64,000 bases of DNA from an uncultured Bdellovibrionales bacterium (lineage in GTDB: Bacteria; Myxococcota; XYA12-FULL-58-9; JASMKV01), in contig CAXGWX010000001.1 in assembly GCA_964013445.1 (NCBI GenBank), positions 5,055 through 69,054 on the forward strand. The letters run 5' to 3'. Within the stretch, counting starts at the first letter, position 1. The number at the start of each line of letters is the position of its first letter. Below, piece after piece: positions 1 to 64,000 of this stretch. The notes under the pieces are model-generated. The model did no database searches and had not been told where the DNA came from. It saw nothing but the letters and a program-made list of their open reading frames with translations. The position numbers were made by a program, and so were the translations under genes.

Positions 1-689
1 GATAGTTGTCTGGATTTCCCGCATAGATCATCCAGGGTCCATCGCCCAAAACATCCTGAACGTGGTGAATTGTTTCCAATTCCGGCTCTTCGAGATCTTT
101 GGGCTCAATCCCCGCGGGCACCACATGCAAACGATCCGCATCGATACCATATTCCTGGTGAAAGAGCCGCTGGGTTTCATCGAGAGTAATAACGCCGTGG
201 GCCACCTTGGGCAGGGTTCGATCTAAAACATCCCCCACAACCCCGGCAAAGGCCTGAGCCAAATGGGCACGAAAATAGGTCGGCAACTCGGGCCCCATCG
301 CATTATGGGCATGATAAATCAGCGGAATCTGATGATGCAAACGCAGCAAAGCACCAATACCCAAGCCCTCGACATTATGTACATGCAAAAAGTCACAACG
401 GTAGGTCTTCAGAATCCGCTCTGCCTTCATAAATAGCGCCATATCCGCTGCCGGCTTGGTCAAACTTGGCCCGGAGCGCAGGCGCTTACCCAAACGCATG
501 GTTCGATGCAGATGAAAATCGAAATCACTTTCGTATTCGCCGTGACCGTAAGTGATCAGGTGTACTGTATGTCCCGCCCGGCTCAAACCGCTGGCCAGAG
601 AGCGAATAAAAACCTGAGTTCCCTGAAAAGTTGGAAAAGGGCAGGGCGCTACCATAGCGATGGTGTATTTTTGTTTTTCAGATGTCATG
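1..689 (-). CDS. Glycosyltransferase family 4 (GT-B), N-terminal part; gene continues beyond the window start
   Basis: Minus-strand translation from ATG (complement of 687-689) gives MTSEKQKYTIAMVAPCPFPTFQGTQVF...HVHNVEGLGIG..., a GT4 N-terminal domain pattern, open to position 1. GAGG-type RBS upstream. Absent from the ORF track because it is truncated. Confidence 0.55.
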
Positions 690-733
690 ACCTCAACCCT
701 AAAACCACTCTTATCAGCAAACCCTAAAAAGAT

Positions 734-3628
734 CTATTCCGCATAGGGAACGGTCATATACTCGCGACGACGTCCACCTTGACTGCTCTGCTTGCCGGGA
801 GAATCATGAAGCTCACTTAAATCCTTAAGCACAGATTCAAGCGCAAAATCGATGGGCTCAATATCCGGGCAACGCTCCGGAGCGAGAAAAGTTTCTTCCT
901 TACGAATCTGCAGGTGTCTTATATTCTGCTCAGGCATCAGAAGGGCGAGAATTTCGGAAATCTTCATGCTGCCACTGCGCTGAAAACGGTTGGTAACCAT
1001 CAGGTGTTCCCCGGAAATACCCATATCTACAACCTGGCGCCGCGCATCCAAAACCCGCTTCTTGCGCTTGCGACGGACCGCCACGAGATACTCCTCGCTC
1101 GCCATAAACTCCTCGAGTTCCGTGCGTAAGGCGCTACGATCACAATTCTCCGGCAAAACCACTCGGTATTGCATGGCTTCAATCAATTCGCTCACACTTG
1201 GAGTTGCCCAGGGAACCTCATCCGCATCGACGATAAAAATACCCTCCGGCAGAAGCGGATTAATCTTTTCCGCCAAACGCCGTGGATCAGGCTTCCCTTC
1301 ACATTCGATCTCGAAATATTCCCCCAAGCTCTCAATACCCGTTGGACAAGCTGGAGAAAAAGAAACCTTAGCCCGCGGATTAAAACCTTGTGAATAAAGC
1401 ACTGGAACTTCCGCTTGCCGTATAGCGCGCAAAATCTGCCCCATCGAATCAAGATGGGAAAAATGCACCGCACCACCAACCTTAGCGAAGCGAAATCGCA
1501 ATCGGGATACAATTTCCGGAATAGGCTTAGCTGTGGGCTTGGCCAGCATCGGTGCAACCGGCTCGCCGTCCACGAGATTCATCGCCGATAGAGCCTCATT
1601 GAGTTCCGGCTCAAGCTTCTTATTATTGTCCGGCGGGGCTCCTAAAACATCCGGCTCTAATATAACCAACCGTCCACCTTGATCATCTTTACGCTTGGTA
1701 TAAGGATCGCCCAAATCGCAACCGCCACAAGCATAACAGTGCTCTTCAAAGGCACAATCGCCAATGGTGGCCGCTTCGTAGCTTTTCTTGCGATCACGGA
1801 TAAGAAATTTTTTCAATATCCCCGCATCCAAATGGTCCCAAGGCAAGAGAGGCTTCTCGGGCCGCTCCTCTAAATAGTCCTCAGGTTGTAAACCATACTC
1901 TGCACAAACTTCCTCCAAAACCCTTACCCATAGCTCGTGATTGTGATGCTCTGTCCAGCCATCAAGTCGGGAACCTTCTAAACTGGCCTGAAGCAGGGCT
2001 TTGCCAAGACGTCGATCGCCACGGGAGAGAACCCCTTCGAGAAAACTTTGTTCCGGTGAGTGATAGCGAAAACCAATCTTGCTTTTCTTTAACCGCTGGC
2101 GCAAGCGATCATGCTTGGCCTTCGTCTCATCGATGCTGATCTGGCGCTCCCACTGAAAAGAAGTATGTGGCTTAGGCACAAAAGTCGAAACGCTCACCGT
2201 AACATCCACATCCGGGCGAATCTTTCGCCCCTCTGCTCTAGCCCGTTCACCAAGGTGGGCAATCGCGTCCACATCGACTTCCGTTTCTGTTGGCAAACCG
2301 ATCATAAAGTAGAACTTTAAGCTGCGCCATCCAGCATTCACTGTGGCACGAACCGCATTCATCAAATTCTCTTCGCTGTTGGTCTTATTGATCACATTCC
2401 GCATACGCTCTGAACCAGCCTCCGGCGCGAAAGTAAAACCAGATTTACGAACGGATGCGACTTGCTCCGCCAATTCTGGCGTCATCGTCTCCGTGCGCAT
2501 AGATGGCAACGAAATACCGATTTTCTGCTGTGCATAGCGACCAAAAAATTCACTCAAAACATGATTGATTGGCGCATAATCACCGGCAGAAAGAGAAAGC
2601 AGCCCAATTTCATTGGAGCCTGAATTTTTCAAGGATTCCTGGGCCAACTCCAAGACCTTTTCCGGTTTGCGCTGCCTGGTCGGTCGGGTGATCATCCCGG
2701 CCTGGCAAAAACGACAGGCCTGAGAACAGCCGCGCTGAATCTCTATGGATACCCGGCCATGGACCGGCTCAATATTCGGCACAATCGGCTTGGTCGGGTA
2801 GGGGGCCGCATTCAGATCAACCACCGTGCGCCGGGTAATTCTCGGTGTACCGTGCTTGCTGCGAATATTTTCGTAAGGGGTGCCCGCCTTGGCCTGAATC
2901 GAGTGAATATCAATGCCATCGTATTCAATCTCGTAGTGCTGTGGAATATACATTCCAGGGATACGGGCTAAATCGAGCAAGATCTCTTCCCGACTGGCTT
3001 CTCGCTCACGACCAGCTGCCAGGGTTTCCATGATATCCCGAATCGCCTCTTCACCATCGCCTAAGAGAAAACCGTCGAAGAAATCAGCAATGGGCTCAGG
3101 GTTAAATGCACCCGCCCCACCACCGATGACGAAAGGCTCATCCTTAGCCCGCTCCTCGGCCCGCAAAGTCACACCACCATGATGCAACATCGCCAGCAGA
3201 GTAGGGTAAGAAAGCTCATACTGAAGAGTCACGCCGATCAGATCGAACATGGCCAAAGGACGCTTGGTCTCGAGGGACCAGAGGGGCACCTTTTTGTCAC
3301 GGGATAGCTTTTCCAAATCCGGCCACATGGCGTATACCCGCTCCGCTGCAAAGTCTTTCTCCTGATTGATGATATGATAGAGAATCTTCAAGCCAATATG
3401 GCTTTCTGCCACCTCATAAACGTCCGGGAAGAGCAAAGCGGCGCGCGCACGCACATTATCGTCTTTAACAACACTGTTGAGCTCACCACCAACATAGCGG
3501 GCGGGCTTTTCGATATCGCTGAGTAATTGATTGATAACAGTTTGAGAAACTGTCTGATGAAATTCCATATTATACCTCGTGGACGGGAGTAAAACCCTGA
3601 TGGTGCGTCCAAACTGACCACCATACAA
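734..3628 (-). CDS. Fused B12-binding/radical SAM protein (TIGR03960-like) with C-terminal DUF2344/TIGR03936-like domain
   Basis: 964 aa. CxxxCxxC radical SAM motif (CSQACRFCQAG). Long C-terminal extension typical of the two-part radical SAM proteins often found near rne/rng. Confidence 0.7.
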   Translation of the reverse strand: MYGGQFGRTIRVLLPSTRYNMEFHQTVSQTVINQLLSDIEKPARYVGGELNSVVKDDNVRARAALLFPDVYEVAESHIGLKILYHIINQEKDFAAERVYAMWPDLEKLSRDKKVPLWSLETKRPLAMFDLIGVTLQYELSYPTLLAMLHHGGVTLRAEERAKDEPFVIGGGAGAFNPEPIADFFDGFLLGDGEEAIRDIMETLAAGREREASREEILLDLARIPGMYIPQHYEIEYDGIDIHSIQAKAGTPYENIRSKHGTPRITRRTVVDLNAAPYPTKPIVPNIEPVHGRVSIEIQRGCSQACRFCQAGMITRPTRQRKPEKVLELAQESLKNSGSNEIGLLSLSAGDYAPINHVLSEFFGRYAQQKIGISLPSMRTETMTPELAEQVASVRKSGFTFAPEAGSERMRNVINKTNSEENLMNAVRATVNAGWRSLKFYFMIGLPTETEVDVDAIAHLGERARAEGRKIRPDVDVTVSVSTFVPKPHTSFQWERQISIDETKAKHDRLRQRLKKSKIGFRYHSPEQSFLEGVLSRGDRRLGKALLQASLEGSRLDGWTEHHNHELWVRVLEEVCAEYGLQPEDYLEERPEKPLLPWDHLDAGILKKFLIRDRKKSYEAATIGDCAFEEHCYACGGCDLGDPYTKRKDDQGGRLVILEPDVLGAPPDNNKKLEPELNEALSAMNLVDGEPVAPMLAKPTAKPIPEIVSRLRFRFAKVGGAVHFSHLDSMGQILRAIRQAEVPVLYSQGFNPRAKVSFSPACPTGIESLGEYFEIECEGKPDPRRLAEKINPLLPEGIFIVDADEVPWATPSVSELIEAMQYRVVLPENCDRSALRTELEEFMASEEYLVAVRRKRKKRVLDARRQVVDMGISGEHLMVTNRFQRSGSMKISEILALLMPEQNIRHLQIRKEETFLAPERCPDIEPIDFALESVLKDLSELHDSPGKQSSQGGRRREYMTVPYAE

Positions 3629-3700
3629 TCAACGTTGGCCGGACTATTATGTCTTGAAATTCAGGATGTAAAGCCCAGAAGCACGCAAACCTATAAAATC

Positions 3701-6514
3701 CTATTCATTTTTCAGATCTTCAGGCACACCCATGCCACTAAGTTCTTCTTCAAGCTCCTGAGCCAAAGCGGGAGGCGCCTTGGTTCTTCTAAAGGCCAAT
3801 ACCAGAAGTGGCAAAAAGATAATCGACACCAGCAACGAACAAAGAATGGATATCATGGTAAGCAATGCAAAACTCTGTAGACCGCCATGGGGCGAGAGCA
3901 ATAATCCGGCAAAGCCTAAAAGAGTAATAAGAGCTGCAGCAAAAACCGAGCCGCCGGCACCGCCCAGCACTTCCGAGACTTGCACCTTACCGCCGTTTAA
4001 ATGGGCGCTTTCGTGACAGCGCCAAACCAAATGAACCGCGGAGTCGAGACCAATACCGAACAAAAGCGGTAAGACGAGAATATTCCCATAATTCAGGGAG
4101 ATCCCCAAAGCCCCCATCACCCCCAATGTTACTACCGCACTTAATAGCACCGGCAACATGACCAACACCGCGCTCAGCAAGGAGTAAAAACCAAAGGTGA
4201 GCAGTACGAAGATCACCAATAGGGCCCACACTCCTGCCTGAATAAAACTTCTAATGATTTGATCGCGATAACGATGCAAGTTGAGAATAAAGCCTGTCGC
4301 CTGCGGGTCTAACCGCTCAATGTCCTTAATAAATTTTGCGCCAACTGTTCTGTCCCAAAAGTTGCCGCGGGGGTAGACGAGAAGTCGCACCGCTGAATCG
4401 TATTTGGCCGCAAACCAAAGCCTAAAAAATCCTGGCAAGTTTTGGTTACGTAAGCGACCGTGTTCAACCACATCTCTGCTGTTTGTCCAGGCGCGCTCGA
4501 GAATATTAGCCAAATTACCGTGAATTGCCTGCACACGCCGTTTATCCTCAAAACGAGGATCATCTAAGCGGCTAATAAGGTTTGCCATATCCCTTTCAAA
4601 AGCAACCACCGCATCATTACTAAAACCCGCCAATGCCAATGTGAAACGCAGTTTGTCGAGCACAGGAAAGAAGGCGCGCAACTCGAGATTAAGTGCCTTC
4701 GCATCAAACCAGCGATTCCGCAAAATCGAAAAATTTGGTACCGGTTTGTCCGCCGAAAAATATTTTTCAAGAATCGCAAGCTTCTTTTTAGTCAACGCGG
4801 GGAGTGAATCACTTGGCGAATAAACGGCCGCCACCGAAGATTTTTCGCGCAGGATTTCAGTCCATTCACGGGCCTGCTCTATATCTGAGGTCACCAGCCA
4901 GGCTGCATCCGGTGTAAGGACTCGATCTTTCTCCAGTGCCCGCAAGGCCCGGGCCCCTTCAGAGCGAATCGGTAAGAAATCCGTATAGCGAATAGAAAAC
5001 TCAACCTTAGTGGCAAAATAGGCGGAGCCAATAACAAGAACAAGCAAGCCAATAATAAGATTGCGAAAATTCTTCTCAACAAAATCACCAAAACTTCTGA
5101 GCACATTGTTGACCCGGGAAGCCAAATTCCGCTTGCCCACCCGATAGGTGAGAAAGGCTGGGTAAAATACGAGGATACCGCTGGCTGCGCCAATAATCCC
5201 CAACACGGCCAAGAGTCCCAGCTCCGTAAACGCTGAAAACTGTGTGGTGGCGCTGGCAAGAAAAGCAATCACAATGGCGGTGGCGGCTAAAAGATGGGCC
5301 GGGCCAGAACGTCGAACCACCATAAATAGGGCATCTTCTCCGCTCAAACCACGGCGTAATATCTCCCCATGGCGGACAATAAACCCCACTGAAAAACGTA
5401 TACCAAAGGCCAGAATAATTGCGATGACCGCTGAAGAGGCCACATTAAAACCGCCAAAGAATTTATTCGCTGCTGCTAAAACAAAGATAAGGGCGGGTAT
5501 AAGTGGCAGGAACGCCAGTAAACTTGTACGAATCGAATAAAAGTAAAGTAAGAGTGCAATAAACACGGCGCAAAAACTTAAGATGACAGAATTACGCATG
5601 CCCTCTTTTGCCGCCAAATGCTCATCGTGCTTAAGCACAGGTATACCGCTTAGACCTATGGAAATTCGGCCACGGCCAATACTGCGATAAATCCGATCCG
5701 CAATGCCTCGCACCTTGACGATGAGTGGGTGAATATCCAAAACCTCATCGGACTCGAGCTGAGGCATCAAGATTATATAATGCTGTCGCTCGGAACGACC
5801 GATAATGTAGCCCTCGTCATCAAGGACCATATCTTCGCTCTTGAGTTGCTCAACAAAAGGCTTAACCAACTCCTCCCAATAGCCTTCCCCTTCATAATAA
5901 AGCTCAAAAATATCGAACAGCTCGTGCAGATCTTTGATTGAATCTTGTAACTCTTTGCCCTGCCGGCCCACCGGATGGCCTCGCTCCAAACGCTCCGCAA
6001 GTCTTGACGTATGCGCATCTAAAACCGATTTAATTTCTTGCAAGAGGGCTGGTGCCCCCCCTTCCAGGGTCGTCGCCAGTTTTTCTGGTCCGCCAAGCCA
6101 TTGCGCAAGCCGATCAAATTTCCCCGGATCGTGTAAAAATAAGACTTCCGCAATCTGTTCAAAATCAAGCTTAGCAAAAACCCGCCCAGCCAAAGACGGA
6201 ATATGAGAAAACTCTTCAAGGAGGGCTTGGACAACTTCCTGGCGGCGTTCTTCCCGACTGCCCGCAATCACAAGAACAAAAGTATTTACCGCACCGAAAC
6301 GCTTCTTCGCCTCCATCAAGCGAAGTTCTTGTTTGCTCTCCTGGTGAATCAAGGAATAGGCGGAAGAGTCGACACTTAAACCGGGAATCTCCATCGCTGC
6401 AATCACCAGCACCCCGATAAAAATCAGGGCACAAACCTTTGCATGTCGGAGAATCGAAAGCTCAAGAAGGTCAAAAACTTTCTTGAGCGTCGTTGGCACA
6501 AATTTTAAATCCAC
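3701..6514 (-). CDS. MMPL/RND-superfamily membrane transporter (HpnN-like exporter)
   Basis: 937 aa with two blocks of about 6 TM helices separated by large soluble domains. The duplicated MMPL architecture is visible in the hydrophobic segments. Confidence 0.7.
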   Translation of the reverse strand: MDLKFVPTTLKKVFDLLELSILRHAKVCALIFIGVLVIAAMEIPGLSVDSSAYSLIHQESKQELRLMEAKKRFGAVNTFVLVIAGSREERRQEVVQALLEEFSHIPSLAGRVFAKLDFEQIAEVLFLHDPGKFDRLAQWLGGPEKLATTLEGGAPALLQEIKSVLDAHTSRLAERLERGHPVGRQGKELQDSIKDLHELFDIFELYYEGEGYWEELVKPFVEQLKSEDMVLDDEGYIIGRSERQHYIILMPQLESDEVLDIHPLIVKVRGIADRIYRSIGRGRISIGLSGIPVLKHDEHLAAKEGMRNSVILSFCAVFIALLLYFYSIRTSLLAFLPLIPALIFVLAAANKFFGGFNVASSAVIAIILAFGIRFSVGFIVRHGEILRRGLSGEDALFMVVRRSGPAHLLAATAIVIAFLASATTQFSAFTELGLLAVLGIIGAASGILVFYPAFLTYRVGKRNLASRVNNVLRSFGDFVEKNFRNLIIGLLVLVIGSAYFATKVEFSIRYTDFLPIRSEGARALRALEKDRVLTPDAAWLVTSDIEQAREWTEILREKSSVAAVYSPSDSLPALTKKKLAILEKYFSADKPVPNFSILRNRWFDAKALNLELRAFFPVLDKLRFTLALAGFSNDAVVAFERDMANLISRLDDPRFEDKRRVQAIHGNLANILERAWTNSRDVVEHGRLRNQNLPGFFRLWFAAKYDSAVRLLVYPRGNFWDRTVGAKFIKDIERLDPQATGFILNLHRYRDQIIRSFIQAGVWALLVIFVLLTFGFYSLLSAVLVMLPVLLSAVVTLGVMGALGISLNYGNILVLPLLFGIGLDSAVHLVWRCHESAHLNGGKVQVSEVLGGAGGSVFAAALITLLGFAGLLLSPHGGLQSFALLTMISILCSLLVSIIFLPLLVLAFRRTKAPPALAQELEEELSGMGVPEDLKNE

Positions 6515-6999
6515 TCTTCCCTCAAATCCCCCCTATGTTATGCCGATTTTACGGAAAGCACGATATTTTAGCAGAAAAGTATCGTGCAGAAATCGGGTCC
6601 AGGTTCTAAGTGCACAAAATCAGATCGGATTTTTTGTGCATATGCGCAGCAAAAACATATGAGCACACACCGCCAAAGACTTAAGTCACTGTTTTTACAG
6701 GAATATTTTTTCCTGCCGGATCATGGCACAGCCCCTGCAATGACCTTTGACAACATCGTTAAACTGACCCAAAGCGGGGCGTGAAATATATTTGAGCTAT
6801 TTTATTGGAGAACTTTCCTGGGGGCAAAAGGCTTAAGTAAATTTTACGCTTCGCCGTAGGGCAACATATTCGTAAGTGTTAGGTGTATAATCTTGAAACC
6901 TGGTAAATCACCTGGGGGCAAAACGGCGAACCTGGGCTTCAGGGTTATACACCGCTCTTGTTTTTTATCTATTCACAGTAAATTTATACTGGCGCAAAT

Positions 7000-7881
7000 C
7001 TAAGAAACAATCTTTCGTACAATTTCCTCAAATTGATCTGCCTGATGAAAAAAGATTTCGATGCGTCCTTTGCCACTGCGATAATGCAACCGGCATTTCG
7101 TACCTAACGCTTCCTGTAGCTTATTTTCTACTTCTGTTTCCGCCGCCGAGCGTGCCTCGACTTTTTTTCCAGCTTTCGCCGCCGATTGATTCATGCGACG
7201 GGCAATCACTTCCGCATCTCGAACAGAAAGTCCTCTACGAATAATATCATCGGCCAGCTTTTCCTGAGTAGAGACGGACTCAAGCATCATAATAGCGCGG
7301 GCGTGGCCTGGACTAACTTTTCCCTGAGCCAAATAAGCTAAAATACTTTCCGGGAGTTTTAAAAGCCGCAATGTATTGGTAATGCTTACACGGCTTTTCC
7401 CTACTGACTTTGCAACTTCCTCTTGGGTCAACGCATACTCATCAATAAGGCGCCTATAGGCATAGGCCTCTTCTAAAGGGTCTAAATCCTGACGTTGGAT
7501 ATTTTCAATCAGTGCGCTTTGTAAAGCCTCTTCATCACTAAAATCCTTAACCACAGCCGGAACATCGTGTAAACCGGCTTGCCCGCACGCGCGCCAGCGT
7601 CGCTCACCGGCGATTAACTCATAGTGATCGCCATGCTTACGCACCACCACCGGCTGCAAGACACCGTGCTCCTTAATCGACGCGGCCAGCTCTTCAAGCG
7701 CTGCCGGGTCAAAAACCTTACGGGGCTGGAGATCACTCGGCTTGATTTTCTCGATTCCGATGTGCTGCAGACCCTTACGCGGCCCCCCTTCTGCTGGAGG
7801 TATCAAAGCGGCCAGGCCTCTTCCTAAGACTTTTCTTTGCGGTTCCTTAGATTGTAAATCCATAACACATACCCTTTTCAA
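7000..7881 (-). CDS. parB: Chromosome partitioning protein ParB (Spo0J)
   Basis: LGRGLAALI N-terminal motif, GERRWRA ParB box, and an HTH region. Immediately downstream of parA. Confidence 0.9.
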   Translation of the reverse strand: MKRVCVMDLQSKEPQRKVLGRGLAALIPPAEGGPRKGLQHIGIEKIKPSDLQPRKVFDPAALEELAASIKEHGVLQPVVVRKHGDHYELIAGERRWRACGQAGLHDVPAVVKDFSDEEALQSALIENIQRQDLDPLEEAYAYRRLIDEYALTQEEVAKSVGKSRVSITNTLRLLKLPESILAYLAQGKVSPGHARAIMMLESVSTQEKLADDIIRRGLSVRDAEVIARRMNQSAAKAGKKVEARSAAETEVENKLQEALGTKCRLHYRSGKGRIEIFFHQADQFEEIVRKIVS

Positions 7882-7897
7882 TTATATTCAATATATT

Positions 7898-8671
7898 TCA
7901 ATTTTGTTCTGAGGGAATTTCTAAAAACTCCTTGGCCAGTGCCAAATATCCCTGGCAACCTTTTGAAGAAATATCGTAAAGTAAAATCGGTTTACCGAAA
8001 CTCGGCGCCTCAGAAAGGCGGACATTTCGCGGAATGACCGCATTATAAACCCGGCCTTGAAAATTATTACGCACGTCTTCTGCCACCTGCCTCGATAGAT
8101 TGTTGCGGCCATCAAACATGGTCAACAACACACCCTCAACGAAGAGATCTGGATTTGGCCCAGCTCGAACCATTTCCAAGCTCTTCGTCAACTGGCTCAA
8201 TCCCTCCAAAGCATAATACTCACACTGCATAGGAATCAGCACGGAACGCGCCGCACACAACCCGTTAAGGGTTAAAAGCCCCAAAGAGGGCGGACAATCG
8301 ATAATAATGATCTCATATTCTGCTTCCAGGAGCCCTAAAGCACTCTGCAAGCGAGCGTAACGCTCTTCGTATTCAACCAGCTCAACCTCCGCACCGTATA
8401 GATCGGGGCCGGAGGGCAAAAGATCTAAATAAGGCAGCTCGGTTTTACGCACTAAAGTTGCCGCATTCTGTGGCTCCACAAGCGCTGCATAAATGCTTTC
8501 TTCCAGCTCTGCAGCTTCAAGTCCCAAACCGCTGGTGGCATTGGCCTGTGGATCTAAATCAACCAAAAGAACCTTATGCTCCGCAGCCGCAACTGAGGCT
8601 GCCAGATTAACCGCCGTGGTTGTCTTGCCCACTCCACCTTTTTGATTTGCTACCGCAACGATACGTGTCAC
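7898..8671 (-). CDS. parA: Chromosome partitioning ATPase ParA/Soj
   Basis: Deviant Walker [15 protein letters not shown]. 257 aa. Classical parAB operon arrangement. Confidence 0.9.
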
Positions 8672-8695
8672 AACTTGAAGCCCCCGAGGCTTCCA

Positions 8696-9310
8696 CTAGC
8701 CCGTTCGCCGAAAAATCTCAAGGGTTCTTTTGCGCCCTAAGAGCTCATAAATATGAGATTCGCCCTGCGGAAAATCAATCCCATCTTCCTGGGTACGAAA
8801 CACCAAAACCGAACCCTTCTCCCCTAGCCAAGAAAAAAGTCCTTCAATATCAGCGTAGTTCGAAAATGTTGCCCGAGTTAAGGCCATATCGAAGAAGCCT
8901 CTAGGTTCATCCTCAGCACGGCAATGAAGAACCCTAAGGTTCTCCATTCCCAAAGTACTTTTGCATACCCGCAGAAAAGAAACCCGCTTTCTTCGCGACT
9001 CAACCAAAGTGAAATCTTGTTGCGGCATCGCCAAGGCCAAGGGTATCCCGGGAAACCCTGCACCTGAACCAAAATCGACAAAACTATTCCCCTGCAAGCG
9101 AATCATAGCCTCCAGGCTATCCCGATAATGCAGCAGGGCTCCCTGGGCCGGGTCCAAAATAGCGGTTAAATTAATCTTCTCATTCCATTCGATCAAAAGC
9201 TGCCAATGGGCCCAGCACTGCCCAATAAAGTCCTGCGGCACCTTATCCACCAGCTCTCCAAGAGAATCCTTCAGAGTTTCACAAAATTTTTCTTTATCGC
9301 TTATCGCCAT
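8696..9310 (-). CDS. rsmG: 16S rRNA (guanine527-N7)-methyltransferase RsmG (GidB)
   Basis: 204 aa. SAM-binding DFGSGAGFPGIPLA motif. Conserved position between mnmG and parA. Confidence 0.85.
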   Translation of the reverse strand: MAISDKEKFCETLKDSLGELVDKVPQDFIGQCWAHWQLLIEWNEKINLTAILDPAQGALLHYRDSLEAMIRLQGNSFVDFGSGAGFPGIPLALAMPQQDFTLVESRRKRVSFLRVCKSTLGMENLRVLHCRAEDEPRGFFDMALTRATFSNYADIEGLFSWLGEKGSVLVFRTQEDGIDFPQGESHIYELLGRKRTLEIFRRTG

Positions 9311-9325
9311 GTTTCACGTGAAACA
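9310..9325. promoter_or_regulatory. parS centromere-like site (perfect 16-bp palindrome)
   Basis: TGTTTCACGTGAAACA exactly matches the widespread ParB-binding parS consensus. It sits in the mnmG-rsmG intergenic region abutting the rsmG start codon, 1.4 kb from parAB. Confidence 0.85.
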
Positions 9326-9337
9326 CCAACACTTCAA

Positions 9338-11206
9338 TCAGGCAGCGCTGGCAAATCCCTTGGTGCATTGAACCCGCAAAAGCGCCAGACCTGCCGGTGT
9401 CATTCCCGGAATGCGGCTGGCCTGCCCCAAAGTCGCGGGCTTGATCCGGTTAAGCTTTTCAGAAAGCTCGTTGGAAAGGCCCTGTACCTTTTGGTAGTCA
9501 AATTCGTCCGGTAACTTTATCCGATCCAGCTCGACCAATCGGGCGATTTCCTTTTCCTCGCGGCGAATATAACCCTCATACTTCACACTTTCTTCGACAA
9601 TACGTGCCTGCTCCGGTGCCGCACTGGCCTCTTCGGGCAACAAATCTTCGATCCGGATATCCGGTCGCCGCAGGATTTCAATCTTCTTTGTCCCCAGGTA
9701 TTTCTCCGCCACCGACAATCCAGAGGCTAAATCCGCTCGTGAAATACCCGTTTTTTGCAGCTCTTTGAGGATCTCTTCACGAGATCGGCGACGCTCCTCA
9801 ACCCGCTGAAAGCGGCCGGAATCAATTAATCCAAGGGCATAGGCCATATCTGAAAGCCTGTCTTCCGCATTAGACTCCCGTAGAGTTAAGCGGTGCTCGG
9901 CGCGGGATGTAAATACGCGGTAGGGTTCATCCACCCCTTTGGTCACCAAATCATCGATGAGCACACCAATATAGGCCTGATCTCGCCTTAATATAAAAGG
10001 TTCATCCCCTGCCACAAAACGCAGCGCATTCACACCGGCCACTAAGCCCTGAGCTGCCGCTTCTTCATAACCGCTCGTGCCATTGATCTGTCCCGCCAAA
10101 AATAGACCGGAAACGCTTTTTGTCATCAGATTTGCCCGCAATTGGGTGGGTGGGGCGTAATCGTATTCCACCGCATATCCGTGCTGGAGAATCCGCACAT
10201 TTTCTAAGCCCGGGATGGTCTTCAAGAAAGCTTCCTGAACATCCCGCGGCAGAGACGTGGAGAGGCCGTTGGGGTAAACCCGCTGCGAATCCAGGCCTTC
10301 CGGCTCAAGGAAGATTTGATGCCGATCCTTATCTGAAAAGCGGACAATTTTATCCTCCAGCGATGGACAATAACGTGGCCCAATGCCCGTAATCATCCCT
10401 TGAAAAAGAGGCGAACGAGCCAGATTGTCCTGAATGATACGGTGGGTTTCCTCATTCGTATAGGTAATAGCGCAGCTCACCTGCGGCAGGTCGTTTGGAC
10501 CCGATTCAAAAGAAAACTGTGGTCTCGGTTCGTCACCTTCTTGATGCTCCAGGTGCTCCCAATCAATGGTTTCCCGATCGAGCCGTGGAGTTGTGCCGGT
10601 CTTAAATCGGCCTAATTCGATTCCATTGGCCTTTAAGGCCTCGGAAAGATAATTTGCCGGCGCATCACCGACCCGCCCTCCCGCAAACTTCTCCTGGCCA
10701 ATATGGCAGAGGCCATTGAGAAAAGTTCCGGTGGTAATAATGCAAGCCCTGCAGGAAATCGCTCCAAGGGTGGTCTCAACCCCTTTAAGCTCGCCCTTCT
10801 CGACGAGCAATCCGCGCACTTCCGCTTCGATAGGAGTAATTCCATCGCAGCCCAATATCCGCTCAGTCATTGCTTCCCGATATAGTTTCGAATCTGACTG
10901 GCATCGGGTTGAGCGGACAGCTGCTCCTCGGCTAAGGTTTAAGCGGCGAAACTGAATGCCTGTCGCATCCGCAACCTGGGCCATAGCACCACCGAGCGCA
11001 TCAATTTCACGTACCAAATGGCCTTTGGCCACTCCCCCAACCGCCGGATTACAGCTCATTTGCGCAATACGATCCATCCGCAAACTCACCAGACCAACCC
11101 GGGATCCCATACGTGCAGCGGCCAGTGCTGCCTCACAGCCCGCATGTCCCGCTCCAACGACGATGATATCAAAATGTTTCACGTGAAACCTTACTTTCCA
11201 ATGCAA
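9338..11206 (-). CDS. mnmG: tRNA uridine 5-carboxymethylaminomethyl modification enzyme MnmG (GidA)
   Basis: FAD-binding [17 protein letters not shown]-terminus and 622 aa length. The start may be the internal GTG (VKHFDIIVV), since the listed N-terminus is encoded by the parS-like palindrome. Confidence 0.9.
11175..11190. promoter_or_regulatory. parS-like site (15/16 match)
   Basis: TGTTTCACGTGAAACC at the mnmE stop / mnmG start overlap. It encodes the FHVKHF N-terminal residues of the listed mnmG ORF. Confidence 0.7.
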
Positions 11207-12546
11207 AAATGAGAGAAGATTTGGTCTAAAATCTCAACCTTCACATCTCTTCCCAGAATTTGCCCCATATATTCGATCGATTCCTGTAGATCCATGGCTA
11301 AAACATCTAAACTTTGGCCAGCATCATAGGCCTCTAAAAGTTGACCAAGGGATGCATCCGCCATCTTCAGTAGCTCCAAATGCCTCTCCCTAACAACAAT
11401 CCCATCACACTCCTCTTCACCTAAGGCATTATAGGAGTTCAACTCTTCAGCCAGATTATCGAGGCCCATTCCGGTCTGTGCGGAAAAAGCTCCAATAAAT
11501 TGTAGCTCCATGGACTTTATGGTCTCCACCAAAGCCATCAACTCATCTTCTGCCAAGAGATCGGACTTCGATACCGCCAATCGAACCGGCAAACTTTCTG
11601 GCGGAAAAACCGGTTTATCCGCTGCCACAAGCCAGAGCGCTAAATCCGCTCGGTTTATCCGCTCAAAACTCAGCTCGATACCTTGCTGCTCTAATTCACT
11701 CGAACCTTCACGGATACCCGCCGTATCCCAGAGAGCCCAACGCTGAGAATCCTGGGCAAACTCCACTCGCACCGGATCTCGAGTGGTGCCTGGATCCTTA
11801 TCAACCAGCACCCGTCGTTCACCGGCAAGCGCATTAAGCAAAGTCGATTTACCAACATTCGGTGCGCCGCAAAGAACGATCTCTCGACCCCGCAGAACAT
11901 CAATTCGAGCCTTCGTTATTTTTTCTTGTATCCTACATCTAATATCGTCTAAGGTCTGCCGGTGACTCGCCACCAACCCGTCACCGCTGGGGTATTCAGG
12001 AAAATCCAGAACCGCTTGCCAGTCCCGTAAAACCCCTTCCATCCCATCAATTAAGTCACTAAGATCACTAGAGAAACTACCACTCAGCTGAGCCCCTGCC
12101 AAACGCAACTCGGAGTCAGATCGGGCCGCTATCAGGTCTGCCACTGCTTCTGCCTGAGCCAGATCCAACTTGCCATTCACATAGGCGCGCAGCGTATATT
12201 CGCCAGGCTGAGCCAGGCGAGCACCCTTCGCCCTCAGCGCAGAACTCAAACGCTCAACAATGATCGGTGCACCATGCAAATGAAATTCAACAATATCCTC
12301 CCCTGTATAGGATCGAGGCGCATGCATCTCCACCACCATGCCCTCATCCAAAAAGCCCTGATTCTCATCCACTATCTTAGTTAATTCGAGACGATGGGAT
12401 TGGCGAGGCTTCACCGATGGCGCGATTTTCTGGGCAATTTCAAGGGCCTCGGGTCCGGCAAGACGCACAATGGCCAGAGCGCCTGCTCCCGGAGCAGTGG
12501 CGCAGGCAAAAATCGTATCCTTAAATGTCGCTACTCCGTATTGCAT
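11191..12546 (-). CDS. mnmE: tRNA modification GTPase MnmE (TrmE)
   Basis: G-domain [20 protein letters not shown] motif and the C-terminal CIGK tetrapeptide characteristic of MnmE. Confidence 0.9.
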
Positions 12547-12692
12547 GCCAAGGAGCGGCTTCTAACACGCCACTTCTTTATTTGGCAATCATTCGCAGCC
12601 AATTGTCGAAGCTCCTTCTGTCCAGAAATTTTTAGGTCATCCCTTGGTTTTCCCTTTACTCCCTCTTAAGCATTTGTAAAATACCCTTCACC

Positions 12693-13592
12693 ATGTTCGA
12701 GCCGCGAAGAAAATATAGCCAACTTATTCTCTGTCTTTTTTGCACTCTGAACTTAGGGGCAGGGCAAGAAAATTCCGAACCAGAGAAAAGCACCAAGGCC
12801 AGCAGAGAAGAGCTACTCGGTGATGATGGCATGAAACTCTTGCAGGAACTTGCTCGAGAGCGGGAAATCAGATCTGAAGATCATAAAGAACAACACTTAT
12901 CCAAAAAGAAAATGCGAGAGCTTTGGGATTATCACGGTGATATTGGTCCCGGACATTGGCATACACTGCACGAGGATTTTATGCTCTGCAACGAAGGCCA
13001 GGCACAGAGTCCAATAGACATCCCTGCCAACACCAACAAAAGCAATCTAAACGTCACTTTTGATTATACCCCAAGCAGCATCGGGTTATTTAACGACGGG
13101 AAGACCGTTTATGTGAACTATTTTGGTAAAGCCAAAATCCTTTTAAAGGGTCGCAAATACAAACTTGTTCGTCTTCTTATGCGCACCCCGAGCGAACACC
13201 ATATTGACGGCAGAGAATACCCAATGGAAATTCAGTTTTACCATCGTTCAGCAGACCAAGGCGTGGCCATGGTCTCCGTATTCGTCCAGCCCGGAGAGAA
13301 AAATCCGCTTCTTGAACAAATCTGGAATGTCATGCCCGAACATCTCAACAGGGAGAATGTTGTTCGAGAGAAAACATTTGATGGGAATAAACTGCTTCCG
13401 GAAGATAGAACCTTTTATTTCTACAGCGGCTCCCTGACAACCCCGCCCTGCACAGAGAATGTGCAGTGGATTATTTTTTCAAATCCAATCCAGGCCAGCC
13501 CTGAGCAGCTTGAAATATTTTCTGCAATACTGAATAATAACATAAGGCCTCTTCAAGAACGCAATAATAGGCCAATACGTATTGACAGTTAA
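12693..13592 (+). CDS. Alpha-class carbonic anhydrase, secreted
   Basis: N-terminal signal-like hydrophobic segment. Alpha-CA hallmarks: SEHHIDGREYPMEIQFYH (zinc-ligand His cluster) and GSLTTPPCTE. Confidence 0.8.
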   Translation: MFEPRRKYSQLILCLFCTLNLGAGQENSEPEKSTKASREELLGDDGMKLLQELAREREIRSEDHKEQHLSKKKMRELWDYHGDIGPGHWHTLHEDFMLCNEGQAQSPIDIPANTNKSNLNVTFDYTPSSIGLFNDGKTVYVNYFGKAKILLKGRKYKLVRLLMRTPSEHHIDGREYPMEIQFYHRSADQGVAMVSVFVQPGEKNPLLEQIWNVMPEHLNRENVVREKTFDGNKLLPEDRTFYFYSGSLTTPPCTENVQWIIFSNPIQASPEQLEIFSAILNNNIRPLQERNNRPIRIDS

Positions 13593-13613
13593 TCTTCAAC
13601 CTTCGAGCAGCTT

Positions 13614-15077
13614 TTGAGCATTAAAAAATCCGTACATCCGAAAAACATGCCCGGCATCCACCCTGGTCTGCAGCAAAAGATCAAAGAGGCGGAAGAGGCG
13701 GAAATCCGCGGAGAGTCCCCCAAACAATATGGAGGAGTGCAAAAGGTAACCCGACCCGCCTTACCGGCAGAAAATATTCATCGTGTCGCCCAGGCACGAA
13801 CCATCGGACTTGTGGAGTCCGCTTATCAAGCCACACAGGACGTACTTCTCGATTTGGCCAAACAAGCCCCCTTTCGGCCCGGGGAAAATCTTGATGATAT
13901 ATGGGACAGTTTAAGTGAAGAACAGAAGGTGCAGGCGGGAGCAACCGAGCGGTTTCGCCTCGAATTTGAAGCAACCATCGCCAGCGCCCTAAAAAATTGG
14001 CAACCACCCCATCAAATTGGTGGCAGACTCGATGCCCGCGCCTTAGGCAGAAGCCAACACAATATTGAAAATCTTATTGATGCCTGCCAATTTTTACTCG
14101 CTCCAGACAGCTCTGAACTTCTTGAGCGGTTCAATCGCGAAAACCATGCCCTTGTCGACACCTGTTTAAAGCAGCGTACCTTGCAAGGTGTTCCTGCGTT
14201 GGAAATGCATATTATTCTTGAGGACTGGGTGAAAAAACTTATCTACCTGGAGCTCGTATCCCGACAAAGGCGCCAGGGGGATCGTGGAATTCGCTACACA
14301 TATGGATTGATTGAACACGGCGAAAAATGCCTCAAGGCCTTTAAAGCCTATCCTGATTTTAGCCCTAAAGAGCTCTTCTGTCTGCGCCTTATTCAGGTCC
14401 ATCAAAATCTGGGCTTTACCGCATATGCGGCAAGAAGCAGCTACAGGGGTGGAAAACTCTATCGAGCCTATGGGGCACGGATATTTACAGACGAAATCAA
14501 CCGCTACCGGCAAGTGCTCACCCATAATGAGGTTGAACTCATACGAAGTGCCATCATCACACAGCGCACCCCGGACTTTCCTTTTCAGGAAGAAAGGGTG
14601 CTCGCCAGCACGCGCCTGGCCTATTTCTTGAGCCCATTTAATCCCCATGCCGTACATCTGCGCATCAGAGATATCAGCGATGCTCTCGATTATCTGCAAG
14701 ACATGCGCGAACGAATAGAAAAAAATGATTTTTCCGGACTCCAGGCCGCTCAAGACTCCTTTGCTCGTTTCCTGCGAGAGGACGCCAATCTAAGCCTGCC
14801 TCTGAGCGAAGATATCATGGCCGCGTTTTTTCCCTATGGCTTATCAAAGGAGCCCCTGCAAAAAACGCTGCTTAAAGGAACCACCAAGGACCTTAGGTTT
14901 GCCGATGGCAATACAAGTCTTACTTTGGAAATTGTTACTAACGAATATCAAGATCAATACGATGCACTCTTTGCCATTGGCCATGAACGCATCGAAGAGG
15001 TGTTGGAAAGTTCTGCCTCAACAAAAGAATCGGAAGCGGATCTTTCCATAAAATGCCTTACCATTAACGTCTCCTAA
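13614..15077 (+). CDS. Hypothetical protein, no recognisable domain
   Basis: 487-aa uninterrupted ORF. The listed start is TTG; the first ATG is at 13647. No motif I can assign. A long antisense ORF (14166..14753) also exists, so this call is cautious. Confidence 0.4.
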   Translation: MSIKKSVHPKNMPGIHPGLQQKIKEAEEAEIRGESPKQYGGVQKVTRPALPAENIHRVAQARTIGLVESAYQATQDVLLDLAKQAPFRPGENLDDIWDSLSEEQKVQAGATERFRLEFEATIASALKNWQPPHQIGGRLDARALGRSQHNIENLIDACQFLLAPDSSELLERFNRENHALVDTCLKQRTLQGVPALEMHIILEDWVKKLIYLELVSRQRRQGDRGIRYTYGLIEHGEKCLKAFKAYPDFSPKELFCLRLIQVHQNLGFTAYAARSSYRGGKLYRAYGARIFTDEINRYRQVLTHNEVELIRSAIITQRTPDFPFQEERVLASTRLAYFLSPFNPHAVHLRIRDISDALDYLQDMRERIEKNDFSGLQAAQDSFARFLREDANLSLPLSEDIMAAFFPYGLSKEPLQKTLLKGTTKDLRFADGNTSLTLEIVTNEYQDQYDALFAIGHERIEEVLESSASTKESEADLSIKCLTINVS

Positions 15078-15145
15078 CCAGAAATTCACACTTTGATTTC
15101 TTCTATCTAATCACATATGCTTGCGGTTTAAGGGTATATATCACC

Positions 15146-16480
15146 ATGAATATAACCATCATAGGTACCGGGTATGTGGGCTTAGTCACAGGCGTCTGTC
15201 TCGCTGAGATGGGGCACCATGTCTGCTGTCATGATATTGATGAAGAAAAGATTAGTGCGCTTGCCGCAGGACAGCCACCAATTTACGAAAGAGGGCTCAG
15301 CGAGCTCCTTAAAAAAAATATCCACAATCAAAAGCTTAGCTTTAATAAAGACATCGGCGAGGCATTAAAAAATTGTGATATTTGTTTTATATGCGTTGGC
15401 ACACCGCCAGATGAAAACGGAAAGCCAAATCTGAGCGCCCTGTTTAGCGCCGTCCATGATATTACGGACAATCTCGAACATCAGTGCATCATAGCAATCA
15501 AATCCACCGTCCCGGTTGGCACTTGCGAACGGGTGTGTCAAACGATGAACAATGCGCTGTCTCAACAGGGAAAGAGTTTTCATATCGACGTTGTTTCGAA
15601 TCCAGAATTCTTGAAAGAAGGGGTTGCGATTGAAGACTTTATGCGACCGGATCGCATTATCGTTGGCGTGGAAAAACAAAGTTCGCTCAAGATAATGCGA
15701 TCGCTCTATCGAGATTTTATCCGTAATGGTCACGCCTTTTTATCCATGTCCCTCCATTCCGCAGAAATGACCAAGTACGCCGCCAATGCAATGCTCGCTA
15801 CCCGCATCTCTTTTATCAACGAAATAGCACGGCTCTGCGAATACACCGGAGCAGATATACGAGATGTCCGCTCTGGAATCGGTTCGGATAAACGCATAGG
15901 TATGAGCTTTCTTTATCCCGGTCTGGGCTACGGAGGCTCCTGCTTTCCTAAGGATGTTCAGGCTCTCATTAGCTTAGGAAAGGAAATGGATGACCCACCG
16001 CAAATATTGAATGCGGCCCATGCGGTAAATGAAAATCAATGGCTCCGGTTTGCCAAAAAGATATCGGAGCATGTAAAAAACTTTTCAAATCCCACCGTAA
16101 GTGTTTGGGGGTTGGCCTTTAAACCTAATACTGACGATATCCGGGAGGCCCCAGCCCTGAAAATTATTGAGCACCTCCTGCAACAAAAAATAACGGTTAA
16201 GGCCTATGACCCCTTGGCTATCACAAATGCCAAGCACGCCTTGCCCGACAACTCCCACCTTAGCTTTAGCCCAAGTGCACTTGAGGCCACACAAGGAGCG
16301 GACGCTCTGGTCATTGCGACCGAGTGGGGAGAATTTCGTAACCCTGATTTTTCAAAACTTAAAGACGGAATGCGACATCAAGTCCTTTTTGACGGCCGCA
16401 ATTTATTTGAACCGGATGAAGTACACGCGCAAGGGTTTGAATACCACTGGATAGGGCAGCATCGTGGCAAAAACGTTTAA
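15146..16480 (+). CDS. ugd: UDP-glucose 6-dehydrogenase family (nucleotide-sugar dehydrogenase)
   Basis: N-terminal Rossmann ITIIGTGYVGLVTGVCLAEMGH and catalytic GGSCFPKD motif. 444 aa. Confidence 0.85.
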   Translation: MNITIIGTGYVGLVTGVCLAEMGHHVCCHDIDEEKISALAAGQPPIYERGLSELLKKNIHNQKLSFNKDIGEALKNCDICFICVGTPPDENGKPNLSALFSAVHDITDNLEHQCIIAIKSTVPVGTCERVCQTMNNALSQQGKSFHIDVVSNPEFLKEGVAIEDFMRPDRIIVGVEKQSSLKIMRSLYRDFIRNGHAFLSMSLHSAEMTKYAANAMLATRISFINEIARLCEYTGADIRDVRSGIGSDKRIGMSFLYPGLGYGGSCFPKDVQALISLGKEMDDPPQILNAAHAVNENQWLRFAKKISEHVKNFSNPTVSVWGLAFKPNTDDIREAPALKIIEHLLQQKITVKAYDPLAITNAKHALPDNSHLSFSPSALEATQGADALVIATEWGEFRNPDFSKLKDGMRHQVLFDGRNLFEPDEVHAQGFEYHWIGQHRGKNV

Positions 16481-17675
16481 AGACATTAACGCGAATATCG
16501 CGATTATTGGTGGCTGTGGGCACGTTGGTCTGCCTTTGGGACTAGCTCTCGCCAACGCAGGGCAAAAGGTTATTGCCTTTGATATCAATGCAGAGAAAGT
16601 AGAGAGTACCAATCAGGGCCGTATGCCTTTTCGAGATCAAGGCGCAGATGAATTGCTTAAAGAAGTGCTCGCACAAGAACGTTTCCTCTGCACTACAGAG
16701 CGAGAGTGTCTCAAAGATGTAGAAGTCATCATTTCCGTTACCGGTACACCAGTGGACGAGCATCTTAATCCGCGCCTTGACGATATTCAACAGGCCCTGC
16801 TTTCCTGTGCGGAGATGTTTAACTCGAAACAGCTCTTGGTTTTACGTTCGACAATTTATCCAGGTACGACAAAGCATATTGAAGAAGAGCTGCAACGCCG
16901 CGGGCTTGCTATGGATGTAGCCTTTTGCCCTGAACGGGTGGCCGAAGGCTATGCGCTCGAAGAAATAAGATCTTTACCGCAAATTGTTTCCGGCTGTAGC
17001 CGGCAAGCTGAAGATCGGGCAGCCAAACTCTTTGCTCTACTCACCCAGGATATTGTTCGGCTGGATCCGCTCTCCGCCGAGCTTGCCAAATTGTTTACAA
17101 ACACTTGGCGCTACGTGCAATTTGCCGTGTCTAACCAGTTTTTCACCATGGCCAATGATTATGGCGCGGATTTTTATGCGATCCACGAGGCTATGACCCA
17201 CAACTATAAGCGAACTCAGGGGTTTCCCACGGCCGGCTTTGCCGCTGGCCCATGCCTCTTAAAAGACACAATGCAATTATCCGCGTTTCATAAAAACAAT
17301 TTTTTTCTTGGGCATGCTGCCATGCTGGTGAACGAAGGCTTGCCGAATTATCTTGTTGGGCGCCTGCAGGAAAAGTTCGACCTTAGCAAGATGTGTGTTG
17401 GCCTCTTGGGAATGACATTTAAAGCGGATAGCGACGACATACGTGATTCCCTGTCTTTTAAACTTCGTCGGCAACTTAGAAACAGCTGCGGCCAGCTTAT
17501 TTGTCATGACCCCTACCTTGATGATGATTGGCTTTCCCCACTCGATGAGGTGCTTGAGCGCTCCGACATACTGGTGGTCGGCGCACCGCATAACGTTTAT
17601 AAAGAACTCGACTGGCCGGACAAGAACATCGTTGATGTATGGAATATCTCGCCAAAAAGGATGAAGATTCTATGA
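16464..17675 (+). CDS. Second nucleotide-sugar dehydrogenase (UDP-glucose/GDP-mannose dehydrogenase family, WecC-like)
   Basis: IAIIGGCGHVGLPLGLALA Rossmann N-terminus. Family-typical length (403 aa). Overlaps the upstream dehydrogenase by 17 nt. Confidence 0.7.
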   Translation: MAKTFKDINANIAIIGGCGHVGLPLGLALANAGQKVIAFDINAEKVESTNQGRMPFRDQGADELLKEVLAQERFLCTTERECLKDVEVIISVTGTPVDEHLNPRLDDIQQALLSCAEMFNSKQLLVLRSTIYPGTTKHIEEELQRRGLAMDVAFCPERVAEGYALEEIRSLPQIVSGCSRQAEDRAAKLFALLTQDIVRLDPLSAELAKLFTNTWRYVQFAVSNQFFTMANDYGADFYAIHEAMTHNYKRTQGFPTAGFAAGPCLLKDTMQLSAFHKNNFFLGHAAMLVNEGLPNYLVGRLQEKFDLSKMCVGLLGMTFKADSDDIRDSLSFKLRRQLRNSCGQLICHDPYLDDDWLSPLDEVLERSDILVVGAPHNVYKELDWPDKNIVDVWNISPKRMKIL

Positions 17676-18691
17676 AAGTTCTTGTCACCGGTGCGGCTGG
17701 ATTTATTGCCGGCTATTTGATTGAGGAGCTTTTAGAGAACAACCATGAGGTTATCGGTCTGGATAACTTTTCAAAATATGGTCAACTGGAAAAGTCCTAC
17801 GATACGAATTCGCAGTACCGCTTCGTTCAAGGAGATGCAAAGGATCCGAAACTTTTAAAAGAGCTCTTGAGCGATTGCGACCATTTTGTCGCCGCCGCCG
17901 CAATGATTGGCGGGATTTCCTATTTTCATGAATATGCCTACGACCTTCTCGCGGAAAACGAACGTATTACCTCCGCTGCCTTCGATGCCGCCATAGATGC
18001 TCATCAAAACAACAGACTGCAAAAGATTACACTCCTTTCATCCTCCATGGTCTTCGAATCAACAGATACCTACCCATCTAAGGAAGGTGATGAGCTAAAA
18101 GTGCCACCGCCCCTTTCAACTTATGGTTTTCAAAAACTGGCCACTGAATATTTTGCACGAGGCGCCTGGCAGCAATATAAGTTACCCTATACAATTGTTC
18201 GCCCCTTTAATTGTGTCGGCATCGGCGAGCGTCGGGCCTTAGGTGATGTTGATATCCGCTCGGGAAATATCAAACTGGCCTTAAGTCATGTTGTTCCCGA
18301 CTTGGTGCAAAAAGTTCTGAAAGGCCAAAACCCACTGCATATTCTTGGGGATGGCTCGCAAATTCGGCACTATACCTATGGTGGTGACTTGGCCCGCGGC
18401 ATTCGCTTATGCATGGAGCACCCAAAAGCCACAAATGAGGATTTTAATATCTCCACGGCCCGCTCCACCACCGTTCAAGAGCTGGCGGAGATCATTTGGA
18501 ACAAGATCAATGGGCAAAAGGAATTCCAACTCATTCACGATGAACCCTTCGCTCATGATGTGCAAAAACGGGTCCCATGCACCCAAAAAGCAAAAGATTT
18601 ACTGGGGTTTGAAGCGACAACATCCCTCGAAGATATTCTCGATGAAGTCATTCCCTGGATACAAGAACAAATTCACTTGGATAACATTTAA
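17672..18691 (+). CDS. NAD-dependent nucleotide-sugar epimerase/dehydratase (SDR family)
   Basis: MKVLVTGAAGFIAGYL glycine-rich start with an AAGGA RBS 11 nt upstream. The listed ORF start at 17639 is probably an upstream extension. YxxxK catalytic pair (YGFQK). Confidence 0.75.
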   Translation: MKVLVTGAAGFIAGYLIEELLENNHEVIGLDNFSKYGQLEKSYDTNSQYRFVQGDAKDPKLLKELLSDCDHFVAAAAMIGGISYFHEYAYDLLAENERITSAAFDAAIDAHQNNRLQKITLLSSSMVFESTDTYPSKEGDELKVPPPLSTYGFQKLATEYFARGAWQQYKLPYTIVRPFNCVGIGERRALGDVDIRSGNIKLALSHVVPDLVQKVLKGQNPLHILGDGSQIRHYTYGGDLARGIRLCMEHPKATNEDFNISTARSTTVQELAEIIWNKINGQKEFQLIHDEPFAHDVQKRVPCTQKAKDLLGFEATTSLEDILDEVIPWIQEQIHLDNI

Positions 18692-18709
18692 ACTCCTGAG
18701 CAAGTATTA

Positions 18710-19909
18710 ATGACTCGAGTACCACTTTTAGATCTCACACGCTTTAGCGACGATGAAGAACTGGAATATATCGAGAAGTTTAGATCCTTTATTCGCTCAG
18801 GCCAATACATCATGGGTCCGGAGGTTGAAAAGCTCGAGGAAGAGTGTGCCACCTATTGCGAAACGAAATATTCTCTTGGTGTATCTTCGGGAACCGATGC
18901 TCTACTCCTGGCCCTTATGGCCCTAGGTGTCGGTGATGGGGATGAGGTAATCTGTCCAAGCTATACTTTTTTTGCCACTGCAGGATGCATCTGGCGCAGT
19001 GGAGCCAAACCGGTTTTTGTAGACTCTTGCTTGTCTGACTACAATATCGACTGCAACAAACTAGAAGACGCCATCACTGAACGGACCAAAGCCATTATTC
19101 CGGTACACCTCTTCGGGCAATGCGCCGACATGGATAGGCTCATGCCGATTGCAGAAAAGCACAATCTCTATGTCATTGAAGATGCAGCCCAAGCCATCGG
19201 CGCAGAAATGCACTATCAAGGTAAAATTCGCAAAGCTGGAAGCGTAGGCCATTTCGGCTGCTTTTCGTTCTTTCCAACAAAAAATCTTGGTGGCTTTGGC
19301 GACGGCGGATTGATTAGCACAAATGATCTGGAGCTATACAATCGAGCCAAAATCATGCGTGTGCATGGAGGGGAACCGAAATATTACCATCAAGTTGTCG
19401 GAGGAAATTTTCGCTTGGACCCTTTGCAGGCTACACTTCTTAGACCGAGGCTCAAAAAACTCGATACATGGACAAAAGCACGCCAAGAAAATGCGTCTCT
19501 CTATAAGACACTGCTACTTAAAACGGGCATTGCTGAAATACTCGAGCCAAATACCACCCTGGAGGAAATCCAAAAAAGTCAAAGCATATTTCTCCCGGTA
19601 GAGACTCAGCCCCGACATATTTACAATCAATTTACCTTACTCCTCCCCAATAAGGCCTGGAGAGATGCATTGCGACAAAAACTAGCGGAAGCGCAAATAG
19701 GGTGCGAAATTTATTACCCGGTGCCCCTGCACAAACAGGAGTGCTTCGCTTCTCTTGCAAGCTCTTCCACATCATTGCCCATGGCTGAATTTGCCGCCGA
19801 TCGAAGTTGCGCCATACCGATCTTCCCCGATCTGCGCGAGGAAGAAATACTCTATGTTGTAGAAAACATTAAAAATGCATTTTTAGGAATAAAAAGCAGA
19901 GGACAATAA
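18710..19909 (+). CDS. DegT/DnrJ/EryC1/StrS-family PLP-dependent sugar aminotransferase
   Basis: GPEVEKLEEE...SLGVSSGTDAL N-terminal pattern and a lysine-containing FSFFPTKNLG PLP-site motif. Confidence 0.8.
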   Translation: MTRVPLLDLTRFSDDEELEYIEKFRSFIRSGQYIMGPEVEKLEEECATYCETKYSLGVSSGTDALLLALMALGVGDGDEVICPSYTFFATAGCIWRSGAKPVFVDSCLSDYNIDCNKLEDAITERTKAIIPVHLFGQCADMDRLMPIAEKHNLYVIEDAAQAIGAEMHYQGKIRKAGSVGHFGCFSFFPTKNLGGFGDGGLISTNDLELYNRAKIMRVHGGEPKYYHQVVGGNFRLDPLQATLLRPRLKKLDTWTKARQENASLYKTLLLKTGIAEILEPNTTLEEIQKSQSIFLPVETQPRHIYNQFTLLLPNKAWRDALRQKLAEAQIGCEIYYPVPLHKQECFASLASSSTSLPMAEFAADRSCAIPIFPDLREEEILYVVENIKNAFLGIKSRGQ

Positions 19910-19931
19910 AAGGCCGCCTGCGTAGCAAAGC

Positions 19932-20798
19932 TTACTCGGAGGCTATCCGGCAAAGATACTGCCCATAATCGGATTTTCCTAAAGACTCACCTAAAGCATT
20001 AAGGGCATCTCGATCGATAAAACCCATTCTATAGGCAACTTCTTCTATACAACCTATTCTTAAGCCTTGCCGCTGCTCTACGGTCGAAATGAAATTGGCA
20101 GCATCAATGAGGGTTTTAGGCTGCCCCGTATCCAGCCATGCTGTCCCTCGACCCATCACCTCAACACGCAACTCACCACGATCCAAATAGTGCTTATTAA
20201 TATCTGTGATTTCCAGTTCTCCACGAGGTGAAGGCTTGAGGCCTTCGGCCACTTTCACCACCTCATTATCGTAAAAATAGATTCCGGGAACCGCATAGTT
20301 TGAGCGAGGGTCGGCAGGCTTCTCTTCTAAGCCAACCGCCTTACCCGAGTCATCGAACTCAACAACACCGTAATCGCTTGGATTGCTCACATAGTAAGCG
20401 AAAATTGTTGCCCCAGACTTGAGCTGGCTGGACTCCTGTAACTGCCTGGCTAAACCTTGCCCGTAAAAGATATTATCGCCGAGGATAAGAGCAACTGAGT
20501 CATCACCTATAAACTCTTTGCCAATTGTAAAAGCTTGCGCCAAACCGTCTGGACTCGGTTGCACAGCATAAGAAAAATTGACTCCCAAGCTTTCCCCATC
20601 GCCTAAGAGATTTTGAAAGCCTGGCAAATCTCTGGGCGTAGAGATGACGAGAATATCCTTACACCCGGCCAGCATAATTGTAGAAAGCGGATAATAAATC
20701 ATTGGCTTGTCGTAAACAGGCATGAGCTGTTTAGAAACCGCCAGAGTTAAGGGGTAGAGCCTTGTCCCTGAACCGCCTGCTAAAATAATTGCTTTCAT
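19932..20798 (-). CDS. rfbA: Glucose-1-phosphate thymidylyltransferase RmlA
   Basis: [18 protein letters not shown] signature N-terminus. 288 aa. Confidence 0.85.
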
Positions 20799-20826
20799 AT
20801 AATCCTAAGGCTTGAAATTAATCTTC

Positions 20827-21813
20827 TTAAAGAAATCTTGCTATCGGTTTGTAGCTCTTACCAATTACTCTTGCAAGGTTCTGCCAAAAGATCCTTTGGA
20901 TTTCAAAGTAATTCGCCTGCCTTAAAGAGTGGGAGAATGCCCCAAAAAGACTCCTCTCACACCATCCCCATTTACCCCGCAAAACCAGATCTGTCTCCGC
21001 CAAGGTATCAGAACCCGTCTTTTCCAGGGAAAAACTCAATAAATAGTCGAGAAAACGATAACAACGCTGCATGCGCCAAAGCACATAGCGAACCGGTCCT
21101 AAATACTGTGTATCACAGAGGGTTTCATCAAGCACCCAGGCATAGGACCGCTTCATACGCAGAACGTCTTCTGACATATTTCTTCCTGTCCATCGATTAT
21201 GCACAACGATCTCATTTTGGCATTCTATCTGAAAGCCTCTGATGGCCAAACGCAGCCAAAAATCCCAATCTTCACACCCGTAAATAGAAAAAAGACTACT
21301 GCTCGATTCTTTAAATCCACCGACCTCATTCAGCACTTCGCGTTTTATCAATGCGGCATTAATCAGAATAAAATTTCGAACCAAGAGCGTTGAGAGCAAG
21401 GTCCCTTCAGGAAGCGGATACTCCACCTCAACCTCTTGATTATTCTTAAAATAGCGCCCCAGGCCATAAGTCGCTGCCACATTTTTGTTTCCCTGCATAA
21501 AAGAGACTTGGTTTTGCAACTTCTCCGGTAACAACTTGTCATCCGCATCAAGAAACTGAACCAAAGATCCAGTGGTTGCGCTTAGCCCTACATTGCGTGC
21601 TGCGGATAGGCCTAGCTGCTGCTGATTGACAAAAAATATTTGTGGAAAACGCTCAGAATAGGATTCTATAATTTCACCAGTTCGGTCGCTAGAACCATCA
21701 TTAACAATACAAAGTTCCCAATTTGAAAAAGTTTGCGCGAGGACAGAATCAATCGCCTCAGCAATCGTACTCTCTTCATTGTGGGCTGTTATAATAACCG
21801 AAACGTCAGGCAT
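20827..21813 (-). CDS. Glycosyltransferase family 2
   Basis: VSVIITAHNEE...DSVLAQT...IVNDGSSD...DADD GT-A motifs. Confidence 0.75.
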   Translation of the reverse strand: MPDVSVIITAHNEESTIAEAIDSVLAQTFSNWELCIVNDGSSDRTGEIIESYSERFPQIFFVNQQQLGLSAARNVGLSATTGSLVQFLDADDKLLPEKLQNQVSFMQGNKNVAATYGLGRYFKNNQEVEVEYPLPEGTLLSTLLVRNFILINAALIKREVLNEVGGFKESSSSLFSIYGCEDWDFWLRLAIRGFQIECQNEIVVHNRWTGRNMSEDVLRMKRSYAWVLDETLCDTQYLGPVRYVLWRMQRCYRFLDYLLSFSLEKTGSDTLAETDLVLRGKWGWCERSLFGAFSHSLRQANYFEIQRIFWQNLARVIGKSYKPIARFL

Positions 21814-21827
21814 AGCTATTGTGGAAT

Positions 21828-22607
21828 TCAGCTTGCTTGTTTTTTTTGCATGGAGACATGTTCTTTGTAGCGCTTAATCACTTCATCTGTCGGGCCATCC
21901 GCAACAATCTGCCCCTTATCCATAAAAATAACGCGTTCGCAGTATTCAGCAATCAACGGCAAACTATGTGAAACCATGATAACCGTAACCCCTTTGTCGA
22001 ATATTTCCTGCATCCGAACCTGGCACTTTAATTTAAATGATTCGTCACCGACAGCAAATATTTCATCCAAGAGAAGTATTTCAGGCTCTATATCCGCAGC
22101 AACAGAAAATCCTAGCCTGGTGCGCATTCCTGAAGAATAGTTTCTGATTGGAATATCAATATGCTCCTCAAGCTCAGCAAAATCCACAATTCGGTCAAAT
22201 CGCTCCTGCATATTTTGACGGGAAAGTCCCATGATTGCACCATTTAAGAAGATATTTTCACGGCCTGTTAACTCCGCATTAAAACCTGCGCCTAACTCGA
22301 TCAATGGGGTAACCATCCCGTGAACAGAAATGTTTCCTTCTCGGGCCGGAAGTACAGAGGCGATTGCTTTTAGCAGTGTGCTTTTTCCACAACCATTTGC
22401 GCCAATGAGGCCCAAATGCTCACCACGTCGAACATTTAAATCCAGGTTGCGTAAAGCCCAAAACTCTTTGAATTTAGAGCCTGAGAAAAGATTTACAACA
22501 AAATCCTTTAAAGTCACTGTCTTTTCACGATACTGGCGATAACAAATACCCAAATTACTTGCTTCTATAATATGCTCTTCGCCACTATGTTCATTCACTT
22601 TAAGCAT
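21828..22607 (-). CDS. ABC transporter ATP-binding protein for glycan export (Wzt/TagH/KpsT-like); no C-terminal carbohydrate-binding module
   Basis: Walker A GANGCGKSTLLK, LSGGM signature and Walker B LLLDE. Start taken at the ATG overlapping the wzm stop (ATGCTTAA junction). The listed ORF extends to 22628. Confidence 0.8.
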   Translation of the reverse strand: MLKVNEHSGEEHIIEASNLGICYRQYREKTVTLKDFVVNLFSGSKFKEFWALRNLDLNVRRGEHLGLIGANGCGKSTLLKAIASVLPAREGNISVHGMVTPLIELGAGFNAELTGRENIFLNGAIMGLSRQNMQERFDRIVDFAELEEHIDIPIRNYSSGMRTRLGFSVAADIEPEILLLDEIFAVGDESFKLKCQVRMQEIFDKGVTVIMVSHSLPLIAEYCERVIFMDKGQIVADGPTDEVIKRYKEHVSMQKKQAS

Positions 22608-23376
22608 AGAAAATAAAATTATCCTCATTCTTCACAAAGACAGCCGAGCCCAACACAAAAACTGCAACCGCCAAGCCAAAGCCTATAGTCCATGTACTCA
22701 GAGTTGATAATGTTCCGTAATATAAAAGATCACGGATAACCGTAACAGGATAATAAGCAGGATTAAATTTTAAAAGAAATGCCGCCTTTTCTCCAAAAAG
22801 GCTTACCGGATAAATAATTGGCGTCAAATAAAAAAGTGCTCTAAGCATTGTGGCCGTTAAATGTGTGAAGTCCCTAAAAAAGACATTTAATGTCGACATG
22901 AGCAACGCACTACCCACCGTAAAAAGATAGAGCATGGCAAAAGCCATCGGCAAAAGTATAATAGACGGCATGATGGGGTAGGAAGCGACAAGCGCAATCA
23001 ATATATAGGCTATTAATGAAAATACTAGATTAACAAAATTAGAAGTCACGATTGCTACAGGAAAAACGATTTTAGGAACATAGATTTTTTGAATTAAACT
23101 ATACTGTTTAACGATGCTGTTTTGCCCAGCATCAACAGACTGAGAAAAAAACATCCAAACAATAAGACCTGAGAGCAAAAAGAGGGCATAAAACTCCTCC
23201 TGAACGCGCGCAACACGTGAAAACACCCCCCATAACACCAACATCAGAAGAAGTGGATTAAGTAGAGTCCAAAAAAATCCAAGAAAACTACCTCGATAGC
23301 GAGTTTTCAGCGTTAAAAAAACCAAATGCGCCGTCAATTCCCGGTATCTATATAGCTCCTGCAGGGCCTTTAGCAT
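22600..23376 (-). CDS. ABC-2 type transporter permease (Wzm/TagG/KpsM-like)
   Basis: 258 aa with about 6 predicted TM helices. Directly upstream of, and overlapping, the ATPase gene. Confidence 0.7.
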   Translation of the reverse strand: MLKALQELYRYRELTAHLVFLTLKTRYRGSFLGFFWTLLNPLLLMLVLWGVFSRVARVQEEFYALFLLSGLIVWMFFSQSVDAGQNSIVKQYSLIQKIYVPKIVFPVAIVTSNFVNLVFSLIAYILIALVASYPIMPSIILLPMAFAMLYLFTVGSALLMSTLNVFFRDFTHLTATMLRALFYLTPIIYPVSLFGEKAAFLLKFNPAYYPVTVIRDLLYYGTLSTLSTWTIGFGLAVAVFVLGSAVFVKNEDNFIFYA

Positions 23377-23502
23377 AACATCCTATACTCTATGCTTTGT
23401 TGCGATAAGTAACTTTACATTAATCAATTTCAACCATAAAAGCCATTACGCAATACTTATAATAAGTGAGAAATACAAGCATTTAAGGAGATCCGGTTCA
23501 CA

Positions 23503-25695
23503 ATGCAGGCAAGATTCGGCAGCATCATAAGAACCAAGCTGAAGTGGCTCCTTCTGAAAGTTGCACAAAAAAGTGCTTTTCTGCGGCTGTACAGCGATAT
23601 CTTAAAAAATATACTGAGAAATTCAATACATTTTCCCAAAATCACTATCGTTGTTCCACTCTACAACGAAGAGCGGTTTGTTGCTGAGACCATTAAAAGT
23701 ATTCAAAACCAAAATTATAAGAATATTGAAGTTTTGGTTATCAATGATTGTTCTACAGATCAAAGTGTCAACGTTGCAAAGCAAGCATTTGCTAATGATT
23801 CCAGATTTCAGCTGATTAATCACGACACCAATCAAGGGCTTGCCGCTTCACGGAACACAGGCATTAAACATGCCACGGGCGAATATATTACCTTTCTTGA
23901 TTCAGACGACTGCCTTGTCCAGCATACATTGTGGCACAGGGTCCGCGCCATGCAGCGCAATCATTCTTCTGATATTGCAGGGAGTTATTGCATAACAACC
24001 ACCACAGCTGAAGATTTCAATTTTTCCCTGCTGAGCAAGCTCGCCTATAAGCGTCCCCCGCCAATGGCTGATATCGATTTTATGTCTTGCAAGGGAGAGT
24101 GCCCATTTAACGCCCACGCTCCTCTTCTGAAAACTGCTATCATACAGAAATTCAGTGGATTCAACGAAGAAATGCGGCACGGGTGCGAAGATTGGGAGTT
24201 CTGGCTACGTATCATGCGACACGGCTATCGTTTTATACCCAGCCACCATATAGGAGCCATATACAGACAGAAGAATTCGGGCATGATCCATACAATGGCT
24301 TCACAACATTACAAATATGCTCGCGACCTCATTGAATCAGCATATCAATCATTTCCCGAGCATCTCCACATTAAAGGCACGCCTTTCGTCTACAAAGAAC
24401 CACTTTCTTTCTATCAGGAAACACTGGTGAAGATGCGCAGAGCCACCCAATTTGCTGCCATTGGCTATATCGCAAATGGCAAAGAGGGATGTGCCGATAT
24501 CATTAAATCTATGCCCCCCTGCCCAAGGATATGGCTTCGTAAACATCTAAGCATTCCAGGTCTTGTGGAAGCGGGCATTCGTCGATACCTAAAACTGTCG
24601 CCCAAAGAATACCTCAAGGTTCGCAACAGTTATCTTGACCGACGCGATGAAATTACCCAGCTTATCTGGAGTCAGATACACCCCCAAACAGGAACACAGT
24701 CGACTCAGCATATAGACGTCCTATTTATTCCACACAATGCATATCACACCTATGAAATGTCGTTTTGTCTGCCCTATTTAAAAAAACAAGGGATTAGCTA
24801 TTTATTTATCAACGTTGATAAGGTTTATAAAAATGAAGGTGTCGAAAAGAAAGCTTTGGAGCTGGGCCTGCCCTATGCTGACTATTCTGAAAATATTTTA
24901 GACCGTTATTCCCCAAAAGCCATCTTTGTCATGAACGATTGGGGAGGAGTTGTTGCAGAGACAGTAAAACTAGCTAATGATACTGGTATTCATACTCTTG
25001 GTTTAGTCGAAGGAGTTCAGGACTATCTTGACACTCATGTAGAACATATTGGAGTTGGGCATAAAAGAAACCCCTACCAAACGGTGAAACATCCTTTGGT
25101 CGTAGGGGAGTATGATAAACAGTTTTTTCTTGCAAGCGACCCCATAGTGGTGGGTTCTCCTCGGATTGAAAATCTTTTAACAAAAGAATATTCTCCCCCA
25201 GAAAAACCTCTTGTTTGTATAAACAGTAATTTTACCTATGGCGTCTACACCAACATCCAAAAAGAGTGGATCGATGATGTCATTTCCGCATGCGATACAC
25301 TCGGCTTGCCATATGTCATATCTAAACACCCTGCAGATCGCATTGTGCTTGAACAATACAATGTCGCAGATAGACACCTTTATGAAATATTACATGAAAG
25401 TTCGGTTCTAATTAGTCGTTTCAGCGGGGCGATTTTAGAGTCAATGGCCATAGGCACACCTGTTATATATTATAACCCTCATGGCGAAAGGGTTGACTGC
25501 TTTCAAAATAGCCTAGACGCTTACCCCGTCGCTAAACATAGAAAACAGCTTATTGGGGCTCTAGAGGGCATCCTTTCTATGAACAATCGAGCAGCAAGAG
25601 ACGTAAAGAGTTTTTTTGATTTTCATGTCTATACCAATGAAAAGACTTGCGCTGGTGAACGCATCGGTCAGACAATTGCTAAAATTATATCATAA
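23503..25695 (+). CDS. Two-domain glycosyltransferase: N-terminal GT2 plus C-terminal GT-B-like (TagF/KpsC-like) domain
   Basis: AAGGAG RBS 10 nt upstream of the ATG. ITIVVPLYNEERFV...NDCSTD...LDSDD GT2 motifs in the first about 250 aa. A roughly 350-aa C-terminal domain with alternating beta/alpha character; that assignment is tentative. Confidence 0.6.
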   Translation: MQARFGSIIRTKLKWLLLKVAQKSAFLRLYSDILKNILRNSIHFPKITIVVPLYNEERFVAETIKSIQNQNYKNIEVLVINDCSTDQSVNVAKQAFANDSRFQLINHDTNQGLAASRNTGIKHATGEYITFLDSDDCLVQHTLWHRVRAMQRNHSSDIAGSYCITTTTAEDFNFSLLSKLAYKRPPPMADIDFMSCKGECPFNAHAPLLKTAIIQKFSGFNEEMRHGCEDWEFWLRIMRHGYRFIPSHHIGAIYRQKNSGMIHTMASQHYKYARDLIESAYQSFPEHLHIKGTPFVYKEPLSFYQETLVKMRRATQFAAIGYIANGKEGCADIIKSMPPCPRIWLRKHLSIPGLVEAGIRRYLKLSPKEYLKVRNSYLDRRDEITQLIWSQIHPQTGTQSTQHIDVLFIPHNAYHTYEMSFCLPYLKKQGISYLFINVDKVYKNEGVEKKALELGLPYADYSENILDRYSPKAIFVMNDWGGVVAETVKLANDTGIHTLGLVEGVQDYLDTHVEHIGVGHKRNPYQTVKHPLVVGEYDKQFFLASDPIVVGSPRIENLLTKEYSPPEKPLVCINSNFTYGVYTNIQKEWIDDVISACDTLGLPYVISKHPADRIVLEQYNVADRHLYEILHESSVLISRFSGAILESMAIGTPVIYYNPHGERVDCFQNSLDAYPVAKHRKQLIGALEGILSMNNRAARDVKSFFDFHVYTNEKTCAGERIGQTIAKIIS

Positions 25696-25882
25696 AGGCG
25701 TATTTGTAATACTTGCGTGACATACTTTTAATCTAGCCCCGTATTACTCCAACGCTTCTTACTCAATTGGTTGGAGCATGAGTAACAATGAATATAAAAC
25801 CTGCATCCACCACTCAAGAAAGCCAACAAGTCTAGCCCAAGTCTCTCGTCAACAGGATCGCACTCTTCTGAATGACTCCGGC

Positions 25883-28800
25883 TTAATTGAATATTCTCCT
25901 GATCTTCTTTATAACACCAGAATATCGGCTATTTGTGCCTTGGCCAGACTCCTCGAAAAATCTTTCACTCTTTGTGTTGAGATGCACACCCTTGCCCTCT
26001 AATGCTAGATTTTTAGCCTCAATAACACCATCTCGCCTGGAAATGGCTTCATTCTTCTCATTTATAACATCATCTCGCCTGGAAATGGCTTCATTCTTCT
26101 CATTTATAAGGGCTGTCTTTGCCCGCAAGGCTTCGTTCTTCTCATTTATAACACCATCTCGCCTGGAAATGGCTTCATTCTTCTCATTTATAAGGGCTGT
26201 CTTTGCCTGCAAGGCTTCGTTCTTAGCCTCAATAATCAAATCACGACGCTTCAAAGCACTGTTCTTTTCAAGGATAAGAAAGTTCTTTTCCGCCAATGCT
26301 TGATTTTTTTCAGCAATGGTCTGATCGCGCCTAAGTAATGCCATGCTTTTATCCTTCATCGATGCTGTATGCTTACCTTTATTAAGAAAAGACTGTTCCA
26401 GCTTAGATGAGCGTCCAAAAACACTATCTATTTGCATAATCAAATTTGAATATTTTGCCGCATCAAATTTTTCAATAAACTCCTCAACGACTCTTTCCAA
26501 CTGCCCCCCTAGCATATCCCTCCACTGGTTGATGTCGCATTGATAATATCTAGAAACCAACCATCGAGACATTTCTTCAATCTCTCGGGTAGTAATTGCA
26601 GATGTCAAATGCGGCCACATCTTATCTGCTATCTGTTGAGCCTCATCCTGCTTGCCCGCTAAAATATTCCACAAAACCCCTTGCCACAATCGCTTGTTCA
26701 TCCGGTATCTCATGTGTGCCGCACCAAACCCGTCTCGATACTCATCTAGGGCGTGCCCACTACAATCATCAACACTATAAACTTTATCTAAAACGAAATT
26801 AAGTTTGTTCAAGTGAGCATTATAGTCTGAGAACACTGTCCCCTCTGAGGTCTGTACATATTTAACCATCGCGTCAGGAACATTATTAAAAACAACCCCG
26901 CATCTCGCTAAACGCTGAAAAAAGTCCCAGTCTTCTCCATTAGCAATAGTGGGGTCAAATAATGCATATTTAGGAATAAATTCACTTTTCAAAAATAGTG
27001 CGTTGCAATGAAATGGGCACCCATCCATATTTAAGAATGTCGTTGTTTTACGATTTTTCGAAGTAATCCAGCTTAGATGATCCTTGTTTCCGTCGACAAT
27101 TTCGGTAGGACAATAAACCGCATCATGATCGAAATCGATAAGGTGCTGCATGCGTAAATGTATGGAACCATCACAAAACACATCATCCGCATCCAAAAAT
27201 CCTATATAATCACTCTCTGCCGCCAGCATTCCCGTATTTCTGGCATTTGATACCCCATTTTTGTCACTGTCTATTACCTTTATGCGCGAGTCATTCCCGG
27301 CTATATTATATAGTATTTCCCTGTTCTCCTCATTAGACCCATTATTAACAATAATAACATCCAGCCGTGGATAATTATCCTCAAAGACTGAATCTAATGC
27401 CTCCTGTATGGTGCTGCCTGCATTGCGGTAAGGTATAACTATCGAAATTGAAGGATAAAAATCGTTCTCATATTCTTCACCCAAATATGTATATCTTTTA
27501 CGCAGAGCCGGCAAATAAGACGGAGTCAACACATCAAACTTCTTACCGCGACTTTCCGCAAGTGTAATCCATTTATCTAAGACATCTCGGTGAGTAGTAT
27601 TGTACTCATTAAAATCAATATCAAAAAAGCTTGGATGAGCCGTTTTTATGTTGGCCATTTTAGAAGTAATTTGAGTCTTTTTATTATGCTTCCAATAATA
27701 ATCGTCTTCCTTCAATTTACGTCCGTCGCACCCAAGAATATGAATATGATTCGAAAATGTTGCGGCCAAAGGAATCATCATATTTGTTAGAATGTTTCCT
27801 GTCGTTTCGATATAAAACTGGTGGTTTAGGTTCAAATTGGTCCCTTTACCGCTTTCCAATGGTACACCAACACACCGCTCTTTTAACTCAGGAAAATAAT
27901 GAGTGAACAGCCTGTAGTAATTAAATGGAATCATAATCGGGAGGTCATATTTACCAACAACATCTAACAGTTTTTCCCTGTACTCTTTAGCGTATAAGTT
28001 ACACCCAAAATGGAAAATAGGATCGCCAAAGACCAACATCTCAGGGTTAACATATTTAACCAATTCATCATCAAAAATTACACTGTTACAAATAATTCTT
28101 AGACCATCATCGAAGTTGTAATTCGGGTATTTATCAATGGATGGCCCCGTCGCGAACAGATAGGATTTTTCCTTCTTACCTAGGCGATGTGCCAATTCCA
28201 TTAACCGAGCTTTGCACTCTTCAACATCGGCTTCCTTTTCGGGATAGTTATCAGGGTGCAACCCTGCCTTGATGTAAAAGGAACCTTCATAGCGCTCATT
28301 AATATTGTCAACTCGCCACCTCTGCTTCGCGCCAACTTCTTTCTCGAAAGCCTGTTTCCATATGGAGCTGGGATGCGTTGTTAAATCCCAATGCATTACG
28401 AGATCTGCCGAACGAAAAACCTTTACGGGAGCATTGGTATCGCTCGCATTAAGAACATGAATCTTGTCACGAATTTCTTCATAAACTCCAAGAATTGAAG
28501 GGTCCAGATAATCAGGAACCTCAAATTCAAAGCCTGAAAGGTCCAAGTTTTCGTCACAAAAGAAATAAATCTCTCTAAAATCAATAACACTTAAATACCA
28601 GCACGCTCTAGCAATATGGTCATTCAAATCGTCCAGAGTTGAGAAAAACGGGTAATAAAAGACAATGGGTTCAATAAACTCTTCGTGCCGAACAACATTG
28701 CTCTCTGTCAAATTCTTTATCTTTCGTTCGCGATTCTCTATCATGATATGCTGTTTATTTATGATTCGTTGTTGCGATGTAAAAATCTCTGATGCCAGTT

Positions 28801-29497
28801 GAAATTGTTCAGCTAAATCGGAAGATTTTAAGGCAATCAAATTTCCCCAGCCGTTATTGTCACCTAAATCACATGGGTATTTTGTTAGTGACCTCCATGT
28901 ATGTTGCATTCCATATTCGACAATAGGATACCACTCAGACACAAAAACCGTATAACCTTGTTCAATAAGATAATTAGCGATATCTCTAAACCTATAGCCC
29001 AACGGTATCGTTTTACGGTTTTCAAACTCACAAATAATATATTCTGGCTGTATTTGAGACCAATCATTCGATTTCAATACAAAATAGTCGAAACCTTCTG
29101 TATCAATTTTTAAAAAATCTATTTGATCGATATTTTTCTCATTACAAAAATCATCTAACCTAATCGTCTCAACGTTAAAATGTGATCGATGACTCGTATG
29201 AAATGAACTGAGCCCGCTGATACCGGAGCTAACATCGCTCTGATAAAACGGCAATACATCGCCCGTCTGTTCCCCTATAGCGCGTGTGTCAACATCAACA
29301 TTTACAAATTTTTCGATTGATTGTAAAAGTCTCTCACGATTTTTTGGATCAGGTTCAAGAGCAAATATTTTCCATCCATCTTCCGCAAAACGTTTCAGTG
29401 AACCCCCATAATGCGCACCAACATCAATCATGGTACGGAGTCCCGTATTGGCACCATTACTCTTTATGAATTGATAAATGAGTTCTACTTCGTTCAT
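25883..29497 (-). CDS. Multidomain glycan-assembly protein: N-terminal FkbM-family methyltransferase, central domains, GT2 glycosyltransferase, C-terminal coiled coil of 14-aa repeats and a basic amphipathic tail
   Basis: FkbM motif MIDVGAHYGGSLKRFAEDGWKIFALEPDPKNRE near the N-terminus. Start chosen at the ATG (complement of 29495-29497) preceded by an AGGTG RBS; the listed ORF extends to 29575. GT2 motif ISIVIPYRNAG...IVNNGSNEEN...LDADD at about residue 700. C-terminal repeats (KNEAISRRDGVINE / KNEALRAKTALINE) followed by GVIKKIRRIFN. Confidence 0.7.
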   Translation of the reverse strand: MNEVELIYQFIKSNGANTGLRTMIDVGAHYGGSLKRFAEDGWKIFALEPDPKNRERLLQSIEKFVNVDVDTRAIGEQTGDVLPFYQSDVSSGISGLSSFHTSHRSHFNVETIRLDDFCNEKNIDQIDFLKIDTEGFDYFVLKSNDWSQIQPEYIICEFENRKTIPLGYRFRDIANYLIEQGYTVFVSEWYPIVEYGMQHTWRSLTKYPCDLGDNNGWGNLIALKSSDLAEQFQLASEIFTSQQRIINKQHIMIENRERKIKNLTESNVVRHEEFIEPIVFYYPFFSTLDDLNDHIARACWYLSVIDFREIYFFCDENLDLSGFEFEVPDYLDPSILGVYEEIRDKIHVLNASDTNAPVKVFRSADLVMHWDLTTHPSSIWKQAFEKEVGAKQRWRVDNINERYEGSFYIKAGLHPDNYPEKEADVEECKARLMELAHRLGKKEKSYLFATGPSIDKYPNYNFDDGLRIICNSVIFDDELVKYVNPEMLVFGDPIFHFGCNLYAKEYREKLLDVVGKYDLPIMIPFNYYRLFTHYFPELKERCVGVPLESGKGTNLNLNHQFYIETTGNILTNMMIPLAATFSNHIHILGCDGRKLKEDDYYWKHNKKTQITSKMANIKTAHPSFFDIDFNEYNTTHRDVLDKWITLAESRGKKFDVLTPSYLPALRKRYTYLGEEYENDFYPSISIVIPYRNAGSTIQEALDSVFEDNYPRLDVIIVNNGSNEENREILYNIAGNDSRIKVIDSDKNGVSNARNTGMLAAESDYIGFLDADDVFCDGSIHLRMQHLIDFDHDAVYCPTEIVDGNKDHLSWITSKNRKTTTFLNMDGCPFHCNALFLKSEFIPKYALFDPTIANGEDWDFFQRLARCGVVFNNVPDAMVKYVQTSEGTVFSDYNAHLNKLNFVLDKVYSVDDCSGHALDEYRDGFGAAHMRYRMNKRLWQGVLWNILAGKQDEAQQIADKMWPHLTSAITTREIEEMSRWLVSRYYQCDINQWRDMLGGQLERVVEEFIEKFDAAKYSNLIMQIDSVFGRSSKLEQSFLNKGKHTASMKDKSMALLRRDQTIAEKNQALAEKNFLILEKNSALKRRDLIIEAKNEALQAKTALINEKNEAISRRDGVINEKNEALRAKTALINEKNEAISRRDDVINEKNEAISRRDGVIEAKNLALEGKGVHLNTKSERFFEESGQGTNSRYSGVIKKIRRIFN
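25990..26330 (-). repeat. In-frame 42-bp tandem repeats (about 7-8 copies, the central ones near-identical) encoding the coiled-coil region of the 25883..29497 protein
   Basis: Near-perfect copies of ttctcatttataacaccatctcgcctggaaatggcttcattc and a sister unit alternate between about 26020 and 26220. More diverged copies lie on both sides. Confidence 0.85.
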
Positions 29498-30031
29498 GCC
29501 TAAACACCTATAAAATGAGGAATTACCTCGAATAATAAAAATCGCTATATAGTTAGTATTGCCCAGATATGTCAATCAACCCATTAGTGAATTAACACCG
29601 CAAAGGGGTAAAAATTAGGCGCATAAGCCATATCAGTTCGCATTAATCACTCACTTGCGTCATCACATATTGCTGTCTTTCTGCAAACATTTGCTGCAAG
29701 CACTACGGCGCTCTGCTTAACCAAAAACAAATCGCATCCATGTCCATAAATCTTCAAGTATCTTCACAAGTTAAGATTAAGACGACAAACAATGTTAATC
29801 TAATTTACCTGCACTTGAGTGAAGGAAACTCCCTAGCATATCATAGAAGCTTAAAAATTTATAAAGTATAGAAAGTTTTCCGTAAGTAAGGTATCGTTTC
29901 GCCTGAATTACAAAAACATCCTCTGGAATTCATCGATGAATTTGCAAAACAGCTTGCACCGTTTCAGATTGATGCCATATGCACAAAACGCCCAGATTTA
30001 TGGAATAAAAGTTTTTCTAAGCAATAGCTGC

Positions 30032-30697
30032 TCAACTTATACCGTAGCTTTTTCTAATCTCTTCAAAATTAGTGTACCAGGTCATTTCTGGGTAAGTCTT
30101 AACCAAAATGCTTGCTTCATCTTCAGCCAAAGCAACAAAAGGCACCTGGTGTTCGGCCGCAGCGTTATAATCACTTAAGGCATCGCCAAAAAAGAAACAT
30201 TTGGTTGTATTATAACCATAATCATCAACCAGACGGGCGACATGCTCCCCTTTTGAGGTCGGCGCACCCAAAACTTCTTTAAAATACTTACTCCAACCAC
30301 GTCTCGCGACAATAAGCTCTATCTCTTCTTGAGGCGTTGCGGAAATCACAAATGCTGGAACACTGGCCTTTTGGGTATATTCTTTTAAAAAGTTTTCTGC
30401 ACCTGGAATCTCATCTGCTGCAATAACTTTCTCAACAACCAATTGCGCAAACCCTTCGCAAAGCTCTTCCATTTTTTCTGCCGATAACGGTTCTTTTAAA
30501 AACTCCTGATAATAGACCTTAAATTTATCTCGTCTTGTCATGCCACCATTAGCCAGATGGTGCTCAACAACTTTTTGCTCAACGTCTGAACCATGGTGCG
30601 CAAAAAGCGCGGCAAATGCTTCGGTCTTCACGTTAACCGAATCCGCCAAGACGCCATCGAAATCAAAAAATAATGCATCAATATCTTCTGGGTTCAT
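30032..30697 (-). CDS. HAD-superfamily hydrolase (phosphatase, subfamily IA-like)
   Basis: DxDG motif I (FFDFDGVLADS) right after the proposed start. The start ATG overlaps the stop of the upstream cyclase gene (ATGA junction). The listed ORF extends to 30721. Confidence 0.7.
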   Translation of the reverse strand: MNPEDIDALFFDFDGVLADSVNVKTEAFAALFAHHGSDVEQKVVEHHLANGGMTRRDKFKVYYQEFLKEPLSAEKMEELCEGFAQLVVEKVIAADEIPGAENFLKEYTQKASVPAFVISATPQEEIELIVARRGWSKYFKEVLGAPTSKGEHVARLVDDYGYNTTKCFFFGDALSDYNAAAEHQVPFVALAEDEASILVKTYPEMTWYTNFEEIRKSYGIS

Positions 30698-31350
30698 GCT
30701 GTCCATCCGATCATTGTACAAGGAGCGCCATCACCCTTATGTATGCGCAAGGGTAGAGCAATAACCTTTGTAAGTGGTTTATCTAGATTTTCCAAAGAGA
30801 GGTCTTCGTAGATGAGAATATCTCGACCCAAGTATTCCTTATGCGCTGTTCTGCCTATTTCCCTGTGTTGGTAACTGGATAAAGAAATAAAATCGAAGCC
30901 AATGGCGCGTAACCCTGGAAATCTGGATTTCAAATCCTGAGCTGAATCCGGGTGCATGCCTGGATTTGACTGCCAATATGTATCTTCACCGCGTTTCGCT
31001 TCAAATCCGGTTCGAATAAGAATAAAATCAACTTCCTGCGGAGCGTCAACAAGAACCTGAGAAAGCTTTTCAAATTCAATCAGCTCACCTTCTTCTGCCT
31101 CATAATCGATATAAAGCGGTGATTCATATATCCACTCAGTAGGAGCATAATCGGTTATCGTCTTACCATCGGCCAAAAAGTGATATGGCGCATCAACATG
31201 ACTGCCGCTATGGTTGGGGAAATCAAGATGGGTATTGTTACTCGTGTCCCCCCGAGCAATGGAGCGAACATCCTTGAGTTCAATATTCTTTGCACCGCCA
31301 TAAAGGGGTGTTGTTTTACCAATCGGATGGGATAACCAAAAACAATCCAT
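30694..31350 (-). CDS. Cyclase-family protein (kynurenine formamidase-like metal-dependent hydrolase fold)
   Basis: HxGxHxDxPxH motif (HSGSHVDAPYHF). 218 aa. Confidence 0.7.
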   Translation of the reverse strand: MDCFWLSHPIGKTTPLYGGAKNIELKDVRSIARGDTSNNTHLDFPNHSGSHVDAPYHFLADGKTITDYAPTEWIYESPLYIDYEAEEGELIEFEKLSQVLVDAPQEVDFILIRTGFEAKRGEDTYWQSNPGMHPDSAQDLKSRFPGLRAIGFDFISLSSYQHREIGRTAHKEYLGRDILIYEDLSLENLDKPLTKVIALPLRIHKGDGAPCTMIGWTA

Positions 31351-31353
31351 TGC

Positions 31354-32253
31354 TTATAAGGCTCTCTTTGCCGTCGACTCAGAATCAACAGCAATTTCTT
31401 CAACAACATCAAGAACTCCCTGCCCAATATCAACAAAGGTTCGAGGTTCAATTTTTACCGCTTGTCTGGGTGTATAGCGATAGGGGGTCAAGAGATAATG
31501 GTCACTTTCTCCGCCTGGTTCTTCGAATTCAAATTCAATATCTTTACCAACAATTTCCTTGATGAAAGCAAAAAGCTCTTTGACCTTTAAAACTTGAGCT
31601 CCTGTTAATGTAAGACATTTATTCTCAAAATCCTTCTGAAGAGCCTCTACACTTAATCGAGAAGCATCCTTAACGTGAATATACTCCCGGCGCTCTTCAC
31701 CTGTCCCATTGCAAACTATTCTATTATTCCTCACCGCTTGCAGTATGTAATTCTTGAAACCATTCCAGTCCTGTGCTCGAGGTCCATAAAGAGAACCGTA
31801 ACGCAGTATCGTATAATTCAAACCATACTTTTCATGATACGCTTCAATGAGTGTCTCAACCGATTGCTTACTCGCTCGGTAAAATGAACCTCTTTGGCTA
31901 TATACATAGACTGTCGAGGCAAAAACAAATCGCTCAACGCCCTGCTCAACACAAGCGGACAATACGATTGAGCTTCCCATAACGTTACTCTCAATAGTCA
32001 GCAGCGGATTATTAGATGCCTCCCCAATATCCGCAACACCGGCCATGTGATACACATAGTCTATCCCTTTGCATGCTGAGAGAATGGCACTTTTGTCGAG
32101 TAAATTGCCTTGAATAAATTTTTGATTGGAGCTTATCCATTTAGATTCCACATGGTCAAAAATAGTAACGTCCATGCCTGCGGCACTTAATGCATCAGCA
32201 ACATGACTTCCTAAAAAGCCTGAACCACCAATAACAAGAGCTTTCTTTTGCAT
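31354..32253 (-). CDS. NAD-dependent epimerase/dehydratase (SDR family)
   Basis: KKALVIGGSGFLGSHVADAL Rossmann motif and YRASK catalytic YxxxK. Confidence 0.75.
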   Translation of the reverse strand: MQKKALVIGGSGFLGSHVADALSAAGMDVTIFDHVESKWISSNQKFIQGNLLDKSAILSACKGIDYVYHMAGVADIGEASNNPLLTIESNVMGSSIVLSACVEQGVERFVFASTVYVYSQRGSFYRASKQSVETLIEAYHEKYGLNYTILRYGSLYGPRAQDWNGFKNYILQAVRNNRIVCNGTGEERREYIHVKDASRLSVEALQKDFENKCLTLTGAQVLKVKELFAFIKEIVGKDIEFEFEEPGGESDHYLLTPYRYTPRQAVKIEPRTFVDIGQGVLDVVEEIAVDSESTAKRAL

Positions 32254-32262
32254 ATAAATCCC

Positions 32263-33198
32263 CTATGACAATGCTGAGAGCAGATTCTCTACCGCTTCTC
32301 GCTCCATTTGAATGCGTGCTTCTCGCGCATAGGAGCCAATATGGGGAGTAAGAATAACATTATCAAAATCTCTTAATGGCCCCTCATAAGGTTCTTGCTC
32401 AAAAACATCCAGAGCAGCGCCTGCAATTTCGTTGTTAGCTAATACATCAGAAAGGTCAGCTTCATTAATAACGTCCCCCCGGGCAACATTGATAATTAGG
32501 GCGCTTGGTTTCATGAGTGCGAGCAGGTTCTTACTCACAAGGTGTCGCGTGTCTTTACCCGACGCAAGATGTAAGCTCACGATATCAGAATCTCTAAACA
32601 GTTCCTCAATCGTATCTGTTTTTCTAATGTTCAAAGCAGTCATCTCGTCCCTATCAACATAGGGATCAAATGCGCAAACCTCTGTTCCAAAACACTGCAT
32701 TTTTTCAGCGAGTTTTCGACCAATTCGTCCACAACCAACCACACCTAAAGTCTTACCCTCAACCAGACCTCCAAGATGTTTCTTCCAGCTTCCGGTTCGT
32801 GTCTGTCGATCGTGCAAGGCTATTTGCCGGGCTAAAGAAAAAATAAGTGCTATAGAAAGCTCAACGACTGCCGGTGCCACTGCATCAGGTGTTCGAAAAA
32901 CCTCCATGCCGTATTCCTTCACCGCATCATGATCAACATTATCCCAACCAACCCCGACACGAGAGATAACACGCAGGTGCTCCTGAGCCTTTTCCAATAC
33001 TCGACGAGTTATAGGCTCAACACCTGCAATCAATCCGCATGGCTGGTATTCCGTAAGAAGGGAATCCAATTCCTCTTCCGAAAGACGTCTCGAAAAAGGA
33101 TTGGTAATGACTGTATACCCTTTGGATTCAAGCTCGCTCAGCGGGCCTCTATCTGCTGTGCCAAAGGATGATGTCGTCGTTAGTATTTTATTATCCAT
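32263..33198 (-). CDS. D-isomer-specific 2-hydroxyacid dehydrogenase (PGDH-like)
   Basis: NAD-binding GVVGCGRIGRKLAEK. Catalytic R/E/H pattern (VARG...E...HIGS). Start placed at MDNKIL, which overlaps the HpcH stop. The listed ORF extends to 33228. Confidence 0.7.
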   Translation of the reverse strand: MDNKILTTTSSFGTADRGPLSELESKGYTVITNPFSRRLSEEELDSLLTEYQPCGLIAGVEPITRRVLEKAQEHLRVISRVGVGWDNVDHDAVKEYGMEVFRTPDAVAPAVVELSIALIFSLARQIALHDRQTRTGSWKKHLGGLVEGKTLGVVGCGRIGRKLAEKMQCFGTEVCAFDPYVDRDEMTALNIRKTDTIEELFRDSDIVSLHLASGKDTRHLVSKNLLALMKPSALIINVARGDVINEADLSDVLANNEIAGAALDVFEQEPYEGPLRDFDNVILTPHIGSYAREARIQMEREAVENLLSALS

Positions 33199-33199
33199 T

Positions 33200-33979
33200 T
33201 TAATGGCCTTTCTTGGCGATAGTGACACCCTCTCGGCAGATTGAGTCTAATATTCTTATATCAAGACTGTAGGCAAGAAACTTATAGCCTTCTTCCTGAC
33301 AGCGAACGATTTCTTTAGGATCTGGCTCGATAATATGAATTCCCCCTGGCTTTGGACAATTAGCGACCGCACTATTAATTTTCTCCATGGCCTCAAGCAT
33401 TTTAGGGTTATTAAAGCCTCCTGGAGCCCCTAAAGAGCCAGATAAGTCATAGGGTCCAACAATAAATCCGTCTACCCCGTCATGGTCGAGAATTGAATCT
33501 ATATTATTGACCGCATCAATATGCTCAATTTGTGGAATAAGAATACTCTCATTTTGAAGCCGCTCTTTGTAGCCTTCAAAGTCAGCGCCATAAGCCTGAG
33601 CACGTGCAAGCCCCACTCCCCTCATCCCCATTGTAGGATAATGCATCGCTCGATAGGCACGCTCTACATCCTCAACTGAATTCACCATAGGAACAATAAT
33701 TCCCTTAGCACCCGCATCCATAACCCGCTTAATCTGCACTGCATCGTTTGAAGAAAGACGTACTAGCGGCGTAACACCACTCAGATCAATAATGCGAATG
33801 AGCTCCTCAGCTTCACGTATTGTGATAACACTATGTTCCAGATCAACACATAGCCAATCAAAACCAGATTTAGCCATAATTTCTGCTATTGCTGGGTGCC
33901 CCAAGGTTATCCATGACCCCAAGGTGGCTTCTCCAGCCTTTAGCTTTTCTTTTAAACCCATTTCGATTCTGCCCTTCAT
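33200..33979 (-). CDS. HpcH/HpaI-family class II (pyruvate) aldolase
   Basis: 259 aa with the family-typical GSWITLGHPAIAEIMA N-terminus and VRLSSNDAVQIKRVMDAGAKGIIVPMV core. Confidence 0.75.
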   Translation of the reverse strand: MKGRIEMGLKEKLKAGEATLGSWITLGHPAIAEIMAKSGFDWLCVDLEHSVITIREAEELIRIIDLSGVTPLVRLSSNDAVQIKRVMDAGAKGIIVPMVNSVEDVERAYRAMHYPTMGMRGVGLARAQAYGADFEGYKERLQNESILIPQIEHIDAVNNIDSILDHDGVDGFIVGPYDLSGSLGAPGGFNNPKMLEAMEKINSAVANCPKPGGIHIIEPDPKEIVRCQEEGYKFLAYSLDIRILDSICREGVTIAKKGH

Positions 33980-34089
33980 AAACTGGGAAATAGTTCAAAT
34001 CGGAACCTAGGACTACATTGATTCAGCATAAGAATCAACAACAAGGGCTGCTTATTCCTGCTCAATAAACCAGTTTAAGAGCTTGTTAT

Positions 34090-34773
34090 TTATGCGTTAT
34101 TTTCAGCGATGGTTTGTGCTAAATCCCAATCATCTGGACCATCTATATCCAAGGATTCCAGTGTATTCATCACATAGAGATATGGTCTTTTACCAATCCG
34201 AGCATTTGTTTGTAGAAAACTATCCTTAGAAAATAAATAAAGATTGGAGTTTTCCTCGTACCACGGTTCTAAATCCTGAGTGCGTAATAGATTTTCAGGA
34301 TCGTGATTAACTGGGCTTCCATCTTTACGGTAAAAACGAGTTTGAACTTTATTTACAGTAAAGAGTGAATCCGATTCTTCATTGGCCATTTTTGCGATGA
34401 ATATTTCTATACATTCTTCAATTGTCCCAATTTCAATAAAAGGGTTGGTTGTGTGGGTCATAAGATAGGTTTTTGAATTTATGTTATTAACATCATTTTC
34501 AAGTACCGCATTCATACTCACCATATCCCCACAAATGGACTCTGGACGGTCTCTCAAAATTACCTTTGAATTATGAATTTCTTCGAACTCTTCAAGTATT
34601 CCTCTCGCATCCGTGTTAATGACAACCTTATCAATACTGTCAACATGGAGTAACTTCTCCAATACCCAAAGAAAAAGAGGTTTACCGGCAAGCTCGCGAA
34701 AATTCTTATTGGGTACACGTTCACTATTTGCCTTCATTGGTAAAAGCGCTACGACGTTATACTCTTCACTCAT
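34090..34773 (-). CDS. Acylneuraminate/ulosonic-acid cytidylyltransferase family (CMP-sugar-acid synthetase)
   Basis: VVALLPMKANSERVPNKNFRELAGKPL N-terminal CTP-binding pattern of the CMP-NeuAc/CMP-Kdo synthetase family. 227 aa. Confidence 0.75.
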   Translation of the reverse strand: MSEEYNVVALLPMKANSERVPNKNFRELAGKPLFLWVLEKLLHVDSIDKVVINTDARGILEEFEEIHNSKVILRDRPESICGDMVSMNAVLENDVNNINSKTYLMTHTTNPFIEIGTIEECIEIFIAKMANEESDSLFTVNKVQTRFYRKDGSPVNHDPENLLRTQDLEPWYEENSNLYLFSKDSFLQTNARIGKRPYLYVMNTLESLDIDGPDDWDLAQTIAENNA

Positions 34774-35763
34774 TTATTCATCCTTGTTCAACCCCAAAAT
34801 TAATCGCTTGTGGAGCTTTATATTATACATAGCGATAAAGGTCACTAAGCAAAGACCAATGGTATACCCCATCCACGCTATCTTGTTTTCTAATATGAAA
34901 ATCATTGGATTCATCAATAAAATAACAGATATGACATCCTGTTCACGAATTCTTCTTTTCCTTAAAAACAAAAAGACAAAACCAAGCAGTAAAGAAAGAA
35001 AAATATTTAATGAAGTATTGGAAAAGCTCAGATTAACCAAGAGAAGTAATAGCGCTGTTGATATACAAAGCAGGGTTGGCATTAACCCATAGAGATACCA
35101 TTTTAAATAAAACGGGAGCCATTTAAATAATTGGAATTTAGTTTCACCGTGCTGCCTTTCCTCCCACTGGCTTGGGACTTCACTAACGGAAAAACCAAGG
35201 CGAAATGCCTTTACTGTAAGTTCAAGACCGATCTCAAAACCATGAAGACTTTCAACTTTTATGTGTTCAAAGAGTTCACGTTTATAGGCACGGAAATTGT
35301 TCGTCACATCACGAGTCGAAATTCCTGTAAGAAGATTAAGTGTAAGCCCTGCGAGCATCGACAACTTTTCCTTTAAAAATGGGGCTCCAGTAATACTGCC
35401 ACCAGGTATGTATCTCGAGGCACTCACAACCCAAGCACCCTTTTGAATCTTCTCAACCATCTTGGGTATAATTTCAGGAGGGTCAGAGAGATCCGCCATC
35501 GTTGTCACAATAATATCACCACGTGCATCTTCGATGCCGGATTTAATGGCTTTTGCGGCCCCACGACCGTAGGCATTTTTAACCAAACGCATTGTTGGGT
35601 ATTTATCCTTCACTTTTTCAAGTATAGGTAAGGTCGTATCTTCATCAAAATCATAACAAACAAGTATCTCGTGCTCATCGTTTTTAAGCACGCCATACAA
35701 CCTTTGTAGGCATTCTAAAATCGATTCTGATTCATTATAGACGGGTAAGACAATCGTGAGCAT
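34774..35763 (-). CDS. GT2 polyprenyl-phosphate glycosyltransferase (GtrB/DPM1-like) with C-terminal transmembrane helices
   Basis: LTIVLPVYNESESI...DEDTT...ADLSD GT-A motifs followed by two strongly hydrophobic C-terminal segments. Confidence 0.7.
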   Translation of the reverse strand: MLTIVLPVYNESESILECLQRLYGVLKNDEHEILVCYDFDEDTTLPILEKVKDKYPTMRLVKNAYGRGAAKAIKSGIEDARGDIIVTTMADLSDPPEIIPKMVEKIQKGAWVVSASRYIPGGSITGAPFLKEKLSMLAGLTLNLLTGISTRDVTNNFRAYKRELFEHIKVESLHGFEIGLELTVKAFRLGFSVSEVPSQWEERQHGETKFQLFKWLPFYLKWYLYGLMPTLLCISTALLLLLVNLSFSNTSLNIFLSLLLGFVFLFLRKRRIREQDVISVILLMNPMIFILENKIAWMGYTIGLCLVTFIAMYNIKLHKRLILGLNKDE

Positions 35764-35769
35764 GTCGTT

Positions 35770-36669
35770 TTAAAGTGTTGTTCGCTTTTGAAATCGTTTT
35801 TTAACCATTTTCCTGATATTTAAACGTTCTGCAGCTAATTTTAAGATGTGGGGTTGCTGTGACACAACGCGCAGAACTCGTGCTGCCTCCCAGGGAACAG
35901 CTGTCCAGCAATACTTAAGAAAGCTCATGGCTGATTCATTTTTTAACCATAAATAATAACGATTAATAAACGACTGTGCATAAATTCCTGGCGGCTTGCT
36001 TTCTGGACCTCTGCGCTTATGAAAAGCCTTAACTTCTGGTGTATACAGATGTTTCCATCCTTTGTTGGTCAATCGCCAAGCAAGATCCACATCTTCATAA
36101 TAGGCAAAAAAATCTTCATCAAAAAATTCTGGTCCGACATCTTCAAGAGCCTTTCTTCGGTAAAGAGCTGCCGTTGCCGAGGGTCCAAAAATAAAACCCT
36201 CTGTATTGTATTGACCTAAATCTTCTTCCTCAAAGCCCTTATCCAGTGGTCTCAGTGCATAAGCACAAAGATCAATACCCACAGAATCTATGAATTGCCT
36301 GCCGTTCTTTTCGTAAACAAGTTTTCCCGTAGCTGAAGCTAACTCTGAACATGTTTCCATTTTCTTTAGGATGACCGAAAGATAATCATTAGAAATTTTA
36401 GCATCATCATTTAAACAAAGAATATACGGTGATTCAGATTGCTTAAAACCCATGTTCATAGCTACAGAGAAACCATAGTTTTTATTCAACTTAATTAACT
36501 CCACAGAGCTGAAATCACGTTCAATAATATTACAGGTTTGATCCTGAGAGTGGTTATCTATAACTATAATTTTTTCAGGATTATTTGCCGAAGCAGCACT
36601 TAAACAACGCTCAATCCAGGACTCACTGTTCCAGGTTACGACGATAACTGTGACGGGGAGAGCACTCAC
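35770..36669 (-). CDS. Glycosyltransferase family 2
   Basis: VTVIVVTWNSESWIERCL...VIDNHSQD...LNDDA GT-A motifs. Confidence 0.7.
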   Translation of the reverse strand: MSALPVTVIVVTWNSESWIERCLSAASANNPEKIIVIDNHSQDQTCNIIERDFSSVELIKLNKNYGFSVAMNMGFKQSESPYILCLNDDAKISNDYLSVILKKMETCSELASATGKLVYEKNGRQFIDSVGIDLCAYALRPLDKGFEEEDLGQYNTEGFIFGPSATAALYRRKALEDVGPEFFDEDFFAYYEDVDLAWRLTNKGWKHLYTPEVKAFHKRRGPESKPPGIYAQSFINRYYLWLKNESAMSFLKYCWTAVPWEAARVLRVVSQQPHILKLAAERLNIRKMVKKRFQKRTTL

Positions 36670-37691
36670 TTTGCACCTGTACGTTGAGCATACATTCTTT
36701 GATAGTAATCTTTGTACGCCCCATTCTTAATATTTGCCCACCACTCCTTGTTATCCCTGTACCAATCGACCACTTCAACAAGTCGTTCTTCAATAGAAGG
36801 TCCTGCTCTAAATCCAAGCTTATCTTTCGCTTTAAAGGGTTCAATAGCGTAACGTCTGTCGTGAGCTAAGCGGTCTTCCACCGGCTGTATAAGCTCTTTT
36901 CCTACACCTGTGACCTCACAAATGGCCAACGCTATATCCTTATTGGCCCGTTCGCATTCACCGCCCAAGTTATAAACTTCTCCGTTCACGCCTTTTTCAA
37001 AAGCAAGTTTTAAACCAAAGGAATGCTCATCAACATAAATCCAGTCTCTAACATTTTTGCCATCACCATAGAGTGGGAGCGGTTTATTCTCTAATGCATT
37101 AGTAATGAAGAGAGGAATAAACTTTTCAGGAAACTGATAAGGCCCGTAATTATTAGAGCAGCGGGTAACAATAGTATTCAGACCATAAGTTTTATGAGCT
37201 GCCAAAACCAATAAGTCAGAAGATGTTTTAGAGGCCGCATAAGGCGAGGTTGGCTCAAGAGCAGATTCCTCACTAAAACGCTTCTGGTCTTCAAGTTCCA
37301 GCGAGCCATAAACCTCATCAGTTGAAACGTGCATAAAGCGCCCAACCTTATGCTTTCGAGCTGCATCAATAAGATTCTGTGTTCCTACCACATTCGTTTC
37401 AACAAAAGGGAGTGCGCTTTCAATAGAGCGATCTACATGGGATTCAGCAGCAAAATGAAAGATGGCATCTGCACCATCTCTTAAGGCTTTATCGACATCA
37501 TCAGCGCGAATGATATTACCATGGATAAAAGTAAAACCTGGGTGTTCAAAGACGGGCTTTAGGTTCTCCATGTTTCCAGCGTAGGTGAGCGCATCGAGAA
37601 CAATAATTTCATCACACCACTCTTCAAGCAGAGCCCGCCTGACAAAATTAGAACCTATAAACCCCGCTCCACCTGTAACAACCCAACGCAT
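36666..37691 (-). CDS. rfbB: dTDP-glucose 4,6-dehydratase RmlB
   Basis: MRWVVTGGAGFIGSNFVRR N-terminus, catalytic YAASK, and 341 aa length. Confidence 0.85.
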   Translation of the reverse strand: MRWVVTGGAGFIGSNFVRRALLEEWCDEIIVLDALTYAGNMENLKPVFEHPGFTFIHGNIIRADDVDKALRDGADAIFHFAAESHVDRSIESALPFVETNVVGTQNLIDAARKHKVGRFMHVSTDEVYGSLELEDQKRFSEESALEPTSPYAASKTSSDLLVLAAHKTYGLNTIVTRCSNNYGPYQFPEKFIPLFITNALENKPLPLYGDGKNVRDWIYVDEHSFGLKLAFEKGVNGEVYNLGGECERANKDIALAICEVTGVGKELIQPVEDRLAHDRRYAIEPFKAKDKLGFRAGPSIEERLVEVVDWYRDNKEWWANIKNGAYKDYYQRMYAQRTGAK

Positions 37692-37723
37692 GATACAATT
37701 ATTCTATCTCAAAAATATAAATA

Positions 37724-38830
37724 TTATTCGTTTGAAGTAAGTGAGGCGGTTTCATCTTCCAGATTGCCCGCACCCCACATTTTATCACGGCTTGTGCGTG
37801 CTTCTTCTTTATTGGCGCGTTTCTCAGCTTGCAGCTCAACAAGGTGATGGTGTGTCGTAAAATAAGGAAGACTCTTACCGACAATATCCTGAACCGAATC
37901 AAATCCATGATCGTCCATAAACTTAGATAAGCCTTCCATAAGTGGAGTTACCATTTTCATGCCATAAATCATCGCACCGGTACAAACCTGAACCGTATTT
38001 GCACCAACCAGAAGAAACTCAATAGCATCTTCGGCTGTCACAACCCCGCCAATCCCAGAAATATCAAATTTTGGTATTTCTACGGCAATTTCCTTAACCG
38101 CACGCAGCCCAATAGGCTTTACCGCCGGTGCGGAATAACCACCTGGGGTGGAGTGTCCCTCAACCGTTGGAAGCGGCCTAAGGGTCTTAAGATCGATTCC
38201 AATCACCGCCAACACCGTATTGATGGCACTGACTCCATGGGCACCGCCAGCCTGAGCCCCTTTTGCAGGCTTTACGATATCCGTAATGTTGGGTGTCATC
38301 TTTGACCAAACCGGCACATCGACGGCTTCAACAACCCAGCGCGTGACTTCTTCAACCTGGGCAGGATCTTGCCCCATAGCGGCCCCCATGCCCGTTTCAG
38401 GGTGTCCATGTGGGCAGGAGAAGTTAAGTTCCAAAGCATCACATCCGGCGGCCACACAGCGTTGTGCAACCTCTTGCCAGCGTTCTTTTTCATAAGACTC
38501 CATGATCGAGCCAATCAGAATCTTGTCCGGATACTCATTTTTTACGATTTTAAATTCTTCTTCCCATTGCTCAAAAGGAAGATCGGAAATCAGCTCTATA
38601 TTTTGAAATCCATAGACTTCACCGCCTTTAGCACGGAGTTTTCCGTAACGAGGCATAACATTAACAACTTCCGTGTCCGTTAAGCTTGTTGTCTTAGCAA
38701 CAACACCACCCCAGCCGGCCTTAAAGGCCTTACAAATAACGCGAGCATTTGTTCCAGGAGGTCCACTGCCAATAACAAATGGATTATCAAATTTAAGGCC
38801 TGAAACTTCGATGCTTAGATCTCTTGCCAT
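37724..38830 (-). CDS. Dihydroorotate/dihydropyrimidine dehydrogenase-family flavoprotein (PreA-like), no Fe-S partner domain
   Basis: FDNPFVIGSGPP and NFSCPHG catalytic-cysteine motif typical of the DHOD/DPD TIM-barrel family. The C-terminal about 45 aa are low complexity. Confidence 0.65.
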   Translation of the reverse strand: MARDLSIEVSGLKFDNPFVIGSGPPGTNARVICKAFKAGWGGVVAKTTSLTDTEVVNVMPRYGKLRAKGGEVYGFQNIELISDLPFEQWEEEFKIVKNEYPDKILIGSIMESYEKERWQEVAQRCVAAGCDALELNFSCPHGHPETGMGAAMGQDPAQVEEVTRWVVEAVDVPVWSKMTPNITDIVKPAKGAQAGGAHGVSAINTVLAVIGIDLKTLRPLPTVEGHSTPGGYSAPAVKPIGLRAVKEIAVEIPKFDISGIGGVVTAEDAIEFLLVGANTVQVCTGAMIYGMKMVTPLMEGLSKFMDDHGFDSVQDIVGKSLPYFTTHHHLVELQAEKRANKEEARTSRDKMWGAGNLEDETASLTSNE

Positions 38831-38898
38831 CCTCTTCTCCCTAAATGGTATTCAATCAAAGGTCTACTTTATGGGTATTGTCTATAAATCTCAAGAGA

Positions 38899-40005
38899 TT
38901 AGCCTATTTTAAGGGCACCCTGCTCTATTCTAAAATGGTGATTTTCCTCAGGCACCTGCAATTCCACGCTTCCTGTTGTGGAAATCCAAACCTGACAACC
39001 AAGCTCTTCTATGCACTTAAACAGATACTCTGTCCGTTGCTTGTCCAATTCACTGGAAACATCGTCCAGAAGAAGCAAGGGAGCACAACCAAGTTTTTCC
39101 TCAATCACTTTAACTTCAGCCAGTTTCAGCGCCAAAACAAGAGATCTTTGCTGACCTTGCGAGGCAAATGATTTAGCTGCACGCCCATCCAGGGAAAAGG
39201 ACAAATCACTTCTTTGCGGTCCAATGGTTGTTAATCCGCGGGCTCGATCTAAATTAAAACTCTCGCCTAAAGCTTTCCTGTATGAATTTTGAAAAGATTT
39301 TGCATCATGGATAGGAACACCCGGATCTAATAAAATTTCCAAATCAGTCTCAATAATACCAAGTTCTCGCAGAAAATATTCCACATGAGGTTTTAAGTAC
39401 TCTAATGAATCTTTTCGATACTGATGTATTCTTGCACCATATTTAATCAGCTGTTCATCAAAAGCCCTAAGTAAATTTTTATCGAGTCTGGTATCCTGTT
39501 TCTGATGCTTACGAAGAATACTATTTCTTTCTTTTAAGGAACGACGAAAAGAACGAAAACTATCAACCGAGTCAGGAAAAAAACTCAATGTACACCTATC
39601 TAAAAATCTTCTTCTTCCTTCAGGGCTCCCTTTAACCAACATGAGGTCATCTGGAAAGAAAGCCACAATATTCATCAGGCTTAAAAGCTTAGTTAGGCTT
39701 CGAAGCGGCTTATCATCCACACGGATGGTTCGCTTTGCATTGCTTAATTTGATCTCTATTTGATGACGAACATTTTGTTTAATAATCTGACAACGTACAA
39801 CACCAGCCTGCTCATTATCCCTTATGAGATCCGCAATAAGACCCTTTCTAAAAGATTGCCCTGTCGATGCCAGATAGAGAGCCTCTAAAAGATTTGTTTT
39901 TCCTTGAGCATTATTGCCGGAAATAAGAATCCAGGATTTATCAACATCGACCTGTAGAGATTCTATATTGCGGAAATTTTTTAAATAGAGTTGCTCAATA
40001 AACAT
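38899..40005 (-). CDS. recF: DNA replication and repair protein RecF
   Basis: Walker A GNNAQGKTNLLEA. Conserved dnaA-dnaN-recF order. Start placed at the ATG giving MFIEQLYLKNFRN; the listed ORF begins at a TTG at 40026 that overlaps the dnaN stop. Confidence 0.85.
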   Translation of the reverse strand: MFIEQLYLKNFRNIESLQVDVDKSWILISGNNAQGKTNLLEALYLASTGQSFRKGLIADLIRDNEQAGVVRCQIIKQNVRHQIEIKLSNAKRTIRVDDKPLRSLTKLLSLMNIVAFFPDDLMLVKGSPEGRRRFLDRCTLSFFPDSVDSFRSFRRSLKERNSILRKHQKQDTRLDKNLLRAFDEQLIKYGARIHQYRKDSLEYLKPHVEYFLRELGIIETDLEILLDPGVPIHDAKSFQNSYRKALGESFNLDRARGLTTIGPQRSDLSFSLDGRAAKSFASQGQQRSLVLALKLAEVKVIEEKLGCAPLLLLDDVSSELDKQRTEYLFKCIEELGCQVWISTTGSVELQVPEENHHFRIEQGALKIG

Positions 40006-40022
40006 AAGGCTTAAAAAGCCAA

Positions 40023-41135
40023 TCAAATACGCATTGGCATGATAACGGTAAGAAAACCTGTTTCCTCAAGAGGCTGGATAATTCCTGGTGATAGGTCATC
40101 AGTTAGCTCTAAACAAATACTATCTTCAGAAACCAAGCCTAGAACCTCCATAATATAACGGGCATTAAAACCAATTGTTAATGGATTTCCTTGATAAGCA
40201 ACATCAATGGTTTCGTTTGCATTACCTAGTTCTGGATCTTCAGCCACCAACTCCAAAGAGTCCTCATTGAAAACAAAGCGCACACCATAAGATTTGCCCT
40301 GAGATAAAAGTGATACTCGTCGTAGGGCTTGGCTTAATTTCGATTTTGAAATCTTAATTTCTTCACCGGCTTCCTGGGGAATAACTTGCTGATAGTCTGG
40401 AAATTGTCCTTCGATAAGACGTGTCGTTAAAATGACATTATCAGCTCTTAAGAAACCACTGTTATTTGTAAAACCTAGTTCTACGGTCTCGACAGCATCG
40501 TCGTCCTGTAAAACTCGTCGTAATTCCTGGAAACCTTTTTTAGGAACAATCACACCGCTCTCAAAAGGTAATTCATTGGTAAAATTCTTTTCGCTAAAAG
40601 CCAAACGATGACCATCGGTTGCCACAAGTCGTAAAGTTTTTTTATCACGAACTTCACAATAAACTCCGGAAAGATTGTGTCGATTATCATCAGCGGAAAC
40701 ACAAAAGATTGTTCGTTCAATCATTTGTGCCAAGTCTTCTGATGGAATCTGAAAAGTATCTGTTTCTGTATGCGAAGGTAAATTCGGGAATTCATCTCCA
40801 GACATTCCAACCAGTTTGAAATTGGATTTCCCTGAACTTATTTTAATCCATTGATTTTCAGCGACTTCAAAATTGACTTCGTCTTCAGGAAGAGCTTTTA
40901 AAATATCATATAAATGTCGGGCATGTACGGCAATTGAGCCTGGTTTAGAAACGTTTGCCTCATAGGTTCCGGTGAGTCCAACTTCAAGATCAGTTGCGCT
41001 TAAACGTAACTCTCCTTGATTGCTTGCTTCAATAAGTACATGAGCCAGGATTGGCATTGTGCTCTTTTTGTCAGCTATTCCTTGCACGCGAAATAGAGCT
41101 TTTGTGAGTTCAGAAGATTGGATGGTAAATTTCAT
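40023..41135 (-). CDS. dnaN: DNA polymerase III beta sliding clamp DnaN
   Basis: 370 aa, MKFTIQSSEL...ALFRVQGI N-terminus, three-domain clamp length. Between dnaA and recF. Confidence 0.9.
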   Translation of the reverse strand: MKFTIQSSELTKALFRVQGIADKKSTMPILAHVLIEASNQGELRLSATDLEVGLTGTYEANVSKPGSIAVHARHLYDILKALPEDEVNFEVAENQWIKISSGKSNFKLVGMSGDEFPNLPSHTETDTFQIPSEDLAQMIERTIFCVSADDNRHNLSGVYCEVRDKKTLRLVATDGHRLAFSEKNFTNELPFESGVIVPKKGFQELRRVLQDDDAVETVELGFTNNSGFLRADNVILTTRLIEGQFPDYQQVIPQEAGEEIKISKSKLSQALRRVSLLSQGKSYGVRFVFNEDSLELVAEDPELGNANETIDVAYQGNPLTIGFNARYIMEVLGLVSEDSICLELTDDLSPGIIQPLEETGFLTVIMPMRI

Positions 41136-41230
41136 TGCGTATCCTTAGCTAATGAAAAAGTAGCTAGGGGTTTGCGCTGCTTTTGTCAACCCTTAGATAA
41201 GCCGGTTGAAATTGGCTCAAGGCTCTCTAT

Positions 41231-41270
41231 TTATTTAATATATATATATAAAATAATAATAATAATAATG
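41231..41270. promoter_or_regulatory. AT-rich tract (candidate DNA unwinding element) in the dnaN-dnaA intergenic region
   Basis: ttatttaatatatatatataaaataataataataataatg is nearly pure A/T, and is immediately followed by DnaA-box-like ATATCCACA sites at 41274-41282 and 41334-41342 (reverse orientation) and TTATCCAAA at 41414-41422. Confidence 0.5.
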
Positions 41271-41537
41271 GGCTGTGGATATGTGAATAAGTGAAAATAG
41301 CTCTGAAAAAGTTGGCCTTTTAAGAAGAAATCTTGTGGATATCCTCTGCACGAAAATGTTTTTAAAGCTGTGGGTAAGTCGAGTTTCGAGTGGCTCACAT
41401 TTTTTTCACAAGTTTATCCAAAGACCTGCTCACACTTTATACACAGAAAATAGGCGTAAAAACGGCGATCTTTTCCTAAAAAAAGTGGAATTTATTTTTA
41501 GTTTTGCCTCTTGTAAGGGGTCTAAGGGCTGCGGAAA

Positions 41538-42941
41538 TTAACCGGGTTCAGAGATATCAAGCTTGCGTTCGAGAGCAAAAACCTCTGAACGTAAGGAGGG
41601 GTCTTCCTTGAGCAGGGAAGTCACTTTTTTACAGGCACTGAGAATAGTTGTATGATCCTTGTTTCCAAATCGAGCACCGAGCTCAGGATAGGAGGCACCA
41701 GCGTGTTTTCGGCAAAGATACATGGCTACCTGACGGGGCCGAACGATAACTTTCTGTCGGCTGGCACTTTTTAAGTCGCCCATTTTAACTTGATAGTATC
41801 CTGCAACTGTTTTTTGGATGGATTCAATGGATATCTGCGCAGGTCGTGTGCTTAAGATGTCCTGGAGAACATTTTTAGCATAATTTACATCAATGCTGGA
41901 GCCCGTGAGGGATGCGTGGGCAGCAATACGTACCAAAGCGCCCTCAAGCTCCCGAACATTGGAGCGAATATTTGAGGCGAGAAAGTGGAGCACTTCGTCC
42001 GGTAAATCGATTTTATCGCTTTCCGCTTTCTTTTGTAGGATTGCAATACGTGTTTCCAGTTCTGGAGGTTGAATATCCGCAATCAGACCCCATTGAAAAC
42101 GAGACCGGAGGCGCTCTTCAATATCAGGGATTTCGTGAGGCAGCTTGTCACTGGTCACGACAATCTGGCGTTGGGAGTCGTATAAGGTATTAAAAACATG
42201 AAAGAATTCATGCTGTGTGCGGACTTTTCCTGCGATCAGCTGAATGTCGTCGATAAGAATGACATCGCAGTGCCGTCGGTATTTTGCGTGAAACTCTTCA
42301 AGCTTAGAAAAACGCACCGCTGCAATAACCTCATTTACAAATTGTTCTGCGGATGTGTAGATAACGCGGGCATTAGGTCGATCCTGTAAAATTTGTTGCC
42401 CAATCGCTGAGATAAGGTGGGTTTTCCCAAGACCAACACCCCCAAAGAGAAAGAGAGGGTTGTAAGAGTGGGCCGGATTTTCCGCCACCGCCTTGGAGCC
42501 AGCAAAAGCCAACTGATTTGAAGGACCAGCAATGAATGTATCGAAGGTATATCGGGGGTTAAATTGCTTTGTATAGAGGGCATTTTGTTCGGGATTAAAC
42601 GAGATTTCCGAGGGTTTTGGGGATTCCTGTAGAAGATCTGTAGATTCCTCCGCCGCCGCAATCTCGGTTGAAGATTTGATCGTGGGATCCAAGGCCCAAT
42701 CAACGGCCAGCTGCTCTTGAGCCAGCTCGCTGAGGTGATCACGGATGAAATCGAGGTAATGATCACAGAGCCAATCGCGAAAAAACTGATCCCGTACCGC
42801 CAGAATGATGGTTCCATTGACCACTTCCCGGGCTTGAATAGGCAAAAGCCAGGTCTGCCAAACATGGGTGGAAACTTTGTTGCGGGCCAGGGACAAGAAT
42901 TCCGTCCAGAGCGCTTGTGGGTCGATTGTTTGCTTTAACAT
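41538..42941 (-). CDS. dnaA: Chromosomal replication initiator DnaA
   Basis: AAA+ Walker A GGVGLGKTHL, Walker B ILIDDIQ, and the C-terminal DNA-binding helix region. 467 aa. Confidence 0.9.
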   Translation of the reverse strand: MLKQTIDPQALWTEFLSLARNKVSTHVWQTWLLPIQAREVVNGTIILAVRDQFFRDWLCDHYLDFIRDHLSELAQEQLAVDWALDPTIKSSTEIAAAEESTDLLQESPKPSEISFNPEQNALYTKQFNPRYTFDTFIAGPSNQLAFAGSKAVAENPAHSYNPLFLFGGVGLGKTHLISAIGQQILQDRPNARVIYTSAEQFVNEVIAAVRFSKLEEFHAKYRRHCDVILIDDIQLIAGKVRTQHEFFHVFNTLYDSQRQIVVTSDKLPHEIPDIEERLRSRFQWGLIADIQPPELETRIAILQKKAESDKIDLPDEVLHFLASNIRSNVRELEGALVRIAAHASLTGSSIDVNYAKNVLQDILSTRPAQISIESIQKTVAGYYQVKMGDLKSASRQKVIVRPRQVAMYLCRKHAGASYPELGARFGNKDHTTILSACKKVTSLLKEDPSLRSEVFALERKLDISEPG

Positions 42942-43000
42942 GGACTATTCACAATACCTTAAAAAATATTTTATCAAATCAAAACAGATACTTATATCTG

Positions 43001-43032
43001 TTATCCACTATTTATCCACAGACCTATCCACA
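43001..43032. promoter_or_regulatory. Cluster of three tandem DnaA boxes upstream of dnaA (candidate oriC / dnaA autoregulation site)
   Basis: TTATCCACT (43001-43009), TTATCCACA (43012-43020) and CTATCCACA (43024-43032), same orientation, 2-3 bp apart. All match the TTATCCACA consensus with at most 1 mismatch. Confidence 0.75.
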
Positions 43033-43352
43033 GCTTTTTCAAGCTAAGGAAGAGGGTTATAAGTATTTTGTTGTCGGTGAATTGAGTGTGTGCTTTCCGC
43101 ACCATACTCGCCCTTCCCCCAATCAAAGACTCCGCCGATTTGAAGCACAAACAAGCGGCTTTGATAACATCGTTTCTACCCTTCTAAGTAGTATTATCTC
43201 TATTAGCGATGAGCTCGTTCTCAAGTCAATAGCGAAAATTGCACTTTATCCCATTTAAAAAGATCTCCAGCGCATTTTTGCTCGGAAGGATCTTTTTGCT
43301 CCTTGATTGGCAGCCATCTCTTTCCTAAAGGTTAAAAACCCGACTTGAGCCA

Positions 43353-43380
43353 TTGACAAAGTGGCTCCCACAGGTAAAAA
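43353..43380 (+). promoter_or_regulatory. Putative sigma70-type promoter for rpmH-rnpA-yidD-yidC
   Basis: TTGACA at 43353-43358 and TAAAAA at 43375-43380 with 16-bp spacing, about 55 nt upstream of the rpmH ATG. Confidence 0.3.
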
Positions 43381-43434
43381 GGCCGCCAACAAGCGAATAA
43401 TAAAATAGATTTTTAGAAAGGAAGTTGCAGAGCC

Positions 43435-43584
43435 ATGAAACGGACATTTCAACCGCACAATCGTCGCCGTCGGCGCAAGCATGGATTTCGTAAACGCGCC
43501 TCCACTGCATCTGGCCAAAAGATTTTAAAAGCTCGTCGCCAAAAAGGACGACATCGTTTAGCCGTTGTAACCGCATCGAAGTAA
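43435..43584 (+). CDS. rpmH: 50S ribosomal protein L34
   Basis: 49-aa [52 protein letters not shown] with an AAAGGAAG RBS. Below the 60-aa cut-off of the ORF track. Directly upstream of rnpA. Confidence 0.85.
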
Positions 43585-43587
43585 AGG

Positions 43588-43953
43588 ATGCTTGAGGAGA
43601 GCTTGCAGGAACAACCGTCAGAGGACGGTGTGCTTGGGCTGAAGACTCGTAAGGATTTTTTACGTGTACAGGGGAAAGGGAAGCGATTTAAAAGTCGGCA
43701 TTTGATACTCTTGAGCCATCCACAAACTTTAGATCAAGCCCGTGTAGGGATTACACTTAGCCGTCGTGTTGGTAACGCGGTAACCCGAAATAAAGTTCGT
43801 CGTAGGCTGCGAGAAATCATTCGCCTCAATAAGCATCTTTTTTCTCGTATTTACGATCATGTCATCATTGCCAGCCCAAAGAGTGCGCGGGCAGACTACG
43901 AAACGCTTGAAACAGAATTATGTCATCTCTTAGCAAAGCTACAAAGGATTTAG
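43588..43953 (+). CDS. rnpA: Ribonuclease P protein component
   Basis: RKDFLRVQGKGKRFKSRHLILL and RNKVRRRLRE motifs. 121 aa. rpmH-rnpA linkage. Confidence 0.8.
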   Translation: MLEESLQEQPSEDGVLGLKTRKDFLRVQGKGKRFKSRHLILLSHPQTLDQARVGITLSRRVGNAVTRNKVRRRLREIIRLNKHLFSRIYDHVIIASPKSARADYETLETELCHLLAKLQRI

Positions 43954-44177
43954 GCCTACTTCGTGGGGTTCTAAAATTTATAATCTACCTTTACCGATAC
44001 AGTTTAGGTGGGCTCTTAGGGGGGCAGTGCAGATTTTATCCGAGCTGTTCGACCTATGCTTTAGAGTGCTGTGACAAGCTTCATTTTAGGGAAGCAATCA
44101 TTCGAATAACCTGGAGAATTCTGCGTTGTCATCCATGGAGCAAGGGTGGGTATGAACCATTGCCCGGCAGACGGTAG
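43920..44177 (+). CDS. yidD: Membrane protein insertion efficiency factor YidD
   Basis: YRYSLGGLLGGQCRFYPSCSTYALE signature. Overlaps the rnpA end. Confidence 0.8.
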   Translation: MSSLSKATKDLGLLRGVLKFIIYLYRYSLGGLLGGQCRFYPSCSTYALECCDKLHFREAIIRITWRILRCHPWSKGGYEPLPGRR

Positions 44178-44192
44178 AGCAGAGAACAAACA

Positions 44193-45929
44193 ATGAACGA
44201 ACAACAACGTGTCTTTTTAGCTATCTCTTTATGCTTGGCTATTCTTATTGGTTGGCAATATTTCTTTGCGCCAGCGCCAATGGAACCAAGAATCCAGGAT
44301 GATTTTGCGACGCAAACAAACGAAGCGCCAAAGGAAGCAGTAAAAACAAAAGCAACTAAAGATACAGCACCGGCAGCAGAGTCTCCAGGTGCAGCCGAAG
44401 GTCAAGATCCGAGCGTTGTTGAAGAGGCTAATGCGCCGAGCGCTGAAGAAGTGGCTGTTGTTGTCCCTGTTGAGACCAAAGCATTTGATACAGATCTTTA
44501 TAAGGCTTCAATAGTCAACAATTTGAGCATTGGTGATTCTGATAAGAAAAATGTCTTAGGTCTAACGCAACTGGAATTGCTCGAGTATAAGGAAGCGAAG
44601 GAAGAGGGCCAAAGTCCGGCTTTGGTCAATCTTGTTGATCAGTACGACACGGGAGAAACAAGACAAGCCTTAATCCAATGGCATCTCGGCGAATATGATG
44701 CGCCAAGAATGCAAGAGGATAAGACAGCTGATGCTTTAACCTTTCGTGGCAAATCTCCAAAAGGTTTGCATACAGAAGTTGTCATCACTCCTGATGAATC
44801 AAGTTACGCAATGCATTACAAGTTAAGGGTTTTGAATAGATCCTTGGTTACCTTGCCTGTGGACGCGACTCTTATTCTTGCCTTGCAGCAGGATGGGGAT
44901 TTGGGTTCGGCCAGTATGTTCGCGGCTGCAACGGCTCAACCCATGACAGGTCGGTGTCTTTTAAATGAAGATATCGAAGAGTTCGATATTAATGAGCTCC
45001 AGGAAAAACGGGACGAAGAGAATTCCGATTGGCGCTCCGAAGGCAAAAAGAATTTACATTGGGCAGGGATCGATCGCCAATATTTTGTTCTTGCAGCTGC
45101 ACCGGCTAAACCGGATTTAGCAAAATGCTCAATGACAGCCTATGCAGGTCATTTAGAAGTTAAGGTACATTTTGCCCAGGAGTTGGTTGCTCCTGACGGT
45201 GATTGGAGCGCGGAATTTAGTCTTTATGCGGGACCGAAGAAAGTCGAACGCCTCGAAGAGGTACAAAAGGAACTCGGCTCATTTGTTGATTACAGTATTA
45301 TGGGGCTTCCTTTGGGTTTCATAGCGCGGCCTATGATTTATAGCCTCAACGTTTTCCATGGTTGGACAGCAAGTTGGGGTATTGCGATTATTCTTTTAAC
45401 ATTTTTTGTTAAAGCAATTCTCTTGCCCGTGACCATCAAGAGCACCATTTCAATGCGTAAGATGCAATTGTTGCGTCCCGAGCTCGATAAGCTCAAGGCT
45501 CGATTTGGCAGTGACAGAGAGCGCATGAATGTAGAGCAGATGAAGCTCTTTAAGGAAAAGAATGTTAACCCCTTGGGCGGATGCTTACCGATGCTTTTGC
45601 AGATGCCAGTGTGGTTTGCACTTTATCGCAGCCTTTGGTCTGCTGTTGATATTTATCAGCAATCCTTTGCCTGGATTCCTGATCTGACCGCAAAAGAACC
45701 ATTTCCATTTATGGCTATAGCCATCGGTGGCTTAACGGTCTTACAGCAAAAACTCACGCCAACCAGTGTAGATAATGCGCAAGCGCGTATGATGATGATT
45801 ATAATGCCAATCATGCTTATGGTTTTTATGATCGCTCTACCCAGTGGTTTGGTACTTTATATCCTGGTGAACAGCGTGCTGACTTTGTTTCAGCAGCTGA
45901 TCATCAACAACATGAAAATTACTATTTAG
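44193..45929 (+). CDS. yidC: Membrane protein insertase YidC with long periplasmic domain
   Basis: 578 aa. N-terminal TM. Large periplasmic region. Conserved C-terminal 5-TM core (PLGGCLPMLLQMPVWFALY). Confidence 0.9.
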   Translation: MNEQQRVFLAISLCLAILIGWQYFFAPAPMEPRIQDDFATQTNEAPKEAVKTKATKDTAPAAESPGAAEGQDPSVVEEANAPSAEEVAVVVPVETKAFDTDLYKASIVNNLSIGDSDKKNVLGLTQLELLEYKEAKEEGQSPALVNLVDQYDTGETRQALIQWHLGEYDAPRMQEDKTADALTFRGKSPKGLHTEVVITPDESSYAMHYKLRVLNRSLVTLPVDATLILALQQDGDLGSASMFAAATAQPMTGRCLLNEDIEEFDINELQEKRDEENSDWRSEGKKNLHWAGIDRQYFVLAAAPAKPDLAKCSMTAYAGHLEVKVHFAQELVAPDGDWSAEFSLYAGPKKVERLEEVQKELGSFVDYSIMGLPLGFIARPMIYSLNVFHGWTASWGIAIILLTFFVKAILLPVTIKSTISMRKMQLLRPELDKLKARFGSDRERMNVEQMKLFKEKNVNPLGGCLPMLLQMPVWFALYRSLWSAVDIYQQSFAWIPDLTAKEPFPFMAIAIGGLTVLQQKLTPTSVDNAQARMMMIIMPIMLMVFMIALPSGLVLYILVNSVLTLFQQLIINNMKITI

Positions 45930-45945
45930 AAAGAGGAGCAAAGTT

Positions 45946-46953
45946 ATGGCGCAACAAGAATTTGAGGGAAGAAGTGTTGCAGAAGCCTCTATTGCAGCTT
46001 GTGAAGCATTAGGCGTAATGCGTAAAGAATTGATCTACACCATCGTATCCGAGAGCGGTGAAGCGTTAGACAAACGTGTGGTTTTATCTGTCGATGTAGA
46101 GGCAACAAAAGCCAAGGCAAGTGAGCCACAGGTTGCAGCAGTAGATGAACTTGAAGACGAAGATGATTCCCAATCCGCAATGAATGCAAATCACGAGCAT
46201 CCGGATATGCGAGGGGATAGCGACCGTGGTGGTCGTGGCCGTGGTCGCGGTGGTCGCGGTGGTCGTGATGGTCGTGGTGGTCGTGGTGGTCGTGGTGGTC
46301 GCGGTGGTCGTGATGGTCGCGGTGGTCGTGGCGGTCGCGGTGGTCGTGGCGATGGACGCCGCGAAGCGCGTCGGCGTGCCGAGCCTGCTATTGATGACAT
46401 GCTCGACTTCAATATTTTGCCAGCGGATCAAGTAGAGAAACGTGCCGCATTAGAAGGCGAAATCAGCGAGCTTGCCCAAAGCGCGAAGGGGACGTTGGAA
46501 GAGATGTTAACGCATCTTGAATTCAACCTTGATCTAAATATCGTTGCGGATGGTGAAGAAGAAATCCATATCGATGGTTGGGGAGAAGATTCGGAGCGTA
46601 TGATTGGAGCAAAGGGTGAAGGACTTCTTTCCTTGCAGTTCTTGCTGAATCGTATTGTAGGCAATGTTGAAGAAAAAACACCAACGGTTGTGCTGGATGT
46701 GGCTGGTTATCGCCAACGCCGCAAGTCTGCCCTTTCCCATTTGGCTGAAAAGTTGGCCACACGGGCCCGGGACGAGCAAAAGGTGGTAAAATTAACACCG
46801 ATGTCGGCTCATGATCGACGTGTTTTTCACATGACCTTAAAAGAGCAGGATGGAGTTTCAACTCACTCTGAAGGAACAGGTTTGTACCGCAACCTTTTTA
46901 TTGTTCCTGAAGATGGAGCTTCAGAGGCTAACGAAAACTCTGATCGGGAGTAA
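45946..46953 (+). CDS. jag: Jag/KhpB-family RNA-binding protein (Jag_N-KH-R3H) carrying an internal RG/RGG repeat insert
   Basis: Jag_N-like N-terminus. R3H-like C-terminus (SAHDRRVFHMTLK). Conserved position after yidC. Residues about 85-135 are (GRGG/RDGRGG)n. Confidence 0.75.
   Translation: MAQQEFEGRSVAEASIAACEALGVMRKELIYTIVSESGEALDKRVVLSVDVEATKAKASEPQVAAVDELEDEDDSQSAMNANHEHPDMRGDSDRGGRGRGRGGRGGRDGRGGRGGRGGRGGRDGRGGRGGRGGRGDGRREARRRAEPAIDDMLDFNILPADQVEKRAALEGEISELAQSAKGTLEEMLTHLEFNLDLNIVADGEEEIHIDGWGEDSERMIGAKGEGLLSLQFLLNRIVGNVEEKTPTVVLDVAGYRQRRKSALSHLAEKLATRARDEQKVVKLTPMSAHDRRVFHMTLKEQDGVSTHSEGTGLYRNLFIVPEDGASEANENSDRE
46224..46353 (+). repeat. GGTGGTCGY trinucleotide/nonamer tandem repeat encoding the RGG box of Jag
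   Basis: About 14 consecutive 9-nt units (ggtggtcgt / ggtcgcggt / gatggtcgt variants). Confidence 0.85.
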
Positions 46954-46965
46954 TATCTTATATCG

Positions 46966-48411
46966 TTGCCAGGTATGATGTCGCAGCAGAGCCATGAGCG
47001 CGAGGAGCGCATTTTAGTTATCAGCGATATTCATCTTGGTGAAGATATTTTGCAAGAAGGTCCGGAAAAGCTTTCCGAATACATCAAGCGTCTCAATTTT
47101 GAACTTAGTTCGTTCATCCGGGGACACCTGCAATCCGAAGAAGAGTCATTTCGGTGGCGTTTAATTATTAACGGCGACCTCTTTGATTTTCTCAAAGTGG
47201 GTGTAGAAGAAGAAGACTTCGCTGATGCGGATAAGTCGGTAGCAGGTGAAACAGTATGGAAGCTACACAGAATTGTAGAAATTCATCGTCCCATATTTAA
47301 GGCCCTCGCAGAATTTGTCAGCGAGGGACATCGTTTGACGGTCATTGAAGGCAACCATGATGCGGAGCTCTACTTTAAAGAGGTTAAAGATGCATTTCGT
47401 AAGGAAATATTTGCACTCTGTCCTGGAACAAGCTCTGAAGAACAGGCAAAATTTGAAAGCCGTATAGAATTTTGCACTTGGTTTCATGCAAAAATTGGAC
47501 GTTTTCATATTGAACACGGTCATCAATACGACCCTCTATGCGCATTTGCTCATTTGTTGGCTCCTTTCGACAAAAACAGAAAGGACTTGGCAATTCCGAT
47601 TATCCACCGAGGGATTGCTCCCTTCGCGGAAGTTTTAACGGACTTTTCAACCCACGGTTTAGAAAAATGGGGGCTTTTAGACTATCTTAAGTTTGGCTTT
47701 TCCCAGAGTCCCAAGGTTCTTTATCGTGCAGCACTTGTCTATTTCCGCATTGCTTTCGATATGGTTGTTCATTCCGGAAAAAAACGCGAAGAAGAACTGG
47801 CGGAATTTAAGACTGAGCATGAGAGCGCTTTGGGGGATATGGCGCAAGAGGATATATATGGACTTCCAGTTCTTAAGAATCTGGATGCCTTAAAAGCAAA
47901 GCCTGCCGAATATTCCTGGTTTAAAATCTTTCATGCGCTTTTTCTCGACAGATTGGCTCTTGTTGTCATGCTTCCGATTTTAGTCATCTTAAGTTTTCTG
48001 TGCTTTTCCGGGCTCCAAGTCTTATGGGCCATCTTAACAAGTTTAGGATTGGTTTTGGGTGGAATATCTCTTTTGAATTCCGTCAACCGTTCAGATTCGG
48101 AGCATGAATTAAGGAGCGCAGCGACAAGAATATCCCGATTAACAGGGGCTCGCTTTGTTATTTTTGGACATTCCCATTATCCCGAATTAAAAGCGATTAG
48201 CGCCCAGGAGGGAGGGGCCTTTGGTGACTCTTGCTTTTATATCAATACTGGCTCCTGGGTGACTCGAGAAATTATCAACGATCCACCTCTAGGGATGACC
48301 TATGCAGAGCTGAATGCGGAGGGAGGATTTCTCAAACGTTGGCAGAGCCGAGCAACGCCGGAGGTGCTTTTTTCCTCTAAAGAGTTGCAACGTGGTGGAC
48401 AAGCAAGTTAG
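46966..48411 (+). CDS. Membrane-associated calcineurin-like metallophosphoesterase
   Basis: MPE motifs in order: SDIHLG, NGDLFD, GNHD, HGH...GHSH. A roughly 180-aa insert containing two hydrophobic TM-like segments lies between the last two blocks. The listed start is TTG. Confidence 0.6.
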   Translation: MPGMMSQQSHEREERILVISDIHLGEDILQEGPEKLSEYIKRLNFELSSFIRGHLQSEEESFRWRLIINGDLFDFLKVGVEEEDFADADKSVAGETVWKLHRIVEIHRPIFKALAEFVSEGHRLTVIEGNHDAELYFKEVKDAFRKEIFALCPGTSSEEQAKFESRIEFCTWFHAKIGRFHIEHGHQYDPLCAFAHLLAPFDKNRKDLAIPIIHRGIAPFAEVLTDFSTHGLEKWGLLDYLKFGFSQSPKVLYRAALVYFRIAFDMVVHSGKKREEELAEFKTEHESALGDMAQEDIYGLPVLKNLDALKAKPAEYSWFKIFHALFLDRLALVVMLPILVILSFLCFSGLQVLWAILTSLGLVLGGISLLNSVNRSDSEHELRSAATRISRLTGARFVIFGHSHYPELKAISAQEGGAFGDSCFYINTGSWVTREIINDPPLGMTYAELNAEGGFLKRWQSRATPEVLFSSKELQRGGQAS

Positions 48412-48428
48412 AAGGGAAAACCTTTCGA

Positions 48429-49028
48429 GTGAGAACAATGAAAACTTTTAAGAGCTTTACAATTATCGCTTTTGTTGTGTTTGTGTTGGATCAGTGGTCT
48501 AAGTTTTGGGCCATTGGCAATTTAACCAAGGCTTTTCAAGGCACCAATGGGCAGTTGCTGGATTTTGGGGCACAGCTGGATAAGTTTTTATGGTATAAGC
48601 ATCCCCCGCGCAGCGCAGCTATTGAAGTGCTCGAAAATTTTTGGAGCATGCGTTATGTGGAAAATCCCGGCGCAGCGTGGGGCTTTTTAGCCTCTTCAGA
48701 TGCGGCCTGGCGTACTCCTTTTTTCTTAGGCGTTGCTCTTATCGCCATGGTTTTCATTATTTACCTCTATAAAACAGCCGAGGCAGATCAGCTTTTCTAT
48801 AGAATCGCATTGGCTTTGGTTTTTGGTGGCGCTTGGGGGAATTTTATCGATCGAGTGCGCTTAGGTTATGTTATCGATTTTATAGATTGGCATTACTATG
48901 AGCACCGATGGCCAACCTTTAATATCGCCGATGCGGCCATTACAATCGGTGCCGTTTTAATGATTGCTGATATATTCCTGTATAAGAAAACCGAGCAGAC
49001 AGAAGAGGTTTCCGCCAGTGCATCCTAA
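48429..49028 (+). CDS. lspA: Lipoprotein signal peptidase (signal peptidase II)
   Basis: Four TM segments. Conserved FNIADAAITIGAVLM catalytic-Asp region. Adjacent to lgt. Confidence 0.85.
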   Translation: MRTMKTFKSFTIIAFVVFVLDQWSKFWAIGNLTKAFQGTNGQLLDFGAQLDKFLWYKHPPRSAAIEVLENFWSMRYVENPGAAWGFLASSDAAWRTPFFLGVALIAMVFIIYLYKTAEADQLFYRIALALVFGGAWGNFIDRVRLGYVIDFIDWHYYEHRWPTFNIADAAITIGAVLMIADIFLYKKTEQTEEVSASAS

Positions 49029-49839
49029 ACTTTTCGAGCTTAACTTTTTTGGTCTCTCCTTGCCCTTGCATACCTATGGTTTGATGATTGCTACGGGCTT
49101 TCTGATTGCGATGATGCTCAGCGCCAGACAGGCGACCAAAGAGCATGAGGATGCGGACCGTATCGTTGATATGGCTTTTTATGTGCTGCTTGCCGGGCTT
49201 CTTGGTGCTCGGGTTATTTTCATCATCACTAAGTTTGATGATTATATGCGAAATCCTATTGAGATTCTCATGTTTTGGCGTGGCGGCTTGGTCTGGTACG
49301 GCGGTTTTATTGGGGCAGCTCTTTTTCTCGTTTTTTATTCACGGCGATATAAGATTAATTTTTTCAAATATGCCGATATTCTTGTTCCCTATATGGCCTT
49401 GGCTCACGCTATCGGACGGTTTGGCTGTTTGGCCGCAGGTTGTTGTCATGGCAAGCCCACAGATTTCTTTTTGGGGGTAAGTTTTCCCGCTGACTCTATG
49501 GCTGCTCATTCTCATCAGGTTGAAGGTCTTATCGCTCCAGGCGTTGCTTCTTTGCCGGTGCACCCAACACAGCTTTATGAGGCAGGGGCTGAATTCTTGC
49601 TTTTTCTCTTCTTGCTATGGATCCGCCGCGCAAAAGTCTTCCATGGGCAGATTTTATTGGTTTGGCTTGGGGCTTACCCGGTCATTCGTTCAATTATTGA
49701 AATGTTTCGTGGGGATAAGGGCAGAGGGGTGTATATCTTATCGACCTCGCAATATATTTCCATTGGCATCGCGATGGTCGCCATTGTTCTCTATTTCAAG
49801 TTGAGACAGAAGCGAATTTCCAGCGAACTAAGTGCCTAA
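49018..49839 (+). CDS. lgt: Phosphatidylglycerol-prolipoprotein diacylglyceryl transferase
   Basis: Lgt signature HPTQLYEA and GRFGCLAAGCCHG. Start assumed at the GTG (VHPKLFELNFFG) overlapping the lspA stop. The listed ORF starts at an ATG at 48964 inside lspA. Confidence 0.8.
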   Translation: MHPKLFELNFFGLSLPLHTYGLMIATGFLIAMMLSARQATKEHEDADRIVDMAFYVLLAGLLGARVIFIITKFDDYMRNPIEILMFWRGGLVWYGGFIGAALFLVFYSRRYKINFFKYADILVPYMALAHAIGRFGCLAAGCCHGKPTDFFLGVSFPADSMAAHSHQVEGLIAPGVASLPVHPTQLYEAGAEFLLFLFLLWIRRAKVFHGQILLVWLGAYPVIRSIIEMFRGDKGRGVYILSTSQYISIGIAMVAIVLYFKLRQKRISSELSA

Positions 49840-49847
49840 GCTTGAGT

Positions 49848-50312
49848 TTAGGAATTCTGTAGCTGTTCTTCAGGTGGCTTTAGAAAAGTTACTTTTTCTT
49901 TTGAAGCTTCAGCCGTACCACTCATATTACAGTTACCATCAAAGATAACGCCACGCTCAATAAGAAGCTGTGGTGTGGTTATATTGCCGTAGAGTTTGCC
50001 TGGAGCATGGATTTCTACAACCTGAGTGGCTGTAATATCACCACGAACTTCGCCATTAATGATGATGCTGCCAACAAAGATATTGGCTTGAACATGAGCA
50101 CTTTCGCCAATCACCAGGACATTTTCCGTGCTGATTTCACCCTGGAAGCGGCCGTCGATACGGACAGTACCTTCAAAGGCAAGTTTACCTTCAAAAGAGC
50201 TTTCAGGCCCCAAAATGGTGTGGATATCTTCCACATTCATGGTTGGTGTGTCGAAATCTTCCTGATTTTTTCGTAGTGCCGCCATACTATTCTCCTCTAA
50301 GGTTGGCGCCAC
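49848..50312 (-). CDS. Bactofilin-family cytoskeletal protein
   Basis: Repetitive beta-helical bactofilin core (GRFQGEIS...VIGESAHVQANIFVGSIIINGEVRGDITA...). 154 aa. Confidence 0.75.
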   Translation of the reverse strand: MAPTLEENSMAALRKNQEDFDTPTMNVEDIHTILGPESSFEGKLAFEGTVRIDGRFQGEISTENVLVIGESAHVQANIFVGSIIINGEVRGDITATQVVEIHAPGKLYGNITTPQLLIERGVIFDGNCNMSGTAEASKEKVTFLKPPEEQLQNS

Positions 50313-50432
50313 ATATCAATCGAAAATCTAAAGATCCAGTCTGCGAGGAAAAAATAGTGCCTTTTTGGGTTGATTTTTACTCGGGAAGAGAGTGTGTTTC
50401 ATTGGCTTTTCTAGGCCAAGGACAAAAATACG

Positions 50433-50807
50433 ATGAAAAATGATATGATTTGTGGACATGATTTAACCTACCAAGTTCGCGTGGGTTTTCACGATTTTGA
50501 GCGAAATATTCAACAACGGGTAAAGATAAATTTTGCCGCGGAGACGAATTGGCAGCAGGCGGTTGCCAAGGATGAGCCGGTCGACATTGTTGATTATTAT
50601 CTGCTCAATGAGGCTATTGAGAAAATGGTCAGCCAAAAAAGCTGGAATCTAATCGAAAGCTTGGCTGAAGATGTGGCCAAGCTTATCTGTACGAAATTTA
50701 ATGTTCAGGCGGTAGAGGTTCGAGTCAACAAGAAGCCACTTGATATGCCCAATGTGAGTGAAGTCTCCGCTTGTTGTTATCGACGCAAGGAAGACTATAA
50801 AAACTAA
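50433..50807 (+). CDS. folB: Dihydroneopterin aldolase-family protein (FolB-like)
   Basis: 124 aa. Pattern of conserved E/K/Y positions (FHDFERNIQQRVKINF...VDYYLL) consistent with the FolB tunnel fold. Confidence 0.55.
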   Translation: MKNDMICGHDLTYQVRVGFHDFERNIQQRVKINFAAETNWQQAVAKDEPVDIVDYYLLNEAIEKMVSQKSWNLIESLAEDVAKLICTKFNVQAVEVRVNKKPLDMPNVSEVSACCYRRKEDYKN

Positions 50808-50812
50808 AGTAG

Positions 50813-51466
50813 ATGAAAATTATCTCGAATACGGCCATAAGTTTGGATGGCAAAATTTCCACCCGAACGAATGAACATATAAGTTTAGGGTCGGAGGCTG
50901 ACAGAGTCAGGATGTCAGAAATCCGAACCATGGCCGATGCGGTTTTGGTTGGTGGCACAACCTTTCGCAACTGGCCCTACCCTTTGATTGAAAGCCCGAA
51001 ACATGGAGAGTGGCCCGCACGTGATAGACCCATCTTGAATTTTGTGATGAGTCGTAGGGGCTTCAATACCTCTGATTGTGCGCTTAAGGGCTGGCCTGCG
51101 CAGAATGTCGAATTAGTCTTTTGTACAGCGCAGGGAACGGTGATTGAATCAAGTATTCTGGAGAAGACTCAAGGAAAACAGATTCAATTTGCAAGCCCTA
51201 CGGTATTGGATATCATTGACTATATTGCAGCGCAGGGTGCGAAAGTGCTTTTGATCGAAGCAGGGGGCGCGGTTCTTTTCGAGCTTTTTAAGAATAATTT
51301 GATTAATGATATTTATTTGACACTTTGCCCATTTATTGTCGGTGGTTCGCAGTCTTCAACATTAAGCGATGGCGAAGGGTTTTCTTCTGAAAGTTTAAAA
51401 AAGTTTGATCTGGTGCAGGAAGATAGATTGGGAAATGAACTCTATCTGCACTACACCGCTTCATGA
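50813..51466 (+). CDS. RibD C-terminal domain / dihydrofolate-reductase-like reductase
   Basis: MKIISNTAISLDGKIS...MADAVLVGGTTF pattern typical of the RibD_C/DHFR-like family. 217 aa. Confidence 0.55.
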   Translation: MKIISNTAISLDGKISTRTNEHISLGSEADRVRMSEIRTMADAVLVGGTTFRNWPYPLIESPKHGEWPARDRPILNFVMSRRGFNTSDCALKGWPAQNVELVFCTAQGTVIESSILEKTQGKQIQFASPTVLDIIDYIAAQGAKVLLIEAGGAVLFELFKNNLINDIYLTLCPFIVGGSQSSTLSDGEGFSSESLKKFDLVQEDRLGNELYLHYTAS

Positions 51467-51480
51467 TGCAGTGCAGATAG
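51442..51480. terminator. 10-bp inverted repeat (CTATCTGCAC/GTGCAGATAG) between the convergent RibD_C-like gene and recA; possible bidirectional terminator
   Basis: Perfect 10-bp stem with a 19-nt loop that contains the TGA stop of the plus-strand gene. No clear U tract. Confidence 0.25.
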
Positions 51481-51494
51481 GATTTGTGTCACGC

Positions 51495-52637
51495 TTAGTT
51501 GGCGTGATTTCTGGCAGCTTTTCCGTTTTGTTTTTTGGCTTGCGCCTCATTGACCGGCGCAGCATTCTCTGGTGCCTTTTTTGCCTTAATGGTCATAGAG
51601 TTGCCCTGTGCATTTTCCGCTGACTCTTTAGGGAGAACACCAAAATGCAAGCGAATGCGCTCTTCTAATTCTTCAGCAATGCCAGGATTGGCTTGCAGGT
51701 ATTCTTTTGCTTGTGCCCTGCCCTGACCCAGCTTGTCACCTTTGTAGGCATACCAGGAGCCGGCCTTGTCGATAATTCCCAGATCGGTTGAAAGATCGAC
51801 CAAGTCGCCAAATTTACAGATGCCTTCCCCATAAAGGATATCAAATTCATGGTCACGGAATGGAGGTGCCAACTTGTTTTTGACGATCTTAACTCTTGTG
51901 CGGTTACCAGAAATTTTGTCCCCTTGTTTGATTTGACCGATACGACGAATCTCCATGCGTTGAGAGGCATAGAATTTCAACGCATTTCCACCTGTCGTGG
52001 TTTCTGGGTTACCGAACATAACACCAATTTTCATACGAATTTGGTTGATGAAAACAACTGAGGTGCGGCTCTTGGAAATAATACCGGTGAGCTTTCTTAA
52101 AGCCTGACTCATAAGACGGGCTTGCAGTCCCATATGCGAGTCACCCATATCCCCTTCGATTTCAGCTCGCGGTACGAGTGCGGCAACCGAATCGATAACG
52201 AGAATGTCTACCGCATTTGAGCGAACAAGCATTTCCGCAATTTCCAAAGCCTGCTCACCATTATCAGGCTGTGAAATGAGTAGGTCATCAGTTTTGACTC
52301 CAAGTTTGCGTGCGTAGTTGATATCGAGGGCGTGTTCCGCATCGATGAATGCGGCCACTCCACCTTGCTTTTGTGCTTCAGCGAGTGCATGGAGGGTTAG
52401 AGTCGTTTTACCGCTTGATTCTGGTCCATAGATTTCGATGATTCGACCGCGGGCCAGGCCACCAATTCCGAGAGCCACATCAATCCCGATAGAGCCGGTT
52501 GAAATGGTGGGAATGTCATGAACAATCTGCTCATTCTCGCCCAAGCGCATGATTGAACCCTTGCCGAATTGTTTCTCAATCGAGCCCATTGCCAGTTCAA
52601 TTGCTTTTTCCCGATCAAATGTGTTTTGCTTTGCCAT
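51495..52637 (-). CDS. recA: Recombinase RecA
   Basis: [17 protein letters not shown]...[11 protein letters not shown]-terminus and Walker [11 protein letters not shown]. Start placed at the conserved MAKQ (AAAGGCAG RBS upstream). The listed ORF extends 45 codons further to 52772. Confidence 0.9.
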
Positions 52638-52879
52638 TGTTTTTAAGCTGCCTTTCTTTGTGAGGAGAAGTTCTCCTCGATGTTCAGTGTGATACTGAAC
52701 AAATGTTTCAGTGTCAATGCTAATTCTTATGCCATGGAGGTCTGACAGTTTTTTTGTTCCTGAAAAATGCATTAAAAACAGTGGTCTAGAGAGATGTTCG
52801 TGAGAGATTAAAGTCTGGGCAAAACCTTGAGTTGTGCTTCTGGATGGTTTAATTCCTGCCTATCTAAGGAGAGAGAATA

Positions 52880-53539
52880 ATGAAAAATTGCCAATATTAT
52901 CTCAGTTTGGTCTTTGCGGGCGCCCTATTCTTAGTTGCCGGCTGTCAGGTCGGTGCGAATGCGGCAGGGCCGAAGAGCGAAGGTTCTGGGCCAAACCCCG
53001 TATTGATTCTGGATACGAACCAGGGCCAGATTGCCATTGAGCTAGATAAGGCAAAAGCACCGATTTCCACCGAAAATATTTTAACCTATGCAAAAAATGG
53101 CTTTTATGAGGGAGTTATTTTTCACCGCATTATTCCCAATTTTATGGTTCAAGCAGGCGGTTTTGATGCAGCCTTGAAAAAGCATGGGCCGCTGCGGCCA
53201 ACAATTAAAAATGAGGCGGCCAATGGTCTAAGTAATGTCCGCGGCACCGTGGCAATGGCTCGCACCCAGGTCGTCGATTCCGCGTCCTCACAGTTTTTTA
53301 TTAATCTTGTGGATAACTCGCGTCTCGATCATCGCTCGAAAGATTCACGTGGTTATGGCTATGCGGTTTTTGGAAAAGTTATCGAAGGCATGGATGTTGT
53401 GGATAAGATTGCCCAGCAAAAAACTCTATGCCCCAGCTCAAAACGGGGTCCTTGTAACGCGAAGCTACCGATGGGGATGCGCGATGTTCCTGCTGAACCA
53501 ATTGTGATCAAAAAAGCCTATCAGCGAAAGGTGAAGTAG
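52880..53539 (+). CDS. ppiA: Cyclophilin-type peptidyl-prolyl cis-trans isomerase, lipoprotein
   Basis: Lipobox LVAGC after a signal peptide. Cyclophilin core VIFHRIIPNFMVQAGG. Confidence 0.85.
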   Translation: MKNCQYYLSLVFAGALFLVAGCQVGANAAGPKSEGSGPNPVLILDTNQGQIAIELDKAKAPISTENILTYAKNGFYEGVIFHRIIPNFMVQAGGFDAALKKHGPLRPTIKNEAANGLSNVRGTVAMARTQVVDSASSQFFINLVDNSRLDHRSKDSRGYGYAVFGKVIEGMDVVDKIAQQKTLCPSSKRGPCNAKLPMGMRDVPAEPIVIKKAYQRKVK

Positions 53540-53540
53540 C

Positions 53541-54752
53541 ATGGCAAAAGTTTTTCCATTTCAGGCATTGAGGCCAAAGCCGGAATTTGCAGAGAAGGTT
53601 GCTTCCGTTCCCTATGATGTTGTGAATTCTGCAGAGGCAAAAGCGTTGGCGGCGGATAATAACATGTCCTTTTTGCATGTTACAAAACCAGAGATCGATT
53701 TGGATGATGGTGTGGATTTATATTCTGACATTGTTTACGAGCAGGGCCGCAAAGCCCTGAATAGTCTGGTCGAAAAAGGTGTGTTGCAGCAGGATGAAAA
53801 AAAATGCTTTTATCTTTATCGTTTGAAAATGGGCGAGCATGTGCAGACTGGCATTGTTTTAACCGCATCTGTTGCCGATTATGACGAGAATATTGTGCGT
53901 AAGCATGAGTACACCCGTCCGGTTAAAGAGGATGATCGGGTGCGCCATATGTGCGCTCTTGAAGCGCAGTCCGGCACCGTATTTTTGGTGCATAAGCCCC
54001 ATGAGGTTTTAACAAAGATGGTTGAGAAAGTTTGTGCGGGTGCACCACTTTATGACTTTGAAAGCTCCGATGGTATTGGTCACACTCTTTGGATCGTTGA
54101 CCAGGATGAAGATATCCAAGCCTGCCAAGAGTCTTTCGTTGAACTTGGCCCTATTTATATTGCGGATGGTCATCATCGCTCCGCAGCCGCTTCTCGTTAT
54201 GTTAAAGAAAAGGCGGAAGGCAAGGCTGGTCCATGGGAGCAGTTCTTGGCGGTTTCTTTTTCAACAGATGAGATCAAAATTTTACCTTATAACCGAGTGG
54301 TTAAGGATTTGAATGGGCATAGTGCAGAGGAATTTCTGGAACTCTTGGCAAAAACTTTTGATATTGGTGAAGATAAGGCAGAATTAGAGCCTGGTAAGTT
54401 CAATATGTACTTGCAAGGAAAGTGGTATCATTTGAGTACAAAAAACCATGTGTTGGAGACGAGTAATCCGGTTGCGCGTTTGGACGTGAGCATTTTACAA
54501 GATCATTGTCTCTCCGCCCTTTTGGACATCGAAGATCCGCGGCGTGATAGCAGGGTTGATTTTGTTGGCGGAATCCGGGGCGATGCAGAGCTGGAAAAGC
54601 GTGTGAGTGAGGGCTGGGCCGCAGCCTTTAGCCTCTATCCAACCTCAATTTTGGATCTTTTGGCGATTGCGGATAGGGATGAGGTGATGCCGCCGAAAAG
54701 CACCTGGTTTGAGCCAAAATTGCGTGATGGACTGATGATACATAAGTTGTAG
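53541..54752 (+). CDS. DUF1015-family protein
   Basis: 403 aa with N-terminus MAKVFPFQALRPKPEFAEKVASVPYDVV. The DUF1015 call rests on that conserved N-terminal pattern as I recall it. Confidence 0.5.
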   Translation: MAKVFPFQALRPKPEFAEKVASVPYDVVNSAEAKALAADNNMSFLHVTKPEIDLDDGVDLYSDIVYEQGRKALNSLVEKGVLQQDEKKCFYLYRLKMGEHVQTGIVLTASVADYDENIVRKHEYTRPVKEDDRVRHMCALEAQSGTVFLVHKPHEVLTKMVEKVCAGAPLYDFESSDGIGHTLWIVDQDEDIQACQESFVELGPIYIADGHHRSAAASRYVKEKAEGKAGPWEQFLAVSFSTDEIKILPYNRVVKDLNGHSAEEFLELLAKTFDIGEDKAELEPGKFNMYLQGKWYHLSTKNHVLETSNPVARLDVSILQDHCLSALLDIEDPRRDSRVDFVGGIRGDAELEKRVSEGWAAAFSLYPTSILDLLAIADRDEVMPPKSTWFEPKLRDGLMIHKL

Positions 54753-54821
54753 TATACATCTAAAATAAAGAGGTAAAAGACTAGCCTCATTTGGGTCGGC
54801 TGGGTAAGTTTTAAGGTAGGA

Positions 54822-55448
54822 ATGCCAACAGAAGCTCTAAATAGTGTAAAATTAAGCGCTTTGCTTGATAATATCAGCTCTGAAAAGCTGCCCAAGGGGG
54901 ATCCGCGTTTGGCTTTGGCCAGTGGAATTCGCGCTGGGGAGATCGCCAGTGCGGGCACCATGGAGCGACGCTTTTTGGGTCTTTGCCAGCAGAGTATTGA
55001 TAATTTCAGTCTTCTCGACCTGCCGCCGGATGTTGCGCAGGCAATTTTAGATTCCCGGGCAAAATCCATGCAGGCATTTTTTGACTCATGGTCCGAAAGC
55101 ATTCGTGAGAACGCAAAACGGGATAAGGAATCCCATAAGCGTTATGTGAACAAGAAGAAAGATAATGCATCCACATTTGATCCGGCTAAGGCTCGCCGCA
55201 ATCTGCGTTTGACTTTGACCAAGGCCAAAGGGCATATCGGTACGGCTTACTGGCGAGAGGCCACCGACGCTTTGCATCCCTTTTCCAGCCATCAACACAC
55301 CGACGGATTGGATCGCAAGGAGCAAGAGAAGCTGCTTTCCCGACTCGAGGATATTGGTGAACGCTTGGCAAAGCTAAGTCATCAAGGCAAGGCACTTGCC
55401 CAACCCAATACGGGCGGCGTATCCTTACGTTCTTCGAACAAAGTCTAA
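54822..55448 (+). CDS. Hypothetical protein
   Basis: 208-aa ORF, basic, predicted helical. No motifs recognised. Confidence 0.3.
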   Translation: MPTEALNSVKLSALLDNISSEKLPKGDPRLALASGIRAGEIASAGTMERRFLGLCQQSIDNFSLLDLPPDVAQAILDSRAKSMQAFFDSWSESIRENAKRDKESHKRYVNKKKDNASTFDPAKARRNLRLTLTKAKGHIGTAYWREATDALHPFSSHQHTDGLDRKEQEKLLSRLEDIGERLAKLSHQGKALAQPNTGGVSLRSSNKV

Positions 55449-55477
55449 TCTAAATATTTAAGAAATTGAGAGCCGCG

Positions 55478-57901
55478 CTAATGTACGTGGTGGCTTTCGC
55501 CTTTTTCTTCCTCAGCCTTTTTATCGGCTTCTGCCTGCACATCATCTGACTCGGCATTATCCGCAAGTTTTGCAAAATAATCGCTGGGGTTGTCCAGGTC
55601 GAGGGCGTGTGTGATCACCTCATCCATATGTTTGACGATATGATAATTCATCACTTTGGCAATGGATTTAGGGATATCTTCAAGATCTTTTTCGTTTTCA
55701 GATGGGATAATCACATCAAAAATTTCAGCACGGTGGGCGGCCAGGGATTTTTCCTTTAAGCCACCGATAGGCAGCACCCGCCCACGCAAAGTTATTTCAC
55801 CGGTCATGGCGACATTGTTTTTGATCGGTATCTTTGTGAAGGCCGAAACCAGTGCACTGGCAATGGTGATGCCGGCGGAAGGTCCATCTTTAGGCATTGC
55901 CCCTTCAGGGACATGAATATGCACGTCGAGACTCGAATAAAACTCATCATCCAAGCCCCAGGTTTTTGAGCGCGAGCGTACATAGCTCATGGCGGCTTGA
56001 GCTGATTCCTGCATGACCTCGCCAAGCTTTCCTGTGACATGTAACTTGCCTTTGCCAGGCATCGTGGTGACTTCAACCTGTAGGACCTCTCCGCCCATAG
56101 AAGTCCAGGCGAGTCCGGTGGCCATACCGATTTGCGCGTCGTTCTCTTTCTTTTGGGTTCTGTGTTTTTCTATGCCCAAGTATTCGCGTATGCGTTTTGG
56201 TGTGATCGTATAGGATTTTTCTTCCTTAGACTTGACCACTTCGCGGGCAATCTTACGACATACGCTGGATATTTCACGCTCCAGCGTTCGCACACCTGCT
56301 TCACGAGTGTAGTTTTGAATGATTTTGCTGGTCGCGCCCTCGTTCCATTTAATCTTGTCAGCATTAAGACCGTTTTCACTGATTTGTTTGGGAATAAGGT
56401 ATTCTTTGGCGATGCATAGTTTTTCCAGCTCCGTGTAGCCGGAGAGGCGAATGATTTCCATTCGGTCCATAAGAGCCAGGGGAATGCCTTGGATATTGTT
56501 GGCGGTACAAACAAACATGATCTGTGAAAGGTCGTAATCAAGATCCAGATAGTGATCGTTGAAGGTATTGTTTTGCTCCGGATCTAAAACCTCGAGCAGA
56601 GCAGAACTTGGATCGCCACGAAAATCAGAGGACATTTTATCGACTTCATCGAGGAGGAAGACAGGATTGTTGGAGCCCGCCTTTTTCAGGCTTTGAATGA
56701 CTTTACCGGGCATGGCGCCAATATAGGTGCGACGGTGGCCGCGTATTTCAGCTTCGTCCCTAACTCCACCCAGGGACAAGCGCACAAATTTTCGATTGGT
56801 GGCGCGGGCGATAGATTTGCCCAAAGAAGTTTTTCCAACCCCCGGAGGGCCGACCAGACAAAGAATGGGCCCCTTAACTTTATCAACGAGTTTCTGTACA
56901 GCAAGATACTCGAGAATACGTTCTTTAGGCTTTTTAAGGCCGTGATGATCGGCCTCGAGAATTTCTTCCGCTTCTTCGATTTCGAGTTTGGTTTCAGTTA
57001 TCTCCTCCCAGGGCAAAGCCAGGCACCAATCGATATAGTTGCGTACCACTGTGGCTTCTGCGCTCATGGGGGACATCATCTTGAGCTTTTTAATTTCCTT
57101 AAGAAGTCGTTCCCGGGCTTCGTCTGAGAGGGATTTTTCAGCGATTTTATCTTCTATTTCCGACAATTCGGATTTGATGTCGTCCCGATCCCCTAGCTCT
57201 TTTTGAATCGCCCGCATTTGCTCGTTGAGATAATATTCTTTCTCCGTGCGCTCCATTTGCTTTTTAACGCGGGAGCGAATTTTGCGCTCGACCTGTAGGA
57301 TTTCAGTCTCGGCCTGGATCAGTTCGCACAGTTTTTCCAGCTGCTTTTCCGTGCCGTTCATTTCCAGCACCATTTGCTTATCCGCGTGTTTTAACGGCAG
57401 ATGGGCGACAACGGTGTAGGCCAATCGTTGCGCATCGTCGATTTGTTTAATGCTATTGACCACATCCGGTTGCAGTCGTCGTGAGATGCGTGCGTAGTGC
57501 TCGAAGACTTCGTGGATGGTGCGCTTAAGCGCCTTGGCTTCAGAAATCTTCGTTTCTTTTTGCGGATAATCTTCCACTTCGACATGGTAAAATTTATCTC
57601 CAGGGAGAAACTCCTTAATGCGAACCCTGTTCTGGCCTTCAATAAGAATTTTTACTGTGCCGTCCGGTCGTTTGATATGCTGCATGACGATACCGATCGT
57701 ACCAATTTCACAAATATCTTCGGCCTTCGGCTCGTTGGTTTTGGCTTTTTTCTGGGCGGCTAAGACCAGTTGCCGTCCCTCTTTCATGGCCTCGTCAACG
57801 GCCTGAATCGATTTTGCTCGCCCTACATAAAGGGGCACCATCATATGAGGAAAAACCACAATGTCGCGTAAGGGTAAAAGAGGTAAGGTTTTCTTTGTCA
57901 T
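55478..57901 (-). CDS. lon: ATP-dependent Lon protease
   Basis: [23 protein letters not shown] Lon N-domain. Walker [12 protein letters not shown]. Catalytic PKDGPSAGI Ser site. 807 aa. Confidence 0.9.
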
Positions 57902-58029
57902 GATAAGGGTCGTTCCTAGTCTTTATTGGTCGAGATATACGAGGGGCAATACTACGCAAAGCAGGGGCCCTTGCAAGCTAAATCATTGTTCAGAGGATAT
58001 TAACAGATCGGTGGCCAATGAACCAGAGC

Positions 58030-59280
58030 TTAGCCGACCTCTTTTTCTTCACGATAGACGATGAGTGGTTGCTCGCTCCGGGTGATAACTTCTTCTGAGA
58101 TCATCACACCGCTGATTTCAGGTCTGCTGGGGATGCTGTACATGATATCCAACATCGAGCTTTCGAGTATGGAGCGTAGACCCCGGGCACCGGTTTTGCG
58201 TTCGATAGCCTTTGCGGCGATAGCATTCAGAGCGGCTTCTGCAAAGGTGAGTTCAACCTCGTCAATGGCAAAAAGCTTCTTATACTGCTTTGTCAGCGAG
58301 TTCTTAGGCTCTTTGAGAACCCGGATAAGTGCATCCGCATCCAGATCTGCCAAGGTAGCAAGAACAGGCAGGCGACCAACAAATTCCGGGATAAGACCGA
58401 ATTTTAGAAGGTCTTCGCCGCGGACTTTGCGCAAAATTTCACCAATTCCACCCTTGTCTCGCTTGGCCGGTTCGGAACCAAAGCCGATAGACTGCTTGCC
58501 TTCCCGCTGTTGAATGATTTTTTCGAGGCCAGAAAAGGCTCCGCCACAAATGAAAAGAATATTCGTCGTGTCCACCTGTAAAAATTCTTGCTGTGGATGT
58601 TTTCGACCACCTTTGGGTGGAATGTTTGCGGTTGTCCCTTCAATGATCTTCAGTAAGGCCTGCTGTACACCTTCCCCGGAAACATCACGGGTAATAGAAG
58701 GATTTTCGCTCTTACGGGCGATCTTATCGATTTCATCGATATAAACAATTCCCCGTTGGGCTCGCTCAATATCTCCATCGGCGGCTTGCACAAGATTAAC
58801 GATGATATTTTCTACATCTTCACCGACATAGCCCGCCTCTGTGAGGCTGGTGGCATCGGCGATGCAGAAAGGCACGTTCAAGATCTTCGCTAAAGTTTGG
58901 GCGAGTAATGTTTTCCCGCAGCCGGTTGGCCCGACAAGCATAATATTCGATTTTTGCAGCTCCACATCATCGATGTCCGCCGGGCAATCGATTCGCTTGT
59001 AGTGATTATGCACTGCGACGGAGAGTACTTTTTTGGCATGCTCCTGGCCAATCACATATTCATCAAGAATAGCTTTGATTTCAGCGGGTTTGGGGATGGG
59101 ATCAGAGGATTTTTCGCTTTCTTCAACTTCCAGTTCTTCCGCAATAATATCATTACAGAGGCCAATACACTCGTCGCAAATATATACGGTTGGGCCGGCG
59201 ATGAGTTTGCGCACTTCTTTTTGATTTTTTCCGCAGAATGAGCAGACCAGCGAATTTGTTGTGTGATTTCGACTAGGCAC
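58030..59280 (-). CDS. clpX: ATP-dependent Clp protease ATP-binding subunit ClpX
   Basis: Zinc-finger CSFCGK...CDEC. Walker [12 protein letters not shown] start with a GGAG RBS. 416 aa. Confidence 0.9.
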
Positions 59281-59417
59281 AAAAAGCTCCTTAATATCCC
59301 CTTAAAATAAAGGGGAATCTCGCGTTCAAGGCTACAGCCACATTCTTCCCCAACTCTAGCCGGAGCGCAAGAAAACTTGTTTAGATTCCGAAGCTATCGT
59401 CGAAATCACAAGAAAAT

Positions 59418-60023
59418 TTAAGATTTTGTGTCACTTTTTGGGCGTTTATCGACGACCGAATCAACCAAGCCGTACTCTTTGGCTGCAATGGCGGACAAAA
59501 AGAAGTCACGATCGCAGTCATCCCGCACCCGATCTTCGTCCTGGCCGCTGTGTTTTGAGAGCAGGGAGATTAAAAGCTCTTTAATCTTAATGATTTCTTT
59601 GGCCTGTATCTCCATATCGGAGGCCTGGCCCTGGGCGCCGCCTAAGGGTTGGTGAATCATGACGCGGGAATTGGGCAGGGCGTAACGTTTGCCCTTTTCT
59701 CCCGCGGCAAGCAAAACTGCACCCATACTGGCCGCCTGTCCCATGCATAGGGTGGAAATCGGCGCCTTAATATATTGCATCGTGTCGTAGATCGCCAAGC
59801 CGGCGGTTACGGAGCCACCTGGGCTGTTGATGTAGAGATTAATTTCTTTTTCAGCATCTTCCGATTCGAGAAATAGAAGCTGAGCAACAATAACGTTGGC
59901 AACATCGTCGTTGATTGGTGTTCCAACAAAAACGATACGATCTTTCAGCAATCTTGACCAAATATCGTATTGACGCTCACCGCGGTGGGTCTGTTCTAAA
60001 ACGAATGGAACCTGGTAGGGCAT
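59418..60023 (-). CDS. clpP: ATP-dependent Clp protease proteolytic subunit ClpP
   Basis: Catalytic GQAASMGA Ser region and HQP His motif. 201 aa. Confidence 0.9.
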
Positions 60024-60037
60024 GATGACCTCTTTTG

Positions 60038-61336
60038 TTAAGCTGTTTCTTCCTTGTCTTCGCTTAGATCGGCGTTTTCAAGTAAAAAGTTAAGCGTTTT
60101 ATCTTCAATTATACGAAATTCAATATGTTGTCGATTTTCTGGCTTGTTGTAGTAGGTCTTGAGTTGCTCAGCATGTTCGCCCGCATTCGCAGCCATCTTA
60201 TCGATTTCAGCGCTCACCGCTTCTTCATCTGGCTCGATCTTTTCCTCTTCGGCAATGGCATCCAAAAGCATGCCAGCCTGCACCTGAAACCGCGCTTCAC
60301 CTTCATTCTCCTTGGTTAGGGACTCAAGCTCTGCAGCGGGCAATTCGAAGTCCGGTCCAAACATCTGCCGTGCACGCATGGTGGCGCTTTGGGTAAGCTC
60401 TGCGGCCCTGCTTTTAACCATGGACTCAGGAACTTCAAAGCTGTTGGCGGTAACCAAAGCTTCGAGTGTGCGGCGCTTCTTGGTGCTTTTTTGCTCCTCT
60501 TCATGGCGTTCCGCAATGCCTTCTTTGATCTTATCTTTCAAAGCATCAATATTTTCCTCGCCTAAATCCTTGGCGAAGTCATCATTGAGTTCAGGAAGCT
60601 CTTTTGTTTTAAGCTCCTTAAGGGAGACTTTAAAGGTAGCATCCTTGCCTGCTAGATTTTTAGCACCATATTCTTCTGGAAAAGTCAGGTGAATGGTTTG
60701 TGTGCTTGGTACTTTGCAGCCTCGTATTGTTGCTGAAAATTCCGGGAGATAATGATCTTTTCCGATTTCTATTAAGGCATTCTCGGCGCTGCCACCCTCA
60801 AATGCGATTCCGCCCATGGTGCCTTCATAATCCATGACCACCGTGTCCCCATCCTCCACAACATCTCGAATCATCAAGGGTACAAGCTGCGCACTTTGCT
60901 TTTGCAGATTTTCCAGTTCTTGATCAACGAGCTCCGCAGGATCTTTTGCCTTAGGCAGTGATATTTTTAATTTCTTATAGTTCTGCAGCTCTACTTTTGG
61001 GGGAATATCAAAATGGGCGGTATAGATGAACTCAGCCCCTTTTTCGAGTGCGCCTGGGTGCACATGGGGCATGGCAACAGGAGTTAGTTTTGTTTCCGCC
61101 AAGGCTTTAAAAAGTGTGCTATCGACAAGCTTTTCCCGCACCTCATGGGAGAGGCGTTGCCCAAAACGTTGCTCGATAACCTTTTGTGGTACCTTCCCGG
61201 TGCGAAAACCTGGAACGCTCGCTTTCTTAGTGAAGTCCCGATAGACGGCGCTAAATGCGTCTTCAACAGTTTCTACTGGCAGGGTGACTTTAATCTCGCG
61301 GTGATATGAGCTTTTCTCTTCAACTTGTACGTCCAT
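60038..61336 (-). CDS. tig: Trigger factor
   Basis: Position upstream of clpP-clpX-lon. About 430 aa, acidic, with a central PPIase-like domain. Start set at MDVQVEEK; the listed ORF starts 4 codons earlier at 61348. Confidence 0.8.
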
Positions 61337-61434
61337 GTTATTCCCCATTAATTATTAGGCAGACTATTCTTGCACGAGCAGCGGCTTTACCACTTGCGGT
61401 TGTTGGGGGTCAATCCTGATCTGGCTGAAAAGCG

Positions 61435-62073
61435 CTATTGGGGCGCATATTCAGGGGTAAGAACTCCCCCTGAAATGATCAATTTAAAAGCCTCATCGAC
61501 GGACATTTCAAGGGGTATGGCGTCTGCCTTTGGCACCAGAAGCAGCCAGCCACTGGTTGGATTGGGCGTGGTCGGGACGAATACGGAAATCATTTCCTGG
61601 TCGAGTTTTGTGGCTATTTCTCCTTTCGTATCGGCAGTGAGCAAAGCCAGCGTCCACAGCCCTTTGCGTGGATACTCAACCATAACAACCTGTCGAAAGG
61701 CGGAACCTCCGGAACTGGAAAAAGTATCAAGAAATTGGCGAACCGCAGAATAGACACTACGCACCACCGGAACCTGCATAAGGATGCGTTCAAACCAGGC
61801 GAGGAGCTGCTTACCAATGACAGTACCACCAACCAATCCGATGAGGTAGATAATGATAAGGGTGAAGAGCAGGCTTAAGCCCATGCTTAAGTATTTTACC
61901 GTGGCGGTATCGATGAGCGCACCCAGGCCAAAAGAGGAAATCACTTTATGGATGATTGGGGTTAATGCGGATGTGGTTTGAATGACAATAAATTTAACCA
62001 CCCAAAGCGTGATGGCAATAGGGAGAATTATCACCAGCCCGGTGATAAAGGTTCTTTTGGTGCGTTTTTTCAT
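61435..62073 (-). CDS. DUF502-family membrane protein
   Basis: 212 aa with an N-terminal hydrophobic pair and a conserved soluble domain pattern (VPTTPNPTSGWLL). Confidence 0.5.
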   Translation of the reverse strand: MKKRTKRTFITGLVIILPIAITLWVVKFIVIQTTSALTPIIHKVISSFGLGALIDTATVKYLSMGLSLLFTLIIIYLIGLVGGTVIGKQLLAWFERILMQVPVVRSVYSAVRQFLDTFSSSGGSAFRQVVMVEYPRKGLWTLALLTADTKGEIATKLDQEMISVFVPTTPNPTSGWLLLVPKADAIPLEMSVDEAFKLIISGGVLTPEYAPQ

Positions 62074-63842
62074 ACGGGTTCCGTTGGTCGTTTAGGAATC
62101 GCTTTTAGGGCGGCTTTGTTGTTTTTGCTATAGACTTTAAAGAACACATCTTCGCAATTATGTTTTTGCATAACGGATTTCTTCGTTTTGGTGATGCGCT
62201 CTTCAAACTTTTCATAGGTTAGATTCGCGATTGATTCACCGCATGCCCGGCGCATTGCAATAAATTCATGATAAAGTTTATTGAAGTTTTTATCCGTTGA
62301 GGTTTTACCGGTAGAGCCGCTGGACTCCGGATCAAAAGCGGGCATTTGATGGGTGCCCAGCGCTTTTCCTTGGTGTTCTAAGGGCAGGGCATTGTCTTTT
62401 TCTGTTTCAGCATTTTCGTCAACCTCTAACTCATTTTCAAAAACATCCGTGAGCCTTGAGCCTTCCTCTTTTGTGTTCTCTGGCTTAAAGGCGGGGAGCC
62501 CGTCGGCGAGGGTTTTACTGATTCTCGGGGTTTCAAGGCCGCTAAATTCCTGTTCCGAGAGTTCTGCGGGGGCCTGATTCGGATTGGTTTTAATGATTTC
62601 ATCGAGCTTCTTAATGGCTGTTACGCTTCCGGGCTTAGGCATTCTCTCTACGAGTTTATTGGCCAAGCGCCCCAGTCTGTTGAGTTCAGGATCGAGCTCG
62701 TGCACCGCCAAGTGTTTATCGTCCGGCATGCCCTGATGCACTCTGCCGAGAAAGTCTGATATATGTTCGATTCCCCAAAGTAATTTGGTTCCCGTATTGA
62801 GGATTAGACTGGATGCAACCAGCCAGAGCATAAGACCGAGTAGAATGATGGCCCATTGGTAGGCGATAATTTTCTTTACGATGTCACCACTATCGTCGTA
62901 GATGAATGCGCGCATATGTGGGTGCCCAGGTAGAGCGGCTTCGATAACAGATAAACCGAGTTTTTGTGTGTCGATGAATATGGGTGCAAGTTTTATCGAA
63001 GAAATGACCGGTAGCCCGGGGCGTTCGATATTAGAGGGGAGGTGGAGGGCTAAGTCTTTTGGCTTAAGTGCTTCCAGGGAGATCTTTTCCGGTAGCTCTC
63101 CAATAATGTTATCTCCCACCAACAGAAAAGAGTTTATATTGGTGATGGCTGGGGCATTTTTGAGTTGTTCATGCATAATGATGGCCGCAATGACTTTATT
63201 TCTTAACATGAGCTTTGTGGCACTGTGCCGATAGACATTTCCCAGCCAAGTCTGTGTGCGAATCTGAGGAGCTCCGTTCAGCGCTTTACCGACAAAGGCC
63301 CAGGGCTTTTTGTTTTCATCGCTTTCGCCTTCATTAAGTTTCGATAAGTTGATGGTGCCACTGCCGGCGGGTAAACTTTCGGTTTCGCTATAAAGGATCA
63401 CACCTGCGGGGGTTACGATGGTGAACTTTTCGATATTTGGGTGATTCTGTTTTACCCGGGTTAATCTTTCGCTCAGCAATCCACGCTGCTTCGTTAAACG
63501 TTTTTCAAGTCGTAACTTCTTGCGTGCACCGGCTTCGTCATAGCGCTTTTGGGAAATGATAACCCGCCCGATGTCCTGGATAAGATTTTGGTTGCCCGCG
63601 ATTGCCATTGTTTGTTGGATGAATTGACGTTCCTCTTCAAGGAGGTTGACGCGCAGACTTTCAGTTTGAGCTTTGAGGAGAGCCTGCTTGAGTTGTGGAT
63701 AATCCGCGCTGAGGGCGGATGTGCGTTGCAAAATTAAAACGATAACAGCCGCAAAAAATAAGGTGCATAGGAGCCATGCAATTTTGCGCTGTTTTCTCAT
63801 GATAGAAGTATCCCGCCAGTTTTTACGCCAAACTATGGGCAA
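62070..63842 (-). CDS. Hypothetical bitopic/multi-TM membrane protein with extracytoplasmic domain
   Basis: 590 aa. N-terminal TM (about residues 21-38) and a second TM at about 330-350. Conserved-looking C-terminal segment YHEFIAMRRACGE...FEERITKTKK. 4-nt overlap with the downstream DUF502 gene. Confidence 0.4.
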   Translation of the reverse strand: MPIVWRKNWRDTSIMRKQRKIAWLLCTLFFAAVIVLILQRTSALSADYPQLKQALLKAQTESLRVNLLEEERQFIQQTMAIAGNQNLIQDIGRVIISQKRYDEAGARKKLRLEKRLTKQRGLLSERLTRVKQNHPNIEKFTIVTPAGVILYSETESLPAGSGTINLSKLNEGESDENKKPWAFVGKALNGAPQIRTQTWLGNVYRHSATKLMLRNKVIAAIIMHEQLKNAPAITNINSFLLVGDNIIGELPEKISLEALKPKDLALHLPSNIERPGLPVISSIKLAPIFIDTQKLGLSVIEAALPGHPHMRAFIYDDSGDIVKKIIAYQWAIILLGLMLWLVASSLILNTGTKLLWGIEHISDFLGRVHQGMPDDKHLAVHELDPELNRLGRLANKLVERMPKPGSVTAIKKLDEIIKTNPNQAPAELSEQEFSGLETPRISKTLADGLPAFKPENTKEEGSRLTDVFENELEVDENAETEKDNALPLEHQGKALGTHQMPAFDPESSGSTGKTSTDKNFNKLYHEFIAMRRACGESIANLTYEKFEERITKTKKSVMQKHNCEDVFFKVYSKNNKAALKAIPKRPTEPV

Positions 63843-63888
63843 ATACTAAACCGTTTTATCTCAAGATAAAGTTTTTTGCCTAAAGTAC

Positions 63889-64000
63889 TTAAGTTTTTAG
63901 CTTTTCTACGTGAGTTTTGAGATAGGTGGTGAGTCTGTCCTGTGCTCCGTCCGGTATGCTGTGCTTGAGTACTTGATTGCATAATTCGGTTGTTTCTTCG
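63889..64000 (-). CDS. 3-prime end of an unidentified gene running in from beyond the window
   Basis: Open minus-strand frame ...EETTELCNQVLKHSIPDGAQDRLTTYLKTHVEKLKT-stop (stop at complement of 63889-63891). Too short to assign. Confidence 0.2.
   Translation of the reverse strand, partial: EETTELCNQVLKHSIPDGAQDRLTTYLKTHVEKLKT

What the first reader, a model, noticed from the sequence alone, without database searches (positions are those of the whole stretch)
30032..34773. Six-gene cassette suggesting a CMP-activated sugar acid made by a pyruvate (HpcH) aldolase instead of a PEP-dependent synthase
Seen in sequence: contiguous co-directional genes for a CMP-NeuAc/Kdo-type cytidylyltransferase (34090-34773), an HpcH/HpaI class II pyruvate aldolase, a D-2-hydroxyacid dehydrogenase, an SDR epimerase/dehydratase, a cyclase-family metal hydrolase and a HAD phosphatase. 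Several junctions are ATGA/overlap couplings (33198/33200, 30694/30697). Established knowledge: known ulosonic and nonulosonic acids (Kdo, NeuAc, Pse, Leg) are made by PEP-condensing synthases (KdsA/NeuB family). HpcH-family enzymes catalyse reversible pyruvate-aldehyde aldol reactions. Inference: the cassette plausibly builds a 3-deoxy-2-keto sugar acid from pyruvate plus an aldose and then activates it as the CMP-sugar. The 2-hydroxyacid dehydrogenase and HAD phosphatase may tailor or dephosphorylate it, for example as a terminal Kdo-like cap for the ABC-exported glycan. I do not recognise this enzyme combination as a described pathway.
Basis: partly seen in the sequence, partly recalled or inferred. 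Interest (0 to 1): 0.75.

Follow-up and report, generated by a model that had tools for sequence, protein, structure and literature searches.

The report
Aldolase-based route to a CMP-sugar acid
A marine bacterium's surface-sugar locus carries a compact, widely recurring gene set that most likely builds a Kdo/sialic-acid-like acidic sugar with a pyruvate aldolase rather than the usual PEP-dependent synthase, activates it with CMP and adds it to an exported glycan; no such route was found in the literature searched.

Summary
The six genes are there, co-directional and tightly packed, and every family call holds. No NeuB or KdsA homologue lies anywhere in the 64-kb window.

The aldolase belongs to a tight orthologue group, 57-69% identical across phyla, that sits in glycan loci. 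In 50 loci anchored on it:
- 45 carry a CTP_transf_3 cytidylyltransferase, 38 of them within two genes of the aldolase.
- 37 carry a 2-hydroxyacid dehydrogenase.
- About 29 carry an orthologue of the extended SDR (46-61% identical).
- 20 carry the HAD and 5 the cyclase-family hydrolase.
- Three loci carry all six functions.

The usual partner cytidylyltransferase is KdsB-type. The window instead uses a NeuA/PseF-like subfamily that elsewhere travels as GT2-CT-2HADH-SDR without any aldolase.

Best reading: aldose(-phosphate) plus pyruvate gives a 2-ulosonic acid. It is then dephosphorylated, CMP-activated, tailored by the dehydrogenases and transferred. The identity of the sugar and the dehydrogenase roles are inferred, not shown. 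No description was found in the literature searched.

The parts
33200..33979 (-). HpcH/HpaI-family class II (metal-dependent) pyruvate aldolase. Likely start is 33961 (253 aa). Proposed ulosonic-acid synthase.
   Evidence: Pfam PF03328, E 1e-31. Closest solved structures are HpaI, YfaU and GarL. The catalytic and metal residues His43, Arg68, Glu146 and Asp172 align with YfaU His49, Arg74, Glu153 and Asp179 and are invariant in 14 orthologues. The orthologue group is 57-69% identical across phyla and lies next to a CT in glycan loci.
34090..34773 (-). CTP_transf_3 cytidylyltransferase of the NeuA/PseF-like subfamily ('CTn'). Proposed CMP-ulosonate synthetase.
   Evidence: Pfam PF02348, E 8e-23. 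The best NCBIfam hit is PseF at 81 bits, below the cut-off of 206. The best PDB sequence hits are NeuA and PseF CMP-sugar synthetases. It is 56-63% identical to the 80 best of 520 related loci found among GTDB species representatives. The P-loop Lys/Ser/Lys and the C-terminal DID metal motif are invariant.
32263..33198 (-). D-isomer 2-hydroxyacid dehydrogenase. It is PGDH-like in fold but is not a 3-PG dehydrogenase.
   Evidence: Pfam PF02826, E 5e-57. The best PDB hit is 1wwk, E 6e-58. The catalytic Arg, Glu and His are kept, but the PGDH 'VRS' motif is replaced by 'AGVEP'. It is 40-48% identical to the 2HADHs of HpcH loci and 28-38% identical to those linked to CTn.
31354..32253 (-). Extended SDR, GalE-like epimerase/reductase type. 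Probably acts on a nucleotide-linked sugar.
   Evidence: Pfam PF01370, E 4e-46. The best PDB hits are UDP-hexose 4-epimerases. GxxGxxG and YxxxK are present and there is no dehydratase TDE motif (read). Orthologues 46-61% identical occur in 29 HpcH loci.
30694..31350 (-). Cyclase-family (PF04199) metal-dependent hydrolase. An accessory member of the cassette.
   Evidence: Pfam E 2e-20. Distant PDB hits are kynurenine formamidase and isatin hydrolase. Present in only 5-6 of about 50 HpcH loci, at 31-50% identity.
30032..30697 (-). HAD-IA phosphatase. Proposed ulosonate-phosphate phosphatase, or alternatively a pyrophosphatase.
   Evidence: Pfam PF00702 and PF13419. The DxDG motif is visible in the sequence. 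The only PDB hit is the BT2127 pyrophosphatase, E 8e-5. Orthologues 34-51% identical occur in 20-22 HpcH loci.
34774..35763 (-). GT2 of the ArnC/GtrB/Dpm1 type with three C-terminal hydrophobic segments. Abuts the CT gene. Role in this pathway is uncertain.
   Evidence: Pfam PF00535. NCBIfam hits to ArnC, PgfS and dolichyl-P hexose transferase are all below cut-off. Hydropathy scan. It is not homologous to the soluble GT2 that normally precedes CTn.
25883..29497 (-). 1204-aa multidomain protein: FkbM methyltransferase, a Maf/sialyltransferase-fold domain (about aa 400-680, DNA about 27460-28300), GT2, and a repetitive coiled coil. Candidate transferase and terminator using the CMP-sugar.
21828..23376 (-). 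Wzt (ABC ATPase) and Wzm (ABC-2 permease), the exporter of the glycan.
   Evidence: Pfam PF00005 and PF01061.

Best explanation
The cassette is a biosynthetic module for a CMP-activated 2-ulosonic (alpha-keto) sugar acid. A class II pyruvate aldolase does the carbon-carbon bond-forming step that KdsA or NeuB does with PEP in the known pathways.

Proposed order (inferred):
1. HpcH condenses pyruvate with an aldose, probably a phosphorylated one, to give a 3-deoxy-2-ulosonate(-phosphate). Hydroxypyruvate as donor is an alternative.
2. The HAD-IA phosphatase removes the phosphate. This step, together with CMP activation, pulls the reversible aldol reaction forward.
3. The cytidylyltransferase makes the CMP-sugar.
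4. The 2-hydroxyacid dehydrogenase and the GalE-like SDR, which follow a CT gene in this order in two unrelated CT families, oxidise and re-reduce the sugar. This would be epimerisation or keto-reduction tailoring, analogous to ElaA/ElaC acting on CMP-legionaminic acid.
5. The Maf/sialyltransferase-fold domain of the neighbouring FkbM-GT2-coiled-coil protein transfers the sugar to the glycan exported by Wzm/Wzt, plausibly as a non-reducing-end cap.

Shown here: gene families, conserved catalytic residues, co-conservation of the genes, absence of NeuB and KdsA from the window, and the fold of the transferase domain.

Inferred: every reaction, the identity and chain length of the sugar, and the order of steps.
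For: The HpcH orthologue group (57-69% identical, more than 560 metagenome stretches) lies in glycan loci. Of 50 loci, 45 carry a CT (44 of the same CT family), and 38 have it within two genes of the aldolase. That partner CT passes the NCBIfam KdsB-subfamily cut-offs: 314 bits against 255, and 273 against 193. This points to a Kdo-like 2-ulosonic acid.

Orthologues of the other window genes travel with HpcH: 2HADH at 40-48% identity in 37-40 loci, SDR at 46-61% in 29, HAD at 34-51% in 20-22. L095, L160 and L166 carry all six functions in other gene orders. L096 has HpcH directly followed by a window-type CT that is 46% identical.

No NeuB or KdsA lies in the 64-kb window.

An adjacent Maf/sialyltransferase-fold domain was found, and it is genetically linked to a CTn module and to Wzm/Wzt in Oceanicoccus.

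Precedent for CT + oxidase + SDR acting on a CMP-ulosonic acid is ElaABC (PMC13656337).

From established knowledge rather than a tool result: NANS/NANP/CMAS and KdsA/KdsC/KdsB show the synthase-phosphatase-CT logic, and NanA and Kdo aldolase show that pyruvate aldolases make and break these same acids.
Against: - No biochemical data exist.
- The window's CT is only about 21% identical to the KdsB-type partner. It belongs to a subfamily that in 83 of 84 loci has no HpcH within 10 kb, and NeuB and KdsA each appear in only 1 of those 84. Its normal substrate is therefore made some other way.
- 2HADH enzymes normally act on free 2-hydroxy or 2-keto acids, which a CMP-linked ketoside lacks. The Ela-like role is therefore weakly grounded. 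The enzyme could instead supply the donor (hydroxypyruvate) or act on the free acid.
- HAD and cyclase are absent from most HpcH loci.
- The only solved relative of the HAD is a pyrophosphatase, and the match is very weak.
- A housekeeping KdsA almost certainly exists elsewhere in this Gram-negative genome and could feed the CT. This could not be checked.
- 14 of 50 HpcH loci also carry NeuB.
Confidence: 0.55

Rival explanations
1. The CT activates a sugar acid that the aldolase does not make. Candidates are housekeeping Kdo, or a 2-keto-aldonate made by oxidation (aldose to lactone, to aldonate, to 2-keto-aldonate via SDR, hydrolase and 2HADH). The CT-2HADH-SDR trio would then be the real pathway, as in hundreds of other genomes. 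HpcH and HAD would do something peripheral, such as making a substituent or a second sugar.
For: The window-type CT is followed directly by a 2HADH in 78 of 84 loci, usually with a classical SDR and a soluble GT2. HpcH, NeuB and KdsA each appear in only 1 of the 84. Lactonase-type genes (SGL in 19 loci, MBL Lactamase_B_3 in 14) often head that module. The window's cyclase-family hydrolase could play the lactonase role.
Against: The window's 2HADH, SDR and HAD are orthologues of the HpcH-linked set (40-61% identical), not of the CTn-linked set (28-38% identical, with a different SDR class). The window has only one CT, while the HpcH group is tied to a CT in 45 of 50 loci. L096 repeats the HpcH-CTn adjacency.
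Confidence: 0.2
2. This is the same module, but the donor is hydroxypyruvate made by the 2HADH from D-glycerate. The product would then be a 3-hydroxy (non-deoxy) 2-ulosonic acid, Ko-like, rather than a 3-deoxy acid.
For: A 2HADH accompanies HpcH in 37-40 of about 50 loci, although pyruvate needs no dedicated supply. Some HpcH-family enzymes use hydroxypyruvate; the SwHKA structures 6r62 and 7nuj are among the hits, and their donor preference is from established knowledge. This reading would reconcile use of a CT subfamily whose usual module looks like a 2-keto-aldonate route.
Against: The 2HADH lacks the PGDH phosphate-binding motif, and nothing marks it as a glycerate dehydrogenase. The aldolase is closer to HpaI and YfaU (about 137 bits) than to the hydroxypyruvate aldolase (102 bits). 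The usual partner CT is KdsB-like, and KdsB acts on a 3-deoxy sugar.
Confidence: 0.15
3. HpcH extends an already nucleotide-linked sugar. A dehydrogenase oxidises a CMP- or NDP-sugar to an aldehyde or ketone, the aldolase adds a pyruvate unit, and the 2HADH reduces the new 2-keto acid. The result would be a branched or higher-carbon acidic sugar.
For: The SDR is of the nucleotide-sugar type. The 2HADH would then have a natural 2-keto-acid substrate. The locus makes dTDP-4-keto-6-deoxyhexose and uronic acids (RmlA, RmlB and two UDP-sugar dehydrogenases).
Against: It gives no role to the HAD. CTP_transf_3 enzymes activate 2-ulosonic acids or phosphonates, not hexose-1-phosphates (established knowledge). 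No precedent exists for HpcH acting on nucleotide sugars.
Confidence: 0.07
4. The aldolase is an ordinary catabolic HpaI/GarL/RhmA-type enzyme that sits in the locus by chance.
For: Source annotations call it 2,4-dihydroxyhept-2-ene-1,7-dioate aldolase or RhmA. All NCBIfam hits to those equivalogs are far below cut-off.
Against: It scores 170 bits against a cut-off of 369 for HpaI. Its orthologues are embedded in glycan loci next to a CT in 45 of 50 cases, never with hpa, gar or rhm catabolic genes in the loci inspected.
Confidence: 0.03

Closest known systems
Kdo pathway (KdsD-KdsA-KdsC-KdsB) and nonulosonic acid pathways (NeuB/PseI/LegI with NeuA/PseF/LegF; vertebrate NANS-NANP-CMAS)
   Same: The end logic is the same: a three-carbon keto-acid unit is condensed with an aldose(-phosphate) to give a 2-ulosonic acid. 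An optional HAD phosphatase follows, then a CTP_transf_3 cytidylyltransferase, then transfer by a CMP-sugar glycosyltransferase.
   Different: No KdsA (DAHP_synth_1) or NeuB is present in the window. A PF03328 class II pyruvate aldolase occupies the synthase position. The donor would be pyruvate or hydroxypyruvate instead of PEP, so the condensation is reversible. The HAD is type IA, not the KdsC type.
HpaI / YfaU(RhmA) / GarL catabolic class II aldolases
   Same: Same Pfam family and fold, and the same catalytic His, Arg, Glu and Asp.
   Different: Only about 135-140 bits to them, and far below every NCBIfam equivalog cut-off. It forms a separate, tightly conserved orthologue group located in glycan-biosynthesis loci next to a cytidylyltransferase.
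ElaABC (CMP-legionaminic acid C8 epimerisation, A. baumannii KL49; PMC13656337)
   Same: A cytidylyltransferase gene sits with two NAD(P)-dependent oxidoreductases that are proposed to oxidise and then stereoselectively re-reduce the CMP-sugar. True Ela-like GFO+SDR pairs sit next to the KdsB-like CT in the other variant of the HpcH module.
   Different: In the window the oxidoreductases are a 2-hydroxyacid dehydrogenase and an extended SDR, not a Gfo/Idh/MocA enzyme and a classical SDR. The window has no legionaminic acid genes.
Chain-terminating multidomain enzymes of ABC-transporter-dependent O-antigens (WbdD; WbbB with its beta-Kdo transferase)
   Same: A large cytoplasmic protein combines a terminal-modification module (methyltransferase, CMP-sugar-type transferase), a polymerising GT2 and a coiled coil. 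It lies beside wzm/wzt.
   Different: The candidate ulosonate transferase has a Maf/GT42/GT29-like fold, not GT99. The window's Wzt is short and lacks the cap-binding Wzt_C domain seen in the Oceanicoccus locus. Terminator function is inferred only.
Maf (motility-associated factor) flagellin nonulosonic-acid transferases / MptE-like (PF01973) proteins
   Different: No Pfam hit at E up to 1, and hhalign probability is only 16%. Only 12 sequence relatives were found in 5.8 billion proteins. It is embedded in a polysaccharide enzyme rather than a flagellin glycosylation system.

Membership tests
HpcH/HpaI class II aldolase family (PF03328) | Significant match to the family profile over its full length | tested here: met
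   110 bits against a cut-off of 25; profile positions 3-214 of 221.
HpcH/HpaI class II aldolase family (PF03328) | Catalytic Arg, the His that acts through water, and the two acidic metal ligands | tested here: met
   His43, Arg68, Glu146 and Asp172 align with YfaU His49, Arg74, Glu153 and Asp179. They are invariant in 14 orthologues.
HpaI / GarL / RhmA functional equivalogs (catabolic aldolases) | Score above the NCBIfam equivalog cut-off, and a catabolic gene context | tested here: not met
   170 against 369 (HpaI), 154 against 393-407 (GarL), 136 against 441 (RhmA). The context is glycan biosynthesis.
CMP-ulosonate synthetases (CTP_transf_3, PF02348) | Family profile match plus the N-terminal P-loop basic residues and the C-terminal DxD metal site | tested here: met
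   82 bits against a cut-off of 22.6. K14, S17, K23 and D209-I-D211 are invariant. PDB relatives are NeuA, PseF and CMAS.
PseF / KdsB / NeuA specific equivalogs | Score above the curated cut-off for a defined substrate | tested here: not met
   PseF 81 against 206; KdsB models 41 bits or less against 155-281. Substrate is therefore undefined. By contrast, the CT that normally partners HpcH passes the KdsB subfamily cut-offs.
PEP-dependent ulosonate synthases (KdsA / NeuB) | Presence of a DAHP_synth_1 or NeuB homologue in the locus | tested here: not met
   tblastn best E above 1 for both. No such Pfam domain in any ORF of 150 aa or more in the window. The rest of the genome could not be searched.
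D-3-phosphoglycerate dehydrogenase (SerA) | Score above the equivalog cut-off, and the Arg-Ser/Thr motif that binds the substrate phosphate | tested here: not met
   244 bits against 454. 'VRS'/'VRT' of the PGDHs 1wwk and 9whb aligns with 'AGV'. The catalytic Arg, Glu and His of the wider 2HADH family are present.
ElaABC-type CMP-sugar epimerisation module | CT + Gfo/Idh/MocA oxidase + classical SDR reductase acting on a CMP-nonulosonic acid | tested here: not met
   The window has no GFO_IDH_MocA gene; it has a 2HADH and an extended SDR instead. The resemblance is functional analogy only.
Maf / sialyltransferase-like (GT-A variant, MptE-like) CMP-sugar transferases | Fold similarity to solved Maf, GT42 and GT29 enzymes | tested here: met
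Maf / sialyltransferase-like CMP-sugar transferases | Sequence-profile membership (PF01973) and donor specificity for a CMP-sugar | tested here: inconclusive
   No Pfam hit. hhalign against MptE-like neighbours gives probability 16% and E 0.0015, aligning the GPS and GxDG motifs. Donor specificity cannot be tested with these tools.
HAD phosphatase superfamily | DxDG nucleophile motif and family profile | tested here: met
   PF00702 at 57 bits. 'FDFDGVLADS' lies at the N-terminus. The specific substrate was not determined; all equivalog scores are far below cut-off.

The most novel reading that the evidence does not exclude
A widespread, so far undescribed branch of bacterial glycobiology. In it, an HpcH-type class II aldolase is the dedicated synthase for one or more unknown CMP-activated ulosonic acids. 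These could have unusual chain length, or a 3-hydroxy group if hydroxypyruvate is the donor. They would be made without PEP, tailored by a CT-linked 2-hydroxyacid dehydrogenase/SDR pair, and installed by a new sequence family of sialyltransferase-fold enzymes as caps on ABC-exported glycans.
Probability: 0.45. Interest if true: 0.8.

Novelty: new variant of a known kind. Interest (0 to 1): 0.66.

Why it matters
Every characterised route to Kdo, sialic, pseudaminic and legionaminic acids uses a PEP-dependent KdsA or NeuB synthase. Genome mining for acidic 'sialic-acid-like' surface sugars relies on those markers.

If this module works as inferred, a whole class of CMP-sugar acids is invisible to such searches. 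More than 560 related stretches were found in a single metagenome scan, and related loci occur in Chlamydiota, Desulfobacterota, SUP05 and Myxococcota MAGs.

It would also supply:
- A biosynthetic, stereodefining class II pyruvate aldolase of interest for biocatalysis.
- A new CMP-sugar transferase sequence family.
- A testable example of how a reversible aldol reaction is made unidirectional by dephosphorylation and nucleotide activation.

Tried and rejected
- Literature. Nine full-text searches combined HpcH or HpaI with cytidylyltransferase, KdsB, nonulosonic, capsule or O-antigen terms, plus 'aldolase citrate lyase'. None found a paper describing this pairing. The only useful hit was the ElaABC paper.
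- 2HADH as SerA feeding hydroxypyruvate through the HAD. Weakened, because the PGDH phosphate motif is absent.
- Upstream GT2 (34774-35763) as the counterpart of the soluble GT2 that precedes this CT subfamily elsewhere. Rejected: no similarity (E 0.64). It is ArnC/GtrB-like with C-terminal membrane segments.
- Pfam and NCBIfam on the unannotated parts of the 1204-aa and 730-aa proteins. Nothing useful was found. A PDB sequence search found only the GT2. Only the structure prediction revealed the sialyltransferase-like fold.
- Promoter and terminator scan of the operon. Counts do not differ from shuffled sequence.
- My ORF-based clustering under-calls genes in high-GC loci (CT recovered in 63 of 81). 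For that reason the counts for the CTn set are quoted from tblastn.
- Whether the rest of this genome, or the genomes carrying the CTn module, encode KdsA, NeuB or HpcH elsewhere could not be determined.

Full report
OBSERVATION

The region 30032-34773 holds six co-directional minus-strand ORFs.
- HAD-IA hydrolase, 30032-30697.
- Cyclase-family (PF04199) metal hydrolase, 30694-31350.
- Extended SDR of the GalE type, 31354-32253.
- D-2-hydroxyacid dehydrogenase, 32263-33198.
- HpcH/HpaI class II aldolase, 33200-33961/33979.
- CTP_transf_3 cytidylyltransferase, 34090-34773.

None reaches the curated cut-off of any functionally defined NCBIfam equivalog. The families are certain; the substrates are not.

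The packing is tight. Cyclase/HAD is a true ATGA overlap. The other gaps are 3 and 9 nt. The CT start abuts the stop of an upstream GT2. The CT-HpcH gap of about 110 nt holds no consensus terminator.

CONTEXT

The window is a chromosomal origin region. It carries parAB, gidAB, trmE, then the glycan locus, then recF, dnaN, dnaA and yidC. There is a GC-skew switch near 40-42 kb and there are DnaA-box clusters. It comes from a marine (TARA) metagenome bacterium that NCBI labels a Myxococcales MAG.

The cassette ends a same-strand run that begins with a PreA-like gene, RmlB and two GT2 genes. It lies in a roughly 23-kb glycan locus that also contains:
- RmlA.
- Two UDP-sugar dehydrogenases.
- An SDR and a DegT aminotransferase.
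- Wzm/Wzt.
- Several GT2 proteins.

No NeuB or KdsA homologue exists anywhere in the 64 kb. The best tblastn E-value is above 1. Pfam found neither domain in any ORF of 150 aa or more.

IS THE ALDOLASE A REAL ALDOLASE?

It aligns end to end with HpaI, YfaU and GarL. His43, Arg68, Glu146 and Asp172 match the catalytic and metal residues of YfaU. They are invariant among 14 orthologues.

It is far below the equivalog cut-offs for HpaI, GarL and RhmA. It belongs to a separate, strongly conserved orthologue group, 57-69% identical in MAGs labelled Chlamydiae, Desulfarculaceae, Syntrophobacterales and Ca. Pseudothioglobus.

CO-CONSERVATION ANCHORED ON THE ALDOLASE

I clustered the ORFs of 50 HpcH-anchored loci of at least 8 kb.

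| Feature | Loci of 50 | Note |
|---|---|---|
| Any CTP_transf_3 cytidylyltransferase | 45 | 44 belong to one CT family |
| CT within two genes of HpcH | 38 | |
| 2-Hacid_dh | 37 | |
| Extended SDR orthologue | about 29 | 46-61% identical |
| HAD | 20 | 34-51% identical |
| Cyclase-family protein | 5 | 31-50% identical |
| NeuB | 14 | |

The partner CT passes the NCBIfam KdsB-subfamily cut-offs: 314 bits against 255, and 273 against 193.

Two main layouts recur.
- Variant A: HpcH, CT, (methyltransferase), GFO/IDH/MocA, SIS, classical SDR, DHQ-synthase-like, 2HADH.
- Variant B: HpcH, CT, 2HADH, extended SDR, (cyclase), HAD.

The window has the variant B content. L095, L160 and L166 carry all six functions in other gene orders. 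Flanking genes are glycan genes: LIC12162-family transferase (TIGR04331, 575 bits), GT-B-like unknowns, flippases and ABC exporters, radical-SAM and methyltransferases. They are never aromatic or sugar-acid catabolic genes.

The catabolic-aldolase reading is effectively excluded.

CO-CONSERVATION ANCHORED ON THE WINDOW'S CYTIDYLYLTRANSFERASE

The window's CT is not the KdsB-like partner. The two are about 21% identical over 70 residues. It is NeuA/PseF-like and belongs to its own very widespread orthologue group. That group comprises 6996 proteins at E of 1e-10 or better. A scan of GTDB species representatives confirmed 520 related stretches. The 80 best loci kept are 56-63% identical to the window's CT.

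In 84 loci of that group:
- The CT is immediately followed by a 2HADH in 78.
- HpcH appears next to it once (L027). NeuB is within 10 kb once, and KdsA once.

The normal module reads [MptE-like, SGL lactonase or MBL-fold protein], soluble GT2, CT, 2HADH, classical SDR.

So the window is a hybrid. It has a variant-B HpcH module whose KdsB-type CT has been replaced by a CT from another module.
- Its 2HADH, SDR and HAD are orthologues of the HpcH-linked set, not the CTn-linked set.
- L096 shows the same HpcH-then-CTn adjacency with a CT 46% identical to the window's.

This is the main reason my confidence is not higher. The normal substrate of this CT subfamily is evidently made without an aldolase.

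THE DEHYDROGENASES, HAD AND CYCLASE

The 2HADH keeps the family's catalytic Arg, Glu and His. It replaces the Arg-Ser/Thr motif of the phosphoglycerate dehydrogenases 1wwk and 9whb with Gly-Val (AGVEP). It is therefore not SerA. All CT-linked 2HADH subgroups lack that motif too.

The SDR resembles UDP-hexose 4-epimerases. It has no dehydratase motif, which suggests a nucleotide-linked substrate.

In two unrelated CT families the gene order is CT, then 2HADH, then an SDR. The only experimentally supported precedent I found for CT plus two oxidoreductases is ElaABC. There a Gfo/Idh/MocA enzyme is proposed to oxidise, and an SDR to re-reduce, C8 of CMP-legionaminic acid (PMC13656337). GFO+SDR pairs of that kind sit in variant A.

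I therefore favour a redox tailoring or epimerisation role. Two alternatives remain open: supply of a hydroxypyruvate donor, or oxidation of an aldonate to a 2-keto-aldonate.

The HAD-IA protein has only a very weak solved relative, the BT2127 pyrophosphatase (E 8e-5). A sugar-acid-phosphate phosphatase role, like NANP or KdsC, is inferred from pathway logic. The cyclase-family hydrolase is an infrequent accessory with no assignable role.

A TRANSFERASE FOR THE PRODUCT

The 1204-aa protein just downstream (25883-29497) was annotated only as FkbM methyltransferase plus GT2. Its central 300 residues have only 12 relatives in 5.8 billion proteins.

In Oceanicoccus a stand-alone homologue lies between wzm/wzt (with the cap-binding Wzt_C domain) and a GT2-CTn-2HADH-SDR-MptE module. 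A 1730-aa GT2-MptE-FkbM protein sits nearby.

The window protein ends in a coiled coil encoded by 42/84-bp tandem repeats. This recalls the molecular-ruler terminators WbdD and WbbB.

MECHANISM PROPOSED

1. HpcH condenses pyruvate (or hydroxypyruvate) with an aldose(-phosphate).
2. The HAD dephosphorylates the product.
3. The CT forms the CMP-ulosonate.
4. 2HADH and SDR tailor the sugar.
5. The Maf-like domain transfers it, and Wzm/Wzt exports the glycan.

All steps are inferred. The irreversible phosphatase and CTP-consuming steps explain how a reversible aldolase could replace a PEP-driven synthase.

The sugar is undefined. The KdsB-type partner elsewhere argues for a Kdo-like 3-deoxy acid. 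The NeuA-like CT here, whose usual module looks like a route to a 2-keto-aldonate, leaves chain length and the C3 substituent open.

NOVELTY AND VERDICT

Nine full-text searches found no description of an HpcH-cytidylyltransferase pathway. The library is incomplete, so this is absence of evidence only.

I rate the finding a new variant of a known kind: a CMP-ulosonic acid pathway with a non-homologous, pyruvate-dependent synthase.
- Confidence in the general mechanism: about 0.55.
- Interest: 0.66.

Noticed in passing
window 25883-29497 (-), especially about 27400-28300 and 26022-26245: The 1204-aa FkbM-GT2 protein hides a Maf/sialyltransferase-fold domain with no Pfam hit and only 12 sequence relatives in 5.8 billion proteins. 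It also has a C-terminal coiled coil encoded by 42/84-bp tandem DNA repeats. The architecture recalls WbdD/WbbB-type chain terminators.
   Followed up: partly
loci L001-L084, e.g. L001 6193-10375, L002 6321-11654, L170 11519-15586: The window's CT subfamily forms its own very widespread module: [SGL lactonase, MBL-fold protein or MptE-like], GT2, CT, 2-Hacid_dh, classical SDR. NeuB, KdsA and an aldolase each appear near it in only 1 of 84 loci. It sometimes lies beside flagellar genes (fliW, csrA in L001). One possibility is an oxidation route: aldose to lactone, to aldonate, to 2-keto-aldonate, to CMP-sugar. No description was found in the literature searched.
   Followed up: partly
loci L087, L098, L100, L105, L112, L114, L120, L147, L156, L168: A second layout of the HpcH module (variant A) is HpcH, KdsB-like CT, methyltransferase, GFO/IDH/MocA, SIS (GmhA-like), classical SDR, DHQ-synthase-like, 2-Hacid_dh. 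It often sits with LIC12162-family transferases. The SIS and DHQS-like genes hint at a heptose-phosphate-derived or carbocyclic sugar. Function unknown.
   Followed up: no
window 38899-44193: Chromosomal origin region. recF, dnaN and dnaA lie on the minus strand and the GC skew changes sign near 40-42 kb. DnaA-box clusters lie at 41274-41445 (dnaN-dnaA spacer) and 43001-43032 (upstream of dnaA). There are 40 near-consensus boxes in the window against 13.9 expected.
   Followed up: partly
window 34774-35763 (-): An ArnC/GtrB/Dpm1-like polyprenyl-phosphate GT2 with three C-terminal hydrophobic segments abuts the CT gene. No GT-C partner for periplasmic transfer was recognised in the window, so its role is open.
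   Followed up: partly
window 37724-38830 (-): A PreA-like gene (NAD-dependent dihydropyrimidine dehydrogenase subunit; 413 bits against a cut-off of 335) lies between recF and rmlB, at the head of the same-strand run that contains the glycan genes. This is an odd neighbour for a glycan operon.
   Followed up: no
window 12693-13592 (+) and 13614-15077 (+): A eukaryotic-type (alpha) carbonic anhydrase is followed by a 487-aa ORF with no Pfam match and no predicted membrane segments. They lie just upstream of the glycan locus.
   Followed up: no
window 23503-25695 (+): A 730-aa protein has an N-terminal GT2 and a C-terminal 440-aa region with only faint GT-B-like hits (Glycos_transf_1, Glyphos_transf; E 0.01-0.03). 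The unknown 425- and 585-aa proteins that flank HpcH modules elsewhere show similarly faint hits (Epimerase_2, DUF6716).
   Followed up: no

Follow-up and report, generated by a model that had tools for sequence, protein, structure and literature searches.

Within the 64-kb stretch of DNA analysed here, referred to as the window, dnaA is flanked by two intergenic spacers in a gene order that reads recF-dnaN-dnaA and then rpmH-rnpA-yidC-jag (Table 1). Pfam confirmed the identities of recF, rnpA, yidC and jag in addition to those of the three genes listed. The gene strands of the window diverge at dnaA/rpmH, exactly within the rpmH-dnaA spacer, and mnmE-mnmG-rsmG-parA-parB is found together with a perfect parS about 30 kb from the dnaN-dnaA spacer. 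A scan of metagenomes for close relatives returned one contig nearly identical to the window, plus a few partial contigs. The independent metagenome contig L081 is 99.4% identical to the window and has the same spacers, and the long A/T tract discussed below is therefore not an assembly artefact. In the dnaN-dnaA spacer, L081 and the window differ by nine SNPs, all of them outside the boxes, gap, trios and A/T tract. Between the window and L001, one of the related loci used for comparison, identity in the rpmH-dnaA spacer is 84%. DnaA shares only about 36-38% identity with Pseudobdellovibrionaceae loci, and the organism is thus no close relative of these.

Table 1. Genes and sequence elements at the dnaN-dnaA-rpmH locus, in window coordinates (a dot in the strand column: no strand assigned).
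Feature	Position	Strand	Basis or remark
dnaN	40023..41135	-	Pfam DNA_pol3_beta, three domains
dnaN-dnaA intergenic spacer, proposed oriC with unwinding half	41136..41537	.	six DnaA boxes, at most 1 mismatch
dnaN promoter-like TTGACA-N17-TAGCTA	41161..41189	-	-35 conserved, -10 weak; presumed function
Rest of pure A/T tract, (TA)n and TAAATAAATA, AT-rich DUE part	41228..41248	.	low stability
DnaA-trio-like array	41249..41269	+	read 3'->5' TAA x6, then AAT; central-A periodicity
4-nt GC-rich gap GCCC (CGGG on trio strand)	41270..41273	-	direct reading, relatives compared
Downstream box of tandem pair, (A)TATCCACA	41274..41282	-	ATATCCACA, 1 mismatch to TTATCCACA
Upstream box of tandem pair, TTATTCACA	41282..41290	-	1 mismatch to TTATCCACA
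DnaA box ATATCCACA (reverse complement of TGTGGATAT)	41334..41342	-	direct reading and box scan
DnaA box TTACCCACA	41369..41377	-	kept in L001, L003; nearly in L004 (A1)
Distal DnaA box TTATCCAAA	41414..41422	+	direct reading and box scan
Distal DnaA box TTATACACA	41437..41445	+	at most 1 mismatch; L001 keeps corresponding TGTGTATAA
dnaA	41538..42941	-	Pfam DnaA_N, Bac_DnaA, Bac_DnaA_C
Degenerate DnaA box CTATTCACA	42945..42953	+	2 mismatches; 3 nt before dnaA start codon
Three co-oriented DnaA boxes, proposed dnaA operator, possibly auxiliary origin half	43001..43032	+	kept in L001-L006, L139
Conserved G-rich motif GGGGGAAGGG in predicted dnaA leader	43111..43120	-	comparison of lineages
Promoter-like TTGACT-N18-TAATAG towards dnaA	43200..43229	-	259 bp before ATG
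Inverted repeat AAAAAGATC-N23-GATCTTTTT between divergent promoters	43257..43297	.	arms 43257-43265, 43289-43297
rpmH promoter-like TTGACA-N16-TAAAAA	43353..43380	+	TTGACAA, TAAnAn blocks kept in six lineages (A4)
rpmH	43435..43584	+	Pfam

The dnaN-dnaA spacer (402 bp) contains six DnaA boxes, compared with a mean of 0.14 in shuffled sequences, and none of 5000 shuffles reaches six. Three of the boxes had been described in an earlier note on this DNA, two in reverse orientation at 41274-41282 and 41334-41342, where TGTGGATAT or its reverse complement ATATCCACA is read, and one at 41414-41422 (TTATCCAAA). All are present, but the count was too low: the boxes at 41282-41290, 41369-41377 and 41437-41445 had been overlooked, as had the box at 42945-42953 and the 3-nt periodicity of the A/T tract. 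The tandem boxes at 41274-41290 are co-oriented and abut each other with one base in common. The box clusters of the dnaN-dnaA and dnaA-rpmH spacers are the densest in the window, and the box-rich consensus of the former is kept in relatives (alignment A1).

Across a short GC-rich gap, the tandem pair is followed by a run of pure A/T. This tract had been placed at 41231-41270 (40 bp) in the earlier note; it is real, but its limits are 41228 and 41269, and with 42 bp it is the longest in the window (the runner-up has 18 bp). Whether stability is scanned in steps of 30, 50 or 100 bp, the least stable segment of the 64 kb falls at 41219-41326, and the minimum duplex stability, at the dnaN-dnaA spacer, is -24.1 kcal/mol against a mean of -41.0 (sd 3.5) over the 64 kb. 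The arrangement matches the layout of the basal unwinding system (BUS), which in incC of B. subtilis consists of DnaA-box #6/#7, a GC cluster, DnaA-trios and an AT-rich 27-mer (Richardson, 2016, 2019; Pelliciari, 2021; PMC6669920, PMC8287927). The search definition (Pelliciari, 2021) asks for a first DnaA box with at most two mismatches to TTATCCACA and a second, co-oriented box within 3 bp of it that may have up to four mismatches. It further asks for a spacer of at most 16 bp (published peak 10-13), with a short GC-rich gap, between the better box and the first trio, and for at least three consecutive NAN trios on the strand complementary to 5'-TTATCCACA-3'. In the window, the boxes are TTATTCACA and ATATCCACA, co-oriented and each with one mismatch; 12 bp lie between the upstream box and the first trio, with GCCC as the gap; and there are seven trios, or six if the array at 41249-41269 is read in the +1 register (AAT x5, then AAA).

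A search of both strands of the 64 kb finds the combination of tandem boxes, 4-nt gap and seven trios a single time. We dropped this single hit as decisive evidence, because shuffled windows carry 0.32 sites of the strict pattern per window and 15 of 60 have at least one, so that only position and conservation count. Within the dnaN-dnaA spacer, about 0.002 sites are expected by chance. With respect to the consensus 3'-GAT-5', the trios are TAA or AAT in the window (the register is ambiguous) and TAG/TAC in relatives; GAT-starting trios were found only in L006, L092 and L007. AAT-type arrays are also on record for C. jejuni and H. influenzae.

L001-L005 share the box pair, the gap and the central-A periodicity without a shift in register, each with a run of at least five trios, and four of the loci that do so have 57-66% GC. 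Among related lineages, the register is kept in six, L001-L005 included, and shifted in L006 and L092; the module is degenerate in L007, with two trios only. The distance from the first trio to the dnaN start codon is 134-151 bp in the window and in L001, L002 and L004, and in L002 a 2-kb insertion separates the module from dnaA. The copy number of (ATT)6 is the same in the window and L001 despite the divergence of their spacers. The central-A periodicity persists in GC-rich relatives, for which an explanation as a microsatellite fails.

The earlier note had suggested the skew switch as a check on the origin. In the 64-kb window, the cumulative G-C minimum is at 40886, near the dnaN-dnaA spacer and about 250-400 bp from the box/trio site; it is a local minimum that mainly reflects the strand bias of the genes. 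At 4-fold degenerate sites pooled from seven lineages, the GC skew of the sense strand is +0.07 versus -0.19 in the co-oriented gene groups on either side of dnaA, a signal dominated by a codon preference for C and on which the two sides disagree; it assigns the switch to neither side of dnaA. Within the window, the proposed origin coincides with the skew switch and with the divergence of gene orientation, and the six boxes adjoin the window's least stable DNA.

Because the local skew minimum, gene order, box density, BUS geometry, lowest stability, conservation and the nearby parABS converge, we place the origin and its unwinding element in the dnaN-dnaA spacer. From the sequence and its comparative analysis, it appears highly likely that this spacer is the chromosomal origin with a standard DnaA-dependent unwinding module, the second cluster most likely being a dnaA operator. 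That an origin lies here had been proposed in the earlier note and is well supported by the same lines of evidence; the locus is very probably the replication origin of the chromosome, of the ordinary bacterial type in which boxes lead into an easily melted A/T tract. The sequence and published work in other species suggest how it would operate. DnaA would first occupy the distal boxes (41334-41445) and the tandem pair (41274-41290). A DnaA-ATP oligomer would then grow from the pair across the GCCC gap onto the + strand array at 41249-41269. The array would be stretched and melted and the adjoining A/T opened to 41228, with helicase loading there, after which forks would leave to the left via dnaN and recF and to the right via dnaA.

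The dnaA-rpmH spacer (493 bp) contains three boxes, all within 32 bp (shuffle mean 0.15; one of 5000 shuffles reaches three). They are TTATCCACT (43001-43009), TTATCCACA (43012-43020) and CTATCCACA (43024-43032), all on the + strand as previously read, with start-to-start distances of 11 and 12 bp, and they include the sole perfect TTATCCACA of the locus. The position of the degenerate box CTATTCACA is occupied by a perfect TTATCCACA in L002-L006 and L139. Pattern scan and direct reading revealed no trios adjoining the boxes at 43001-43032 and no box-plus-trio arrangement on either strand of the spacer. Next to the cluster, at 42954-43003, is the 50-bp window that ranks second in the 64 kb for low stability; this A/T stretch is located 5' of the boxes, on the wrong side for a BUS, and is not A/T-rich in GC-rich relatives. 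In six lineages, some of them GC-rich, a promoter-like TTGAC-N17/18-TAATAG precedes dnaA by 252-282 bp; L005 is among the six, and there rpmH or dnaN has moved and the box cluster remains with dnaA. The boxes lie downstream of this predicted promoter, between it and the ATG in six lineages, inside a predicted dnaA leader of about 250 nt, and one overlaps the ribosome-binding region. An Rfam scan of 40800-43800 at E<=1 gave no hits, and the consensus structure of the leader from six lineages had no predicted pairs, which argues against a structured leader RNA. A small ORF in the spacer (e.g. 43001-43150, minus strand) was rejected on account of 1- and 2-nt indels in the window/L001 alignment.

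Since the cluster is devoid of trios, sits in the predicted leader and stays with dnaA, autoregulation fits it better than unwinding. To judge from the sequence, the cluster, together with the box at 42945-42953, is most likely an operator for dnaA self-repression, and it may in addition concentrate DnaA near the origin. The earlier note had preferred an origin in two parts on either side of dnaA, like those of Bacillus and Helicobacter, and had offered, as its alternative, an origin in the downstream spacer and dnaA autoregulation by the upstream cluster. The alternative is favoured by our analysis: the upstream cluster has neither trios nor a DUE in productive orientation, it is located between a promoter-like element and the start codon and moves with dnaA (L005), and the unwinding module is separable (L002).

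As to the remaining elements, a generic sigma-70 and terminator scan of 40900-43700 returned counts at chance level, and it is therefore conservation on which the promoter assignments are based. On the dnaN side, a TTGACAA block is kept across AT-rich and GC-rich relatives (A1), and in the spacer where the earlier note presumed the rpmH promoter, TTGACA is read at 43353-43358, ahead of that gene. The same spacer has the 9-bp GATC inverted repeat as described (43257-43265/43289-43297; arms AAAAAGATC and GATCTTTTT). We rejected it as a regulatory or Dam/SeqA-type sequestration element: about 7% of shuffled spacers have such a repeat, which makes it non-significant; GATC sites are few, with one and two in the two spacers versus 3.5 per kb window-wide; and it is conserved in the closest relatives only, with arms kept and loop diverged in L001 and L082 and no repeat seen in L002-L006.

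Bipartite origins are defined by two halves that are each essential in vivo and interact through DnaA. In a truly bipartite origin, 43001-43032 and the downstream spacer would both be needed in vivo, DnaA would loop out dnaA as it does in B. subtilis and H. pylori, and only the downstream half would unwind. We hold this to be possible, if rather unlikely. High-affinity-type, helically phased and co-oriented boxes flank dnaA on both sides in at least seven lineages, the BUS pattern is found in the dnaN-dnaA spacer only, DNA of low stability adjoins the upstream cluster as well, and the origins of B. subtilis and H. pylori need their two halves in vivo, with unwinding in vitro confined to one of them (PMC6669920). 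However, autoregulation alone explains boxes placed in a leader and at a ribosome-binding region, and the A/T stretch has neither the orientation nor the conservation of a BUS. Moreover, the distance between the clusters varies, with 2 kb inserted in L002 and a rearrangement in L005, and the origin of B. bacteriovorus was unwound on a plasmid with the dnaA-dnaN region only.

A more far-reaching proposal, which we consider improbable, is that the clade formed by the window and L001-L005 uses a deviant DnaA-trio, 3'-TA[G/C/A]-5', with T first, only the central A fixed and a register set 4 nt after the proximal box, and that its leader box array is both an autorepressor roadblock and a required second origin half. 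If true, the deviant trio and the dual-role array would add a Myxococcota/Bdellovibrionota-like lineage to those with bipartite origins and widen the diversity of trios.

It is very unlikely that the rpmH-dnaA spacer itself is the origin, as in the Pseudomonas type, and that the boxes and A/T tract upstream of dnaN merely regulate dnaN transcription. Gene orientation does diverge exactly there, and three tightly phased boxes, with the only perfect TTATCCACA, adjoin an A/T-rich 50-mer; yet the spacer is without a box-plus-trio arrangement, its A/T stretch, on the 5' side of the boxes, is not kept in GC-rich relatives, it is the dnaN-dnaA spacer that has both the conserved BUS and the lowest stability, and the G-C minimum is left of dnaA. 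The least credible reading, in which the boxes are dnaA/dnaN operators, the tract belongs to a promoter or is a microsatellite, and replication starts somewhere beyond the 64 kb, can point to a skew minimum visible only locally, to box-like 9-mers over-represented across the window generally and to a -35/-10-like pair from the generic promoter scan that overlaps the tandem boxes and the tract, but is opposed by the coincidence of skew minimum, gene order, parABS, BUS geometry and lowest stability at one site, by the periodicity kept in GC-rich relatives and by the constant (ATT)6 copy number in L001.

With the origin assigned to the dnaN-dnaA spacer, a probable replication start is fixed for an uncultured marine-type lineage that is labelled Myxococcota, Bdellovibrionales or Deltaproteobacteria in MAG records. 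Its position is useful for orienting and circularising MAGs and for growth-rate estimates from read depth. The locus leaves the general understanding of origins unchanged and adds a clean, comparatively supported example to the view that the box-plus-trio module is ancestral and widespread.

Among known systems, oriC1/oriC2 of H. pylori (Donczew, 2012; PMC3479198) is similar in that box clusters flank dnaA and that DUE and trios are found in the downstream part only. The boxes are divergent in H. pylori, and interaction between the parts and the essentiality of both were shown by experiment there. In B. bacteriovorus, oriC was mapped to the dnaA-dnaN spacer by P1 nuclease and replication-initiation-point analysis (Makowski, 2016; PMC5124646). 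It shares with the window the context rnpA-rpmH-dnaA-[oriC]-dnaN-recF, multiple consensus-type DnaA boxes, a DUE at the dnaN-proximal end and a short GC-rich stretch between the trios and the nearest box. Its spacer is 232 bp compared with 402 bp in the window, two of its boxes are inside the dnaA 3' end, and its published BUS prediction consists of a single proximal box and (GAT)5.

The BUS predicted for Geobacter sulfurreducens (Table S1, PMC8287927), which is a prediction only, has an identical downstream box and gap, 3'-ATAGGTGT CGGG, an abutting upstream box, AATAGGGGT, also found in L002, and a 12-bp spacer; in contrast to the window, its trios start GAT GAC AAA GAT. From B. subtilis the window differs in its trios, which are not GAT, and in an A/T-rich part built as a perfect, microsatellite-like (TAA)6(TA)n tract. 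The two have in common a site flanked by dnaA and dnaN, in which distal boxes lead to a proximal pair that abut and point the same way. In both, the gap is GC-rich and 4 nt long, 12 bp separate the first trio from the upstream box (as in S. aureus too), and the strand complementary to 5'-TTATCCACA-3' has 3-nt repeats with a central A that run into an A/T-rich stretch.

The spacer between dnaN and dnaA very probably holds the chromosomal origin; judged from its sequence, this would belong to the common dnaA-dnaN type, and a basal unwinding system (BUS) can be recognised in it. Origins of this kind are already known, and the locus adds another instance from an uncultured lineage. The earlier note had placed an origin here, and the skew minimum, the density of DnaA boxes and the conservation of the unwinding module bear this out; as to the boxes upstream of dnaA, which it had taken for the second half of a bipartite origin, its own alternative of dnaA autoregulation fits better. 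The motifs it listed were all found in their places by reading the sequence, except that the limits of the pure A/T tract need correction: the uninterrupted run spans 41228-41269 (42 bp) and is by far the longest in the window (runner-up 18 bp).

Genes and sequence elements in the window, with the parts of the dnaN-dnaA spacer numbered in dnaA sense
Feature	Coordinates	Strand	Remark
parS, perfect	9310-9325		TGTTTCACGTGAAACA
parS copy	11175-11190		one mismatch
recF	38899-40026	-	
dnaN	40023-41135	-	
Spacer, 1st: boxes	41437, 41414		one orientation
Spacer, 2nd: boxes	41369, 41334		opposite orientation
Spacer, 3rd: abutting TTATTCACA and (A)TATCCACA	41290 down to 41274		
Spacer, 4th: GCCC gap			
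Spacer, 5th: (ATT)6 TTA			
Spacer, 6th: (TA)n TAAATAAATA			
Spacer, 7th: TTGACA	41184-41189		conserved; ~40 bp past (TA)n TAAATAAATA
dnaA	41538-42941	-	
Fourth upstream box	42945-42953		CTATTCACA, degenerate; ends 3 nt ahead of dnaA start
G-rich motif	43111-43120	-	GGGGGAAGGG, within predicted dnaA leader
GATC inverted repeat	43257-43297		AAAAAGATC/GATCTTTTT
Predicted rpmH promoter	43353-43358		coordinates of TTGACA, which is followed by N16 and TAAAAA
rpmH	43435-43584	+	followed by rnpA, yidC and jag, also +
Perfect box	53308-53316	-	
Perfect box	53398-53406	-	
Perfect box	63694-63702		

The dnaN-dnaA spacer (402 bp) contains six TTATCCACA sites at ≤1 mismatch, three of them (41282, 41369 and 41437) additional to those of the earlier note, and the dnaA-rpmH side has three within 32 bp (43001-43032). 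These two clusters are the highest box densities anywhere in the 64 kb, and among 5000 composition-matched shuffles of each spacer, none had as many boxes as the real dnaN-dnaA spacer and one as many as the real dnaA-rpmH spacer. At scales of 30, 50 and 100 bp, the lowest duplex stability in the window falls on the box-plus-trio stretch (least stable 30 bp, -24.1 kcal/mol; window mean -41.0, sd 3.5). The trios lie on the plus strand, the first of them 134 bp from dnaN.

As defined by Pelliciari et al. (2021), a BUS consists of a DnaA box with ≤2 mismatches, an optional second box (≤4 mismatches) at ≤3 bp, a spacer of ≤16 bp with a peak at 10-13, and at least three NAN trios with central adenine. 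A stricter pattern of tandem boxes, a gap of 2-6 nt and at least four trios had a single match when both strands of the 64 kb were searched, namely the dnaN-dnaA site. By itself this pattern is not rare: block-shuffled windows had a mean of 0.32 sites, with at least one in 15 of 60. Its weight therefore rests on its position, since ~0.002 chance sites are expected within the spacer. Of 18 matches in dnaA loci of many phyla (673 kb in all), most were immediately next to dnaA.

Relatives were found by DnaA-based searches and are labelled as Myxococcota, Bdellovibrionales or Deltaproteobacteria MAGs; DnaA identity to the window is 86% for locus L001, 58-67% for L002-L006 and 46% for L007. In the spacer alignment, the best-conserved block is the proximal box (...CACAG) with the short gap and a run of 3-nt periodicity. 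In a register 4 nt past the box, the window and L001 have 7 or 8 central-A trios in a row, and L002-L005 have 5 to 8. In these last four the run reads TAG TAC TAG ..., and at 57-66% GC its periodicity is not explicable by A/T richness. L006 and a further relative, L092, have the register 2 nt past the box (GAT AAG AAT ...), and in L007 the trios are reduced to GAT GAT. A 2-kb insertion in L002 parts dnaA from the module, which remains beside dnaN, and in L005 dnaN is relocated with the module still downstream of dnaA; it thus behaves as an autonomous element. The L002 insert (5366-7197) has a long ORF, 5511-7001 (-) or 5559-6953 (+). In L005, the spacer that separates the dnaA promoter from the relocated dnaN, which is divergently oriented, is filled with ~90-bp tandem repeats (CCTAACAA...GGCTGACATG..., ~930-1200). 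The near-identical contig L081 differs from the window at nine spacer positions, none in boxes, gap, trios or A/T tract (~2.2 expected by chance; P ~0.08 for none), which is only suggestive.

The cumulative G-C curve, a check proposed in the earlier note, here covers the 64 kb and is dominated by coding-strand bias; it forms a V whose lowest point, at 40886, is ~250 bp away from the dnaN-dnaA spacer. The minus strand carries most of the large ORFs between ~20 kb and dnaA, the plus strand most of those between rpmH and ~55 kb. Four-fold degenerate sites, tried for the replicative component of the skew, did not separate which side of dnaA holds the switch. An independent sign of a nearby origin is the minus-strand mnmE-mnmG-rsmG-parA-parB cluster (within 7000-12546), ~30 kb to the left, with both parS sequences inside it; parS sites cluster near oriC.

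Box-like sequences also occur elsewhere in the window. In the whole 64 kb, four perfect boxes were seen against ~0.5 expected by rough base-composition arithmetic, and outside 41136-43434 there are 30 box-like 9-mers (≤1 mismatch) against 16 in 1-kb block shuffles. Their strand preference reverses at the origin, with TGTGGATAA-like copies on the leading/sense strand 23 vs 7, probably owing to codon context. Two of the perfect boxes, 90 bp apart, are within the ORF of a cyclophilin-type PPIase (52880-53539), which neighbours recA (51495-52772), and a third is in an ORF without Pfam match (62070-63842). Unlike in many dnaA-dnaN-recF-gyrB clusters, recF is not followed by gyrB; its neighbours (36666-38830) are a dihydroorotate-dehydrogenase-like gene and an NAD-dependent epimerase/dehydratase gene, an arrangement shared with L001.

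The boxes at 43001-43032 are best read as a putative autoregulatory dnaA operator. They are co-oriented and about one helical turn apart, and the position of the fourth box is a perfect TTATCCACA in L002-L006 and L139, another relative. In six lineages, GC-rich ones included, a promoter-like element directed towards dnaA (TTGAC-N17/18-T[AT]A..G) precedes the ATG by 252-282 bp; if it is the dnaA promoter, all four boxes would lie inside a ~250-nt leader. L005 keeps the entire promoter-and-box unit though rpmH is no longer adjacent. Direct reading and the strict-pattern search revealed no trio array in the productive direction from these boxes. It is the leader position, the missing trios, an A/T-rich stretch on the wrong side and the retention in L005 that fit an operator. 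The cluster possibly has an auxiliary role in origin function as well. Each of the two origin halves is essential in vivo in B. subtilis and H. pylori, with in vitro unwinding in one only (PMC6669920); a bipartite origin of that type, with both halves needed, is conceivable here and rather unlikely. That the rpmH-dnaA spacer is itself the unwinding site is highly improbable: the A/T-rich 50-mer 42954-43003, second least stable in the window, adjoins the boxes on the wrong side, and its counterpart is not A/T-rich in GC-rich relatives.

No conserved RNA structure was predicted for the putative dnaA leader, nor did it match Rfam; a conserved small ORF was ruled out by indels between the window and L001. 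The G-rich motif within it is conserved across relatives as GGGGGnnGGG followed by GTGA (L001 3823, L006 1546, L007 3886), with no RNA-structure signal. The rpmH promoter presumed in the earlier note is upheld as a predicted element conserved in six lineages. The GATC inverted repeat, which has the rpmH promoter-like element on one side and the divergent dnaA one on the other, is present as described and falls short of statistical significance: ~7% of shuffled spacers have one. Its arms are kept in L001 and the related L082 with a diverged 23-nt loop, it is not recognisable in L002-L006, and neither spacer is enriched in GATC; it could be a regulator binding site.

In conclusion, the locus is mildly unusual in only two points, the clade-conserved T-first trios and the placement of the putative operator boxes in a long leader. 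For B. bacteriovorus, mapping has put both DnaA-dependent unwinding and the replication initiation point inside a 232-bp dnaA-dnaN spacer, which has eight boxes and, behind a short GC-rich stretch, four GAT trios (PMC5124646). Written 3´ to 5´ as in Table S1 of Pelliciari et al. (2021), the window reads AATAAGTGT (upstream box), ATAGGTGT (downstream box), CGGG gap and trios TAA x6, AAT; B. subtilis reads AATAGGTGT, TTAGGTGT, CCGG and GAT GAT AAT ..., and Geobacter sulfurreducens AATAGGGGT, ATAGGTGT, CGGG and GAT GAC .... B. subtilis and S. aureus have the same 12-bp spacer as the window, and with G. sulfurreducens the window shares the downstream box and the gap, whereas upstream boxes and trios differ.

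Follow-up and report, generated by a model that had tools for sequence, protein, structure and literature searches.

A role as a global RNA-binding protein is coming to light for KhpB/Jag, also designated EloR, in bacteria from which Hfq or ProQ is usually absent, and in S. mutans Jag is an interaction partner of YidC1 (PMC11261784). The Firmicutes proteins (S. pneumoniae, C. difficile, S. mutans; structure 3GKU) display a Jag_N-linker-KH-R3H architecture (PMC11261784), and their genes are positioned after yidC and rnpA. A jag/khpB gene from a marine Myxococcota-like bacterium, known from metagenomes only, shares both the architecture and the gene position, and the linker is variable and unstructured in both. 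The two differ in the composition of that linker. Firmicute-type linkers are short or Lys/Glu-rich (e.g. P0130 and P0133), whereas the one described here is Arg/Gly/Asp-rich, with 10 RGG and no Lys; the Firmicute-type KH-R3H region displays only about 30-35% identity to the protein.

The combination of KH domain and RGG box that is present here is also found in the eukaryotic RNA-binding proteins hnRNP K and Sam68, and eukaryotic RGG boxes are regulated by arginine methylation. FMRP likewise joins KH to a disordered RGG repeat region, and its KH domains and RGG region both contribute to polysome/RNA association (PMC9718894). These eukaryotic proteins have no homology to the one described here, whose KH domain has the bacterial type II fold, and the likeness represents convergence, as the tract arose by local 9-nt duplication in a bacterial gene. 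The closest experimental precedent for the mechanism proposed below is RhlE1/RhlE2 of P. aeruginosa, bacterial RNA-binding proteins whose disordered tails account for most of the affinity for RNA and are both required and sufficient for droplets to form in an RNA-dependent manner (PMC11260450). Their folded module is a RecA-like helicase core (DEAD-box) instead of KH-R3H, and the disordered region is terminal, whereas in Jag it is internal. Moreover, the RhlE tails are not described as RGG repeats; the words 'arginine' and 'glycine' are absent from the text (PMC11260450). In G3BP, acidic tracts mask an Arg-rich region intramolecularly until RNA competes (PMC7181197). The Jag linker resembles G3BP1 in that acidic and Arg-rich disordered blocks reside in one RNA-binding protein, although G3BP1 is an unrelated protein that belongs to a eukaryotic stress-granule context.

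The window analysed is a 64-kb stretch of DNA, in which the jag/khpB coding sequence spans 45946-46953 (+) and encodes 335 amino acids plus stop (ORF list). The R3H domain is matched above the Pfam cut-off (E 6.7e-13). Jag_N, at residues 6-36, falls below its cut-off (E 2.3e-4; it scores 22 bits, the gathering cut-off being 25), as does a weak KH_KhpA-B match at residues 197-243 (E 2.5e-3). The NCBIfam model NF041568 (Jag_EloR) aligns over residues 5-320 with E 2.4e-34, and its 119.1 bits are under the 145-bit cut-off, a shortfall in keeping with a lineage that has diverged and whose linker carries a long insertion, and no argument against family membership at the domain level. PDB entries 3gku (E 7.4e-18, aligned over residues 178-334) and 9lrg, a 'Jag-related protein' (E 7.5e-13), are matched as well. 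The operon context begins with rnpA, encoding the RNase P protein, at 43588-43953 (+) (Pfam Ribonuclease_P E 1.6e-28). It continues with yidD at 43920-44177 (+), an 85-amino-acid open reading frame for which PF01809 YidD is called on the 99.9% identical contig L087, and with the membrane insertase gene yidC at 44193-45929 (+), directly upstream of jag (Pfam 60KD_IMP E 1.4e-55; YidC_periplas E 4.3e-20). The gene table of identical contigs gives the order rpmH-rnpA-yidD-yidC-jag beside dnaA/dnaN. Adjacency to yidC and rnpA is a feature of the family, and the closest relative (L001) has the same gene order. Judged by R3H, a type II KH fold, Jag_N and this adjacency, the open reading frame is assigned to the Jag/KhpB (EloR) family. 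A simple motif scan of the 64-kb window with a strict regular expression, which is weak evidence, detected no khpA.

An AF2 model, built on an alignment of 39 clade sequences, has pLDDT >90 at residues 1-58 and about 165-330, and <50 at 63-140. The first confident region is Jag_N (residues 1-58; 45946-46119, +), a strongly conserved block in the clade alignment with a predicted beta-alpha-beta-beta-alpha fold. The KH domain, about residues 175-252 (46468-46701, +), is modelled with pLDDT >90 as alpha-beta-beta-alpha-alpha-beta, the type II topology. Its GXXG loop is G221-A-K-G224, with G221 and G224 at least 90% conserved in the clade alignment. The R3H domain (residues 263-320; 46732-46905, +) carries the R291...H295 motif, and H289, D290, R291, R292 and H295 are invariant in that alignment. 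Between the tract and the KH domain is a conserved acidic-hydrophobic block, IDDMLDFNIL (residues 149-158; 46390-46419, +), with a clade consensus of DDGIEALLxL; the model places a short helix at 149-152, with confidence in the intermediate range. Residues 63-140, which link Jag_N to KH/R3H, are predicted to be intrinsically disordered, and the RG tract is the basic half of this linker.

The RG/RGG tract occupies residues 94-139 (46225-46362, +) and reads RGGRGRGRGGRGGRDGRGGRGGRGGRGGRDGRGGRGGRGGRGDGRR. It comprises 17 Arg, 26 Gly and 3 Asp, with 10 RGG, a net charge of +14, zero Lys and zero aromatic residues. The tri-RGG pattern is said to have been defined by Thandapani et al. in 2013 as RGG-X0-4-RGG-X0-4-RGG; with 10 RGG and 14 RG, the tract displays eight overlapping matches to it within residues 94-133. 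Like an RGG box, the tract appears disordered, with pLDDT of 39-46 over residues 94-139 and no secondary structure in the model. At the DNA level, Tandem Repeats Finder reports an array at 46225-46349 (+) with consensus CGTGGTGGT, period 9, 13.6 copies, 83% matches and 5% indels. Read by codon, 46225-46353 consists of 15 Arg-led units, 13 of 9 nt and two of 6 nt, and the basic tract runs on to 46362. The pattern CGYGGTGGTCGY occurs nine times in the window, always within the tract, and not once in 100 dinucleotide-preserving shuffles; the repeat array is far beyond chance. The preliminary description had recognized a Jag/KhpB gene in which a perfect 9-nt tandem repeat encodes an RGG box between Jag_N and KH/R3H. 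The Pfam and NCBIfam matches with the operon context, the Tandem Repeats Finder array, the eight tri-RGG matches and the positions of the domain matches bear this out in all but one respect: the repeats are not perfect overall. The longest perfect run is 33 nt (3.67 copies, 46269-46301), and others comprise 37 nt at period 18 (46315-46351) and 25 nt (46241-46265).

Several further features of the tract region were considered. Open reading frames overlap it in other frames, at 46184-46435 (+, poly-Val/Ala), 46191-46412 (-, PRP repeats) and 46084-46431 (-, Thr/Ala). As genes they were rejected as mechanical by-products of the repeat. A G-quadruplex in the mRNA was also rejected, since there are 26 GG runs and no GGG, and ViennaRNA gives the same hairpin fold with and without G-quadruplexes. 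The RNA minimum free energy of the tract is -74.9 kcal/mol against a shuffle mean of -64.6 (z = -3.0; DNA z = -2.1). The folding effect is mostly compositional, and an RNA or DNA hairpin as slippage promoter or regulator was set aside.

Codon usage within the tract records how it was formed. Gly is encoded by GGT in 22 of 26 cases, against 31% in the long open reading frames of the window (binomial P 2.7e-8), and Arg by CGT/CGC in 17 of 17, against 47% (P 3e-6). Such uniformity, far above the window background, points to duplication of DNA: a CGY-GGT-GGT unit was duplicated in tandem and in frame, which gave rise to the tract and lengthened it, and the duplications included larger blocks, e.g. 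an apparent 45-nt block. Departures from the consensus unit are synonymous in 11 of 14 cases, where one third would be expected (P 7e-4), a count that is not of independent events since the units are copies of one another. Arg without Lys is not an effect of G+C content, as the window is 45% G+C and elsewhere uses the two about equally (Lys 6.0%, Arg 5.7%), in comparison with 17 Arg and 0 Lys in the tract.

Comparison with the closest relative, L001 (83% amino acid identity in the flanks), indicates that tract length changes over evolution, since it differs between these related species. The relative encodes a protein of 306 amino acids compared with 335 here, and the same unit, TGGTGGTCG, is present at 4.7 copies, i.e. 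approximately 5 units against approximately 14. Among assembled contigs of the population the picture is one of uniformity. At least four contigs with 99.9-100% identity encode the identical 335-amino-acid protein and tract. The contig of the NCBI metagenome-assembled genome (MAG) differs at 8 SNPs over 9.7 kb, all of them outside the tract, and aligns without gaps; one SNP is situated only 6 nt after the tract. No strain-level variant in tract length was found among the listed assembled contigs, which are consensus sequences, recovered via the flanking YidC and phosphoesterase proteins. An exact-sequence cluster look-up for tract length variants gave no match, and a metagenome scan produced one same-population contig only, which starts 50 nt past the tract.

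Phase-variable contingency loci, in which a hypermutable simple-sequence tract gives rise to length alleles within populations, are similar in that a short tandem repeat lies in a coding region and its copy number differs between related lineages. In addition, the array here has perfect runs of up to 33 nt, and four short-read contigs break off within the tract or close to it, two ending at 46123 and 46302 and two starting at 46369 and 46411. Such breaks are, however, expected at any internal repeat with a k-mer of about 119-127. A contingency locus would have a long uninterrupted perfect repeat, whereas this array is imperfect, interrupted every 2-4 units by synonymous changes that stabilise it. 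It would also have a frame-shifting unit or a promoter location, whereas the 9- and 6-nt units here are in frame and inside the coding sequence; as the length of the unit is divisible by three, slippage alters the length of the arm alone and provides no on/off switch. Considering also that no within-population variation was seen among the assembled contigs, and that one of them has accumulated SNPs in the vicinity yet no indel, a contingency locus is very improbable.

Even less credible is that the tract is an artefact of assembly or came from a eukaryote. Short-read assemblies are prone to errors in low-complexity repeats, and the tract does have a weak match to human SERBP1, in its RGG region (E about 1e-3). 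The same sequence is nevertheless present in separate records, the NCBI MAG and the ENA assembly of run ERR594338, and a homologous but shorter tract is found at the same place in a MAG from the Arabian Sea. Bacterial sequence flanks the tract on both sides, and the resemblance to SERBP1 is one of composition only.

Among 39 aligned clade relatives of 41-52% identity, every one has an Arg-rich linker, of 55-137 amino acids. The median Lys count is 0, and the composition is about 25% Arg, 24% Gly and 20% Asp+Glu with essentially no Lys. At least three RGG are found in 28 of the 39 and none in four. Among these four are P0125 and P0041, in whose linkers Arg is abundant together with Asp, Glu, Ser and Pro; RGG itself is thus dispensable. 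Several relatives display tandem repeats of their own, with 9-nt units encoding RGE, 21-nt units encoding RDRDRGG, 30-nt units encoding RGRRDDRGG, and one block of 75 nt. The alignment indicates that linker composition is kept while length and exact sequence turn over, and that an RG-rich linker is the norm for the clade. Beyond the clade, frequencies were taken only from a search with KH-R3H alone and a word-free HMMER search of cluster representatives, as a full-protein homology search is biased toward candidates with shared words (at least three RGG in 96 of the 120 matches listed). The homologues number 8,621 in all. In the composition-blind search, RG tracts are found in 10 of the 27 closest Jag cluster representatives and in 12 of the 123 that follow, and in one Jag-lineage protein the RG segment forms a C-terminal tail.

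These comparisons alter two parts of the preliminary description, in which the tract was a peculiar insert of hypervariable length. It is not peculiar: an Arg/Gly/Asp-rich linker is present in 39 of 39 aligned relatives and recurs in other Jag lineages. Hypervariability is not apparent among the assembled contigs, at least four of which share one and the same tract, the contig with 8 SNPs per 9.7 kb included. That description was to be given up if the insert proved to be a common, fixed-length feature with no copy-number variation, and this is half the case: the feature is common in the clade, but its length is not fixed.

The tract may best be viewed as a flexible polycationic arm for low-specificity RNA binding, situated within the disordered linker that joins Jag_N to KH-R3H, a reading to which we assign a probability of roughly 0.6. 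It is based on analogy with eukaryotic RGG boxes beside KH domains and with the C-terminal tails of RhlE, which act in this manner. The arm would contact RNA backbone and bases with low specificity, and these contacts would raise the avidity of the KH and R3H sites, which are weak, and broaden the set of targets that they accept. Slippage of the in-frame unit would change only the length of the arm. Certain observations count against this role. RGG is absent from some clade members, the 55-137 amino acid range of linker length also fits weak constraint, and the tract is without aromatic residues, by which RNA binding and condensation through RGG are usually reinforced.

The range of linker lengths and the clade members without RGG would equally suit a tolerated by-product, whereby the linker requires only length and flexibility, and slippage inflated a seed run of RGG codons with no functional gain. 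The codon uniformity, which represents recent expansion at the DNA level, and the closest relative, which has about nine fewer units and no other change, are in keeping with such an origin. But different repeat units converge on one Arg/Gly/Asp-rich, Lys-free composition, including in this 45% G+C genome, the variation among units is mostly synonymous, and RG-rich segments have been gained repeatedly beside the KH-R3H module, once at the C-terminus. A by-product is therefore considered unlikely. Selection appears to act on the composition of the linker and not on its sequence, as suggested by the different repeat units with the same Arg/Gly-rich, Lys-free composition.

The distribution of charge adds a further element. 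The first half of the linker, residues 59-93 (46120-46224, +; pLDDT <50 from residue 63), carries 7 Asp and 5 Glu for a net charge of -11 and is followed by the +14 tract, the one basic patch of a protein that is acidic elsewhere. In each of the 39 clade members the most acidic 15-mer precedes the most basic one, an order that may in part be imposed, since the scored region opens with the acidic end of Jag_N; in 19 of the 39 there is a distinct acidic 15-mer, with a net charge of -4 or below. With respect to the RNA-binding arm, the charge pattern alone suggests that the acidic block could fold back and mask the tract until RNA competes. Alternatively, the -11 and +14 blocks might self-associate, alone or with RNA, and drive a phase-separated assembly, perhaps near YidC. 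Blocky opposite charges in a disordered region, the acidic-then-basic polarity, the phase separation of bacterial RhlE tails with RNA (PMC11260450) and the Jag-YidC1 interaction in S. mutans (PMC11261784) are compatible with such a condensate driver. The tract has, on the other hand, no aromatic or Gln/Asn stickers and only 46 residues, approximately five units suffice in the closest relative, and the whole protein is near neutral to acidic. Condensate formation as the principal role is thus rather doubtful, and it overlaps with the RNA-binding arm without excluding it. The earlier suggestion that the tract adds RNA affinity or condensate-forming ability is reasonable by analogy, and either is possible.

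A more elaborate scheme is conceivable, and we consider it improbable. The clade, which consists of uncultured Myxococcota-like bacteria of marine, groundwater and soil environments, and independently some other phyla, might have convergently built the eukaryotic KH + RGG design on Jag/KhpB. The acidic/RG linker would then serve as an RNA-gated switch or condensate scaffold that concentrates mRNAs at YidC and couples RNA localisation to membrane-protein insertion, with tract length, through in-frame gain and loss of repeats, tuning the threshold.

No description of an RG-rich Jag linker was found in the open-access literature, and KhpB/Jag has so far received attention for its folded domains, mostly in Firmicutes. 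The RG arm is a mildly interesting lead and does not amount to a demonstration of a new mechanism. The natural series, which starts at about 5 units and reaches about 14 or more, is together with the varied unit types well suited to testing RG-tract length against RNA binding. What the locus brings to view is a large uncultured clade that keeps a strongly basic, disordered Arg/Gly arm between the domains of Jag, similar arms having been added repeatedly elsewhere. If the arm does add RNA affinity, the target range and behaviour of KhpB could differ sharply between phyla, and RGG-type RNA binding would represent a convergent bacterial solution and not a eukaryotic speciality.

The jag/khpB open reading frame (45946-46953, + strand) encodes 335 amino acids and includes the region flagged in the preliminary description. 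The product matches Pfam R3H (E 6.7e-13) and, under the gathering cut-offs, Jag_N (2.3e-4) and KH_KhpA-B (2.5e-3). The NCBIfam Jag_EloR match spans residues 5-320 (E 2.4e-34; 119 bits, below the equivalog cut-off of 145 bits), and the nearest solved structures are 3GKU (E 7.4e-18) and 9LRG, a 'Jag-related protein' (7.5e-13). Located 5′ of jag are rnpA (43588-43953), yidD (43920-44177) and yidC (44193-45929); rpmH and, on the opposite strand, dnaA and dnaN also appear in the gene tables of identical contigs. The order rpmH-rnpA-yidD-yidC-jag is the classical origin-proximal one. Domains and synteny place the protein in the Jag/KhpB family, as had been proposed, although it falls under the equivalog cut-off. 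Divergent dnaA and dnaN adjoin the jag operon (about 40200-46950; contigs L087 and L088 of the same population), and the window therefore probably holds the chromosomal replication origin region. A 110-amino-acid uncharacterised open reading frame between dnaA and rpmH is called on the NCBI contig only. On the 3′ side of jag is a calcineurin-like metallophosphoesterase of roughly 480 amino acids with predicted hydrophobic segments (46966-48411). This order is common to the window and L001, the closest relative's locus, and the pairing may be conserved in the lineage.

Within jag, an RG/RGG-encoding tract is found at 46225-46362 (residues 94-139). TRF reports a tandem array at 46225-46349 with a period of 9 nt, 13.6 copies, 83% matches and 5% indels. 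Read codon by codon, the tract has 15 Arg-led units, 13 of 9 nt and two of 6 nt, which with two more Arg codons encode RGGRGRGRGGRGGRDGRGGRGGRGGRGGRDGRGGRGGRGGRGDGRR. The 12-mer CGYGGTGGTCGY occurs nine times in the window, each time inside the tract, and 0 times in 100 shuffles. The repeats had been described as perfect; the array is imperfect, and at the 9-nt period perfect repetition runs for at most 33 nt (3.67 units); the other long perfect stretches measure 37 nt (period 18) and 25 nt. Differences between units are mainly synonymous (CGT/CGC, GGT/GGC), plus a recurring GGT to GAT change that gives an RDG unit. The codon table suggests that a 45-nt block was duplicated, giving units 5-9 and 10-14, with four synonymous differences between them. 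Gly is encoded by GGT in 22 of 26 codons and Arg by CGT or CGC in 17 of 17, compared with 31% and 47% in the window's 36 long open reading frames (binomial P 2.7e-8 and 3e-6, respectively). Because amino-acid selection alone would not yield such uniform codons, the tract is a product of recent duplication of a DNA unit.

Long G-C/G-U hairpins, which could slow translation across the tract, are predicted for the repeat mRNA (46216-46370, sense), whose codons are only C, G and U-rich. Its minimum free energy of -74.9 kcal/mol gives z = -3.0 vs shuffles, an effect that is mostly compositional. Three open reading frames of 73-115 amino acids in other frames or on the other strand cross the tract (46084-46435), with poly-Val/Ala on the + strand and PRP and Thr/Ala repeats on the - strand; these are repeat by-products and not genes. 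A separate 42/84-nt tandem repeat (26022-26245; 84-nt period, 2.1 copies, 96% matches) lies inside the minus-strand open reading frame 25883-29575. In the 1230-amino-acid product it gives rise to C-terminal 14-residue repeats, NEKNEAISRRDGVI / NEKNEALRAKTALI, which look like a coiled-coil tail expanding by duplication.

The window comes from a marine population that is uncultured, with 100% identity to Tara Oceans-derived contigs and 99.92% to the NCBI MAG GCA_002720515.1. The identical 335-amino-acid Jag is on at least four contigs, and the NCBI MAG contig differs by 8 SNPs in 9.7 kb, one of them 6 nt past the tract, with no gap. No tract length variants were found at strain level among the assembled contigs compared (at least four spanning contigs), which gives no support to the hypervariability by slippage that had been claimed. 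Repeat number does vary between related species. The nearest other lineage found, L001 from an Arabian Sea 'Myxococcota bacterium' MAG, has the same gene order and a Jag of 306 amino acids that is 83% identical outside the tract. Its tract, GGRSYGGRGGRGGRDGRGGRD, is coded by 4.7 copies of TGGTGGTCG, a unit shared with the window, between near-identical flanks (SQSAMNANHEHP ... RRRxEPAIDDMLDF). The comparison is direct evidence that about 9 units were gained or lost. As every unit length is a multiple of three, slippage can alter only the length of the arm and does not act as an on/off contingency switch. A contingency locus, an artefact and a eukaryotic origin jointly retain little probability; for the last, the PDB match to the SERBP1 RGG region is weak (E about 1e-3) and compositional.

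Four independent short-read contigs stop or start at or near the tract (L089, L090, L096 and L081/L095; ends at 46123 and 46302, starts at 46369 and 46411) and others span it; such breaks are expected of an internal repeat and do not demonstrate heterogeneity. C-terminal fragments starting just past the linker are common among the database matches (for example P0121, P0123, P0126, P0128). As a practical warning, metagenome assemblies frequently cut short the Jag genes of this clade.

More distant clade members (41-52% identity) come from MAGs labelled Myxococcota, Deltaproteobacteria or Bdellovibrionales. An Arg-rich linker of 55-137 amino acids (median composition 25% Arg, 24% Gly, 20% Asp+Glu, 0% Lys) is found in all 39 aligned members; at least three RGG are present in 28 and none in four. 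Tandem repeats of their own include RGE x 6.8 (9 nt), RDRDRGG x 3.3 (21 nt), RGRRDDRGG x 3.4 (30 nt) and a 75-nt block. Duplication turns over linker sequence and length, but composition is held. G+C content was rejected as the cause of this composition: those genes range from 48 to 74% G+C, and the window, at 45%, has Lys as frequent as Arg outside the tract. That the tract is a slippage product tolerated in a permissive spacer is unlikely; the turnover of sequence and length suits such a reading, the held composition suits it less.

A first full-protein search used a word filter that favoured RGG-containing proteins. A composition-blind HMMER search with the KH-R3H part gave 8,621 homologous cluster representatives. 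Among the best 150, which were inspected, a clear RG tract is present in 10 of the 27 closest (E about 1e-30 or better) and 12 of the next 123. Carriers include other N-terminal sequence types, and a match of one such type from the first search is labelled Acidimicrobiales; very long RG/Q-rich linkers are also present, and in one protein the RG segment is a C-terminal tail. Homologues further out in Myxococcales/Polyangia are short, with no Jag_N start and no RG tract in the extracted open reading frames. On these sequences, the Jag KH-R3H module has repeatedly been fitted with RG-rich, putatively disordered segments, most often in this clade, and the tract is not the one-off insert first envisaged.

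An AlphaFold2 model built from the 39-sequence clade alignment has pLDDT above 90 in Jag_N (residues 1-58) and across about 165-330, a stretch that comprises a KH fold (175-252, GAKG at 221-224) and, after it, R3H. For residues 63-140 pLDDT is below 50, which places the tract in a predicted disordered linker between Jag_N and KH/R3H, the position originally assigned to it. The first half of the linker (59-93) is acidic, with a net charge of -11; the second (94-139) is basic, at +14, and has neither Lys nor aromatic residues. As the remainder of the protein is acidic, the tract is its sole basic patch. The likeness to an RGG box also holds, in sequence pattern and predicted disorder. Directly 3′ of the tract is an acidic-hydrophobic motif, IDDMLDFNIL (46390-46419, residues 149-158; DDGIEALLxL in the clade). 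This motif is conserved better than any other linker element (columns about 250-262 of the clade alignment, A1), is modelled as a short helix, and could be a docking site for a partner or the KH domain.

Between its partner-binding domain and its two weak RNA-binding domains, the protein has an acidic block and then a disordered, strongly basic Arg/Gly tract; conservation extends to the composition of the tract and not to its sequence, and the tract was generated via in-frame tandem duplication. The favoured reading, at a probability of about 0.6, is that the tract is an RNA-binding arm. A flexible polycationic arm would add low-specificity RNA contacts and avidity to KH-R3H, and the acidic block might mask it until RNA competes. 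There are precedents: the Arg-rich region of G3BP is autoinhibited by its acidic tracts (PMC7181197). KH domains and the RGG region both contribute to polysome association of FMRP (PMC9718894), and the window Jag resembles such eukaryotic KH+RGG proteins by convergence, not descent. In bacterial RhlE helicases, RNA affinity comes mostly from disordered tails, which are also both necessary and sufficient for RNA-dependent droplet formation (PMC11260450). A condensate role for the tract, which overlaps with the RNA-binding arm, is rather improbable. Jag pairs with KhpA in Firmicutes and was identified as an interaction partner of Streptococcus mutans YidC1 (PMC11261784).

No description of an RG-rich KhpB/Jag linker was found in the open-access literature. 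The window Jag is a clade-wide RG-linker form of KhpB whose tract copy is unusually regular and recently expanded. The tract is a compositional linker feature in an uncultured organism, and its action as an RNA arm is a proposal; the observation itself is sound and offers a lead, open to testing, on RGG-type RNA binding in bacteria.
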